Shown piece after piece: positions 1 through 41,864 of a stretch of 41,864 nt of DNA. This DNA comes from Coriobacteriia bacterium (GTDB lineage Bacteria; Actinomycetota; Coriobacteriia; Anaerosomatales; JAENZW01). Within the stretch, counting starts at the first letter, position 1, and every line of letters begins with the position of its first letter. Both the position numbers and the translations under genes were made by a program. The stretch covers positions 1-41,864 of the forward strand of contig JAOUET010000001.1 of the NCBI GenBank assembly GCA_029858605.1, read 5' to 3'. A model generated the notes under the pieces. That model saw only the letters and a program-made list of their open reading frames with translations. It made no database searches and was not told where the DNA came from.

Positions 1-699
1 GTGCTCGCGAACGCGGCCGCACACACGAACGTGGAGGGGGCCGAGGATGACCCCGAGGTCGCGTATCTGGTGAACGAGCGCGGCGCACAGTCCGTCGCGC
101 TCGCCGCAGCGACCCACGACCTGACTCTCGTTCACGTGTCGACCGACTTCGTGTTCGATGGAACGAAGGCATCACCCTACACCGAAGAGGACGAACCCAA
201 TCCGCTGTCGATCTACGGCGCATCGAAGCTTGCGGGCGAGAGGGCAGTGAAAGATGTCTGTCCCGCAGCCCTCATCGTGCGTACGGCCTGGGTGTTCGGC
301 GAGAACGGCCGCAACTTCCCGGTCAAGATACTCGAGGTCGCCCGCGAGAAGGGAAGCGTGTCGGTCGTCGAGGACGAGATCGGGTCGCCGACCTACACGG
401 TCGACCTCGCGCGCGGGATTCTCGGCCTGGTCGAGGCTGGTGCTTCAGGCCTGGTCCACCTCGCGGGTGCCGGCTCGTGTTCGCGCTACGAGCTCGCCCG
501 AGAGACGCTGCGCGTGGCCGGCGTGGAGGCCGAGGTGCTTCCCGTGGGCGGCGCCGAATTCCCTACCAAGGCGGCGCGCCCGGCCAATTCGGTCCTCGAT
601 TGTTCGCGCGCCGCGGGCTTCGGGGTCGTCATGCCGCATTGGGAAGACGCTCTGGCGCGTTTCCTCAGCAGGTCCGGCAGCACGGCAAGCGTCTCCTGA
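1..699 (+). CDS. rmlD: dTDP-4-dehydrorhamnose reductase (RmlD/RfbD), 5'-truncated at window edge
   Basis: ORF open from base 1. Translation has STDFVFDG and the catalytic YGASK (YxxxK) of SDR-type RmlD. The N-terminal GxxGxxG part lies outside the window. Confidence 0.85.
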   Translation: MLANAAAHTNVEGAEDDPEVAYLVNERGAQSVALAAATHDLTLVHVSTDFVFDGTKASPYTEEDEPNPLSIYGASKLAGERAVKDVCPAALIVRTAWVFGENGRNFPVKILEVAREKGSVSVVEDEIGSPTYTVDLARGILGLVEAGASGLVHLAGAGSCSRYELARETLRVAGVEAEVLPVGGAEFPTKAARPANSVLDCSRAAGFGVVMPHWEDALARFLSRSGSTASVS

Positions 700-718
700 A
701 CGATCAGCCTACCTTCGG

Positions 719-1006
719 CTACTTGTCGTCTCTGGAGCCCGCGATCGCCAGATAGATCCTCGCCACCAGGAGAGCACCGACCGCAGAGCCCAAGAGTCCT
801 GTCGTGTGGAACGTGATGCCCTCGCCCGATAGGAGGCCCGCCAGCAGCCCGCCGGCGAAGGAGCCCGCTACGCCGATCACGAATAGCAGAGGCCAGTTCG
901 GCCGACGATCCTTCGAGAGACCCGAAGCCTTGCCGAAGACGAGATAGGCGATCCAGCCGGATGCGAGACCGATGAGCAGTAGTGACATGAGGAACAAGTA
1001 GAGCAT
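719..1006 (-). CDS. GlsB/YeaQ/YmgE-family small membrane protein
   Basis: 95 aa with three glycine-rich hydrophobic helices (GWIAYLVFG, VIGVAGSFAGGLLAGLL, LLGSAVGALLV) typical of the transglycosylase-associated (GlsB/YeaQ) family. Confidence 0.75.
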   Translation of the reverse strand: MLYLFLMSLLLIGLASGWIAYLVFGKASGLSKDRRPNWPLLFVIGVAGSFAGGLLAGLLSGEGITFHTTGLLGSAVGALLVARIYLAIAGSRDDK

Positions 1007-1106
1007 CGCGTCCCCCTCCAGTTGTCAGTCGGCTGCGCTTTCGGATTGTGCCCAGCACACCCGAAGCGCCCGCGTTCGAGAGTATTGTGCCCGACTATCG
1101 CGGGCG

Positions 1107-1832
1107 CTATTCGGTCAGCATTGAGGCCACGGCCTCGTCCGGGTTCGCGAAGTGCACGACTCGCCATCTCGGCTCGCCCTGACTGCTCTGCCGCTCGACC
1201 GTCAGTCGGACGGTGATCCAATCCGAAGACGCGCCATTCGCGTACGGATCTTGTCCCGGATCGACTTGGTCCAGGTCGGGGATTCGGCCTTCGAGGACTG
1301 CGACACCTCCGTCGTTCTCCACGATCACGCCCGTTTCGAACGCGTACGGAAGTGCGACCAGCAGTTCGAACACGCCCATGTACACGAGCTGTTTCTCCGC
1401 TTCGCTCATATACGCCGTCCGTGCTTCGACAGCCGTCTCCAGATCGGTCATGAGTGTCTCTGCGTCGACATACTTGTCAAACAGCATTTCGTCGTCTTGC
1501 TCCATAGCCTTCTTGGCCTGGTCCACGGCATACTTCGGTCCCACCCGGTACCTCGAGTAGCTGAAGCCTGCGATGGCAGATACCAGGGCGACGACCGCGA
1601 TGACGGCCGCGACTATCAGCAGAATGGTCTTGCGGTGACTTGCTCGCTTCGCAGTCAAGCCCCCGGCGCACTCCGCGCACAGACTTCGTCCGCCGATGGA
1701 CTGCATTCGCCATGGACGCTCGGGCCTTCCGCATGACTCGCATGTCTCGGTCGCGAGATCTGTCTCGCTGACCACGACGCGTGCTGCCGAATCGTCCGCA
1801 TCGACGGGAGGCTGGGCTCCCGTTTCGTTCAT
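1107..1832 (-). CDS. hypothetical zinc-ribbon / single-TM membrane protein
   Basis: Contains CESCG...CAEC (CxxC-x18-CxxC), then a TM helix (ILLIVAAVIAVVALVSAIAGF) and a ~170-aa extracytoplasmic domain. Start chosen at ATG 1832 (GGAG 6 nt upstream); ATG 1871 is possible. The longer 1107..2060 ORF runs through tRNA-Asp and was rejected. Confidence 0.6.
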   Translation of the reverse strand: MNETGAQPPVDADDSAARVVVSETDLATETCESCGRPERPWRMQSIGGRSLCAECAGGLTAKRASHRKTILLIVAAVIAVVALVSAIAGFSYSRYRVGPKYAVDQAKKAMEQDDEMLFDKYVDAETLMTDLETAVEARTAYMSEAEKQLVYMGVFELLVALPYAFETGVIVENDGGVAVLEGRIPDLDQVDPGQDPYANGASSDWITVRLTVERQSSQGEPRWRVVHFANPDEAVASMLTE

Positions 1833-1958
1833 GCGGATCTCCATATCCTGGGCATGAGCGGTCGCGCTCATTCTCGCCGAGCAAGCGCGTGTGGACAACC
1901 GCTGCCTCGGGTCGCTACAATACCGAGGCTGTGTCCGCTGTCGCGGACGCCCCTGCGC

Positions 1959-2035
1959 GGGGGTGTAGCTCAGCCGGTTAGAGCGCTGGCCTGTCAAGCC
2001 AGAGGTCGCGGGTTCGAGCCCCGTCACTCCCGCCA
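1959..2035 (+). tRNA. tRNA-Asp (anticodon GTC)
   Basis: Cloverleaf read by hand: GGGGGTG/TA/GCTC-AGCCGGTTA-GAGC/G/CTGGC-CTGTCAA-GCCAG/AGGTC/GCGGG-TTCGAGC-CCCGT/CACTCCC/G/CCA. Encoded CCA, discriminator G. Confidence 0.93.
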
Positions 2036-2045
2036 CGTAAACCTC

Positions 2046-2080
2046 AGAGGCCGGTGGCATTCTCGGTGCCGCCGGCCTCT
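2046..2080 (+). terminator. 13-bp stem-loop downstream of tRNA-Asp (possible terminator)
   Basis: AGAGGCCGGTGGC (2046-2058) pairs with GCCGCCGGCCTCT (2068-2080) with one G-U pair and a 9-nt loop. No clear U-tract follows. Confidence 0.4.
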
Positions 2081-2621
2081 CGCGTGCCAGCGTATCGCGT
2101 GAGATCAGCGCCCCTTTCTGGTTGAGACTTATGTCACGCTAGCAGCCGGATCGAGTTCGAATGACCTCACCTGGGCGTGCGATTCGACGCACTTGAAGTG
2201 CGGCAAACCTCACGTGGGGTGCGAACGTGCGCACATCGTGTGCGAGATACAACACATGGCGGTTCGTTGATGTCGAGAGGGGTACATAGGCAGGGGAACA
2301 TCGCCCAACCGGTTGCCGCAAAGGCAAACTCGCAGCAACGTCTGAATCGGGTGGTGCATATGGTAGGTTCGCATGCCTGACGGGGCAACATCGCGATAAG
2401 CGACGTCCCGACAAACAGCACGCTGGTAGCCTGCCAGTCATTCCTCCGACACTGAAGCGCCGCTCTCGGTCGCAGCCCCGGAAACGTGGGCGCGCAAAAC
2501 TCGCTTCTGGATAGTCATCTATCGCCAGACACGTTCGTGGTCGACGTGCACAATCATCGGTCCCTCACGGGCGCCCGCATGGCCTGCCATGTGAATCACA
2601 TCACAAGAAGGGAGTGGTTTG

Positions 2622-3143
2622 GTGATGGATGAGAAGCGCAAGAAGGCGATCCTAGCAGCGGTTGGCAGATGGACCTGGGGATCGCTGGTCGTTCTGATCG
2701 CAGGTAGTGCGCTGGTGGTTGCGTACGTTCTGCTCGATTGGGCGGACTATGCGGCCATGTGCCTGCTCGGAATCTTGGCTGGACTGTCCGCGTCGTACGC
2801 GCTGGTCGGAAGAGACAACCACCGCACCAGCTCCTACTACGTGGCACTTGCCTTCGGACTGGTGCTGCTCCCTGCGATCGCGATCTACCTAGGGTGGGTC
2901 GCTGCCTACGACGAGGTCGCCTTCACTTCATGGAACGGGGCTCTGACGCCCTTCGCAGCTTTCGCGCTCGTGACGCTTTCGACTCGCGCGATCCTTTCGG
3001 GCATCTGGCGTCCGAGGGAGATCGAGGAGGAGGTTGCCGAAGAGGTGGAGGAGGAGTCCGCGTGGCTCGTGCCCAAGCCGGTGTCGGTAGCCAGCCTCAC
3101 GGGCGGCGAAACCGAGGAGACAGAAGTCGCGGAAGGAGCGTGA
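2622..3143 (+). CDS. 4-TM membrane protein with acidic C-terminal tail, first gene of the atp operon (possible AtpI-like)
   Basis: AAGGGAG at 2608-2614, then TTG 2619 / GTG 2622 / ATG 2625. Four predicted TM helices, then an EIEEEVAEEVEEE tail. Sits directly upstream of the atpZ-like gene and atpB. No specific family recognised. Confidence 0.6.
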   Translation: MMDEKRKKAILAAVGRWTWGSLVVLIAGSALVVAYVLLDWADYAAMCLLGILAGLSASYALVGRDNHRTSSYYVALAFGLVLLPAIAIYLGWVAAYDEVAFTSWNGALTPFAAFALVTLSTRAILSGIWRPREIEEEVAEEVEEESAWLVPKPVSVASLTGGETEETEVAEGA

Positions 3144-3149
3144 TGAGCC

Positions 3150-3371
3150 ATGGCCGAGCTGATTCCTGATGATTTTCTGCGAGCCATAGGAATTTGGTCG
3201 CTCATCCCGAGCTACCTGATCGCGGGAGGCTTCATCGGATACGGTCTGGATCGGTGGCTCGACTTGTTCCCGATCCTCACTTGCATAGGGATGCTCTTGG
3301 CTCTCGCCCTCGCCGTTCGCGACATGATGCGGCTCAAGGACACATTCCCGAAGTCGCAACAGCCGACGTGA
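3150..3371 (+). CDS. atpZ: AtpZ/AtpI-family small membrane protein (ATPase_gene1-like)
   Basis: 73 aa, two TM helices, with GGFIGYGLDRWLDLFP resembling the G-x-G-x-x-LD-x-W motif of the AtpZ family. Immediately precedes atpB. Confidence 0.65.
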   Translation: MAELIPDDFLRAIGIWSLIPSYLIAGGFIGYGLDRWLDLFPILTCIGMLLALALAVRDMMRLKDTFPKSQQPT

Positions 3372-3385
3372 GGGGGTGATCCAAG

Positions 3386-4096
3386 ATGCTATCCGAGCCC
3401 GTACGACATGCGATGCCCTACATCGCACTGTTCAACTTCACGTTGGTCGGAGTCGTGCTCGTGGTGCTCGGCACACTTGCGGGCCGCAGGATGATGACCG
3501 AGGTACCCGAGAGCGTTCAGAATCTCGCGGAGTTCACCACGGACTGGTTCGTGAAGCAGGCTCGTGGGATGGGATCCGATGTCGTGATGCTGGCGGCGCC
3601 TTTCCTCGCGACGATATTCGCCCTCATTTTGGGGTGCAACCTTCTGATGCTCGTGCCCTTGCCGATCATCCACATCCCGCCAACGGCGTTCTACAGCGTT
3701 CCACTGGCCATGGCGCTGACAGCCATCTTCGGCATTGTCGTGCTCAACGGGATCCACCGCGGGATTCTGCCGGCGGTGACCCACCTGGTGTGGCCCAATC
3801 CCATCCAACTCGTGTCGGAGGTCTCCGACGTGCTGTCGCTGTCGCTGCGACTCTTCGGCAACATCGGCGGCGAGTACATGGTCGTCTTGCTCGTAACGCA
3901 AGCGGCGCCGATTGGGATTCCGGTGATCATCCATGGCCTGGGGCTGATTCCATCGTTCATCCAGCCCCTCGTGTTCACGTTGCTCACAGCGAACTTCCTT
4001 GCAACCGCAATACACCACGAAAGCAAGGAGGGCGAGCCCGCAGAGAGCGAGCGAGCCCCGGCTGCATCCGCAGCCGCAGCAAGCGGGGCCGCCTGA
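3386..4096 (+). CDS. atpB: F0F1 ATP synthase subunit a
   Basis: 236 aa polytopic membrane protein with the essential-Arg motif LSLRLFGNIGGE. GAGGGGG Shine-Dalgarno sequence upstream. Confidence 0.93.
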   Translation: MLSEPVRHAMPYIALFNFTLVGVVLVVLGTLAGRRMMTEVPESVQNLAEFTTDWFVKQARGMGSDVVMLAAPFLATIFALILGCNLLMLVPLPIIHIPPTAFYSVPLAMALTAIFGIVVLNGIHRGILPAVTHLVWPNPIQLVSEVSDVLSLSLRLFGNIGGEYMVVLLVTQAAPIGIPVIIHGLGLIPSFIQPLVFTLLTANFLATAIHHESKEGEPAESERAPAASAAAASGAA

Positions 4097-4136
4097 CGGC
4101 GGGCCTCGCCCGGTCTATGGACGGAGGTGACGTGCG

Positions 4137-4364
4137 ATGAGAGAAGTGCTCTTGATCTTCATCCCGACGCTCACGGTACTGCCCGCAGCCATCGCTGCGT
4201 CGATGGCGATGAGGAGGATATCGCTATCGGCCATCGAGGGTATCACCAGACAACCCGAGGTCGCCGCCCAGCTGTTCACTTCTATGCTGATCGGCATGGC
4301 GCTTATCGAGGCCTTGGTCATCTACTGCCTCGTTATCGCCCTCATGCTGGCCGGCAAGGTCTAG
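4137..4364 (+). CDS. atpE: F0F1 ATP synthase subunit c
   Basis: 75-aa helical hairpin with loop RQPE and carboxylate in ALIEALVIY. GGAGGTG Shine-Dalgarno sequence upstream. Confidence 0.93.
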   Translation: MREVLLIFIPTLTVLPAAIAASMAMRRISLSAIEGITRQPEVAAQLFTSMLIGMALIEALVIYCLVIALMLAGKV

Positions 4365-4399
4365 CTGCTGGGACGGATTCGAGGAAGGGGTGATACACG

Positions 4400-4927
4400 A
4401 TGGTTCTCGATCCCATTGGGCAGCTCAACGCGATCACGATAGTCGGCGTAATCGTCGTGTTCACGATCGTTCTCCTCATTCTGCGAAAGACGTTCTTCCG
4501 TCCCCTCATCACTGTGATGGAGGCGCGGCACGCGAAGATCGAAGAGGGTCGCCGTATTCGCGCGGAGGCCGCACGAATGATCTCGGAGGCCCAACTCGAG
4601 GCGGAAGCCTACCTGATCACGGCCGCCGAAGACCGAGAGAAGGCTTTGGCGGAAATCAAGACCGAGGCCGACAACCGTCGTGAACAGTTGCTCACCGAGG
4701 CCAATGTGAAGGCCAGCGCGATTCTGGCGGCGGGTCACGAAGAGGCAGCGGTTCTCCGCGAAGCCGAGGAGGCTCGGATGAGGGAAACGCTGACGACGTG
4801 TGTGACGCAGACGCTGTCCCGGCTGCTAGGCGAGGTCGACGAGAGAGCAGTCCGCACTCTGGTCGATCGCGAACTAGCCTCGAGAGAGACCGAGGGAAGG
4901 GAGGGGGACGATGGAACTCCTAAGTGA
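4400..4927 (+). CDS. atpF: F0F1 ATP synthase subunit b
   Basis: N-terminal TM helix followed by a long charged Ala/Glu/Arg-rich helix. Position after atpE. Confidence 0.88.
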   Translation: MVLDPIGQLNAITIVGVIVVFTIVLLILRKTFFRPLITVMEARHAKIEEGRRIRAEAARMISEAQLEAEAYLITAAEDREKALAEIKTEADNRREQLLTEANVKASAILAAGHEEAAVLREAEEARMRETLTTCVTQTLSRLLGEVDERAVRTLVDRELASRETEGREGDDGTPK

Positions 4928-5450
4928 GCTCGTTTCGGAGTTCCTGCACGAACTGACGACCACTGAGTACCTGATCGAGCTCGTGCAGGGTTCGTTGCTC
5001 ATCCTGATTCTCGTTCTCGCGCTGCCTCGGCTGCTCAAACCGCGACTAGCGGCAAGACGCCAGGGAATCATCGACGACCTCGAGGCGGCTGTTGCCGCAC
5101 CGGAGGAAGTCGAGCGAGCCGAAAAGGAGGCCAAGGCGGTCGTGGCCCGGGTTCGCAGGGAGGCGCATCGTACGAAGCTCGCCGCAAAGGCTGACGCCAT
5201 CGCAGAACGCGACGAGGCGATATCGGACGCCGAACGGGAGGCAGCCGAGATCGTCGAGCATGCGCACCAGACGGTCGAGGCCGAGAAGGCTTCGGTAAGC
5301 ACTGAAACGTGCGAGGAGATGGTCGGACTTGTCACGGTGATCGCAAGGCGCTTCTTGGACGAATCGCTGTCGGAGAAGGAGCGCCGAGCTCTCACCGAGC
5401 GTGTCGTGATGTCCAGTCTGGAGAACATCGACAGCCTGCATGTCGAATAG
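4911..5450 (+). CDS. atpF: F0F1 ATP synthase subunit b' (second b-type stalk subunit)
   Basis: Same architecture as b (TM LLILILVLALP plus a long charged helix). GGGAGGGGG Shine-Dalgarno sequence. Overlaps the end of the first b gene by 17 nt. Confidence 0.85.
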   Translation: MELLSELVSEFLHELTTTEYLIELVQGSLLILILVLALPRLLKPRLAARRQGIIDDLEAAVAAPEEVERAEKEAKAVVARVRREAHRTKLAAKADAIAERDEAISDAEREAAEIVEHAHQTVEAEKASVSTETCEEMVGLVTVIARRFLDESLSEKERRALTERVVMSSLENIDSLHVE

Positions 5451-5466
5451 CGAGGAGTAGGCGAAA

Positions 5467-7626
5467 GTGAACAACGATGTCGGAGCGGCCGGCACGCTGT
5501 GCGTGATTCTCAGGGTGCCGGTGACGCTCGAAGACGAGATCGTAGAGGACATTCGCAGGAGGCTGTGCGAGCTGACCGAGAAGGATGTGACCCTTGACGT
5601 ACGGGTCGATCCGGAGCTCGACGGAGCGCTGCTCGAGATCGGGCCTCGAACGCGCATAGCGTTCGATTTCGGCGACGTCGTCGGACGCCTCGAACGCGAC
5701 ATCCGATCGTCTCTGGGCGACGGCGAGGCAACCGGTCCCGAGAGGGTTGCGGATGCGGCGGCTGATGCGGCGTCCGCCCCGTTGCACGGGGTCTTGGGCA
5801 CCGTCCAGAGTTCCGGTCTTTGGCAAGCCCTGTCCCGAATGAAGGGCTCTTCGGCGCAGGTGCGCACTCGCGTCCCTGTCGACCCCGGTCTTGCCGAAGT
5901 GTTGGGCCGACGCCTCAGCGACGTCGCCGAGCGGCAGATCCAGGTGGAGTTCGTCACCGACCCGTCCATGGAGTCGGAGGCCGTGCTGCAACTTGGACCT
6001 GACATGAGCATCGATCTCGATACTCACGAGCAGATGCTGGAGTCGCTGGAGAGCGCACTCGCACAACGCGAGAAGTCACGTCTGCGCTCCGCCGACACGG
6101 CGGAAGCCTACGTCGCTCAGCTCGTTCGCCATATTCGACCGACGCTACGCCTCAAGGAGGCTACCGAACGCGGCTACGTCGAGCAGATCGGCGATGGCAT
6201 AGCCATCGTGCGAGGTCTGCGGCACGTTGGTGCCCAAGAAGTCGTCCAGTTCGAAGCGGGACCCTACGGCATCGCGTTCAACCTGCTCGAGAACGCAGTC
6301 GGCTGCATCATGCTTGGCGCCGAAGACGCCGTGGATGTCGGGACGGCGGTTCAAGCGACGGGGCGTCTGCTGGAAATCCCGACCGGTCCAGCTCTCGTCG
6401 GCCGAACCGTGAACGCGCTCGGCTATCCGCTGGATGGCAAGGGACCGGTGCCGCTCGACAACATGCGACAGGTAGAACGCGTCGCACCCAGTGTAGTCAG
6501 GCGACAGCAGGTGTCGGAGCCTCTGCACACGGGCATCAAGACGCTCGACGCGCTCGTTCCACTAGGCCGAGGACAGCGCGAGCTGGTCCTCGGCGATCGC
6601 AAGATCGGCAAGACGACACTCGCGATAGACACGATTCTCAGCCAGAAGGGCCACGGTGTGGTGTGCGTGTACGCGGCAATCGGGCAGAAGGCAACGACGG
6701 TGGCGCGAGTGCTCGACATCCTGCGGGAGAGGGGCGCGATGGAGTATACGGTGCTCGTCGTCGCATTCTCGAACGAGGAGCCGGCGTTTCGCTATCTCGT
6801 CCCGTACACCGCGTGTACGATCGCCGAGCAAGTCATGGACTCAGGAGGCCACTCGTTCGTGGTCTTCGACGACCTTTCGAAGCATGCCGTCACCTATCGG
6901 GAGATGTCGGCCCTGCTCAAACGGCCTATCGGTCGTGAGGCGTACCCGGGCGACGTCTTCTACATTCACTCGAGGCTGCTCGAGAGAGCCGCGCGGCTCC
7001 GCGACGACCTCGGGGGAGGTTCGATGACCGCCATGCCCATCGTTGAGACTCTGGCCGGGGACATTTCCGCATTCATCCCCACCAACGTGATCTCGATCTC
7101 GGACGGGCAGATCATGCTCGATTCCGGGCTGTTCAACGAAGGGTTCAGACCGGCGATGGATGCAGGACTGTCTGTATCGCGCGTGGGCGGCATGGCGCAG
7201 ACGCCGGCCATGAAGAAGGTGGCGGGTAGGCTGCGCATCGACCTCGCTCAATACGAGGAGATGGCGCAGTTCGTCAAGTTCGGTGCCGAAGTCGATCAGG
7301 CCACGCTCGACCAGCTGACGCGGGGAGAGCGCGAGCGGGAACTGCTCAAGCAGGACCAGCACTGTCCGATGCCCCTCGAGGAGGAGGTCGCCATCCTGTT
7401 CGCCGCGGTCAACGGGTACACGGACACGGTGCCGCTCGACGAGTTGCGCGTGTTCGAGGAGGAATACCTTCGCTTCCTCGAGTCGCGGCACCAAGCGGTG
7501 CTCGCCGCGATACGGGACACGCGTGATCTGGCGGCAGCCACCGAAGAGAGCCTGCACGCGGCTTCGCAGCAGTTCGTTCGCGAGTTCGAGTCGCAACGGG
7601 CGGCAGCCCGTCCTGCGGTTCGCTAG
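5467..7626 (+). CDS. atpA: F0F1 ATP synthase subunit alpha with a ~206-aa N-terminal extension of two delta(OSCP) C-terminal-domain-like modules
   Basis: 719-aa uninterrupted ORF. The C-terminal ~510 aa align by eye with alpha (GDRKIGKT Walker A, PGREAYPGDVFYIHSRLLERAA). The N-terminal part carries two copies of a V.V...L...VDP..-type delta C-terminal-domain pattern. GAGGAG lies 10 nt upstream of GTG 5467. Confidence 0.9.
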   Translation: MNNDVGAAGTLCVILRVPVTLEDEIVEDIRRRLCELTEKDVTLDVRVDPELDGALLEIGPRTRIAFDFGDVVGRLERDIRSSLGDGEATGPERVADAAADAASAPLHGVLGTVQSSGLWQALSRMKGSSAQVRTRVPVDPGLAEVLGRRLSDVAERQIQVEFVTDPSMESEAVLQLGPDMSIDLDTHEQMLESLESALAQREKSRLRSADTAEAYVAQLVRHIRPTLRLKEATERGYVEQIGDGIAIVRGLRHVGAQEVVQFEAGPYGIAFNLLENAVGCIMLGAEDAVDVGTAVQATGRLLEIPTGPALVGRTVNALGYPLDGKGPVPLDNMRQVERVAPSVVRRQQVSEPLHTGIKTLDALVPLGRGQRELVLGDRKIGKTTLAIDTILSQKGHGVVCVYAAIGQKATTVARVLDILRERGAMEYTVLVVAFSNEEPAFRYLVPYTACTIAEQVMDSGGHSFVVFDDLSKHAVTYREMSALLKRPIGREAYPGDVFYIHSRLLERAARLRDDLGGGSMTAMPIVETLAGDISAFIPTNVISISDGQIMLDSGLFNEGFRPAMDAGLSVSRVGGMAQTPAMKKVAGRLRIDLAQYEEMAQFVKFGAEVDQATLDQLTRGERERELLKQDQHCPMPLEEEVAILFAAVNGYTDTVPLDELRVFEEEYLRFLESRHQAVLAAIRDTRDLAAATEESLHAASQQFVREFESQRAAARPAVR

Positions 7627-7642
7627 CCGAGGAGCGTTCGGA

Positions 7643-10157
<2,515 letters not shown>

Positions 10158-10163
10158 TCCGGG

Positions 10164-10541
10164 ATGACCCCTTTCGTCCTGGAGATCATCACTCCTGACG
10201 GGAAGAGCTTCGTTGCCGAGGACATCGAGCAGGTCGTCTTCAGGCGCCGAGAGCACGTCCATGAGCAGGGGAGCGAAGTAGCCCTGTTCCCTTTGCACGG
10301 TCCGCTTCTGATGCGGATTCCCTGTACTCCGGTGCGCTACTCCTGTGGCGGCGAGATTCGTCACTTGGTGCTCGGAGGCGGGTTCGTCCAAGTCAAAGGA
10401 AGCAAGGTGTTGTGCGTGACTCCCAGGTTCCAGGCGGTGGGCGTCGACTCGCCTGAGGCCAGGAACGTGGCGAAGCGAATAGCAGACCAGTGGCTGGCCG
10501 AAGCGACAGACTTCATCGGCTCGATGACCGGGTTCAAGTAG
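10164..10541 (+). CDS. atpC: F0F1 ATP synthase subunit epsilon
   Basis: 125 aa. The N-terminal beta-sandwich pattern (FVLEIITPDGKSF...) and the position after atpD fit epsilon. The C-terminal helical region is short. Confidence 0.85.
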   Translation: MTPFVLEIITPDGKSFVAEDIEQVVFRRREHVHEQGSEVALFPLHGPLLMRIPCTPVRYSCGGEIRHLVLGGGFVQVKGSKVLCVTPRFQAVGVDSPEARNVAKRIADQWLAEATDFIGSMTGFK

Positions 10542-10565
10542 TCGGTGGCCGCATCGACGCGTACG

Positions 10566-10766
10566 CTATTCGGCGTACTCGAACAGCTCCTCGACGGTGA
10601 CCCCGAACACCTCGGCGATGTCCATCGCAAGCCGCAGTGAGGGATTGTATTCGCCGTGCTCGAGATGCACGATCGTCTCTCTTCGCACGCCGACCCTGTC
10701 CGCCAGTTCGCGCTGCGTGAGCTCGAACCGTACTCGCTGTTCGCGGATGTGCGTCATCAAGGACAT
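10566..10766 (-). CDS. XRE/Cro-C1-family helix-turn-helix transcriptional regulator (66 aa)
   Basis: MSLMTHIREQRVRFELTQRELADRVGVRRETIVHLEHGEYNPSLRLAMDIAEVFGVTVEELF is a classic short HTH_XRE protein. The upstream part of ORF 10566..11015 is Arg/Pro-rich and was rejected. Confidence 0.85.
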   Translation of the reverse strand: MSLMTHIREQRVRFELTQRELADRVGVRRETIVHLEHGEYNPSLRLAMDIAEVFGVTVEELFEYAE

Positions 10767-11027
10767 ATCGCCTCGCATCCAAGGAGATCGTGGCGGCGAT
10801 CGCGTCACGCCCCCCGCCCTTGAAGGAGTCGTCCCGCGTTTATTTACCCGGCAGGGAGGTGCGCTAACTCTCACACGGCATCGTGTTCGCGTGCGGTCTC
10901 CAGCTTCGAGCCTGCCGCGTGTCGCGCACGGGGTGGGGCGGTGCGCGACAGCACGGCTGAGAGGGGTACCTACTACGTAGGAGCGCGGCACCGGACACCC
11001 CCAGTTTGTCTGCACCTAGGAGGGCTC

Positions 11028-11396
11028 GTGAGCCAGTACATCGAAGTCATGACGACCGAGGAACTGGCCGAAGGAGAGATGCGGCTCGTCGAGGTAGACG
11101 GCCACAAGATCGTCGTCGCAAGAATAGACGGGGCGTTCTACGCTGCCGACGCACACTGCCCGCACCTTCACGGGAACCTGTGGAAGGGCACTCTGGAGGG
11201 CACTGTCGTCACGTGCCCGCTCCATCACTCGAAGTTCGATCTGACCGACGGACACGTCGTCACCTGGACGGATTTCAAGGGTGCGGTGAGGACGATGGCC
11301 GGGATGGTGCGGCATGCCCGGCCTCTGCGCGTCTACGAGACGATCGTGGACGGCGGGGATCTCTACGTCGGACCTCAGAAAGAACCGCCCGCCTGA
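11028..11396 (+). CDS. Rieske [2Fe-2S] domain protein (ferredoxin-type)
   Basis: CPHLHG ... CPLHHSKF (CxH / CxxH) Rieske ligands. AGGAGGG just upstream of GTG 11028; ATG 11049 is an alternative start. Confidence 0.85.
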   Translation: MSQYIEVMTTEELAEGEMRLVEVDGHKIVVARIDGAFYAADAHCPHLHGNLWKGTLEGTVVTCPLHHSKFDLTDGHVVTWTDFKGAVRTMAGMVRHARPLRVYETIVDGGDLYVGPQKEPPA

Positions 11397-11479
11397 CGCC
11401 CCAGGTCTTGAGCTTTCAGTCCGGAGCCTCTGATGCCGACGAATAGGGTGAAGCTTTCGCGATTGCCGAAGGAGCCACC

Positions 11480-11635
11480 TTGGACACCCGTGACCATCTG
11501 TCCCAACGCCAGCGCGAAGCGCTCTGGAAGTGGCGCTGGCTGGGGTGGCGAGAGAGCACGCCCGCCTTCAAGGCGAGTCTGGCGCTTGTCGCGTTCGCAG
11601 TGCTCGCGTTCGTCATTCTACTGGGGCGTATCTAG
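11480..11635 (+). CDS. candidate small tail-anchored membrane protein (51 aa), unannotated by the ORF track
   Basis: AAGGAG (11469-11474) lies 5 nt before TTG 11480. Product is MDTRDHLSQRQREALWKWRWLGWRESTPAFKASLALVAFAVLAFVILLGRI. Third codon positions are strongly G/C, and the C-terminus is one clean TM helix. Confidence 0.3.
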   Translation: MDTRDHLSQRQREALWKWRWLGWRESTPAFKASLALVAFAVLAFVILLGRI

Positions 11636-11773
11636 CAGCGTGCGGGCAGCATCCTGCTGCCGCCGTGGGTGAACGGGCGGAGTCAGGCCGATTCCGCCCC
11701 TGTCCTGGCCGGGTGCGATCCGTGTGGCTTGACCGCGCATCGGCCGTTCCGTACGATTGTCCGGCGTCTTAGA

Positions 11774-11849
11774 GGCCAGGTAGCTCAGCTGGTAGAGCAG
11801 GGGACTGAAAATCCCCGTGTCGGCGGTTCAAGTCCGTCCCTGGCCACCA
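11774..11849 (+). tRNA. tRNA-Phe (anticodon GAA)
   Basis: GGCCAGG/TA/GCTC-AGCTGGTA-GAGC/A/GGGGA-CTGAAAA-TCCCC/GTGTC/GGCGG-TTCAAGT-CCGTC/CCTGGCC/A/CCA. Encoded CCA. Confidence 0.93.
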
Positions 11850-11860
11850 TCTGGATTCGT

Positions 11861-11890
11861 GGGCCCTGCCGAAGAGGCGGGGCCCTCTTG
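11861..11890 (+). terminator. stem-loop after tRNA-Phe (likely intrinsic terminator)
   Basis: GGGCCCTGCC-GAAGA-GGCGGGGCCC (10-bp stem, one G-U pair) followed by TCTTG. Confidence 0.5.
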
Positions 11891-12262
11891 CGTCCGCACG
11901 GGTGACTGCTGTCGGTGTGGTGCGACGGAACTTGGCGCCGCCAAGCTCGTGACTACCATGCGGTCTACACCAGGGTAGAATCACCGTAGGGACTGTAGCA
12001 GCGTGCACGGGCACGGATCGCGAGGACGTGGTCCGGCAAGTGCGAGCGCAAACGCAGCACACGCAGCCGTACTTTCTGCGCGAAGGCGATTCAGGTGCCA
12101 GCCTAGTACCACAGCGGAGCGGGGCGCCGAAGACCGCGGATGCGCATGAAAGTAAGCCACAGTAACTCGCCCAAGACGCTCGACGTGACACCTGGATACA
12201 CGACCGCGCACGCGCTCGTGCGCTCTGTTCCTTGAAAAGGAAAGATTGTGAGGCGATGGGCT

Positions 12263-13180
12263 ATGAAGAGGGGGATTGTCTTTTCCCTCCTCGTCGGGTT
12301 GGTCCTGATGCTCTCATCCCAGACGGCGTTCGCAAAGGAGAATGCGGACAAGCCGCAGACCTACAACGCTGCGACCGCCGCTGGACAAGCGAAAGCGGAT
12401 CGAGAAGCAAACGCGAAGCCGAAGATGGACCGCGCCCAGCCAAAGAATAGCGGGAAGCCGAAACAGAACGGCCAATCCAATCGCAAGGCTGCGCACGATC
12501 CGAATCCGCTCGCAAAAGGCAAAACAAGCGACGAGACGACACCAGAACCTTTCGAAGATGACACTGCGAAGAACGCGAGCGAGGAGCCTATCTCCACGCC
12601 GCAACCGACCACCGTTCAACTTCATCCCGCGCACGTTGGCGCGGACAGTGAGACTTTCGGCACTGATTCAGACACTGGGGGTCTCCACGATTCTGTAGTG
12701 TGGCATTTCGTCTTGAACGGACTTGACCCCGGCACCCAGCCGGCCGAGCTTTCGGCCACCTTCCAGATCGCTGGCAACGTGACAGCAATCGGTCTGCCGG
12801 TCGGCAACGGTTCGACCCAGCATTTCTACGTAGGCACTCCTTCTCACGATGTCCTGCTCGGATGCTCGGCTATCGTAACCAGCGCCGGTGTTGGCAAGCT
12901 GGTGCTCAGCAACGTGGCATGGACCTCCGGGTCGGAGGAGCCCGAAGAGCCGGAGGAACCGGAGGAGCCCGAAGAGCCGGAGGAACCGGAGGAGCCCGAA
13001 GAGCCGGAGGAGCAGGTCGACGGCGAGCCTTTCCTGCCGTTTGCCGAGGAGGCCGCGTCGACCGCCAAGGAGCCCTATCTTCCCTACACGGGAGACACGG
13101 GAACTCTGATCCTTGGAGCTGCTGCTTGGGCCGCAATGCTCGGCGCGGCGCTGAGAGTTGGATCACGCTATCTGCACTAG
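12263..13180 (+). CDS. LPXTG-anchored cell-surface protein with (PEE)n linker
   Basis: Signal peptide MKRGIVFSLLVGLVLMLSSQTAFA-KEN. C-terminal sorting signal is LPYTG plus hydrophobic GTLILGAAAWAAMLGAAL plus a basic tail RVGSRYLH. Lys-rich disordered N-region, a ~110-aa unknown domain, then an EEPEEPEEP... run. Confidence 0.85.
   Translation: MKRGIVFSLLVGLVLMLSSQTAFAKENADKPQTYNAATAAGQAKADREANAKPKMDRAQPKNSGKPKQNGQSNRKAAHDPNPLAKGKTSDETTPEPFEDDTAKNASEEPISTPQPTTVQLHPAHVGADSETFGTDSDTGGLHDSVVWHFVLNGLDPGTQPAELSATFQIAGNVTAIGLPVGNGSTQHFYVGTPSHDVLLGCSAIVTSAGVGKLVLSNVAWTSGSEEPEEPEEPEEPEEPEEPEEPEEPEEQVDGEPFLPFAEEAASTAKEPYLPYTGDTGTLILGAAAWAAMLGAALRVGSRYLH
12934..13012 (+). repeat. 27-nt tandem repeat, ~2.9 copies (encodes the EEPEEPEEP linker)
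   Basis: GGAGGAGCCCGAAGAGCCGGAGGAACC occurs at 12934-12960 and identically at 12961-12987. A third partial copy runs to 13012. Confidence 0.9.
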
Positions 13181-13316
13181 TGCTAGGCGTCCAGAGCAAG
13201 AGAGGAGCCGCCATTGTGGCGGCTCCTTCGCCTTCCTGGAGCTGTCCGAGCAGCGTGCGAAGGGAGATAATAGGGCTACCTCGTGCCGCGAGGTCCGACG
13301 ACGGAGGGGATGCCCG

Positions 13317-13979
13317 GTGGCTGCCGACCGACAGCGCAACGCGTTGCAGGTGATCTTCTCGTTCTTTCTGGGCCTGATGGTAACTGCCTTCATCGGGGTT
13401 GGCGTAAACACGTTCTATCAGTCACCAGAAGTGCGCTACCAGGACGAAATCGATGAACTTGTCCGCCAGGAAGAGGACGTCTACATCACCCAGGATGCCG
13501 AGGGTCCGCTGTCTGCGCAGGACGAGGCCACGCTGGAGGAGATCAGGAGAGAGATCCGCGCGCTCGAGGACAAGCGGCAGTCAGAGTGGGAGCCCTACGC
13601 CCGCAACACGAGCATCATACTCATCCTCTTCGCGACACTCGTCATGGGCATTTCGCTGATGCGCTCAGAACAGCTGCGGATCATAAGCAACGGTCTACTG
13701 CTCGGTGGTCTCTTCACGATGCTCTATGGGACCGGGTGGGTGATCGCCAGCGGCAGCTCGCTCGCTCGTTTCGCTGTGATGACATTCGCGCTGGTCGTCA
13801 CGTTCGCTCTGGGATACGCGAGATTCGTCCGTTCGCGCGGGGTCATGCCAGCAGCCGCACGCACGCCATCCGCCGCGGTCGCCTCGGATGCGGAGGTGTC
13901 GTCCCTCGAGGCACGCGTGACCGCGCTCGAGCGGAGAACGGCGAAGGCGGCTTCGGCTCTCACGCACGACGAGGACTGA
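13317..13979 (+). CDS. hypothetical multi-TM membrane protein with coiled-coil segments
   Basis: GGAGG lies 9 nt upstream of GTG 13317. The product has a TM helix (VIFSFFLGLMVTAFIGVGV), a charged helix, three more TM helices and a C-terminal heptad-like tail. The 13158 start overlaps the preceding gene and was rejected. Confidence 0.65.
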   Translation: MAADRQRNALQVIFSFFLGLMVTAFIGVGVNTFYQSPEVRYQDEIDELVRQEEDVYITQDAEGPLSAQDEATLEEIRREIRALEDKRQSEWEPYARNTSIILILFATLVMGISLMRSEQLRIISNGLLLGGLFTMLYGTGWVIASGSSLARFAVMTFALVVTFALGYARFVRSRGVMPAAARTPSAAVASDAEVSSLEARVTALERRTAKAASALTHDED

Positions 13980-13988
13980 CGAGCGAGT

Positions 13989-15473
13989 CTACAGATACTG
14001 CCAGACGTCGTCGATGCCAGCTTGGGCTGCAGGCACGCACTCTGTGATTCTGCGGACGGACTCGCCTGACTGGGGATCGACGATGCGCAGGTCGGCGACT
14101 TCGGGCTCGTCGAGCCAGCGGCCTGACGGATCGATGAGTACTTTCACGCGTGGATGCAACAGATCGTCGTTGTTGACGCGAAACACAACGGCTGTGGAAC
14201 CGTTGTCCAGCTCTACGACCGCCCCCATCGGGTAGATTCCGAGCATCGCGACGAAGGCTTTGGTGATTGACGGGTCGTAGGCTTTGCCGCGGCCCTGCAT
14301 GAGCACGGCGAGCGCCTTGTCGGGTCGGATCTCGCGACGGAAAGGCCGCCGCGTGGTCATTGCGTCGTAGGCGTCGCAGAGTGCGACGACCTTCGAGAAC
14401 AAGTGCTGTTCCTGCGATGCGGGGACCTCCGGATAGCCCTGCATGTCGTGGCGCATGTGGTGCTCGAACGCAACGACCATGGGCATCTGATCCACGAGCT
14501 GGATTCGCTTGAGCAGATCCGCGCCCTCCTCGGCATGACTCTTCACGATGCCCCACTCGTCACTCGTGAGCGGACCCTGTTTGTTGAGTATGTCTTCCGG
14601 GATGCGAACCTTGCCCAGGTCGTAGAGGAGAGCGGAAAGACCCAGGGAACGCAAGGATTCGGTGTCCAGGCCGAGGGAAGTTCCCAGCGACAGTGCAAGG
14701 ATGCAGACGTTGATGGAGTGATTGAGCGTGTAGGAGTCGTGGCCCTTGATAGCGGTCAGGCCCAGGACTGCAGCCGGGTCGGTGAAGAGGCTGTCGAGAA
14801 GGGAGCTCACGATGCTCTGGAGCGGCTCGACGTCGAAGACCTTTCCCAGCTTGACCTGGGTTTCGAGATCCTTCATTGCGGACATGCCGTTGTCGTACGT
14901 CTCGCGAGCGCGCGCTTTGTTCTCGCGGCCGCGAGCTTCCTTGTCCGTGTCTTCGAGGGTTGTGGTCTCGGCGAGAGAAATCGATGTGGCACCCTTCTGT
15001 TCGAGGAATATCTGAGCCGCCTCGATGTCGTGTATCTTCTCTTCTGCCATGAGATCCACGAGAGCCGCGCCGTCTTCGGCGGCGAAGCCTGCAAGGAACG
15101 CCATTGCCGAGACACCCATCGCAAGCAGGGCCTCGACGAGCCTGCGATACGTCACGCTTTCTTCGGGGAAGACCTGGTTCTCGACGAACAGGGTGCCTTT
15201 GTAGACGTTCAGCGTGACCGATTCGAAGCCGAGGTCGAAAATGGCGTCGACCGCCGCGGCCAGCTCGTCGATGGACTGGGCCACGAGCGGGTGTGTGACG
15301 GGGTACAGACCCGCGTTGGTGTGGGCCACCGCGGTGGTCCGGAGAAGCTCCTTGGCCTTCGCGAGCTTGCTGGCCGTCGAGAAAGGAACTCTCGCAGAAC
15401 CAGCAGTCTGAGCGGCGATTTCCTCGGGGGTCTCGAGTTCGCCTTGATCTTCTGGGCGCGTATCGTCAGTCAC
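13989..15473 (-). CDS. HD-GYP-domain protein (c-di-GMP phosphodiesterase family) with non-canonical YD in place of HD
   Basis: Motifs present: HSINV, LLYDLGK (canonical LLHDIGK), KSHAEEG, EHHMRHDMQGYPE (HHxxxDxxGYP) and CDAYDAMTTRRPF. The GTG start overlaps the upstream gene's stop (GTGA). Confidence 0.85.
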   Translation of the reverse strand: MTDDTRPEDQGELETPEEIAAQTAGSARVPFSTASKLAKAKELLRTTAVAHTNAGLYPVTHPLVAQSIDELAAAVDAIFDLGFESVTLNVYKGTLFVENQVFPEESVTYRRLVEALLAMGVSAMAFLAGFAAEDGAALVDLMAEEKIHDIEAAQIFLEQKGATSISLAETTTLEDTDKEARGRENKARARETYDNGMSAMKDLETQVKLGKVFDVEPLQSIVSSLLDSLFTDPAAVLGLTAIKGHDSYTLNHSINVCILALSLGTSLGLDTESLRSLGLSALLYDLGKVRIPEDILNKQGPLTSDEWGIVKSHAEEGADLLKRIQLVDQMPMVVAFEHHMRHDMQGYPEVPASQEQHLFSKVVALCDAYDAMTTRRPFRREIRPDKALAVLMQGRGKAYDPSITKAFVAMLGIYPMGAVVELDNGSTAVVFRVNNDDLLHPRVKVLIDPSGRWLDEPEVADLRIVDPQSGESVRRITECVPAAQAGIDDVWQYL

Positions 15474-17380
15474 TGCGCATCGACTCCTTGTGGCGTCTCG
15501 GCAACGGTCCGGGACAGTTGATCAGCAGCACGTTGGGCTAGGAATCTCAGCTCCTTGTTCTTGCGGCCGAAAACGAAACGACGGTTCGCCACGCGGCGCA
15601 ATACCGGAAGCGCGTCGGGCGAACCGAGCGATTCGAGGCTCTTGATGACTTCTTTCTTCAGTTCGTGATTCCTCTCGAAGACGTTGATATCCCCCAGGAT
15701 TCGTGTAAGCGGCGGGATAGCTTCGGTCGCGCCTGCACGCCCGATCTCGGCGATGACGTGTCGTTTCGTTTCAGGATCCCAGTGGCCGAGCGCCTTCGTC
15801 AGCGCAGCACGGGAATCTGGGCCAGGCGTCTCGGCGAGCGCGGTGACCGCCTCACGGCGGACCTGCACGTCGAGGTGTTCGAGTGCCTGCTGAAGCACGG
15901 GCACGACTCGCCGGTCGCCAAGGAGTGGCAGCACGCGGACGACAGCGACCGCCGCAGCAGTGTCGCCGCTGCGCAGACGACGGCTGGAAACGGCGAGCAG
16001 CGGCTCTCCGAAGCCCCGCAGCACCGGTCGGAGTAGCGATCGCCCCGCTTCGTTCGCGTGGATGTAGTAGTCGAGCAGCGCCTCCGCGCCGGAGGTTCCC
16101 GCCGCCGAGAGGATCTCCCCCGCGATCGCGGCATCCGCGTCGGTCAGCGGTGCTCGGCAGACGTCCGCAAGTATCTCCGGGTCCTGGAGCGAGTTCCTAG
16201 CCTGCTCGATCTCGAGGGCAAGTGACGCATCCGCGCCCATCTCGTCCAACCGTCGAAGCGCTCCGCGTACGGCCGAAAACGCTCCGTCACGCGCCGCTAT
16301 CGGCAGTGCCTGCCCGATCGCGCGCACGGCTTCCACATCAGCTTTTGAGCGAGACACGGCCACGGTCGTAGTGAGAGCGCGACCCGATGCGAGGGAGGGC
16401 GACGACAACGCGATCTGGCGGTCGAGCTCGGCGCCATCCGCGTCCTCGAAGACGTCGTCGACGATGCGCTCCACGTCTGGCTCGGCGGGCACGCCACAGT
16501 CGGCTTCGCTGCGTGGCGAGGGCGCAAGTAGCATGGCCACCTCGCGCGCCAGCTCGGGCGGCAGCTCCAAGGCCCCCGCGAGCCGATTCTCGTCCGCACC
16601 GGCTTGTTGGGCGACGATGCGGAGGAGGCGCGCAAGAGACGCTGGGTTCATGTGCGTCAGCACGTCCAGGCCACCGGTCATTCGCGAGCCGGTTGTGTCC
16701 GAGCGCAGTCCGTAGGCGAGCAGACGCATTCGGCTCTCTTCATCCAGGTGGAGGAGTGCTTCCGCAATGCGCTCGGTCGCGATGTCTCGAGTGGCGTCTT
16801 CGAGACGATCGATGGCCGCGCGTACGTCATCGACCCCCTGCCCTGCCTGGGCGGTCTGCGACCATTTCTCTGTGGCTGCGAGAACCTCTCGGCCAAGTTC
16901 GTCCAGCGGTGCTGCAGTCAGATCCAAGCCGAGGATACCCTCCTCTGAGGAGGCACGCAGCGTAACCTCGATGACCGCGATGCGACTCACGCCTGCCTGT
17001 GCCAACGCCTCACGAACGCCCTGCTGTCGCACTTGGGTCGGATCCGTGTTCGCAACACCTATGAAGGCATGCGCGTCCGTCTCGGTGAGGTCGGGAGCGA
17101 TGACGAGCTGACCGACCTGCATGGCGTGAAGGGCCTCGGCGAACGCGACGACCTGACTCTGACCAGCCACGATTTCCTGATCACCGACGCGGAATCCGTG
17201 CGGGTCGAGAATGTAGCGCAAGGGACCGATCGAGTTGGTGACCTCGTTCGAACGAGCTATGAAGCGCTGCAGCGCTTCCACCGGGAGGGGGCTCGACGGC
17301 GGATAGAGCCGCGCAGCGTTCGCTGCCGTCGCGAGCAGTCGCACCACTTCTTCGGCCAGAGGATGACCCTCGATTTCCAC
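15470..17380 (-). CDS. HEAT-repeat protein with an N-terminal domain paralogous to that of the downstream HD-GYP protein
   Basis: 636 aa, all-helical. The C-terminal region has HEAT/PBS-lyase-like repeats (VRREAVTALAETPGPDSRAALTKALGHWDPETKRHVIAEIGRAGATEAIPPLTRIL). GGGAG Shine-Dalgarno sequence before GTG 17380. Confidence 0.75.
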   Translation of the reverse strand: MEIEGHPLAEEVVRLLATAANAARLYPPSSPLPVEALQRFIARSNEVTNSIGPLRYILDPHGFRVGDQEIVAGQSQVVAFAEALHAMQVGQLVIAPDLTETDAHAFIGVANTDPTQVRQQGVREALAQAGVSRIAVIEVTLRASSEEGILGLDLTAAPLDELGREVLAATEKWSQTAQAGQGVDDVRAAIDRLEDATRDIATERIAEALLHLDEESRMRLLAYGLRSDTTGSRMTGGLDVLTHMNPASLARLLRIVAQQAGADENRLAGALELPPELAREVAMLLAPSPRSEADCGVPAEPDVERIVDDVFEDADGAELDRQIALSSPSLASGRALTTTVAVSRSKADVEAVRAIGQALPIAARDGAFSAVRGALRRLDEMGADASLALEIEQARNSLQDPEILADVCRAPLTDADAAIAGEILSAAGTSGAEALLDYYIHANEAGRSLLRPVLRGFGEPLLAVSSRRLRSGDTAAAVAVVRVLPLLGDRRVVPVLQQALEHLDVQVRREAVTALAETPGPDSRAALTKALGHWDPETKRHVIAEIGRAGATEAIPPLTRILGDINVFERNHELKKEVIKSLESLGSPDALPVLRRVANRRFVFGRKNKELRFLAQRAADQLSRTVAETPQGVDAQ

Positions 17381-17606
17381 GCCGCTCCCTTGCGCCCGTG
17401 TATCGCTACACTGATGCTACATCGAAATCATGGTATCGGCTGAGCACTATGCCTCCACCGTGCCGATAATCACGGTACAGTGGAGGAGTGTGACAGGCGG
17501 CGACGCTCGTTCGTCGGAATCGCCGTCAGATGGCAGGGGAACTGTCCGATAAAGACAGATAGGCGACCGCATGGGGCGGACAGCCTGACCTCGGAGCCGA
17601 CATGCT

Positions 17607-18101
17607 GTGAGTCTCAAGACTGATGCGCACTACAGAGCTGTCGCAAGCGATGCGCTGAAGAAGGCGGGCATCGCCGAGCCTCCTATACCCGTCGAACAGC
17701 TCGCCCAGGGCTACGGTATCCCCATGCGCCAGGTCTCATTCCCGTCTTTCTTCTCAGGCGCGATCGTCTACGAGGACGGACTGCCCGTCATCATGATCAA
17801 CGGGGCAAAGGACGAGGCCGTGCGAAGGAAGACGCTTGCGCACCTCCTCGGCCATGTCTTGATTCTGATCGACGATCCCAGCTCGGGATTCCCGCGGAAT
17901 TCGAACCCGGATCATCGTGAAGCCGAGATCGTCGCCCAGGAGCTCTTGACGCCAGAGTTCATGATTCGGGACGAGGCGGCGAGGTGGTTCAACGACTACC
18001 GGTACCTAGCACGTCTCTTCGGCGTTCCCGAGGCTGAGATGATGCGAAGGATGCTCGACATGGGCATCATCAAACAACGGGGCGTCCTCTGGGACTATTG
18101 A
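17607..18101 (+). CDS. ImmA/IrrE-family (DUF955) metallopeptidase-like protein with degenerate HLxxH motif
   Basis: RRKTLAHLLGHVLI aligns with the family's RRFTLAHELGHxxxH, and EAEIVAQELLTPEFM matches the E..AN.FA.ELLMP region. GTG start has GGAG 10 nt upstream. Confidence 0.7.
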   Translation: MSLKTDAHYRAVASDALKKAGIAEPPIPVEQLAQGYGIPMRQVSFPSFFSGAIVYEDGLPVIMINGAKDEAVRRKTLAHLLGHVLILIDDPSSGFPRNSNPDHREAEIVAQELLTPEFMIRDEAARWFNDYRYLARLFGVPEAEMMRRMLDMGIIKQRGVLWDY

Positions 18102-18204
18102 TATCATCGGGGCGGTCATCGAGTGTCTGTCGACACAGGGGCGGCAAACCGGGGGCGCGTCGGCTGCATGCCGACGAGCCCAACACGCAGAGAGGGGTCC
18201 ATCT

Positions 18205-19179
18205 ATGCGCACGTCTTACGCGGTCGGTGTCGATGTTGGCGGCACACGAATCGCCGTAGGTCTGGTAGAGCGCAAGGGACGGATCGTCAAAGACATCAAG
18301 ATTCTCACGCCGTCGGCCGGGCCTTTCGCCATCGTTGACGAAGTAATCGACCTCGTACAGGAGGTCTCTGCCGGCGTGCAAGACTCGGAGATAGCCGGCA
18401 TAGGAGTAGGCTTACCGGCGCAGATCGACTTCCTTCGGCAGTCAATCGAGTTCTGCACGAACCTTCCGCTTGCGGGCATAGACGTGCGAGCGCTCGTCAT
18501 GTCGCGCATCAGACACCAGGTGACCCTGGACAACGACGGGAACCTTGCCGCATTCGGCGAGTCCAGGTACGGAGCCGGCAAGGGCGCCCGAGACTTCTTG
18601 ATGCTCACACTGGGGACAGGAGTGGGTGGCGGTCTGTTCGTGAACGGAGAGCCCTATCGGGGATCCCGTGGGCTCGGTGGCGAGATCGGCCACATGGTGG
18701 TGCAGATGGACGGTCCGCCCTGCCCGTGCGGAGGGACGGGGCACATCGAGAGCTACCTTGGCCGGGCAGCCCTGGGCGCCAAAGGCAAGGAGGTTGCCGC
18801 GAGCTATCGCGGCCGCGCCATTCTCGACGAAGCTGGCGGGGACCCAGAGGAGATCACCGCTGAACATGTCGTAGGAGCAGCGCTCAAGGGCGATGAGGCC
18901 GCGGCACAGATCCTCATGGAGGCGGGAGTCATACTCGGAAGGGCTCTCGTCGGGATAGTGAATCTTCTGAATCCGAAGCTGATCGTGATCGGCGGCGGGA
19001 TCGGTGAAGCGTGCCCGTTCATGGTCGAACGGGCGGCCGAAGTGATTGGCGAGGAAGCACTCGCCGGCCGACGCGACGTTCATGTGGTACCTGCCGAACT
19101 CGGCAACGATGCCGGCGTGCTCGGCGCCGCCGCTCTCGCCTTCGACGAATACGACTCGCGCGAGGGGCTTCACCGCTAG
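18205..19179 (+). CDS. ROK-family sugar kinase (probable glucokinase)
   Basis: N-terminal VGVDVGGTRIAVGLV ATP-binding motif, ROK signature GGEIGHMVV, and the zinc motif CPCGGTGHIESY. Confidence 0.85.
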   Translation: MRTSYAVGVDVGGTRIAVGLVERKGRIVKDIKILTPSAGPFAIVDEVIDLVQEVSAGVQDSEIAGIGVGLPAQIDFLRQSIEFCTNLPLAGIDVRALVMSRIRHQVTLDNDGNLAAFGESRYGAGKGARDFLMLTLGTGVGGGLFVNGEPYRGSRGLGGEIGHMVVQMDGPPCPCGGTGHIESYLGRAALGAKGKEVAASYRGRAILDEAGGDPEEITAEHVVGAALKGDEAAAQILMEAGVILGRALVGIVNLLNPKLIVIGGGIGEACPFMVERAAEVIGEEALAGRRDVHVVPAELGNDAGVLGAAALAFDEYDSREGLHR

Positions 19180-19205
19180 TATCGTCGAAGACGAGGGGAG
19201 GCCGT

Positions 19206-20780
19206 GTGGCCGACGATCGCATCACCAGTATCGAGGAACGCGTCGGGATACTTCGCGTGAAGGCTGAGCGCGAGAAGATGGACGTTCCGACCGACGTACT
19301 GGAGTACATCGCTTCGAAGCACACCCTCGCTCACTCTCTCAAAGGCGCTCTGGTGCAAGTCATGGGGTTCGCTGCAGTGAAGCGCACTCCGATCGACATT
19401 GCGCTTGCGCGCAGGGCGCTCGGCGACACCGTCCCGGTCGACAGCGAGGAGACGGCTGCGAGCGAGGAGAGGGCCGATGGAGAGGCTGTGGTCGCGAGTC
19501 GGCAGGTGGCTGTGGGCGTCCCGGACGCCGACGTCGTCGACGAACCCGAAACGCTTGTGCCGGAGACTGTCGCATCGCACGCACCGGACAGGTCGGCCGA
19601 TCTCTCGTCGCCGACACAGCCATCGCTGGATCTGTCCGCCGGCTTTGCGATATCCGAGCCGATGCCGAGACGGCGTGTCTCGCGCGTCTTCTTCACCCCG
19701 ATGCGCACTGAGGGTAAGAAGAGTCTCGTCACCCGTGCAGGTCGACTGCTGGAGCGCGCGGGCCTCGCTGACGCCATCGAGGACGACGACCTCGTGGCGA
19801 TCAAGCTGCACTTCGGCGAGCAAGGAAACACCGGCTTCGTGAATCCGGTGTTCCTGCGTGAGGTCGTGGCGAAGGTTCGCGACGCTGGTGGCAAGCCGTT
19901 CCTTACGGACTCCAACACTCTCTACCGCGGCCAGCGCTTCAATGCTGTGGACCACGTCGCGTGTGCGGTGCACAACGGGTTCTCCTACGCGACAGTAGAT
20001 GCACCCGTCATTATCGCGGACGGTCTCGACGGCCGAGAGGCAGTCGACGTCCCGGTTTCCGGCAAGCACTTCGACACGGTGCGACTAGGCGCGGCCGGCG
20101 TTCACGCCGATGCGATGGTGGTCGTCACTCATGTGAAGGGTCACGAGGCAACCGGTTTCGGTGGTGCGCTGAAGAATGTCGGCATGGGGCTCGGTTGCCG
20201 CAGCGCAAAGCAGAGGATGCATTCGGACTTCATGCCGCAGCCGAATGCCGAGAAGTGCACGGGATGCGACCGATGCGTGAAGTGGTGTCCCGTGTATGCG
20301 ATAGCCGTGGGCCCCGATCGAGTCGCGCGCGTCGATTACGATCTGTGCTACGGGTGTGGCGAGTGCGTAGCAGCCTGCCCACACGGCGCAATCGCCATCC
20401 AGTGGAAGACTTCACCCCACGCCATTCAGGAGAAGATCGTCGAGCATGTGGCTGGTGCCCTCTCGGACAAGGCCGGCAAGGTCCTGTTTCTCTCCTTCGT
20501 GACCAACGTCTCGCCGGACTGTGACTGCTGGCACTTCTCGGACGCGAGCATCGTTCCCGATGTGGGCGTGCTTGCCTCGGCGGACATAGTCGCGATCGAT
20601 CAGGCCGCCTACGATCTCGTTGCGAAGGCACCGGGATTGGCCGGCACGCGCGGGGAGGGCCTGTCTGCGGGAACCGACAAGTTCGCCGAGGTTACCGGCA
20701 TCGACGGAACGATCGCGATGAAGTATGCGGAGGAGATGGGACTCGGTACTCGCGAGTACGAACTCGAGACGGTTGAGTGA
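19206..20780 (+). CDS. DUF362-domain protein with an inserted 2x[4Fe-4S] ferredoxin domain and a DnaA domain-IIIb (lid)-like N-terminal module
   Basis: GGGGAGG lies 5 nt upstream of GTG 19206. CTGCDRCVKWCP and CYGCGECVAACP cluster motifs sit inside a DUF362-like body (AIKLHFGE..., THVKGHEATGFGGALKN). The N-terminal 75 aa resemble the DnaA AAA+ lid. The 19011 start overlaps the ROK gene and was rejected. Confidence 0.8.
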   Translation: MADDRITSIEERVGILRVKAEREKMDVPTDVLEYIASKHTLAHSLKGALVQVMGFAAVKRTPIDIALARRALGDTVPVDSEETAASEERADGEAVVASRQVAVGVPDADVVDEPETLVPETVASHAPDRSADLSSPTQPSLDLSAGFAISEPMPRRRVSRVFFTPMRTEGKKSLVTRAGRLLERAGLADAIEDDDLVAIKLHFGEQGNTGFVNPVFLREVVAKVRDAGGKPFLTDSNTLYRGQRFNAVDHVACAVHNGFSYATVDAPVIIADGLDGREAVDVPVSGKHFDTVRLGAAGVHADAMVVVTHVKGHEATGFGGALKNVGMGLGCRSAKQRMHSDFMPQPNAEKCTGCDRCVKWCPVYAIAVGPDRVARVDYDLCYGCGECVAACPHGAIAIQWKTSPHAIQEKIVEHVAGALSDKAGKVLFLSFVTNVSPDCDCWHFSDASIVPDVGVLASADIVAIDQAAYDLVAKAPGLAGTRGEGLSAGTDKFAEVTGIDGTIAMKYAEEMGLGTREYELETVE

Positions 20781-20812
20781 TGTACGGGTGTTCCGGGTGA
20801 CGGGAGAGAAGT

Positions 20813-21994
20813 ATGGACTACGGGCGCGCCATCGGTGATGCGTTCCGCATGACGTTCACGTCCCGGGCCCAGTGGATCTGGGCGTTGATCTGGATGGCGA
20901 TCAACATCGCGGTCGTTGTGGTGTTCTACGCGATTCTCTTCGTTGTGGTCTTCGGCATCGTTGGCCTCTCGGCGGGTGCGGCATTCGATCCTGCCGCCGC
21001 TTCTAGCGACTCGGCCGCGTTCGAGAACGTCGGTGCGGGTATATGCGGGGCTTTCTTGATCGGTGCCTTGTTGGTGATGGCTTTGATCGTCGCGAGCACG
21101 TACGTCAGCGCGTGGTTGAGCGCGGGACTTGTGAGCATCGCCGCGCGGACCGCAGGGGGGCACCCGCCTCGGCTATCGGAGAGCTGGAGTATGGCAAGAG
21201 CCGATGCCAAGCGGGTTTGGGGTATCCAGTGGCTGTCCCTCTACCTGCCCGGATTCGTGATCGGCGTCGTGCTCTACATAGTCTTCGGCGTGGTCATGGT
21301 CGCCGCCGGCTTCGCGGCAGCCCCTTCGGGCGAGCTGACGCCCGATGCGCTGGGGCGCATGTTCCTGGGATTCGGCGTCTTCGGCCTGATACTCATGGTG
21401 GTCTACGGACTGCTGTACGCATGGTCGGAACTGTCGGTGCGCCATGCCGTTCTGGGCCGAATGCGTGCAACTCAGAGTCTAGGCGCGGGGATGCGGTCGT
21501 TCACTTCCCGGTTCGGCGGTACCATTCTCATTCTTCTCGTGATTGGCGCCGTCATGGTGGCGTGGTACGCGATCAGCTTCGGCGTTGGTTTCGTGCAGGC
21601 TCAGATTCCAGACATGCGAGTCTACTGGGTCGCGTACCTCTCCTGGCTTGTCATCACGCTTGTCGCGAGCATGTTGCTGGGGATTCTCTTCTCGAATCTG
21701 TGGACGATGTTCGGGTTCCAGGTGATCGCCGCATCGCCGCCTCCGGTGGCCCGGGCGGGCTACGCGCCTGCCGCCGCGTCGCCACCGCCACCTGCGCCGG
21801 GCGTTGTCGGCACCGGGGGCGTGCCGCAACCGCCGCATCCGCCGCAGCCACCGGAGCCGCCGCAGTACGCGCAGGGGCTGCCGCTGGCGCAGCCACAACC
21901 CGAGTCGTCTGACGTGGCGCGGCAGGAAGACCAGCCCGCAACCGTTGCCGACACCGAATCCGAGGAGGCGTCCGGCGAGTTCTTCGACGCCTAG
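20813..21994 (+). CDS. polytopic membrane protein with Pro-rich C-terminal tail
   Basis: GGGAGAG Shine-Dalgarno sequence. About 6-7 TM helices, then PPPVARAGYAPAAASPPPPAPG...PQPPHPPQPPEPPQY and an acidic end. No family recognised with confidence. Confidence 0.7.
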   Translation: MDYGRAIGDAFRMTFTSRAQWIWALIWMAINIAVVVVFYAILFVVVFGIVGLSAGAAFDPAAASSDSAAFENVGAGICGAFLIGALLVMALIVASTYVSAWLSAGLVSIAARTAGGHPPRLSESWSMARADAKRVWGIQWLSLYLPGFVIGVVLYIVFGVVMVAAGFAAAPSGELTPDALGRMFLGFGVFGLILMVVYGLLYAWSELSVRHAVLGRMRATQSLGAGMRSFTSRFGGTILILLVIGAVMVAWYAISFGVGFVQAQIPDMRVYWVAYLSWLVITLVASMLLGILFSNLWTMFGFQVIAASPPPVARAGYAPAAASPPPPAPGVVGTGGVPQPPHPPQPPEPPQYAQGLPLAQPQPESSDVARQEDQPATVADTESEEASGEFFDA

Positions 21995-22042
21995 GTGTGG
22001 GACCGTGCAAGGCGCATCGTGCCTTCGGCAAGGAACGGAGAG

Positions 22043-22897
22043 ATGAGCGCAGAGGGTCGCCTGCTCGTATGTGCGACGCCCATCGGAAACCTGGGCGACG
22101 TGACTCTGCGCGTCCTCGACGCACTGCGTGAGGCGGACGCTGTCGCTGCCGAAGACACGCGAGTGACGCGCAAGCTATTGTCGCGCTACGACATACATAC
22201 GCCGCTCGAGCGCTATGACGACAACACTGCCGCAGAGCGCACTCCGCGTCTCGTGGCGCGCGTTGCCGCCGGCGAGACGATCGCGCTGGTATCCGACGCA
22301 GGGACCCCGGGCATCTCGGATCCAGGTGCGGCTCTCATTCGGGCTTGCCTGGACTCAGGGCTAGACGTCGAGGTCCTTCCCGGCGCGAGTGCGATCATCG
22401 CCGCGCTCGTCGCGAGCGGCTTGCCGACACACGCGTTCTACTTCGGCGGTTTCCTGCCGAGGAAGTCGGCACAGCGGAAGCGTTTGCTGGAAGGATTGGC
22501 CTCGCTTGACGCCACGCTGCTCTTCTACGAGTCCGCTCGCCGTGTGGTGGCGACGCTCGAAGACGTGGCCGAAACGCTCCCGGGACGCTTCGTGGCCGTA
22601 GCTCGGGAGCTCACGAAGATGCACGAGGAGGTCGTGAGAGGGCCGGTCGCCGAAGTGGCGAAGGCATTCTCTGAGCGCGAAGTGAAGGGCGAGGTTGTTC
22701 TCGCGATTGGTCCATCATTGGCGGGCGAGGTCACCGAGCCGGACGTCGAAGCGATTGCCGAACGCATCGACGCTCTGGTTGTCGGGGGCTCCTCGATGAA
22801 GGACGCGGTCAGGCAGGTGGCTTCCGATACCGGCCTGCCGCGCAATCTCGTCTACGACATCGCGCACGAAAGGCGGACCGACCGGCCATCAAGGTGA
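22043..22897 (+). CDS. rsmI: 16S rRNA (cytidine1402-2'-O)-methyltransferase RsmI
   Basis: LLVCATPIGNLGDVTLRVLDALREADAVAAEDTRVTRKLL is the characteristic RsmI N-terminus. ATG 22043 is preferred; GTG 21995 is possible. Confidence 0.88.
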   Translation: MSAEGRLLVCATPIGNLGDVTLRVLDALREADAVAAEDTRVTRKLLSRYDIHTPLERYDDNTAAERTPRLVARVAAGETIALVSDAGTPGISDPGAALIRACLDSGLDVEVLPGASAIIAALVASGLPTHAFYFGGFLPRKSAQRKRLLEGLASLDATLLFYESARRVVATLEDVAETLPGRFVAVARELTKMHEEVVRGPVAEVAKAFSEREVKGEVVLAIGPSLAGEVTEPDVEAIAERIDALVVGGSSMKDAVRQVASDTGLPRNLVYDIAHERRTDRPSR

Positions 22898-22954
22898 TGC
22901 CGATCCGGACAGCCCTCGCGATACTGGCACCGTGACGATTCGGCCCGCGTGCGG

Positions 22955-23197
22955 CTAAGAAGTTCTGATCGTCCGCACGCAGTCCGAGCAGATCGGTCTG
23001 TCCTTGACTGTTGCGATGTCGTTGGGACTCCCGCAGATAGAGCAGACATCCTTGTGCTTCTCGAGGATGATGCGGTTTCCCTCGACCATGATCGCCATCG
23101 GGTCCTTCACGTTGATGCCGAGCGTGCGGCGAAGCTCCATGGGTATGACGATGCGGCCCAGGTCGTCGACTCGTCTTACGATTCCGGTGTCTCGCAT
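22955..23197 (-). CDS. abrB: AbrB/SpoVT-family transition-state-regulator-like DNA-binding protein with C-terminal CxxC...CxxC
   Basis: MRDTGIVRRVDDLGRIVIPMELRRTLGI closely matches the AbrB N-terminal swapped-hairpin domain. AAGGGG Shine-Dalgarno sequence before ATG 23197. Confidence 0.88.
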   Translation of the reverse strand: MRDTGIVRRVDDLGRIVIPMELRRTLGINVKDPMAIMVEGNRIILEKHKDVCSICGSPNDIATVKDRPICSDCVRTIRTS

Positions 23198-23314
23198 GAC
23201 AGCCCCTTTCACCATCGCTCGAACCAAGCCGCTACGATACGAAAAGCGGTATCATCGCGACGGAGTGCAACCAGACACTGCCAAGATTACCCAATTGACG
23301 GAGTCTCGTAACGC

Positions 23315-24868
23315 ATGAGCAGGCAGTCGTTCTACCTGACCACACCTATCTACTACGTGAACGCGGTACCCCACCTGGGTACCGCGTACACAACCGTCGC
23401 GTGCGATGCACTCGCTCGCTATCGGCGGATGACCGGACACGACACCTTCTTCTTGACCGGTCTCGACGAGCACGGCCAGAAGGTGGCTCAGGCGGCCGAG
23501 GAGAATGGCATGAGCCCCCAGGAGTGGTGCGACTCGATCGCGCCACGGTACCGCGAGGTCTGGGAGATGCTCCGCATCTCGAACGACGATTTCATCCGCA
23601 CGACTCAGGAGCGCCACAAGCGCGGCGTGCAGGCCTTCTGGCAGAAGCTCCACGACGACGGGTATCTGTACCAGGGTCACTACGAGGGCTGGTACTGCGT
23701 GCCGGATGAGACCTATTGGGCCGAGGGCCAGCTCGTCGACGGCAAGTGTCCTACCTGTGGTCGCGATGTCGACTTCATCCGAGAAGACAACTGGTTCTTC
23801 AAGCTCTCCGAGTTCCAGGACGAGCTACTCGCCCTATACGAGGAGCGGCCGCAGTTCGTTCGGCCCGAGAAGCGTCGCAACGAGGTCGTCTCCTTCGTCA
23901 AGTCGGGTTTGAAGGACTTGTCGATCTCGCGCACGACTTTCTCTTGGGGCGTGCCGCTGCCGTTCGCCGAGAATCATGTGACCTACGTCTGGATCGATGC
24001 TCTGCTCAACTACGTCACCGCGGTGGGCTACGGCGATCCAGAGAAGGAGATCCAGTTCGAACGACGCTGGCCCGCACAGGTCCACTTCGTCGGCAAAGAC
24101 ATCATTCGTTTCCACTGCGTGATCTGGCCGGCCATGCTCATGGCCGCCGGTCTTCCTTTGCCGGAGATGGTGTTCGCACATGGCTTCCTGCTCACCAAGG
24201 GCGAGAAGATGAGCAAGTCCAAGGGCAACGTGATGTCCCCCCAAGATCTGGTGGAGCGCTTCGGCGTGGACGCCTACCGCTACTACTTCCTGCGCGACGT
24301 GCGCTTCGGCGAGGACGGTTCTATCTCACTGGAGTCCATGGTCCAGCGATACAACGGGGATCTCGCAAACGATTGGGGCAACCTGTGTTCGCGCCTGTTC
24401 AACATGACCGAGAAGTACGTCTCAGGCGTAGTCCCGGCTCCGCCGACAGGTCCGCCCACCGACGCCGATGCGACGCTTCGGGCCCTCGCCGGCTTCCTTC
24501 CCGAGAAGTACGAAGCGGCGATGGAGAAGCTCGACTACGGCGCCGCGCTGGAAGCCACATGGGACCTCATCAAGGACGCAAACCGCTATATCGAGCAGGA
24601 AGCACCGTGGAACTTGGCGAAGGACGAGTCAAAGCGGGCGCGACTCGAGACGGTTCTGTTCAACGCGCTTGAAGCGGTGCGGATAGCCGCACTCTTCTGT
24701 GCCCCTGTTATGCCGGACACTTCGGCAGAGGTTTGGGCGCGGCTCGGTCTCGGGGACATACACGACGTCTTCGACATCGCGGCCGAGGGAGAGTGGGGCA
24801 GACTGCCCCAAGGAAGCCGCGTGACGAAAGGCGAACCGCTGTTTCCGCGCATATATGAGGACGTGTAG
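23315..24868 (+). CDS. metG: methionine--tRNA ligase (short form)
   Basis: YYVNAVPHLGTAYT (HIGH region), KMSKSKGN, and the CPTCGRD zinc knuckle. Confidence 0.93.
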   Translation: MSRQSFYLTTPIYYVNAVPHLGTAYTTVACDALARYRRMTGHDTFFLTGLDEHGQKVAQAAEENGMSPQEWCDSIAPRYREVWEMLRISNDDFIRTTQERHKRGVQAFWQKLHDDGYLYQGHYEGWYCVPDETYWAEGQLVDGKCPTCGRDVDFIREDNWFFKLSEFQDELLALYEERPQFVRPEKRRNEVVSFVKSGLKDLSISRTTFSWGVPLPFAENHVTYVWIDALLNYVTAVGYGDPEKEIQFERRWPAQVHFVGKDIIRFHCVIWPAMLMAAGLPLPEMVFAHGFLLTKGEKMSKSKGNVMSPQDLVERFGVDAYRYYFLRDVRFGEDGSISLESMVQRYNGDLANDWGNLCSRLFNMTEKYVSGVVPAPPTGPPTDADATLRALAGFLPEKYEAAMEKLDYGAALEATWDLIKDANRYIEQEAPWNLAKDESKRARLETVLFNALEAVRIAALFCAPVMPDTSAEVWARLGLGDIHDVFDIAAEGEWGRLPQGSRVTKGEPLFPRIYEDV

Positions 24869-24898
24869 GGGTCGGGATCGCACGACAAGGAGAACCGG

Positions 24899-25765
24899 AT
24901 GCGCAAAGGACCCGCCGAACTGCCCAGCCTCGGTGCCCAGATCGCCGATACCCATGCTCATCTCGTCATGTTGGACGATCCTGCGGGTGCACTCGAGCGC
25001 TCGACTACGGCCGGCGTCATGTTCATCGTTTCCGTTGCCGATGCAACCGAGAGTCCGGCTGCCACATACGGTGCTTTGCCGAAATGGCACGAGGAGGCAC
25101 AACGGCGCCTCGACCAGTGGGCGATCCCTCACGGCGAGCCGCCGGCCGTGCGCATCGTCATCGGTGTGCATCCACACAACGCCAACGATTTCGATGACGA
25201 GGCGGTGGAGGCGATCGCCACATATGCAAAGGATCCGCGAACTGTCGGCCTCGGGGAGATCGGCATCGATCTCTACTACGAGCATTCGCCGGCGGAGGTG
25301 CAGACCGAGGTCTTCCGCACGCAGCTGGCGATGGCTCACGAGTTGGACCTGCCTGCCGTGGTGCATCTTCGAGACGCATTCGAACAGGGAATCGCGGTTC
25401 TTCAGGACGTGGGATTGCCGAAGGCGGGCTGTGTGCTGCACTGTTTCACGGGTGACCGGGACATGATGGAGAGACTCGTCGATCTCGGTTGCCACGTGTC
25501 GTTCCCCGGTGTCGTCACCTTCCAGAAGGCCGATGCGCTGCGCGAAGCGGCCGCAGCGGTCCCGCTGGACAGGCTGCTTGTCGAGACGGACGCTCCTTTC
25601 CTGGCCCCGGTCCCGTTCCGAGGGAAGACGAACGAGCCGGCCTGGGCCACGTTCACGGTTGAGACGATCGCGAACCTTCGCAGCGAAGACACCGTGGATG
25701 TCGCAAAAGCCACGATCGGCAACGCACGTCGCCTGTTCAAGGACCCGGTTCCAAAGGGGGCCTAG
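24899..25765 (+). CDS. tatD: TatD-family metal-dependent hydrolase/DNase
   Basis: IADTHAHL..., EIGIDLYY and VVHLRDA motifs. Position after metG as in Bacillus yabD. Confidence 0.88.
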   Translation: MRKGPAELPSLGAQIADTHAHLVMLDDPAGALERSTTAGVMFIVSVADATESPAATYGALPKWHEEAQRRLDQWAIPHGEPPAVRIVIGVHPHNANDFDDEAVEAIATYAKDPRTVGLGEIGIDLYYEHSPAEVQTEVFRTQLAMAHELDLPAVVHLRDAFEQGIAVLQDVGLPKAGCVLHCFTGDRDMMERLVDLGCHVSFPGVVTFQKADALREAAAAVPLDRLLVETDAPFLAPVPFRGKTNEPAWATFTVETIANLRSEDTVDVAKATIGNARRLFKDPVPKGA

Positions 25766-25768
25766 TCG

Positions 25769-26386
25769 ATGGCGGACGATCCCCGTTCGCGCCCCGAGAC
25801 CCCCCTTGTCGTTTGCATTGCCGGCAGCCCGAGACGCCATGGCAACAGCGAGCAGATGCTCGATGCTTGCATTCGCGGCATCGAAGCCGCGGGCGGGGTG
25901 GCGGAGCGGATCGCGGTTGTCGAATACGGGATCAAGCCTTGTCAGGGCTGCAACGCCTGCTCGCTTACGGGTGAATGCGTAGTCCGCGACCGAATGCGAG
26001 AGATCTACCCGCGGCTGGACGCAGCTGACGCCATCGTGGTCGCGTCGCCTGTCTACTTCGCCACTGTGCCCGCCGTTCTCAAGGCGCTCTACGACAGGTG
26101 TCAGCCGTATTGGGCGCGCATCCACGTGCTGAAGGAGCCGCCCGCAGGTCCCAAGCGCCCGGGTGCGCTCCTTCTCGTTCGTGGTGGGGGTGACTCATTC
26201 GGATTCCAGGCGGCCGTCTACACGACGAAGAGCGTGTTCGCGGTACTCGGAGTCGAATGTGTCGAGCAGGTCAAGGTCGAGGGGCCGGACTCGCCGAGCG
26301 ACATCGGCAGACATCCTGATGCGTTGATGCGGGCAGAGGAAGTGGGGCGGAGCATCGTTGCGAGGGTCAGGGGGGTGGGAGGTTAG
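25769..26386 (+). CDS. iron-sulfur flavoprotein (NADPH-dependent FMN reductase / flavodoxin-like fold)
   Basis: IAGSPRRHGNSE, ASPVYFATVPAVLKALYDR, and the compact cluster motif CQGCNACSLTGEC (Cx2Cx2Cx5C) typical of Isf proteins. Confidence 0.8.
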   Translation: MADDPRSRPETPLVVCIAGSPRRHGNSEQMLDACIRGIEAAGGVAERIAVVEYGIKPCQGCNACSLTGECVVRDRMREIYPRLDAADAIVVASPVYFATVPAVLKALYDRCQPYWARIHVLKEPPAGPKRPGALLLVRGGGDSFGFQAAVYTTKSVFAVLGVECVEQVKVEGPDSPSDIGRHPDALMRAEEVGRSIVARVRGVGG

Positions 26387-26444
26387 GCCCGACTCCTACG
26401 GCCGTCGCTCGACCCGCCATGCCGTACCGTGGCGAAGTGCGGGT

Positions 26445-26474
26445 TTGGTGAGCGATTCCGCCTTGGGCTATAAT
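26445..26474 (+). promoter_or_regulatory. candidate sigma-70-type promoter of the yabE-like gene
   Basis: TTGGTG (26445-26450), an 18-nt spacer, then TATAAT (26469-26474), ~48 nt upstream of the ATG. Confidence 0.45.
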
Positions 26475-26521
26475 CTCGTTCCGTCACGTTGACGCATCGT
26501 TGACGACCATGAGAGGGGAGC

Positions 26522-27568
26522 ATGGAGCGACAGCCGGCTGGCCCGGCGCGATTCCTGAGACCCCAGTACATAGTCACAGTTCTCATCGCAGCAGCTATCA
26601 TCGTCCTGAGCGTTGCCGGATTCGTGGGGGCCCAAAAGGCGGTGACCGTCGTCGTTGACGGCGAGTCCCGTTCCGTGAACACACAGTCGAACACCGTCGC
26701 CGCGCTCCTGGCGGAAGCCGGGATCGCGGTTGGCGATGGCGATGTCGTGAACCCACCGCTCGAGGCGGAGCTCTCCGACGGCATGACTGTCGTGGTTCGC
26801 TATGCCACGCCCGTCGTGCTGAGCCTGCAGGGCGGAGACGTGGAAGTCTCAGTGGTTGGCGACACTGTTGCGGACGCTCTGGTTGCCGCGGGCCTCGATC
26901 CGTCATGCGGCACCGTGACCGAGCCGTGCCTCGACGCACCGCTCTCGCCTGGCATGGTCGTGCGGGTCAGCGATGTCTTCGTGCGAGTACAGCAGGAAGA
27001 GGTCGAGATTCCCTTTGAGACCACGGCGAAGGACGACGACACGATGAGTCAGGGGTCCCGAAGCGTCGTTACCGAGGGTGCCCCCGGCAAGATTCTCCGT
27101 GTATATCGCGTTCTGGTGACGAACGGCGTGGAAGGCCCGCGCACGCTGACTGCTGAAGAGATCGTGCTCGAACCGGTCGACGAGGTCGTCGCCGTCGGCA
27201 CGAAGCGCGCTTCGAGTCATCTGGTGGCCTCTCGCAGTGGGTCGAGTTCATCGAGCTCGGCGGCTAAGAGTGCGACTGCGCCGACGTCGGGAAAGACCAT
27301 GCGTGTCGCGACGACCGCCTACGCTCCCGGTGTCGGCGGAGTCGGTTGGCGTACCGCGACGGGCATGAAGGCGGGATACGGAATCGCCGCAGTCGACCCC
27401 AGCGTGATCCCGCTTGGGACGCGAATGTACGTGCCTGGCTACGGCTACGCGCTGGCGGCTGACACCGGCGGCGCGATTGTCGGCAATCGAGTCGACCTTT
27501 GCTTTGACACGGCTGCCGAAGCGTATGCGTGGGGTCGCCGAACGGTGACCATCACTATCCTCCCCTAG
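26522..27568 (+). CDS. yabE: YabE-like cell-wall protein (DUF348 repeats + G5 + 3D/RlpA-like domain)
   Basis: N-terminal TM anchor and repeated DG....V.T...TV...L...GI (DUF348) units. A G5-like segment (VTEGAPGKILRVYRV) is followed by a C-terminal 3D domain (TAYAPG...GIAAVDPSVIPLGTRMYVPGYGYALAADTGGAIVGNRVDLCF). Confidence 0.85.
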   Translation: MERQPAGPARFLRPQYIVTVLIAAAIIVLSVAGFVGAQKAVTVVVDGESRSVNTQSNTVAALLAEAGIAVGDGDVVNPPLEAELSDGMTVVVRYATPVVLSLQGGDVEVSVVGDTVADALVAAGLDPSCGTVTEPCLDAPLSPGMVVRVSDVFVRVQQEEVEIPFETTAKDDDTMSQGSRSVVTEGAPGKILRVYRVLVTNGVEGPRTLTAEEIVLEPVDEVVAVGTKRASSHLVASRSGSSSSSSAAKSATAPTSGKTMRVATTAYAPGVGGVGWRTATGMKAGYGIAAVDPSVIPLGTRMYVPGYGYALAADTGGAIVGNRVDLCFDTAAEAYAWGRRTVTITILP

Positions 27569-27576
27569 GGAGGGCC

Positions 27577-28440
27577 GTGACGTATTCACGACTGGCGTCG
27601 CCTCGCGCGACGATCGACCTGCTTTCAGCGCACGGCCTTCACACGCGGAAGTCTCTCGGGCAGCACTTTCTGGTAGACGACAACGTCGTAGGCCGCATAC
27701 TCAGGCTTGCAGGATTGTCGGGAGACGAAGTCGTTGTCGAGGTGGGGCCCGGAATCGGCACTCTCACCGTTGCCCTTTGCGAGGCGGCACGGAGGGTCGT
27801 GGCCATCGAGTGCGACCCCAGATTCGCGAGCTTACTTGCGAGCGAGGTGCGATCCGATGCTCTGCACGTGATAGAGGGTGACGCACTAGACGTCGATCCT
27901 TCGGCGATCTGCGAACCCTTCGGCGAACCGGACGCGCTGGTCGCGAATCTCCCTTATTCGGTTGCGGCCACGCTCGTCCTGCAGTACCTGGAGACCCTCC
28001 CGTCATTGCGGTACGCCGTCGTCATGGTTCAGGCGGAGGTCGCCGATCGGATGTCGGCCGAGCCGAACACAAAGGCCTACGGAGCGTACACGGTCAAACT
28101 GCATCTACGCGCGCAGCCGAAGACGCGCTTCGCTGTTTCGCGATCCTGTTTCCTGCCGCCTCCACGAGTGGATTCGGCAGTGCTGCGCCTGGAGAGGCGC
28201 CAGGACGCGGAGGCGCCGCAGACGATCGCCGCTGCTTCCAGAATGGCCGAAGCAGCATTCGCTCAGCGCCGTAAAACGGTCCGCAACTCGCTCAAGGCCT
28301 GCTTCCGCACGGACATCGGGAGGGTAGATGCCGTGTTGTCGTCCGCCGGCATCGACGGATCGAGGCGAGCGGAAGCACTTCGCGTCGCCGAGTTTGTCGC
28401 CCTTGGTCGCGAAGCACTTGAATTAGGCCTTCTACCTTGA
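27577..28440 (+). CDS. rsmA: 16S rRNA (adenine1518/1519-N6)-dimethyltransferase RsmA/KsgA
   Basis: KSLGQHFLVD, the EVGPGIGTLT SAM motif and NLPYSVA. GTG 27577 is the only start after GGAGG. Confidence 0.9.
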   Translation: MTYSRLASPRATIDLLSAHGLHTRKSLGQHFLVDDNVVGRILRLAGLSGDEVVVEVGPGIGTLTVALCEAARRVVAIECDPRFASLLASEVRSDALHVIEGDALDVDPSAICEPFGEPDALVANLPYSVAATLVLQYLETLPSLRYAVVMVQAEVADRMSAEPNTKAYGAYTVKLHLRAQPKTRFAVSRSCFLPPPRVDSAVLRLERRQDAEAPQTIAAASRMAEAAFAQRRKTVRNSLKACFRTDIGRVDAVLSSAGIDGSRRAEALRVAEFVALGREALELGLLP

Positions 28441-28465
28441 GTTTTGTCGATTCTTGACGTATACT
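28437..28465 (+). promoter_or_regulatory. candidate promoter of veg
   Basis: TTGAGT (28437-28442), a 17-nt spacer, then TATACT (28460-28465), in an AT-richer patch ~30 nt upstream of the veg ATG. Confidence 0.4.
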
Positions 28466-28493
28466 ACTTCGTTGGACCTTGAAGGAGGAGTAT

Positions 28494-28775
28494 ATGAATC
28501 TTCAGAGTCAGCACGAGGTCGTGGGGCGGATTCGCAGTGACCTCGAGGCGCTGATGGGAACCCGCATGCGCTTGCGGGCGAACATGGGTCGCTCGAAGAT
28601 AGTCGAGCGAGAAGGCATCTTGGAACAGACCCATCCCAGCTTGTTTGTGGTGAAGGTGGATGAGAAGCGGAATCGAAAGGCTCGTGTGTCCTATAGCTAT
28701 GTGGATGTTCTGACGGGAACCGTCGAACTGAGCCACTGCGAGAGCGGAGAGAATCTCCTGCCCTGGCTCAACTAG
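28494..28775 (+). CDS. veg: Veg protein (DUF1021)
   Basis: LRANMGRSKIVEREGILEQTHPSLFVV...RVSYSYVDVLTGTVEL parallels Bacillus Veg ([27 protein letters not shown]...RVSYSYADILTETVEL). GGAGGAG Shine-Dalgarno sequence. Confidence 0.9.
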   Translation: MNLQSQHEVVGRIRSDLEALMGTRMRLRANMGRSKIVEREGILEQTHPSLFVVKVDEKRNRKARVSYSYVDVLTGTVELSHCESGENLLPWLN

Positions 28776-28802
28776 CCCGGGCGAAGACAGCAGTCAACCT
28801 GA

Positions 28803-28826
28803 ACGCGGGGCCTTCTGGCCCCGCGT
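28803..28826 (+). terminator. perfect 10-bp GC-rich hairpin after veg
   Basis: ACGCGGGGCC-TTCT-GGCCCCGCGT. No U-tract follows. Confidence 0.45.
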
Positions 28827-28850
28827 CGCGTATGGAGGGAAACGACCGAA

Positions 28851-29741
28851 GTGGCCGAAGCAGTCGTCGTCGAAGCTCCCGCGAAGGTGAATCTCTACCT
28901 CGGTGTGGGGCCGCGACGGGGCGACGGGTATCACGATCTCACTACTGTCTTCCAGACTGTAGAACTCAGCGATCGCGTCACGATCGAACCCGCAGAGAGT
29001 CTGGAGTTCGAGTGCGACGTCGACCTGGGGATTGCCGATTCCGAAAACCTGGCCGTCCGGGCGGCTCTGGCGTTTGCGGCAGTGTGTGGCAGACATCCGG
29101 CCGTACGCGTGAGCCTGCGAAAACAGATTCCGGCGGGTGCGGGACTAGCAGGGGGCAGTTCCGATGCTGCAGCCGTGATCGCCGGACTGGCGGAGATGTG
29201 GGAGATGGACACCTCAGACGCCCATCTGAGGACGACTGCTGCAGCCTTGGGCTCCGACGTGCCATTCTTCCTTTCCGGTGGCACGTCCCTATACACCGGC
29301 CGCGGAGATGAGTTTGCGGCGCGAGTGCCCTTCGTCCCTCTCGACATCGTATTGGTGTACGTGGGCGTGCCGGTTGCAACTCAGGAGGCCTATTCCGCCT
29401 TCGACTCGTTCCCGCACACGCCGACGCCCGGTCCGGAGGCACTGGTTGCGGCGTGCGCATCTGGTGACCCAGCGAGGGTCGCCGCGACCCTCTACAACAA
29501 CATGACGGACGCATCTGTGGGGCTGGTTGCGGGTATCGCGGAAACGCTAGCATGGTGCCAGCGCGAGAAGGGCGTGCTCGGCGCGGCCATGGCAGGGAGC
29601 GGCTCTGCGGTGTTCGCCGTATGCGCATCCGCGGAGTCGGCCGAGGAAGTCGCAGTCCACGCTTCTCGTCGCGGTTGGTGGTCTTGCGCGACGAAGGCTA
29701 TCGAACGCGGAGTCACGCTAGGTCTCGAGGAGGCTTCGTGA
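28851..29741 (+). CDS. ispE: 4-diphosphocytidyl-2-C-methyl-D-erythritol kinase
   Basis: APAKVNLYLGV..RR.DGYHDL at the N-terminus and the GHMP-kinase motif IPAGAGLAGGSSDAAA. Confidence 0.9.
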   Translation: MAEAVVVEAPAKVNLYLGVGPRRGDGYHDLTTVFQTVELSDRVTIEPAESLEFECDVDLGIADSENLAVRAALAFAAVCGRHPAVRVSLRKQIPAGAGLAGGSSDAAAVIAGLAEMWEMDTSDAHLRTTAAALGSDVPFFLSGGTSLYTGRGDEFAARVPFVPLDIVLVYVGVPVATQEAYSAFDSFPHTPTPGPEALVAACASGDPARVAATLYNNMTDASVGLVAGIAETLAWCQREKGVLGAAMAGSGSAVFAVCASAESAEEVAVHASRRGWWSCATKAIERGVTLGLEEAS

Positions 29742-30520
29742 AGGTAGATGTTGTGGTGCTCGCGGGGGGTGACGGGGCGGTCATCGACCCATCGTGCCGC
29801 TTCAAAGGGCTACTGCCGGTAGCGGGCAAACCAATGGTCGAGTGGGTCGTCGATGCGATGCGCAGCGCGGAACTCGTGGCGGAGGTAGCGGTTGTAGTTC
29901 CGACTGCAGAGGACCTCGGGTCCTGGGCCGACAGAGTGGACAAGCTCGTCGTGTCGGATGGCGACTTCATCGACAACGTGCTGGCAGGCGTGCGAGCCTT
30001 CCGGGTCGACCGACCGGTTCTAGTGACGACCGGTGACCTTCCTGCGCTAACAGGTGATGCAGTCGACGAGTTCCTCGAGAAAGCACTTCGGACAAACGCT
30101 GACTTCGTGTATCCGTTGGTGCGGCGAGAGGACGTACTGGCCGAGTTCCCGGATGCCGACCGCACGTTCGTCCGGCTGGTCGATGGGCCTGTCACCGGCG
30201 GCAACATGCTGCTTCTCAATCCGAGCCTCGTCGAGAAGAACGCGAGCATCGGTCAGACGCTCTTCGATACTCGGAAGAGCGCACTTCAGATGGCGAGAGT
30301 GATCGGTTTCAGATTCGTGCTGAGACTTCTCCTCGGCAAACTCGAGGTGCACGAAGTCGAGAAGAGGATGGGCGAACTCCTCGGTGGATCGGGGGCTGCC
30401 GTATACACGAGCCACGCGTCTATCGGGGCGGATGTCGACAAGCCTGTAGACGTGGTGGCGGCAGAGCGTGCGCTCTATGAGGCACGGCACGGTAGGATTG
30501 GAGGCTCGGACGGAGAATAG
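29738..30520 (+). CDS. MobA-like / GT-A-fold nucleotidyltransferase-family protein of unknown specificity
   Basis: VVVLAGGDG......FKGLLPVAGKPMVEWV N-terminal NTP-transferase loop. GTG 29738 overlaps the ispE stop (GTGA). GAGGAGG Shine-Dalgarno sequence. Confidence 0.7.
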   Translation: MKVDVVVLAGGDGAVIDPSCRFKGLLPVAGKPMVEWVVDAMRSAELVAEVAVVVPTAEDLGSWADRVDKLVVSDGDFIDNVLAGVRAFRVDRPVLVTTGDLPALTGDAVDEFLEKALRTNADFVYPLVRREDVLAEFPDADRTFVRLVDGPVTGGNMLLLNPSLVEKNASIGQTLFDTRKSALQMARVIGFRFVLRLLLGKLEVHEVEKRMGELLGGSGAAVYTSHASIGADVDKPVDVVAAERALYEARHGRIGGSDGE

Positions 30521-30595
30521 GATATCTGGGACTCACGGTGTCAACTGTGTCGGGGGTAGGGACCCTCGCCCGGCACAAGGGGGAGAAGCACATAC

Positions 30596-30895
30596 ATGGA
30601 TATCACGAAGGTCACGCTCCGTCCTGTCGCGATGAACAAGGTCTGCGCGATCGCCAGCATCGTTCTCGACGATGCCTTCGTCATCCACGACCTTCGTGTG
30701 GTGAACGGGGACAAAGGTCTCTTCGTCGCCATGCCTTCCCGCAAACTTCCAAGTGGGGACTTCAGGGACATCTGTCATCCAATAAACACCGAAACGCGCA
30801 ATCGAATCCAACAAGCTGTGCTGGACCAGTTCCAGATCGAGGGCGGCGTTGAAGCCTTCGCCGCAGCGTCGCAAGGCGTTCAGGCTCTGGACTAG
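30596..30895 (+). CDS. spoVG: SpoVG-family regulator
   Basis: MDITKVTLRPV...CAIASIVLDDAFVIHDLRVVNGDKGLFVAMPSRKLPSGDFRDICHPINTETRNRIQQAVL is near-collinear with Bacillus SpoVG. Confidence 0.92.
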   Translation: MDITKVTLRPVAMNKVCAIASIVLDDAFVIHDLRVVNGDKGLFVAMPSRKLPSGDFRDICHPINTETRNRIQQAVLDQFQIEGGVEAFAAASQGVQALD

Positions 30896-30961
30896 CCTCT
30901 TTCCCGAAGCCGTCTCGCCCAAGGCAAGCTCGCACCTGTTTCGCGTCCCGCTCCCCCACGT

Positions 30962-30990
30962 TTGACGCTGCCGGATGCCCTCCCTACACT
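30962..30990 (+). promoter_or_regulatory. candidate promoter for tRNA-Gln (and possibly glmU-prs)
   Basis: TTGACG (30962-30967), a 17-nt spacer, then TACACT (30985-30990), ending 10 nt before the tRNA 5' end. Confidence 0.5.
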
Positions 30991-31000
30991 CATGATGCTC

Positions 31001-31075
31001 TGGGGCGTAGCCAAGTGGCAAGGCAGGGGACTTTGGATCCTCCATTCGTAGGTTCGAATCCTACCGCCCCAGCCA
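31001..31075 (+). tRNA. tRNA-Gln (anticodon TTG)
   Basis: TGGGGCG/TA/GCC-AAGTGGCAA-GGC/A/GGGGA-CTTTGGA-TCCTC/CATTC/GTAGG-TTCGAAT-CCTAC/CGCCCCA/G/CCA. Collinear with E. coli tRNA-Gln. Confidence 0.92.
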
Positions 31076-31127
31076 ACCTGCTTTCTCCAGGGCCTGGATC
31101 CGCAGGTGAAAGGGCGAAGGGGTCGCG

Positions 31128-32537
31128 ATGAAATCGGTGGCACTCATACTCGCCGCGGGCGAGGGAACGCGAATGAAATCCTCCGTGCCCAAGGTGGCGC
31201 ATCGGATTCTCGGGGAGTCGATGATGACTCTCGTGGTCGATGTGGCCCAGAGGGCCGGCTGCGAGCGTATCGTCGTCGTGACTGGCCACGGTGCTGACAT
31301 CGTTGAGTCCATGCTGCCCGAGGACGTGGCCGTGGTGCGCCAGGAGAGGCAGCTCGGGACGGGGCACGCCGTGCTGTGCGCGCGAGAAGTGCTGGAGGGT
31401 TTCGAGGGCTCGCTCACCGTTCTTTCGGGGGACACTCCGCTTCTGCGACCCGAAACGGTGTCCGGCCTGGTGGCAATGAGGGAGTCGAGCGGTGCGGCGG
31501 CGACGGTGCTCACGACGCATCTCCCCGATCCTGCCGAGTACGGGCGTGTGGTGCGAAACAGGGATGGTGGCATCGCCGCTATCGTGGAGCACAAGGACCT
31601 CCAGCCGGATCAGCAGCACATCGACGAGGTGAACACCGGGACCTACTGTTTCGACGCATCGGTGCTCTTCGCCCATCTGGACAAGCTGACCACCGACAAT
31701 GCTCAAGGCGAGTACTATCTGACGGACATGATCGGCGTTTTCGACTCCGAGGGACTTCTCGTCACGGCCATGACGACGGACGATCCGCTCGAGACACTCG
31801 GTATCAACTCGCGCGTGCACCTCGCAGAGGCGACTCGGACGCTGCAGCGACGCATCAATACGCGGCACATGCTCGAGGGCGTGACGATGACCGACCCGGG
31901 GCTGGTTTGGGTCGGGCCGCGGGTGCGAATCGGCCGGGACGTGGAGATCGAACCGATGACGTTCATCATGGGCGAAACCGTCATCGGCGACGGGGCACGG
32001 ATAGGCCCGGGTTCGCGGGTCGTGGACTCGCGTGTGGCCAACGGCGCAGTCGTGGATTCCTCGGTGGTCATCGACTCGGACGTGGGGCCGAACGCCAACG
32101 TTGGTCCTGTGGCCTATCTTCGGCCGGGAACGGTGCTTGAGGCTGGCGCGAAGGCGGGGACGTCGGTCGAGATCAAGAACTCGCGTATCGGGCGGGGCAC
32201 GAAGGTGCCGCATCTGTCCTACATAGGTGATGCGGACGTCGGCCAGGACGTGAACGTGGGCGCCGGAACGATTACCTGCAACTACGACGGTGTGGAGAAG
32301 CACCGTACAGTCATAGGCGATGGGGCCTTCATCGGCTCTGATACCATGCTCGTAGCTCCGGTACGGGTCGGGCGGGGCGCTGTCACCGGTGCAGCAAGTG
32401 CGATCTCGCGCGACGTGCCCGATGGGGCGCTCGGTCTCGAGCGCTCGGACCAGCGCATCGTAGAAGGTTGGGCCGATCGCCGCCGCAAGGAGAAGCGGTC
32501 GGAGACGAACGAAGGAGAAGCGTCAAGTGATGAGTGA
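31128..32537 (+). CDS. glmU: bifunctional UDP-N-acetylglucosamine pyrophosphorylase / glucosamine-1-phosphate N-acetyltransferase
   Basis: LAAGEGTRMKSSVPKV at the N-terminus and C-terminal left-handed beta-helix hexapeptide repeats. Confidence 0.93.
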   Translation: MKSVALILAAGEGTRMKSSVPKVAHRILGESMMTLVVDVAQRAGCERIVVVTGHGADIVESMLPEDVAVVRQERQLGTGHAVLCAREVLEGFEGSLTVLSGDTPLLRPETVSGLVAMRESSGAAATVLTTHLPDPAEYGRVVRNRDGGIAAIVEHKDLQPDQQHIDEVNTGTYCFDASVLFAHLDKLTTDNAQGEYYLTDMIGVFDSEGLLVTAMTTDDPLETLGINSRVHLAEATRTLQRRINTRHMLEGVTMTDPGLVWVGPRVRIGRDVEIEPMTFIMGETVIGDGARIGPGSRVVDSRVANGAVVDSSVVIDSDVGPNANVGPVAYLRPGTVLEAGAKAGTSVEIKNSRIGRGTKVPHLSYIGDADVGQDVNVGAGTITCNYDGVEKHRTVIGDGAFIGSDTMLVAPVRVGRGAVTGAASAISRDVPDGALGLERSDQRIVEGWADRRRKEKRSETNEGEASSDE

Positions 32538-33492
32538 GACCGGCAAGCGGATGATGGTCTTCGCGGGCACGCAGAACCCTGAGCTTGCCGAGGGAATCGC
32601 GGGCCATCTTGGTATCGAACTGGGCAACATCAAGATCTCCAAGTTCGCCAACGGGGAGATCTACGTGCGCTTTCTCGAGTCCGTGCGCGGAGCGGACGTG
32701 TTCATCGTCCAGTCGGTGTGCCAACCCGTGAACTACTCGATCATGGAGCTCCTCATCATGGTAGATGCGGCAAAGCGAGCGAGCGCGAGGAGCATCACCG
32801 CCGTGATCAGTCACTACGGCTATGCGCGTCAAGACAAGAAGTCTGCCGCCAGAGAGCCCATCACCGCGAAGCTCATCGCCGACCTCATGACTACCGCCGG
32901 CGTCGACCGGGTCATCGCGATGGACCTTCACCAGGGTCAGATACAGGGCTTCTTCAGTCAGCCGGTCAACCATCTGACAGCCCTCCCCATCCTCGTGGAC
33001 TACTTCGAGACGCTAGGACTCGAGGACCCTGTAGTCGTGTCGCCGGATGTCGGCCGAGTGAAGGTCTGCAAGAAGTTCGCGGACATGCTCGGAGCGAGTC
33101 TCGCAATCATGCACAAAGGGCGTCCCGAACACAACGTCGCAGAGATCACACACGTCATAGGCGATGTCGACGGCAAGGACTGCATCGTGGCCGACGACAT
33201 GATCGACACGGCGGGCTCGGTCACCGAGGGTTCAAGAGCCCTCGTCAAGGCGGGTGCGAAGTCGGTCTACGTGACCGCCACGCACGCGATTCTCTCGTCG
33301 CCGGCGTTCGAGCGCATCGATGAAGCGCCTATCACGGAGGTCGTCGTGACCAACACGCTTCCGGTGCCAGAAGAGCATCGCGGCGGCAAGATTCGCGTGC
33401 TTTCGGTGGCTCCTCTGTTTGCACATGCCATCCAGAACGTGTACAACGACGAATCGGTGTCGGAACTCTTCGACCCAGACTTTCAACTCTAA
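32527..33492 (+). CDS. prs: ribose-phosphate pyrophosphokinase
   Basis: FANGEIYV, DLHQGQIQGFF, and the PRPP-binding loop VADDMIDTAGS. Overlaps the glmU stop. Confidence 0.93.
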   Translation: MMSETGKRMMVFAGTQNPELAEGIAGHLGIELGNIKISKFANGEIYVRFLESVRGADVFIVQSVCQPVNYSIMELLIMVDAAKRASARSITAVISHYGYARQDKKSAAREPITAKLIADLMTTAGVDRVIAMDLHQGQIQGFFSQPVNHLTALPILVDYFETLGLEDPVVVSPDVGRVKVCKKFADMLGASLAIMHKGRPEHNVAEITHVIGDVDGKDCIVADDMIDTAGSVTEGSRALVKAGAKSVYVTATHAILSSPAFERIDEAPITEVVVTNTLPVPEEHRGGKIRVLSVAPLFAHAIQNVYNDESVSELFDPDFQL

Positions 33493-33546
33493 GCGGCAAG
33501 ACGTAGTGGGTGGCGAAGGGCCCCCGCCGAAAGGAGATTGCACGAA

Positions 33547-34212
33547 ATGACCGAGAAGACGTCGATCCTCGCCAAGCCGAGGACTGTCATCGGCAAGGCG
33601 AACCGACGGCTCGCTGAGAGCGGTCAGATTCCCGCCGTGCTCTACGGCGGCGGACGCGACCCGATGGCGCTTGCAATCGATCGCCACGATTTCGAGCGTT
33701 TCGTCGCGCACCACGCGGCGGGGTCCACGCTCATCGCACTCTCCATCGAAGGCGAGTCAAAGCCGGTGAATGCGATGATCAAGGAACTCCAGACGAGCCC
33801 GGTCAAGGGCAACGTTCTGCACGTCGACTTCCTCGCAGTGCGCATGGACGTGAAGATCCAGGCCACGGTTGCGGTTCACACGGAAGGCGAGAGCCCGGGC
33901 GTCAAGGCCGGCGGCATACTCATGACCGGTTTGCACTCGCTTACCGCAGAAGCGCTCCCGAGCGACCTGCCGGACGCACTTGTCGCGGACGTCTCGTCTC
34001 TGGAAATCGGCGACACGCTTCTGGTGGGAGACATCACTCCACCGGAAGGCGTCACTATCGTCGAGGACCCCGAGAGCGTCGTTTGTTCCGTGACGCTTCC
34101 GAAGGTCGTGGAAGAAGAGGTCGAGGAAGAGGTCTTGGAAGGCGAAGAGGTCGAACCGGAGCTCGTCGGCGAGGAGGGGGTCGAAGGGGAGCCCGAGGAG
34201 ACCGAGGAGTAG
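33547..34212 (+). CDS. rplY: 50S ribosomal protein L25 / general stress protein Ctc (long form, acidic tail)
   Basis: RRLAESGQIPAVLYGGG near the N-terminus. AAGGAG lies 10 nt upstream of ATG 33547. C-terminal EEEVEEEVLEGEEVE tail. Confidence 0.9.
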   Translation: MTEKTSILAKPRTVIGKANRRLAESGQIPAVLYGGGRDPMALAIDRHDFERFVAHHAAGSTLIALSIEGESKPVNAMIKELQTSPVKGNVLHVDFLAVRMDVKIQATVAVHTEGESPGVKAGGILMTGLHSLTAEALPSDLPDALVADVSSLEIGDTLLVGDITPPEGVTIVEDPESVVCSVTLPKVVEEEVEEEVLEGEEVEPELVGEEGVEGEPEETEE

Positions 34213-34224
34213 GGGAGCCGCCCT

Positions 34225-34791
34225 ATGGCCCTCATCGTTGCGGGCCTGGGCAATCCGGGTCCCGAATTCGCCGATACTCGTCACAACGCGGGATTCAAGG
34301 TCGTCGACCTGCTCGCCGAGAACTTGCGCGCTTCGTACTGGAAGGACGAGGCCGGCGCGAAGACGTCGACGATCCGATTCGACGACGACGATCTGGTTCT
34401 GGCCAAGCCACAGAGTTTCATGAACATCAGCGGCAAGGCGGTCGTGAAGCTTCTCCAGACCTATGAAGTGCCGGTGGAAAGCCTGATCGTCGTGCACGAC
34501 GACATAGACCTCCCGCCGGGCAGCGTACGAGCGAAGCGCGATGGCGGTCACGGTGGTCACAACGGGCTGCGCTCCATTACCGAAGAAACCGGTCACGATG
34601 ATTTCCTGCGCGTTCGGGTCGGCGTAGGACGCCCGCCCGGAAGGATGGATCCGTCTGACTACGTCCTGCAGCCGATGCGAGGGGACACGCTTGCGGACTT
34701 CGACTCGGTCGTTCCTTCGGCTGCCCAGGCGGTCATGCACATCCTCGAGCACGGTATCGAGTCGGCGATGCAGGAGTTCAACGCGGATTGA
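34225..34791 (+). CDS. pth: peptidyl-tRNA hydrolase
   Basis: LIVAGLGNPGPEFADTRHNAGF and HDDIDLPPG motifs. Confidence 0.93.
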   Translation: MALIVAGLGNPGPEFADTRHNAGFKVVDLLAENLRASYWKDEAGAKTSTIRFDDDDLVLAKPQSFMNISGKAVVKLLQTYEVPVESLIVVHDDIDLPPGSVRAKRDGGHGGHNGLRSITEETGHDDFLRVRVGVGRPPGRMDPSDYVLQPMRGDTLADFDSVVPSAAQAVMHILEHGIESAMQEFNAD

Positions 34792-34828
34792 GGGACGCGC
34801 GTGCGGGTGGGCATTGCCTGAAGCCGAC

Positions 34829-36064
34829 CTACTTCAAGTACTTCATTGGGTCGACCGGCGTACCGTTTGTGCGAACTTCGAAGTGCAAGTGCGGTCCGGT
34901 CGAGTACCCGGTGGAACCGACGGTGCCCACACGTTCGCCCTTCGAGACCCCCTGGCCGTTCGCGACCTTTATCCCTCCGGACTGCTGATGGGCGTAGAGC
35001 GTGACCACACCCTCGCCGTGGTCGACCATGACCGTGTTCCCGTAGCCGCTGCGGTATCCGGCGTAGATGACGGTACCGTCGCCTGCAGCCACGATCGAGG
35101 CGCCGTTTATCGACTGCTCCGGGTCGAGGTTGCGGCCGATGTCTATTCCCGTGTGGAGCTTCTTCGTGCCGAAGATCGGATGAATGCGCCAGCCGAATGA
35201 TGACGTGACTCGGTAGAAGCCAGGCGTCGGCCACTCCATGATGCCGTTGAACTGCCCCGACCCGTTGGAGGACTGTTTCTGCAGTTCTTCCTCGATGCGA
35301 CGCGACTCCTCTTCCTCCTGCGCAGCGATGGCTCGGAGCCGCTCGGCGTTGCGCTCGGTCTGCTCCATGAGCGAGGCCTTCTGGTTCTGAACGCTGACCT
35401 GTGCATCCATCGCACCCTGTCGTTCGGCCTGCATGTCGAGGAGCTGCTTCTCGAGAGCCTCGGCCTCCGCACGCTTGATAGAGACGGCTTCGAGGCTGCG
35501 ATCGAGCTCGACTCTCGCGGCTTCCAGGTCCGTCTTGGTGTCGGCGAGGTTGTTGGCGATGTCCTGATTGGACTTGATGACGCGTTGCACGAGCGTGGTC
35601 CGCGTGATGAAGTCGCTGAAGTCCTTCGCGCTCAGAAGCAGGTCGAGGTAGTACAGGGACCCCTGCTTGTACGAGACGGTCATCCTGTCGTTGAGCAGAC
35701 TACTCTGACGCTCGTACTCCGCTGTCGTCTCGGCGATCTGCTCTTCCTTCCCCGCTATCTCGCCGCGGAGTCGATTCACTTCGGAACGAAGCCTGCGAGT
35801 GCGAGCCGAGGCTTCTTCGATCTGCGGGTTGAGTTCTAGCACGTTGGATTCAAGATCCGCGATCTGCTTGTCTAGCGCCTCGGTCTCCTTGCGGAGCTGC
35901 TCGGCGAGCTTGTCCGCCTTCTCCGCGGCTTCACGCGCCTGGTCGGCACGTTCGCGGGACTCCTGGAGGTCCTTCTGGGTTACGGCGATAGATGCCGCTG
36001 CGCCTGCAAAGAGAAGGAGGGCGACGGCAAGGAGGAGTGTTGCGTATGCGCGACTACGTTTCAC
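34829..36064 (-). CDS. M23-family peptidoglycan endopeptidase with N-terminal coiled coil (EnvC-like architecture)
   Basis: Signal/TM anchor and a ~250-aa heptad-rich region. The M23 domain follows: HTGIDI, GYGNTVMVDHG, STGPHLHFEV. Confidence 0.88.
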   Translation of the reverse strand: MKRSRAYATLLLAVALLLFAGAAASIAVTQKDLQESRERADQAREAAEKADKLAEQLRKETEALDKQIADLESNVLELNPQIEEASARTRRLRSEVNRLRGEIAGKEEQIAETTAEYERQSSLLNDRMTVSYKQGSLYYLDLLLSAKDFSDFITRTTLVQRVIKSNQDIANNLADTKTDLEAARVELDRSLEAVSIKRAEAEALEKQLLDMQAERQGAMDAQVSVQNQKASLMEQTERNAERLRAIAAQEEEESRRIEEELQKQSSNGSGQFNGIMEWPTPGFYRVTSSFGWRIHPIFGTKKLHTGIDIGRNLDPEQSINGASIVAAGDGTVIYAGYRSGYGNTVMVDHGEGVVTLYAHQQSGGIKVANGQGVSKGERVGTVGSTGYSTGPHLHFEVRTNGTPVDPMKYLK

Positions 36065-36196
36065 TCTGCGATTCCTCCGGTGAAGGTTGGGTGAACCCCG
36101 GAAGGCGCACTACGACAGGACAATCCTACCAACAGTCTCGGCAAGGTTCAACGTGAGCTGGAGGGTCTGGTGACGGGCGGCTTGACCACCCAGGGG

Positions 36197-37297
36197 TCAT
36201 CGTTCGTCGAGCACGATGCGCCACTGAGCGTCCCCGGGCCCTTCTAGCACGCGTATCTCGCCCGAATCGTCCACGAGCACGAGACCGAGTTCGTGCTGAC
36301 GAGCGTAGTCTTCGGCCCGTGCCTGACCCAGGACGAACAGAGCGGTGGACAGTATGTCGGAATCGAGTCCGTCGGCCGCCCCCACAACAGAGAGTGAGCG
36401 TATGCCTGGAGCCGGGAGACCCGTCTCCGGGTCGAGAATGTGATGGTACCTGACGCCCTCCCGCTCGAAGTACTGCTGGTAGTCACCGGACGTCGAGACG
36501 GTAACCTCGCCGCGGACCTCGACGACTGCTATCACGGCTTCGGTGTCTCTTGGATCCTCGATTCCGATGCGCCATGGAGTCTTGTCCGGTTTGTCTCCGA
36601 ACGCAACGGTGGTACTGCCTGATGTGAGCAGGGCGGCATCGACATCGCCGCTCGCCTTGAGGACGTCTGCGGCGTGGTCGAGACCCAGGCCCTTTGCGGC
36701 CCCGCTCAGGTCCAGCCCTGGGGGAGGAGAGAGGAACGTCGCAGACTTCTCGGGTCGCGAGAACCTGGCCTCGACACCGGCTGTCGTCTCGCGCATCGAG
36801 AGCATCCGTGTTGTGCGCAGCGCAGAGTCGATCTCGTCCTCGGAGGGCACGCGGCCCGTACCGCCGAAGTCGTAGAGAGCTATCACGTTCAGGAGGGTCG
36901 GGGAGAACGATTCTGTTACCCCGAGCGTCACCAACCGATCCAAGATCGTGATCGCATCCGCGGCTAGCGGCTGCCAGGAATAGGGGTCGCGGTTGAACTG
37001 GGCGATGGTGACCGGCGTGCCTGTGGCTGCTGAGCTGCGCCCGGTGTCCGCGTCGTCCGTGACGTATGCGGAGAGCGCCGTCTCGACCTCGTCCATTGCC
37101 GCGAAGGCGTCCCCTACCGCGGCCTCGACCGCGTCGCCGTCACTGCCGTATGCGGTGACGGTCACGATGGTGCCAAGGGCCTCACGCGACACGATGACCG
37201 GCTCGTAGCGCTCGGCACAGCCGGTGCTCGCGAGCAGCGCGAATCCGCTCGTCACGATGACGAGAGCGGACAGGACTGTCGGGCGCACGAACCTCAT
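36197..37297 (-). CDS. apbE: FAD:protein FMN transferase (ApbE family) lipoprotein
   Basis: Lipobox LLASTGC and the ApbE signature around YHHILDPETGLP. Confidence 0.85.
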   Translation of the reverse strand: MRFVRPTVLSALVIVTSGFALLASTGCAERYEPVIVSREALGTIVTVTAYGSDGDAVEAAVGDAFAAMDEVETALSAYVTDDADTGRSSAATGTPVTIAQFNRDPYSWQPLAADAITILDRLVTLGVTESFSPTLLNVIALYDFGGTGRVPSEDEIDSALRTTRMLSMRETTAGVEARFSRPEKSATFLSPPPGLDLSGAAKGLGLDHAADVLKASGDVDAALLTSGSTTVAFGDKPDKTPWRIGIEDPRDTEAVIAVVEVRGEVTVSTSGDYQQYFEREGVRYHHILDPETGLPAPGIRSLSVVGAADGLDSDILSTALFVLGQARAEDYARQHELGLVLVDDSGEIRVLEGPGDAQWRIVLDER

Positions 37298-37451
37298 TTC
37301 CGTCTTCCCTGTTCGTGGGGTCTCGGCTAGCTCGGGCCAGCTGCAAGCTTCGCATTCGGGCTTCGGCTAGTATACTTCTGCGATACGCGGCACGTTGAGG
37401 CACGCGATGACGTGTCAGGGGGGCAACGAGGCGCACGACCCAGGAGGCATC

Positions 37452-38291
37452 GTGTTCCGCATCGTTCACAAGCGACAGTTGTCCGACGTAGTCTTCGAGA
37501 TGGGAGTCGAGGCGCCCAGGGTTGCGCGCAAGGTGCGCGCCGGGCAGTTCCTCATTCTAAGAGTCGATAGGGACGGTGAACGCATCCCGCTGACGTTCTC
37601 GGACTGGTCTGCCGAAGAAGGCTGGGTGCGCTTCATCTTCATGCGCGTTGGCAAGACCACTCACGCGTTGTCGCACTGCGAGATCGGCGATGAGCTGACC
37701 GACCTCGTCGGACCGCTCGGGACACCCACACATGTGGGCGATCTCGGCCGCGTGGCAGTAGTGGGCGGAGGCGTCGGCGCGGCAGTAGCCTATCCTGTCG
37801 CCCGGGCGATGCTTGAAGCTGGCGACGACGTATCTGTCATTCTGGGCGCGAGGACTGCCGATCTGCTGGTTCTGGAGGACGAATTCCGCGCGATAGAGCC
37901 GACGAGACTCGTCGTCACGACCGACGATGGTTCGGCGGGAGTCAAGGCGCTGGTCACGACACCTCTCAAGGAGCTATGCGAAGCTGGCGAGATCGATCTG
38001 GCGTTCGCGGTCGGACCGGCCATCATGATGAAATTCTGTGCGGCCACAACCAAGGAATGCGGTGTTCCCTGCATCGTTTCGCTCAACCCCATCATGGTCG
38101 ACGGCACGGGCATGTGTGGCGCTTGCCGAGTGAGTGTGGGCGGAGAGACCCGCTTCGGGTGCGTGGACGGGCCCGACTTCGACGGACACCTCGTGGACTT
38201 CGAGGAGCTGATGAGCCGTCAGCGCGTCTACGTCGAGGAGGAGCGCCTGTCCGATTCCGAATACTCTAAGGAGTGCTCATGTCGGCTGTAG
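37452..38291 (+). CDS. nfnA: ferredoxin-NADP+ oxidoreductase small subunit (NfnA / SudB / PyrK-like; FAD + [2Fe-2S])
   Basis: AGGAGG lies 4 nt upstream of GTG 37452. RIPLTFSDW (FAD-binding barrel), VVGGGVGAAVAYPVA, and C-terminal GMCGACRV....FGCVDGP cluster ligands. Confidence 0.8.
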   Translation: MFRIVHKRQLSDVVFEMGVEAPRVARKVRAGQFLILRVDRDGERIPLTFSDWSAEEGWVRFIFMRVGKTTHALSHCEIGDELTDLVGPLGTPTHVGDLGRVAVVGGGVGAAVAYPVARAMLEAGDDVSVILGARTADLLVLEDEFRAIEPTRLVVTTDDGSAGVKALVTTPLKELCEAGEIDLAFAVGPAIMMKFCAATTKECGVPCIVSLNPIMVDGTGMCGACRVSVGGETRFGCVDGPDFDGHLVDFEELMSRQRVYVEEERLSDSEYSKECSCRL

Positions 38292-39745
38292 ACGATAGCG
38301 GCAACGTTGCGACCCCGAAGCCGTCCGCCGAGAAGCCGAGACACAAGCCTTCTCGTGAGCCGCGTACACCCATGCGCGAGCGGGCTGCAGTCGAGCGGGC
38401 GGCCGATTTCGACGAGGTCGCTCTCGGCTACACGGAGGAGCTAGCGGTAGCGGAGGCGGCGCGCTGTCTTCAATGCAAGAACCCGACCTGCATCGAAGGC
38501 TGTCCGGTGCAGATCGACATCAAAGCCTTCATCGGACACATCATCGATGGCGAGTACAGGGAAGGCGTTGCCGTCCTCAAGGAACGCAACGCCTTGCCGG
38601 CTGTGTGCGGTCGAGTCTGCCCGCAGGAGGAGCAGTGCGAGGCGGTGTGCGTGCTCGCGCGCAAGGCAGAGCCAGTGGCCATCGGTCGCCTCGAGCGGTG
38701 GCTGGGAGACTACGATCTCGCATGCGAACTGGAGCATCGCTGCGTGCCCGAAGTAGGCGAGCCCACGGGATTTCGCTGCGCGATCATCGGCTCGGGCCCT
38801 GCGGGACTCGCCTGTGCGGGCGAGCTTGCACGCCTGGGACACGACGTGACCATCTTCGAGTCGCTGCACGCACCGGGCGGCGTTCTGACCTACGGGATTC
38901 CGGAGTTTCGCTTGCCGAAGGCGATCGTCGATTCAGAGATCGACATGCTGGTGCAGATGGGCGTGAAGATCGAGTGCGACACGGTGGTTGGTGCGACGCT
39001 CACTCTCGACGAGATACTGAACGTGGAAGGTTTCGACTCCGTCTTCATTGGGAGCGGTGCCGGATTGCCAGTGTTTCTCGGCGTTCCGGGCGAGAATCTG
39101 AACGGCGTCTATTCGGCCAACGAATTCCTGACGCGAGTGAACCTGATGCGCGCATACGAGTTCCCGAGGGCCGACACACCGGTGTGGCGAGGGCGGAGAG
39201 TCGCCGTCATAGGCGGCGGCAACGTCGCGATGGACTCGGCTCGAACGGCTTTGAGACTCGGTGCCGATGAAGTCTTCCTCGCCTACCGGCGAACCGAGCA
39301 GGAGATGCCCGCCCGTCGCGAGGAGGTCCACCACGCGAGTGAGGAGGGCGTGCAGTTCAAGATGCTCTGCTCGCCCGTAGAGATCCTCGGGCGAGACGGC
39401 TTCGTCACCGGACTGGTGGCAACGAGAATGGAACTTGGCGAGCCGGACGAAAGCGGGCGTCGCGCTCCCGTGTGCGTGATGGGCTCCGAGTTCGAGATCG
39501 AGTGCGACACCGTCGTCGTGGCCGTCGGGACGCGCGCGAACCCCCTGCTCATGAAAGCCGCACCCGATCTCGAGCTGACCGGCAGGGGATACGTGGCGGC
39601 CGACGAGCATGGGGCGACCAGCGTGCCGGGAGTCTTCGCCGGGGGCGACATCGTCACGGGAGCGGCGACCGTGATTCTTGCCATGGGGGCCGGGAAGCGC
39701 TCGGCGCGCGCCATGGATGGATGGCTCCAGAACCCGGACCGCTAG
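38279..39745 (+). CDS. nfnB: NADPH-dependent glutamate synthase small-chain homologue (NfnB / GltD-like; 2x[4Fe-4S] + FAD)
   Basis: CLQCKNPTCIEGCPV and CGRVCPQEEQCEAVC motifs, plus dinucleotide folds IIGSGPAGLACAGELARLGHDVTIFE and VIGGGNVAMD. Overlaps the nfnA end. AAGGAG Shine-Dalgarno sequence. Confidence 0.85.
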   Translation: MSAVDDSGNVATPKPSAEKPRHKPSREPRTPMRERAAVERAADFDEVALGYTEELAVAEAARCLQCKNPTCIEGCPVQIDIKAFIGHIIDGEYREGVAVLKERNALPAVCGRVCPQEEQCEAVCVLARKAEPVAIGRLERWLGDYDLACELEHRCVPEVGEPTGFRCAIIGSGPAGLACAGELARLGHDVTIFESLHAPGGVLTYGIPEFRLPKAIVDSEIDMLVQMGVKIECDTVVGATLTLDEILNVEGFDSVFIGSGAGLPVFLGVPGENLNGVYSANEFLTRVNLMRAYEFPRADTPVWRGRRVAVIGGGNVAMDSARTALRLGADEVFLAYRRTEQEMPARREEVHHASEEGVQFKMLCSPVEILGRDGFVTGLVATRMELGEPDESGRRAPVCVMGSEFEIECDTVVVAVGTRANPLLMKAAPDLELTGRGYVAADEHGATSVPGVFAGGDIVTGAATVILAMGAGKRSARAMDGWLQNPDR

Positions 39746-39860
39746 TCGGCACTTCTCCGCATATCAGCGGCGCTCGAGTGGGGTACAATCGGAACGAGGG
39801 TGCGATGAATGGTCGTACCCCGACCCCAAACGGCAGAGTCGGCGATGGTGAGGTGTTCGA

Positions 39861-40610
39861 GTGGGGGACGAACCGACGAGCGTGCTGGTCATCGACGACG
39901 ATCAGGCGATCGTCGATATGATTCGCATGGGTCTCGAGGCCGACGGCATGACCGTCTATGGTGCATGCGACGGTGCTGAAGGTATCGAAGTACTCAATCG
40001 CGAGCCCGTCGATTTGGTGATTCTCGACATCATGATGCCGCGCGTGGACGGCTGGATGGCTCTGATGGAGATTCGAAACAGCCCGACCACCGCGGACATC
40101 CCTGTGATAATGCTGACGGCCAAGACTCAGGATCTGGCGAAGATCCTGGCGTTCAAGCAAGGCGTGCAGCAGTACGTCACCAAGCCGTTCAACATCCTCG
40201 AGCTGTCCGCGCGCGTCGAGAGTCTGGTTAGCGGGCGCCGTCGGATGGCGGGCGGAGCGATGGGTTCCGAGGAGGGTGACTTTCGAAAGCTCGCCGTACG
40301 CAAAGGCGGACGCACTGTGCTGCTGTCTCTCGACGACGTCGTCTACATCTCGGCACGGAACAAGTCCACGTACGTTCATGCGTACGAGAACCAGTACCTC
40401 GTGGACATGACGCTGTCGGACCTGGAGGCCAAGCTTTCCAGAGAGTCTTTCGTGCGTGTGCACCGCAGCTACATCATCAACCTGAACAGGATCAAAGAGA
40501 TTCTTCGCGACGAGGGTGCCTACGTCGTCGTGATTGCGGATCGCGACGAAACGCACATTCCCGTGGCGCGACGGCAGATTCGCGTCTTCCGGGAGGCCGT
40601 GGGCATCTAG
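39861..40610 (+). CDS. LytTR/AlgR-family response regulator (REC + LytTR)
   Basis: VLVIDDD...DLVILDIMMP...MLTAK...KPF canonical receiver residues. The C-terminal LytTR domain is SFVRVHRSYIINLNRIKEI. Confidence 0.88.
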   Translation: MGDEPTSVLVIDDDQAIVDMIRMGLEADGMTVYGACDGAEGIEVLNREPVDLVILDIMMPRVDGWMALMEIRNSPTTADIPVIMLTAKTQDLAKILAFKQGVQQYVTKPFNILELSARVESLVSGRRRMAGGAMGSEEGDFRKLAVRKGGRTVLLSLDDVVYISARNKSTYVHAYENQYLVDMTLSDLEAKLSRESFVRVHRSYIINLNRIKEILRDEGAYVVVIADRDETHIPVARRQIRVFREAVGI

Positions 40611-40653
40611 GTCGCGTTGCCGTCCGGGTCGCTAGCTCGAATCGCGGTAGCCG

Positions 40654-41864
40654 TCAGTTCCTGAGGCTGCTCAAGGGTGCAGGAACGCGTCCCCCTCGGC
40701 GGACAAGCTTCGTGCCCGCCCACTCGCTGACGGACATCACCGGAGCCGAGCCGAACAAACCGCCGTACTCTACCATGTCGCCGACGCTCTTGCCGGGGAC
40801 TGGCATCAGACGCGCGGCCGTCGTCTTGTTGTTGATTACCCCTATCGCGCATGCATCGGAGATGATGGCGGCGATGGTCTCGACGGAGGTGTCGCCGGGA
40901 ATCGGGATCATGTCCAGGCCGACCGAGCACACGGCGGTCATCGCCTCGAGCTTCTCGAGCGTCAGGGCGCCGTCCTGAACCGCGCGCACCATGCCCGCGT
41001 CCTCCGAGACGGGGATGAAGGCACCCGAGAGCCCCCCTATGCTCGATGTGCCCATCGCGCCACCCTTCTTGACGGCGTCGTTGAGCATCGCCAGTGCGGT
41101 CGTGGTGCCGGGACCTCCGCAACGCTTCACGCCGATGGCCTCGATGATGTCGGCCACCGAGTCGCCTTGGGCAGGCGTCGGCGCCAGCGAGAGGTCCACG
41201 ATGCCCATCGAAACCCCGAGGCGCCGGGCTGCTTCCTGCGCGATCAGCTCCCCGACGCGCGTGATCTTGAACGCAGTGGACTTGATGGCCTCGGCCACCT
41301 CAGTCAGATCGGCGTCTTCAGCGAGTGACGACACGACGGCTCGCACCACGCCGGGGCCCGAGATTCCCACGTTCACCACGGCGTCGGCCTCGCCTGCGCC
41401 GTGTGCCGCACCGGCCATGAACGGGTTGTCCTCGACCATGTTGCAGAAGACCACGAGCTTGCCGCAGCCGAATCCGTCGGAATCCGCAGTGGCGACGGCG
41501 GTCTGCCGAATGACCTCGGCCATGCGCAGAACGGCGTTCATGTTGATGCCCGAACGCGTCGAGGCGACGTTGACCGAGGAGCAGACACGCTCGGTCTGCG
41601 AGAGTGCGGCCGGGATCGAGTCAATGAGGCGCCGGTCGCCCTCTCCCGTCCCCTTGTGGACGAGTGCCGAGAACCCTCCGATGAAGTCGACGCCCACGTC
41701 GCGGGCCGCCTCGTCGAGGGCCGTCGCCAGCGGTGTCAGGTCGTCCGCCTCGCAGGCGGCAGCGATCTGTGCAACGGGCGTAACGGCGATGCGCTTGTTC
41801 ACGATTGGAACGCCGTACTCGGATTGGATGGCTTCGCAGACCGGTACGAGACGCTCCGCTCCTC
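40654..41864 (-). CDS. UPF0210 / DUF711-family protein, 5' end beyond the window
   Basis: Collinear with UPF0210 proteins ([59 protein letters not shown] end). The reading frame stays open upstream of the first Met to the window edge (…[13 protein letters not shown]). Confidence 0.85.

What the first reader, a model, noticed from the sequence alone, without database searches (positions are those of the whole stretch)
5467..6084. ATP synthase operon lacks a delta gene; two tandem delta(OSCP) C-terminal-domain-like modules are fused in-frame to the N-terminus of alpha
**Seen in sequence**
- The b' ORF stops at 5450. The next ORF (GTG 5467, with GAGGAG upstream) runs 719 codons to 7626 with no stop. 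Canonical alpha is roughly 500-515 aa.
- From about residue 207 (TAEAYVAQLVRHI...GYVEQIGDGIAIVRGL) onward it aligns by eye with alpha.
- Residues ~10-85 read CVILRVPVTLEDEIVEDIRRRLCELTEKDVTLDVRVDPELDGALLEIG...VGRLERDI.
- Residues ~135-205 read VRTRVPVDPGLAEVLGRRLSDVAERQIQVEFVTDPSMESEAVLQLG...LESLESAL.
- Each of these follows the pattern of the delta/OSCP C-terminal domain (V.S..pL....I...L.....V.L...VDPsLiGG..v..G....D.S....L..L).
- Nothing resembles the delta N-terminal helical bundle.
- No separate atpH lies anywhere between atpF' and atpC.
- I see no in-frame start codon with a Shine-Dalgarno sequence at the junction.

**Established knowledge**
- One delta per complex normally caps the F1 crown.
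- It binds alpha N-termini through its N-terminal domain and the b dimer through its C-terminal domain.
- Known fusions are b-delta (mycobacteria), not delta-alpha.

**Inference**
- The non-covalent delta-alpha contact has been replaced by a covalent tether.
- The two modules could each engage one chain of the b/b' heterodimer.
- Every alpha would carry the extension, so the 1:3 delta:alpha stoichiometry is broken.
- That implies either unused or proteolytically removed copies, or more than one peripheral-stalk attachment point, as in A/V-type enzymes.
Basis: partly seen in the sequence, partly recalled or inferred. Interest (0 to 1): 0.78.

Follow-up and report, generated by a model that had tools for sequence, protein, structure and literature searches.

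The report
Natural delta-alpha fused ATP synthase subunit
This ATP synthase operon has no separate delta gene; instead each alpha subunit carries two copies of delta's stalk-binding domain, the same design that, when engineered in the lab in 2025, gave an enzyme with up to three stator stalks that makes ATP at half the usual membrane voltage.

Summary
ORF 5467-7626 (719 aa) is one gene. Residues ~10-83 and ~117-199 are two paralogous copies of the delta/OSCP C-terminal domain, followed by a complete F-type alpha. Evidence comes from Pfam/NCBIfam, profile searches of PDB and of 1.84 billion proteins, hhalign, AlphaFold2 and Foldseek.

[quoted passage not shown] They are also absent from the operons of about 33 related GTDB MAGs.

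This is not an artefact. Of 210 alpha-length proteins retrieved, 176 carry such an extension (150 one module, 26 two modules), all in the same operon layout and with no conserved internal start.

Delta-alpha fusion is not unprecedented. Ueno et al. [quoted passage not shown] The engineered chain (9jc1) is the top structural match here.

New here are a large uncultivated clade, the tandem duplication of the module, and a co-occurring N-terminal helix on beta. The stalk number in vivo is untested.

The parts
2619..3143 (+). 174-aa multi-pass membrane protein with an acidic tail. First gene of the operon, possibly AtpI-like.
   Evidence: No Pfam hit. A homologue sits in the same position in L001, L003, L004, L007, L009, L012, L016, L017, L021, L022 and L036.
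3150..3371 (+). AtpZ/AtpQ-like small membrane protein
   Evidence: PF09527 ATPase_gene1, E 3.8e-8.
3386..4096 (+). Fo subunit a
   Evidence: PF00119, E 6e-27.
4137..4364 (+). Fo subunit c (75 aa; carboxylate E58; no Na+ motif)
   Evidence: PF00137, E 2.6e-13. The motif was read directly from the sequence.
4400..4927 (+). Fo subunit b
   Evidence: PF00430 and NCBIfam b models, near full length.
4911..5450 (+). Fo subunit b'
   Evidence: PF00430, E 4.9e-12. NCBIfam b models cover residues 29-172.
5452..5457 (+). Shine-Dalgarno GAGGAG, 9 nt before the GTG start
   Evidence: Sequence.
5467..7626 (+). Single 719-codon gene encoding [delta-CTD module 1]-[linker]-[delta-CTD module 2]-[alpha]
   Evidence: The same single ORF occurs in 176 of 210 related proteins from independent assemblies.
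5494..5715 (+). Module 1 (residues 10-83): delta/OSCP C-terminal-domain fold
   Evidence: PF00213 positions 110-153. The A2 profile hits chloroplast delta at E 2.3e-6. AF2 pLDDT is 90.9. The top 44 Foldseek PDB hits are all delta/OSCP, TM 0.62-0.70.
5716..5814 (+). Variable linker (residues 84-116) with one predicted helix; partly deleted in the 686-aa relatives
   Evidence: Mean pairwise identity 23%. Alignment. AF2 predicts helix 91-103.
5815..6063 (+). Conserved helix (residues 117-124) plus module 2 (residues 129-199): delta C-terminal-domain fold. Present in every family member.
   Evidence: NCBIfam delta NF009967. The A1 profile hits OSCP/delta in PDB and canonical deltas in the 1.84-billion-protein library. 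The independent delta HMM gives domain E 4e-6. AF2 and Foldseek top hit 9jc1.
6064..6090 (+). Short variable junction (residues 200-208), the natural counterpart of the engineered GSGG linker
   Evidence: 19% identity. No start codon.
6091..6132 (+). Canonical alpha N-terminal helix (residues 209-222)
   Evidence: AF2 helix 209-222. Alpha models align from residue ~211-221.
6133..7623 (+). Alpha core: beta-barrel, nucleotide-binding and C-terminal domains
   Evidence: PF02874, PF00006, PF00306; TIGR00962 659.8 bits.
7643..8620 (+). F1 gamma
   Evidence: PF00231, E 3.6e-57.
8607..10157 (+). F1 beta, with a 44-residue N-terminal extension ahead of the beta-barrel
   Evidence: PF02874 starts at residue 47. 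A conserved ~25-aa helix occurs in relatives and is absent in the outgroup.
10164..10541 (+). F1 epsilon
   Evidence: PF02823.

Best explanation
The gene encodes a natural 'deltaDeltaN-alpha' subunit of a proton-coupled F-type ATP synthase. Delta's N-terminal helical bundle has been lost. Delta's C-terminal, b-binding domain has been fused in frame to the N-terminus of alpha, and in this lineage it has been duplicated in tandem.

Shown:
- Both modules are delta C-terminal-domain homologues and fold like it.
- The N-terminal domain and atpH are absent from this operon and from about 33 related operons.
- The architecture is conserved and monophyletic.
- Its alpha-proximal half superimposes on the engineered Bacillus PS3 fusion.

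Inferred:
- The b/b' stalk docks on the alpha-borne module. Module 2 is the likely site, because it is universal in the family and sits where the engineered domain sits.
- The domain that normally occupies the three-fold axis and limits the enzyme to one stalk is gone, so all three alphas offer equivalent docking sites.
- I therefore think the enzyme most likely assembles with more than one b/b' stalk and a-subunit. That would raise H+/ATP and allow ATP synthesis at low proton-motive force, as measured for the engineered enzyme.
- Module 1 is an accessory element that has been lost repeatedly. It may be a second contact for the stalk, for the beta N-terminal helix, or for a neighbouring alpha.
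For: ORF and alpha identity.

Delta C-terminal-domain homology of both modules:
- Pfam and NCBIfam.
- Profile against PDB: 13 of 15 and 15 of 17 hits are OSCP/delta, all aligned to the C-terminal domain.
- Profile against 1.84 billion proteins retrieves genuine deltas.
- The independent delta HMM hits only positions ~101-178.
- hhalign of module 1 against module 2: E 2.8e-16.
- AF2 and Foldseek.

The top Foldseek match of residues 1-262 is 9jc1 chains I/K/J, the engineered deltaDeltaN-alpha, with 125 aligned columns. That length corresponds to module 2, the junction and the alpha N-terminus together.

No atpH or delta N-terminal domain in the window or within +-10 kb in the family loci L001-L036. 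Outgroup loci with related alphas have normal 181-aa deltas.

Conservation:
- 176 of 210 retrieved alphas carry modules.
- The modules are 36-42% identical, against 19-23% for the linkers.
- The family is monophyletic.
- There is no conserved internal start.
- b and b' keep near-full-length matches to b models, including their C-termini.

Experimental precedent: the engineered fusion yields up to 3 stalks and 3 a-subunits, H+/ATP 5.9 and a halved equilibrium pmf (PMC12229609). Natural Chloroflexus F1Fo has 2 stalks and 2 a-subunits because its delta N-terminal domain is shortened (PMC12002316).
Against: - No direct evidence for stalk or a-subunit stoichiometry in this organism.
- The rest of the genome is unseen, because the window is a 41.9-kb metagenome contig. 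A second atp operon or a distant atpH cannot be excluded.
- Docking of b/b' on module 2 rests on homology, not on a computed or observed interface.
- Even the engineered enzyme was heterogeneous, with 1-3 stalks and about 2 on average.
- The b/b' heterodimer and the extra module have no engineered counterpart.
- The role of module 1 is unknown.
Confidence: 0.6

Rival explanations
1. Single-stalk enzyme with spare sites. The fusion merely tethers the b-binding domain covalently. Only one b/b'-a stator assembles per complex, limited by assembly order, a-subunit supply or c-ring geometry. The other two alphas, and module 1, carry unused domains.
For: - All natural F-type enzymes solved so far have one stalk, except Chloroflexus.
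- The operon has the usual single a gene and the standard order.
- Engineered preparations contained single-stalk particles too.
Against: [quoted passage not shown]
- Long-term conservation of the loss of the N-terminal domain across a large clade suggests the symmetric state is used.
Confidence: 0.3
2. A canonical delta is encoded elsewhere in the genome and caps this F1. The alpha-borne modules then have another role, such as regulation, assembly or oligomerisation, rather than stalk docking.
For: - Only 41.9 kb of the genome is visible.
- The alpha N-terminal helix that normally binds delta's N-terminal domain is retained.
Against: - None of about 35 operons from different species has atpH or any N-terminal-domain-like ORF within +-10 kb, while the outgroup operons all do, in the usual position.
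- The modules keep the fold and sequence signature of the b-binding domain.
- The engineered fusion works without delta.
Confidence: 0.06
3. The polypeptide is processed. Proteolysis or internal initiation releases a free truncated delta plus a normal-length alpha, restoring something like the usual stoichiometry.
For: The junction (residues 200-208) is short, variable and predicted to be non-helical.
Against: - No in-frame start codon lies between residues 191 and 247 here. L001, L006, L007 and L009 have none in the 55 codons before the barrel.
- A free C-terminal domain without the N-terminal domain was expected not to bind F1 stably, which is why it was fused in the engineered design.
- Cleavage cannot be tested in silico.
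Confidence: 0.03
4. Artefact. A sequencing or assembly frameshift, or a lost stop codon, has merged a delta-like gene with atpA.
For: One relative (L003/P0010) comes from a frameshift-ridden assembly.
Against: - The same continuous ORF is found in 176 proteins from JGI, ENA, Logan and NCBI assemblies and in about 33 GTDB species.
- Gene callers call one gene.
- A split would still leave a delta without its N-terminal domain.
Confidence: 0.01

Closest known systems
Engineered deltaDeltaN-alpha fused FoF1 of Bacillus PS3 (Ueno et al., Nat Commun 2025, PMC12229609; PDB 9jc1)
   Same: - Delta N-terminal domain removed.
- Delta C-terminal domain joined by a short linker to the alpha N-terminus.
- No free delta.
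- 9jc1 chains are the best structural match to residues 1-262.
   Different: - The window gene is natural, not designed.
- It has two tandem C-terminal-domain modules instead of one.
- It has a b/b' heterodimer instead of b2.
- Beta carries an extra N-terminal helix.
- Stalk number and H+/ATP are unknown here.
Natural delta-alpha gene fusions noted in Acidaminococcus fermentans (D2RLW6) and UniProt G4Q3K6 and A0A1I2C5T3 (same paper, Discussion and Suppl. Fig. 9)
   Same: Same kind of natural fusion, lacking the delta N-terminal domain. Also uncharacterised experimentally.
   Different: - Those are Negativicutes and were described as carrying one domain.
- Acidaminococcus did not appear among the 120 best relatives of either family query, nor in the GTDB pattern scan.
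- Common origin or convergence is therefore unresolved. I could not retrieve those sequences.
[quoted passage not shown]
   Same: A natural F-type enzyme that escapes the one-stalk rule by altering delta's N-terminal domain. Its delta C-terminal domain matches both modules structurally.
   Different: Its delta is a free subunit with a shortened four-helix N-terminal domain that dimerises. There is no fusion to alpha.
Mycobacterial b-delta fusion (e.g. PDB 7jg5, 7njk)
   Same: Delta is covalently joined to a neighbouring stator subunit. Its C-terminal domain matches the modules.
   Different: - The fusion partner is b, not alpha.
- The delta N-terminal domain is retained.
- There is one stalk.
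- Here b and b' are ordinary 175- and 179-aa proteins.
A/V-type ATPases with two or three E-G stalks
   Same: Functional analogy: each non-catalytic subunit (B, the alpha homologue) provides a stalk attachment site at its N-terminal end.
   Different: The stalk proteins are unrelated and there is a single a-subunit. This is an analogy from general knowledge and was not tested here.

Membership tests
F-type ATP synthase subunit alpha (TIGR00962 atpA) | Score above the curated equivalog cutoff, plus the three alpha/beta Pfam domains | tested here: met
   659.8 bits against a cutoff of 484.45, residues 221-707. PF02874, PF00006 and PF00306 are all present.
F-type ATP synthase subunit alpha (TIGR00962 atpA) | Position in an atp operon between b/delta and gamma | tested here: met
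   The order is atpZ-a-c-b-b'-alpha-gamma-beta-epsilon.
ATP synthase delta/OSCP (PF00213) | N-terminal helical-bundle domain that binds alpha N-termini on the F1 axis | tested here: not met
   Matches cover only profile positions ~101-178. No ORF in the window or in the family loci matches positions 1-100.
ATP synthase delta/OSCP (PF00213) | C-terminal alpha/beta domain (the b-binding domain) | tested here: met
   Present twice. Sequence profiles. Fold.
ATP synthase delta/OSCP (PF00213) | Separate polypeptide present once per complex | tested here: not met
   Fused in frame to alpha, with no internal start. Stoichiometry would follow alpha.
deltaDeltaN-alpha fusion type (engineered 9jc1; natural Acidaminococcus-type) | Delta C-terminal domain fused to the alpha N-terminus, N-terminal domain absent, no free delta in the operon | tested here: met
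   9jc1 is the top Foldseek hit (E 7e-4, 125 columns).
deltaDeltaN-alpha fusion type (engineered 9jc1; natural Acidaminococcus-type) | One C-terminal-domain module per alpha | tested here: not met
   This gene has two modules, as do 26 of the 176 fused relatives. It is therefore a variant.
deltaDeltaN-alpha fusion type (engineered 9jc1; natural Acidaminococcus-type) | More than one peripheral stalk and a-subunit per complex, with raised H+/ATP | not testable with these tools
   This needs biochemistry or cryo-EM. It has been shown only for the engineered enzyme.
N-ATPase (alternate F1Fo, TIGR03324/TIGR03321) | Alpha above the N-ATPase cutoff, and operon order atpD-C-Q-R-B-E-F-A-G | tested here: not met
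   TIGR03324 scores 561.7 against a cutoff of 750.5. The operon order is the classical F-type order. Only the PF09527 gene is shared.
Mycobacterial-type b-delta fusion (NF009961) | A b subunit of ~445 aa carrying a delta domain | tested here: not met
   b is 175 aa and b' is 179 aa. NF009961 matches only the b part, weakly (E 1e-5, 24.8 bits against a cutoff of 328).

The most novel reading that the evidence does not exclude
This uncultivated, apparently anaerobic clade (MAGs labelled Actinomycetota/Coriobacteriia, Nitrospirota and others) naturally builds F-type ATP synthases with two or three b/b' stalks and a-subunits. That would give H+/ATP ratios beyond any known natural enzyme, as an adaptation to very low proton-motive force. 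The duplicated module 1 and the beta N-terminal helix would form an additional, previously unseen crown or stator element that stabilises the multi-stalk assembly.
Probability: 0.4. Interest if true: 0.85.

Novelty: new variant of a known kind. Interest (0 to 1): 0.62.

Why it matters
H+/ATP is a basic parameter of bioenergetics. It was long thought to be set only by c-ring size with a single a-subunit. Work in 2025 showed that deleting delta's N-terminal domain and fusing its C-terminal domain to alpha multiplies the stalks and a-subunits and halves the pmf needed for ATP synthesis. The authors guessed that nature might do the same.

This window shows that the design is not an oddity of one Negativicutes genus. 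It defines a large, monophyletic family with at least 176 distinct sequences and about 33 GTDB species, all uncultivated. The family has its own elaborations: tandem modules, b/b' stalks and a beta N-terminal helix. It supplies many natural test cases for whether multi-stalk, high-ratio ATP synthases exist and whether they track energy-limited lifestyles. It also supplies natural linker and module designs for engineering.

Tried and rejected
- the word-indexed homologue search with the N-terminal 215 aa alone found nothing, not even the protein itself. This is uninformative; the rare words are probably not indexed.
- the GTDB scan with the broad alignment A3 failed because the alignment was too divergent. 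It was replaced by the junction alignment A4.
- exact look-up of the window protein's own record returned nothing.
- It was used only as a negative control.
- I spent the last homologue search on a low-GC family member to link the family to Acidaminococcus. Acidaminococcus did not appear, so common origin or convergence is unresolved.
- **Not run:** a linker-chimera AlphaFold run of b/b' C-termini with the modules.
- **Rejected: N-ATPase membership** (alpha is below the cutoff and the operon order is wrong).
- **Rejected: b-delta fusion** (b and b' are of normal length).
- **Rejected: frameshift artefact**.
- **Rejected: internal initiation**.
- **Rejected: 'one module per b chain'** (one-module relatives also have b and b').
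- literature searches for follow-up on natural multi-stalk enzymes found only the two 2025 papers.
Full report
**1. What is in the sequence**

The window carries a complete F-type atp operon on the + strand:
- a 174-aa membrane protein (2619-3143)
- an AtpZ-like gene (3150-3371, PF09527)
- a (3386-4096)
- c (4137-4364)
- b (4400-4927)
- b' (4911-5450)
- a 719-codon ORF (GTG 5467 to stop 7624-7626, GAGGAG 9 nt upstream)
- gamma (7643-8620)
- beta (8607-10157)
- epsilon (10164-10541)

The reading frame opens at 5461, so 5467 is the only available upstream start. Residues 221-707 are an unambiguous F-type alpha: TIGR00962 scores 659.8 bits against a cutoff of 484. The N-ATPase alpha model stays below its cutoff.

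**2. The 206-residue extension is two delta C-terminal domains**

Single-sequence scans are weak but specific. PF00213 gives E 7e-5 with residues 18-59 on profile positions 110-153 of 172. NCBIfam delta gives residues 123-195 on positions 196-266 of 271.

I built family alignments of each module, A1 (module 2, 41 sequences) and A2 (module 1, 16 sequences).
- Against all PDB sequences, 13 of 15 hits for A1 and 15 of 17 for A2 are OSCP/delta chains. All are aligned to their C-terminal domain. The best is a chloroplast delta at E 2.3e-6.
- The two profiles match each other at 98.7% probability, E 2.8e-16.
- Against 1.84 billion representative proteins, the module-2 profile finds family fragments first. 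It then finds ten proteins of 174-189 aa matched over their residues ~95-180, at library-wide E 1.6e-6 to 9e-4. Pfam shows all ten are full-length OSCP/delta, E 1e-36 to 1e-51.
- An HMM built from those ten deltas, which is independent of the family, hits the window ORF twice and only over its positions ~105-178.

AlphaFold2 of residues 1-262 gives a mean pLDDT of 84. It predicts two beta-alpha-beta-beta-beta-alpha domains, a linker helix, the alpha N-terminal helix (209-222) and the start of the barrel. Module 1 folded alone has pLDDT 91. Its 44 best PDB matches are all delta/OSCP chains, with TM 0.62-0.70 over 64-77 aligned columns of the 77-residue model.

**3. What is missing**

No ORF in any frame of the 41.9-kb window resembles delta outside the alpha gene. 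Nothing matches positions 1-100 of the delta HMM, which is the N-terminal bundle. There is no in-frame ATG, GTG or TTG between residues 191 and 247. The ATG at residue 190 has no Shine-Dalgarno sequence and is not conserved in the family.

**4. It is a family, not an accident**

The closest alpha homologues in a 5.8-billion-protein collection are nearly all extended. Combining two searches, 210 alpha-length proteins divide as follows:

| Modules | Proteins | Median length |
|---|---|---|
| 1 | 150 | 616 aa |
| 2 | 26 | 719 aa |
| 0 | 34 | 504 aa |

The proteins with no module are canonical alphas, mostly from Bacillota.

A GTDB scan found about 33 species-representative MAGs with the extension. 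Their NCBI labels are Actinomycetota/Coriobacteriia, Nitrospirota and a few others. One is a closed 2.67-Mb chromosome.

Every locus examined has the same operon and no atpH or N-terminal-domain-like ORF within +-10 kb. Outgroup loci with related alphas (L037-L040, L042) have an ordinary delta of 181-185 aa just upstream of alpha.

All members share a short helix, module 2, a junction and the alpha N-terminal helix. Module 1 plus a variable linker is present in a subset. Among two-module proteins:
- module 1 is 36% identical on average
- module 2 is 42% identical
- the linker is 23% and the junction 19%
- the alpha core is 71%

This is the pattern expected of folded, functional but fast-evolving domains.

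A neighbour-joining tree of the alpha core places the fused family as one clade. Two-module and one-module forms are interspersed within it, and one protein (P0020) has a degenerate stub in place of module 1. The tree is only rough. It suggests one early duplication followed by repeated loss.

One short relative (P0010, 592 aa) comes from a frameshift-ridden assembly and is an artefact.

**5. What is already known**

The best structural match to residues 1-262 is not a natural protein. It is chains I, K and J of 9jc1 (E 7e-4, 125 aligned columns, which corresponds to module 2, the junction and the alpha N-terminus).

9jc1 is the engineered Bacillus PS3 enzyme of Ueno et al. (bioRxiv 2024; Nat Commun 2025, PMC12229609). 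They deleted delta residues 2-104 and fused residues 105-178 through GSGG to alpha. Their rationale was that delta's N-terminal domain sits on the pseudo-three-fold axis and so limits the enzyme to one stalk. Their results:
- up to three peripheral stalks, each with an a-subunit
- a- and b-subunit content about 2.4 and 2.0 times wild type
- H+/ATP of 5.9
- equilibrium pmf of 68 mV against 133 mV for wild type

In the Discussion they report that Acidaminococcus fermentans (D2RLW6) and two other UniProt entries have a natural delta-alpha fusion without the N-terminal domain. They call a natural multi-stalk enzyme 'highly likely', awaiting verification.

Zhang et al. (PNAS 2025, PMC12002316) solved a natural two-stalk, two-a-subunit F1Fo from Chloroflexus. 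It uses a shortened, dimerising delta N-terminal domain. I found no later follow-up in the held literature.

**6. How it most likely works**

Shown: the domain content, the absences, the conservation, and the structural equivalence to the engineered fusion.

Inferred by homology: the C-termini of b and b' dock on the alpha-borne delta domain. Both b and b' keep near-full-length matches to b models. Module 2 is the likely site because it is universal in the family and occupies the engineered position.

Inferred from the published experiment: the symmetry-breaking N-terminal domain is gone and each alpha has its own docking site. The complex can therefore take more than one stalk and a-subunit, raising H+/ATP.

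I rate the docking role at about 0.85 and multi-stalk assembly in vivo at about 0.5-0.6.

One-module relatives have the same b and b' pair. The low-GC subgroup seems to have a single b gene and one module, while the Nitrospirota-labelled group has two b genes and one module. Module 1 is thus an accessory of unknown function.

**7. Rivals**

- **A single-stalk enzyme with spare sites (0.3)** is the main rival and can only be settled experimentally.
- **A delta encoded elsewhere (0.06)** is disfavoured by the uniform absence of atpH in all family operons, against its presence in the outgroup. It is not excluded, because the rest of the genome is unseen.
- **Processing (0.03)** lacks any conserved start, but proteolysis cannot be tested.
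- **Artefact (0.01)** is refuted by the family.

**8. Novelty and verdict**

The kind of thing, a natural deltaDeltaN-alpha fusion, has been in print since 2024-2025, so it is not categorically new.

New relative to the literature I could search:
- the size and phylogenetic spread of an uncultivated clade
- the tandem duplication of the delta domain
- the combination with b/b'
- a conserved N-terminal helix on beta that co-occurs with the fusion

Whether the family shares its origin with the Acidaminococcus fusion is unresolved.

I score interest at 0.62. This is a genuine, well-supported and biologically significant architecture with an experimentally grounded mechanistic hypothesis, but it is a variant of a recently described kind.

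Noticed in passing
window 8607-8738 (beta residues 1-44); also L001, L002, L004, L006, L021: Beta carries an N-terminal extension before its beta-barrel: 44 aa here, and a conserved ~25-aa amphipathic helix such as 'EEIIEKALxRLIKEFTEE' in relatives. Outgroup betas, whose operons have a normal delta, have only 3-6 residues there. The low-GC fused subgroup has ~15 non-helical residues. This may be a co-evolved crown element.
   Followed up: partly
L041 8891-9961 (Clostridium sp. MAG): A stand-alone 357-aa delta. It has a complete N- and C-terminal domain (aa 14-181), then a degenerate C-terminal-domain copy (195-254) and a good one (282-355). Tandem duplication of the delta C-terminal domain therefore also occurs outside the fusion family.
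   Followed up: partly
L043 2729-3499 (MAG labelled Pseudomonadota): A b subunit (transmembrane helix plus coiled coil) is fused to a delta C-terminal-domain-like module with no N-terminal domain (delta HMM domain E 2e-5). The operon has an N-ATPase-like order: beta, then a-c-b/delta-alpha-gamma.
   Followed up: no
window 4137-4364 (c subunit): Helix 1 reads AAIAASMAM, an AxAxSxA-like pattern, instead of the usual GxGxGxG packing motif. The ion-binding carboxylate is E58, followed by A-L, and there is M rather than Q at the helix-1 Na+ site. This suggests H+ coupling and possibly an unusual ring size. It was read by eye and not analysed further.
   Followed up: no
window 2619-3143: A 174-aa protein with about four hydrophobic segments and a very acidic C-terminal tail. 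It has no Pfam hit but is conserved as the first gene of the operon in many relatives at 24-43% identity. It may be an AtpI-like assembly factor.
   Followed up: partly
window 12248-13180: A secreted protein with an (EEP)n repeat (EEPEEPEEPEEP...) and a C-terminal LPYTG motif followed by a hydrophobic segment and basic residues. This is a sortase-type cell-wall anchor and fits a Gram-positive-type host.
   Followed up: no
L003 (ENA contig_53352) 9001-13600: This assembly has multiple frameshifts through alpha, gamma and beta. Its 592-aa 'alpha' (P0010) is an artefact of that and not a separate length class.
   Followed up: yes
P0202, P0203, P0207, P0210, P0222, P0232, P0245 (645-675 aa): A further length class: one-module alphas with longer N-terminal leaders and a longer segment between the module and the alpha helix. 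Even longer forms of 702-753 aa (P0205, P0208, P0214, P0215, P0237) were not inspected individually.
   Followed up: no
window 1959-2035, 11774-11849, 31001-31075; 13989-41802: tRNA-Asp, tRNA-Phe and tRNA-Gln. The neighbouring genes are housekeeping or anaerobe-type: MetRS, a GlmU-like gene, a DUF348-G5-3D (RpfB/YabE-like) gene, an M23 peptidase, DUF362 with a 4Fe-4S domain, an NfnB/GltD-like oxidoreductase and an HD_5 phosphohydrolase. The operon is therefore chromosomal and not on a mobile element.
   Followed up: partly
P0183 (505 aa, 'Candidatus Falkowbacteria bacterium RBG_13_39_14'): This protein is 76% identical to the low-GC fused alpha L024 but is annotated at canonical length. Either the start is mis-called or the module has been lost secondarily in a close relative.
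   Followed up: no

Follow-up and report, generated by a model that had tools for sequence, protein, structure and literature searches.

A translated head derived from DnaA domain IIIb on a DUF362 iron-sulfur protein of uncultured Coriobacteriia

The 41,864-nucleotide stretch of Coriobacteriia DNA analysed here (the window) contains an open reading frame on the forward strand (19206-20780, with its stop codon at 20778-20780) whose 524-residue product appears to join two unrelated things: a piece of the replication initiator DnaA and an iron-sulfur protein of the DUF362 family. The first-pass annotation, made by eye from the sequence, had likened the N-terminus to the end of DnaA domain III and viewed it either as a captured dnaA fragment serving as an interaction handle or as a decaying leftover that is translated as an extension. 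The locus thus raises the questions of whether this head is a genuine DnaA homologue, whether it is translated, when it was acquired, and what it might do on an enzyme. The features on which the answers depend are collected in Table 1.

Table 1. Features of the locus, with positions in the window and the basis of each assignment
Feature	Position	Strand	Basis
ROK-family kinase gene	18205..19179	+	Directly upstream of the DUF362 gene; Pfam ROK E=1e-56
Shine-Dalgarno-like GAGGGGAGG	19193..19201	+	3' edge 4 nt before the lid start codon; read from the sequence
GTG start codon, 524-aa protein	19206..19208	+	Same reading frame as the body
DnaA domain IIIb (AAA+ lid)-derived four-helix bundle, residues 1-76	19206..19433	+	TIGR00362, PDB profile search, AF2 pLDDT 95-98, Foldseek
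Remodelled box VIII / sensor-II segment H43-S-L-K-G-A-L (DnaA: R-E-L-E-G-A-L)	19332..19352	+	Alignment of fused and DnaA lids
Acidic Pro/Ala/Val/Ser-rich disordered linker, residues 77-158	19434..19679	+	AF2 pLDDT <50, residues 81-150
E115-T-L-V-P-E, possible degenerate second copy of T-L-F-[AV]-P	19548..19565	+	Sequence against motif logo; weak
Short linear motif Q138-P-S-L-D-L	19617..19634	+	Window-subclade variant of the family motif [ST]-L-F
Internal ATG (Met153)	19662..19664	+	Start codon in the NCBI gene call for this contig
DUF362 body, predicted LarA-like fold, residues 159-524	19680..20777	+	Pfam PF04015, body HMM match from nt 19680, Foldseek
Inserted putative 2x[4Fe-4S] ferredoxin domain	20244..20399	+	CxxCxxCxxxCP at C351-P362 and C381-P392; Fer4, Fer4_7, Fer4_21

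Sequence profiles and predicted structure alike confirm that residues 1-76 are a homologue of DnaA domain IIIb. The NCBIfam model TIGR00362 (DnaA) matches a 78-residue fragment searched on its own with E=5.3e-11, over profile positions 270-338 of 437 and residues 8-75 of the protein, scoring 42.2 bits for the fragment and 38.7 bits for the full protein, below the curated cut-off of 343.9 bits. When the PDB was searched with a profile built from 18 family N-termini, residues 277-345 of B. subtilis DnaA (8bv3/8btg) came out at E=4e-14, and DnaA of T. maritima at 7e-4. Modelled with AF2 (pLDDT 91.7), residues 1-77 form four helices (residues 9-22, 29-38, 42-59 and 65-71), a bundle that fits onto solved AAA+ lids and most closely onto that of DnaA: the closest Foldseek match is 8bv3_A (TM(query) 0.84, rmsd 1.0 Å, 37% identity over 68 columns), followed by the lids of T. 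maritima DnaA, RuvB and Hda. Neither Bac_DnaA (PF00308, the base with Walker A/B and the box VII Arg finger; no match at E<=10) nor Bac_DnaA_C (PF08299, the DnaA-box-binding helix-turn-helix of domain IV) is detected, and the one Pfam match in the N-terminus is Hda_lid at E=0.12. For the lid itself the silence of Bac_DnaA is uninformative, because the current model (162 positions) no longer covers it, and TIGR00362 was used in its place. Searched exhaustively with an HMM, 1.84 billion proteins yielded 2312 lid matches at E<=1e-3, and the proteins checked among the best 150 of these are either DUF362 fusions with an N-terminal lid or DnaA; those with an N-terminal lid are all DUF362 proteins or truncated fragments of one. 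In a word-indexed search of proteins the lid profile gave no matches. The resemblance noted at first reading therefore stands, as does the lack of a Walker core and of domain IV, the lid beginning at residue 1; and residues 1-80, for which the first-pass annotation had proposed a profile comparison, do match a DnaA profile.

The sensor-II site reads H-S-L-K-G-A-L, as first reported, and comparison with relatives reveals a consistent departure from DnaA: position 43, an arginine in 137 of 138 DnaA lids, is Q, T, H, N or V in the 70 fused lids (41, 19, 5, 3 and 2 cases) and R in none of them, while position 46, glutamate in 134/138 DnaA lids, is lysine in all 70. R43, E44, E46 and R51 of DnaA are all replaced in the head. 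Residues R12, L16, K19, A20, V31, A36, L45, G47, A48, L49, A68 and L72 are kept as in DnaA, whereas E46 has given way to an invariant K, T11 to E/D, R51 to N/Q and L58 to R, and conservation of A14 has been lost. R12, K19, R22, E23, L45 and K46 are invariant across relatives that are 33-99% identical, and the head has acquired an invariant surface of its own (E/D11, R22 and K46, the last a charge reversal of the DnaA Glu). The most changed surface is the face that in DnaA is turned toward the nucleotide and the neighbouring protomer, so that the head cannot be assumed simply to imitate the IIIb:IIIa contact of DnaA. Moreover, as there is no ATPase base, the sensor-II Arg is gone and the adenine-pocket Ala is no longer conserved, the head cannot sense nucleotide.

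Between head and body lies the acidic, Pro-rich stretch that was also remarked at the outset, here with a net charge of -11, rich in A, V, S, P and E, and with a coding-like GC content of 0.76/0.53/0.76 at the three codon positions. Across the family, such linkers are hypervariable, being 55-402 residues long (median 109, a roughly seven-fold spread), not alignable, with contents of P (20%), A (18%) and E (13%). Their only conserved feature is a short [ST]-L-F motif, newly recognised here: 61 of the 70 linkers have an LF dipeptide, whereas 1000 shuffles that preserved composition gave 7.5 +/- 2.4 (maximum 16), and the dipeptide sits within the logo x-[TAP]-[GDPA]-[TS]-L-F-[AVE]-[PAE]-[PE]. Some linkers carry it in tandem, as in DTLFVAEAPSLFEE, and in the subclade of the window it takes the form QPSLDL, with QPTLDL in P0002 and P0004 and QASFDL in P0005. 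The subclade variant recalls the published consensus of peptides that bind the sliding clamp, QL[S/D]LF or Q-phi-x-L-x-L, in which positions 1, 4 and 5 matter most. QPSLDL agrees with it at Q1, L4 and L6, and positions 3 to 6 are compatible with it both in the window (S-L-D-L) and, through the LF dipeptide, in the family; position 3 is S, T or D in 57/67 instances, mostly Thr, the consensus being Ser or Asp. Q1, present in the three variants of the window subclade, is missing from all 67 majority instances of the [ST]LF type, and position 2, Pro in the window, is aliphatic in only four of the 67. An assignment of the motif as clamp-binding was accordingly not adopted.

The remainder of the protein is a complete DUF362 body with two CxxCxxCxxxCP motifs, much as originally described. 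PF04015 matches residues 197-470 over its entire length (positions 1-200 of 200) with E=1.5e-49 and 169.2 bits, the gathering threshold being 24. The body probably holds a ferredoxin-type domain with two [4Fe-4S] clusters, judging from Fer4 (45.7 bits, cut-off 21.1), Fer4_7 (41.1 bits, cut-off 27) and the invariance of all eight cysteines (C351/354/357/361-P and C381/384/387/391-P), and sequence searches of the PDB with the body found only matches to such domains (polyferredoxins, RnfB). Other invariant residues include C253, H309, K311, H313, K323, H339 and a P-D-C-D-C-W motif (437-442); the spacing of H313, K323 and H339 presumably recalls that of LarA His174, Lys184 and His200. The predicted fold is LarA-like, a relationship that rests on Foldseek matches to lactate and malate racemases (E=1.5e-6 and weaker, TM 0.3-0.38, 11-14% identity) and on a Pfam Lar_N match to residues 297-349 that, at 15.7 bits, is below its cut-off of 23.3. 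The best fold matches (2yjg, 6c1w and 5huq, E ~1e-6) belong to the LarA superfamily of nickel-pincer-nucleotide racemases and epimerases (Pfam clan CL0471); LarA has neither the inserted 2x[4Fe-4S] domain nor the PDCDCW motif. DUF362 and DUF2088 are placed in one Pfam clan (PMC11770544).

Whether the head is made at all depends on the start codon. The NCBI PGAP product on this contig, MDH4138964.1, begins at Met153, has 372 residues and is devoid of the lid, and Pfam fails to recognise the N-terminus; both would suit a module that is no more than a remnant, untranslated or in decay, or an artefact of assembly. To this idea we give next to no credence. A start at Met153 would leave 482 nt of conserved, coding-like DNA untranslated. 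JGI and Logan gene calls for the same contig give 524 residues, and the equivalent start residue is used in ~58 long homologues through independent gene calls. In 14/14 independent genomes a single frame without stops runs through lid and body, and a canonical Shine-Dalgarno sequence (GGAGG, AGGAGG or GGGAGG) lies 5-9 nt before the lid ATG or GTG in all ten other lid-bearing loci examined, and a sequence of this kind ends 4 nt before the start here. Pairwise differences per site (0.35/0.27/0.57 at codon positions 1/2/3) fall mostly at third positions, which, like the GC profile, is a coding-like pattern. The unbroken frame, the ribosome-binding sequences, the codon-position statistics, the invariant residues and the confidently predicted fold together mean that the lid module is translated and is neither remnant nor artefact. 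The architecture recurs across assemblies and sources, in 12 of 80 species-level genomes and ~60 protein clusters, so the possibility, raised earlier, that it might be confined to this assembly did not hold, and of the upstream start and the internal Met considered in the first-pass annotation, the upstream one is supported. Remnant, misassembly and internal start are thus effectively refuted by the comparative data. To standard pipelines this architecture is invisible, because the NCBI annotation starts at the internal Met and Pfam misses the module.

The lid-bearing family is found in uncultured Coriobacteriia. A genome scan with a full-length alignment, followed by six-frame hmmsearch to locate lids, found the lid-bearing form in the 12 species genomes mentioned, the whole appendage being missing in the syntenic orthologues of the other 68. 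It had been said that typical DUF362 proteins have no such N-terminus, and these short orthologues of ~368 residues indeed lack the head; at most of their loci the reading frame is closed by a stop within ~40 codons ahead of the body, which is itself 71-79% identical to that of the window protein. The long form is present in the complete genome GCA_942493275.1 (OW818687.1). In the body tree, four clades or more contain lid-bearing forms, the deepest clade among them, and no body column separates long from short forms except for conservative S/A, T/S and I/V swaps. As syntenic orthologues are so often without it, the appendage is accessory and has probably been lost repeatedly, and any role it plays is therefore non-essential. 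Its source can be traced in outline. The nearest lids to the fused ones are of the actinobacterial DnaA type (up to 54% identity, median 42%), a closeness judged from database representatives, the window holding no dnaA copy and no second lid, while fused lids are 48% identical to one another (median). In a neighbour-joining tree, 63 non-redundant fused lids group together to the exclusion of 128 DnaA lids (bootstrap 70/100), which argues for a single old capture and not a recent paralogue, and bears on the question of age that accompanied the original proposal of a captured dnaA fragment. The head is a real, translated N-terminal domain and, on this tree, a single and ancient copy of a DnaA lid.

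Several known systems can be set beside the protein. The lid of B. subtilis DnaA has the same four-helix bundle and is homologous in sequence, whereas here it stands alone at the N-terminus, without domains I, II, IIIa or IV, and is followed by a tether and an enzyme. Hda, the proteobacterial regulatory inactivator of DnaA, joins AAA+ parts homologous to those of DnaA to a short peptide that binds the clamp (QLSLPL in the E. coli protein) and may follow a similar logic, and QPSLDL resembles its hexapeptide class, Q-phi-x-L-x-L. Yet the AAA+ base of Hda is complete, Walker motifs, Arg finger and sensor-II Arg included, where the window protein has the lid only and no such Arg; the order is reversed as well, the motif of Hda preceding its AAA+ domain, and Hda has no enzyme domain. 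The Hda model TIGR03420 matches the lid region only (15.5 bits, E=0.0094, below the cut-off of 194.8). YabA of Firmicutes binds DnaA and DnaN and is built from a coiled coil and a Zn domain. It may be likened to the present protein by analogy, as a small folded module with a flexible linker and contacts with initiator and clamp, there being no relationship in sequence or fold. Also comparable are the short DUF362/COG2768 proteins annotated as "uncharacterized Fe-S center protein" (e.g., in the Anaerosomatales MAG GCA_030017365.1), which have the same Fer4 insert, invariant residues and gene neighbourhood, and neither lid head nor tether.

What the head does is a matter of weighing alternatives. 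It looks like a docking handle, and the reading we tentatively favour, while judging it somewhat less likely than not, is that it works together with the linker motif as a trans-acting docking device for which the replication machinery is the leading partner candidate. That the appendage is accessory and acts in trans is suggested by the disordered linker of variable length, by its absence from orthologues, and by the lack of covariation in the body. Part of the Coriobacteriia would then have a DUF362 Fe-S enzyme with an accessory "head on a string", placed outside the catalytic core, whose head and [ST]-L-F motif would offer two docking sites and either recruit the enzyme to a partner or let the partner regulate it. 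DnaA is plausible as that partner because the IIIa:IIIb interface between adjacent protomers is documented, being reported as functionally critical in the B. subtilis DnaA oligomer (PMC10721633); the head might mimic the IIIb of a neighbouring protomer on the IIIa face, and the motif might fit into a cleft that receives peptides, for instance the one on the sliding clamp. A link of the appendage to DnaA or to the clamp is plausible, while its full elaboration as a two-site replication adaptor, the head capping or joining the oligomer on DnaA IIIa and the motif sitting on the beta clamp, is in our view distinctly unlikely. Against a DnaA handle stand the remodelled nucleotide-facing surface of the lid and the dispensability of the appendage in most orthologues, and the ROK kinase and membrane protein encoded nearby suggest metabolism more than replication.

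Some of these observations also feed a serious possibility, which we hold to be only a little less likely than the favoured reading, that the connection with DnaA is gone and the bundle survives as a convenient stable fold, neofunctionalised for docking or oligomerisation with a metabolic, electron-transfer or membrane-associated protein, or with its own copy through self-assembly of head and motif. The rebuilding of the old nucleotide- and neighbour-facing surface with new invariants such as K46 and R22, a neighbourhood of ROK kinase and multi-pass membrane protein with no replication genes, and the missing Gln of clamp-binding motifs in the majority motif would all follow, and tandem motifs in some linkers would suit multivalent assembly. 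However, fused lids are about as close to DnaA lids as to each other, so much DnaA-like surface must have been retained, and none of the data here indicate an alternative partner. AAA+ lids pack by nature against a base of alpha/beta type, and the N-terminal half of DUF362/LarA is alpha/beta like that base; with the head always in cis with DUF362 in the lid-N-terminal proteins checked (among the best 150 of 2312 matches), it could instead be an intramolecular lid on the Rossmann-like body, gating the active site or the Fe-S domain and kept near by the tether. We think this improbable by some way, for no position in the body co-varies with whether the head is there, which speaks against a docking site within the molecule, the disordered tether is far longer than needed, and the short orthologues manage without a head despite their similar bodies.

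The finding means that domain IIIb of DnaA is able to stand on its own as a useful module; to our knowledge, an isolated DnaA AAA+ lid under selection on an unrelated enzyme has not been described. We likewise know of no DnaA regulator described in Coriobacteriia. Were the partner DnaA or the clamp, the protein would represent a new kind of link between Fe-S/redox metabolism and replication control, in a large and mostly uncultured class of Actinomycetota, and, were the adaptor reading true, a redox-active Fe-S enzyme of LarA-like fold would be brought to oriC or the replisome and initiation coupled to redox or metabolic state, by a logic like that of Hda or YabA. Were the partner another, head and motif would provide a way to pull down partners of the widespread DUF362 family.

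The surroundings of the gene add some detail. Its conserved neighbours are the ROK kinase and, downstream, a multi-pass membrane protein, the former present also at a long-form locus (L001) and a short-form locus (L002), in the latter of which the ROK stop overlaps the DUF362 start; the two genes probably form one operon and are co-transcribed. Rfam gave no match near the locus. The DUF362 gene lies one gene upstream of rsmI-abrB-metG, and in B. subtilis yabA precedes rsmI-abrB-metS by a few genes, a parallel that may be coincidence.

The head of this protein (residues 1-76) resembles the AAA+ lid, or domain IIIb, of DnaA, and does so on several independent counts; the N-terminal sequence quoted for this likeness in the first-pass annotation is exactly that encoded. 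The NCBIfam model for full-length DnaA (TIGR00362) matches the 78-aa fragment alone, with residues 8-75 aligned to profile positions 270-338 of 437 (E=5.3e-11), and searching with a profile of 18 family N-termini brings up B. subtilis DnaA at residues 277-345 (8bv3, 8btg; E=4e-14), T. maritima DnaA (7e-4) and, weakly, Hda. Pfam returned nothing significant across the first 190 residues (Hda_lid, E=0.12), and neither the Walker core nor the DNA-binding domain IV, both originally noted as lacking, in the 524-aa protein. An exhaustive HMMER pass through 1.84 billion representative proteins gave 2312 matches at E<=1e-3, the family itself scoring 104-116 bits; the rest of the best 150 comprised a few diverged proteins with an N-terminal module, proteins matched at ~270-520, and short fragments, and those checked among these 150 were DUF362 fusions or truncated pieces of one where the module was N-terminal, and DnaA otherwise. 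AlphaFold2 models residues 9-71 as four helices (pLDDT 95-98), both in the full-length protein and alone, and the top PDB match of the isolated head in Foldseek is B. subtilis DnaA domain III (TM(query) 0.84, rmsd 1.0 A, 37% identity), followed by other DnaA, RuvB, and Hda lids.

Compared with DnaA lids, the fused lids of DUF362 relatives keep a structural core (L16, K19, A20, V31, A36, L45, G47-A48-L49, A68, L72) and have lost the DnaA-specific residues around the nucleotide site (T11, A14, R43, E44, R51, L58). The sensor-II arginine, present in 137 of 138 DnaA lids, is His43 in the window, as first read, and Q, T, H, N or V, never Arg, across 70 fused lids. Invariants peculiar to the latter are E/D11, R22, and K46; at position 46 DnaA has a Glu, 97% conserved, so that the charge is reversed. 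Since lid helices 1 and 3, which bear sensor II, line the adenine pocket according to the Hda-clamp structure paper, these replacements indicate that the formerly nucleotide-facing surface is re-purposed, rather than merely relaxed. The head is shown to be of DnaA-lid ancestry and, with these losses, unable to sense nucleotide.

The open frame holding the head runs from 19011 to a stop at 20778-20780 and, as JGI and Logan calls for this contig have it, encodes 524 aa (19206-20780). The NCBI protein MDH4138964.1, from the same 41864-bp contig, has 372 aa, starting at the internal Met153 (ATG 19662) and omitting lid and linker; some “short” database homologues may be similar start-calling artefacts, and long and short classes were therefore re-assigned from DNA. 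Comparative data favour the long form. Each of the 14 available lid-bearing loci (12 from 80 species-representative genomes, the L001 locus of a relative, and the window) has lid and body in one stop-free frame, and GGAGG, AGGAGG or GGGAGG lies 5-9 nt before the lid start codon in all 11 of them examined, which leads us to reject a start at Met153. Recurrence of the architecture in relatives, a question raised at the outset, extends to ~60 protein clusters, whose assemblies and sources are independent of one another, and, with the shared frame, leads us to reject misassembly. The suggestion of a decaying remnant translated as an extension is rejected too: GC at codon positions 1/2/3 is coding-like in lid (0.68/0.41/0.75), linker (0.76/0.53/0.76) and body (0.67/0.46/0.76), pairwise differences per site between lids are biased to the third position (0.35/0.27/0.57), and R12, K19, R22, E23, L45, and K46 vary little or not at all in lids down to 33% identity.

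Features of the lid-DUF362 gene and other genes of the window
Feature	Position	Strand	Remark
F1 ATP synthase genes	5467-10157	+	alpha, gamma, beta
Rieske [2Fe-2S] gene	10941-11396	+	small protein
HD_5 and HEAT genes	13989-17380	-	HEAT-repeat protein, 636 aa
M78/ImmA-like peptidase gene	17607-18101	+	
ROK-family gene	end 19179	+	upstream neighbour
Shine-Dalgarno-like GAGGGGAGG	19193-19201	+	upstream of GTG 19206
GTG start	19206	+	gives 524-aa product
Linker	19434-19679	+	motif inside at 19617-19634
DUF362 body	19680-20777	+	LarA-like (nickel-pincer racemase) fold
Membrane protein gene	20813-21994	+	393 aa
Origin-proximal-like block	21995-34791		
tRNA genes	1959-2032, 11774-11846, 31001-31072	+	only Rfam matches

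The body is a genuine DUF362 domain (Pfam, residues 197-470, E=1.5e-49) with the two CxxCxxCxxxCP-type [4Fe-4S] motifs already recognized, inserted at residues 347-398 in a domain that matches ferredoxin modules. Its nearest Foldseek neighbours are LarA-superfamily enzymes, the lactate and malate racemases (E ~1e-6, TM 0.3-0.38), and DUF362 belongs to the same Pfam clan as the LarA N-terminal family (PMC11770544). Beyond the eight ferredoxin cysteines, H309, K311, H313, K323, H339, C253, and a PDCDCW motif are invariant, suggestive of a metal or cofactor site besides the two clusters. The H313-K323-H339 spacing resembles that of LarA His174-Lys184-His200, a hint that a cofactor may be tethered, or a metal bound, here.

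The acidic, Pro-rich linker reported between lid and body is there, disordered by prediction (pLDDT < 50, residues 81-150) and, in 70 relatives, 55-402 aa long, unalignable, and Pro/Ala/Glu-rich. This disordered tether holds a motif of the classic short linear type, [ST]-L-F (logo x-[TAP]-[GDPA]-[TS]-L-F-[AVE]-[PAE]-[PE]), in tandem in some linkers: the LF dipeptide occurs in 61/70, against 7.5 +/- 2.4 (maximum 16) expected from 1000 composition-preserving shuffles. The motif was seen in linkers of the window and of clusters P0002-P0102 and P0127-P0134, the window subclade replacing [ST]-L-F by Q-P-[ST]-L-D-L (Q138-L143). It partly resembles the bacterial beta-clamp-binding motifs QL[S/D]LF and Q-phi-x-L-x-L, where positions 1, 4, and 5 weigh most. 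In the majority form, however, position 1 is never Gln and position 2 is seldom aliphatic, and the likeness is taken as a lead rather than an established result.

With DnaA lids the window lid shares 29-54% identity (median 42%), most, among those named, with an actinomycete's, and with other fused lids 33-99% (median 48%). By neighbour-joining, the fused lids (63, non-redundant) group as a single clade apart from 128 DnaA lids (bootstrap 70/100), which fits a single, old capture and, to the question of a recent or ancient paralogue, points to the latter. Long and short (~368 aa) forms are orthologues in a common neighbourhood: HD_5(-), HEAT(-), M78 peptidase, ROK, DUF362, membrane protein, rsmI, abrB(-), metG, tatD, FMN reductase, yabE-like, ksgA, veg, ispE. 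The short ones are truly short: in most, an in-frame stop precedes the body by no more than ~40 codons, the start in the short-form locus L002 overlaps the ROK stop, and a lid was not found within 5 kb of any short-form locus. Lid-bearing forms are spread over at least four clades of the body tree, including the deepest (P0127, P0128, P0184, P0270; linkers 215-402 aa), so that, given a single lid origin, an ancestral appendage followed by repeated clean loss of the whole would be the simplest history on neighbour-joining trees.

The protein is thus a bona fide DUF362/2x[4Fe-4S] protein to which a domain derived from DnaA IIIb, not annotated before, and a tether with a linear motif have been added; it is not DnaA, none of whose four defining features was found, and Hda identity was also rejected. 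This architecture is solid and reproducible; the replication link is intriguing and putative. A folded head, a disordered tether of very variable length, one conserved linear motif in it, repeated loss of the whole appendage, and a body in which no column separates long from short forms, conservative swaps excepted, suggest a trans-acting two-site appendage for recruitment or regulation of a metabolic Fe-S enzyme. Adjacent DnaA protomers touch through a functionally critical IIIa:IIIb interface (PMC10721633), which makes DnaA the most economical guess for the partner: the orphan head could sit on its IIIa face. A clamp-like linker motif would suit this theme, Hda too pairing DnaA-like AAA+ parts with a clamp motif.

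Docking in trans, with replication proteins as the leading candidate partner, is our preferred reading, tentatively held. Against such a partner stand the remodelling of the lid on the surface concerned, the imperfect fit of the linker motif to clamp motifs, the metabolic character of the gene neighbours, and the dispensability of the appendage. Docking or self-assembly unrelated to DnaA ranks second, as a serious possibility. A head closing intramolecularly over its own body is improbable, for the body has no site co-varying with it, and a remnant or artefact is scarcely credible given the conserved, coding-like lid.

The window block downstream (rsmI, abrB-like (-), metG, tatD, FMN reductase, yabE-like (DUF348-G5-3D), ksgA, (veg), ispE, tRNA, glmU, prs, L25/ctc, pth) mirrors the origin-proximal yabC-abrB-metS-yabD-yabE-ksgA-veg-ispE-gcaD-prs-ctc-spoVC of Bacillus subtilis, where yabA, encoding a DnaA/DnaN-binding regulator, lies a few genes upstream of rsmI, about where the lid-DUF362 gene stands; this parallel may be coincidence. 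Upstream, a conserved convergent pair (HD_5, of HD-GYP type, and HEAT-repeat) and the M78/ImmA-like gene precede ROK-DUF362 in both L001 and L002 genomes. The multi-pass membrane protein encoded downstream ends in an acidic tail rich in Pro and matches no Pfam family; relatives also have a membrane protein there, L001 having two genes, the second a DUF7544 match. Farther off, the ATP synthase genes are followed by the Rieske gene; their alpha subunit (longest ORF 719 aa) has its nucleotide-binding domain only from residue 356, with ~200 residues of extra N-terminal sequence that could reflect a start placed wrongly or fusion to a delta/OSCP-like region.
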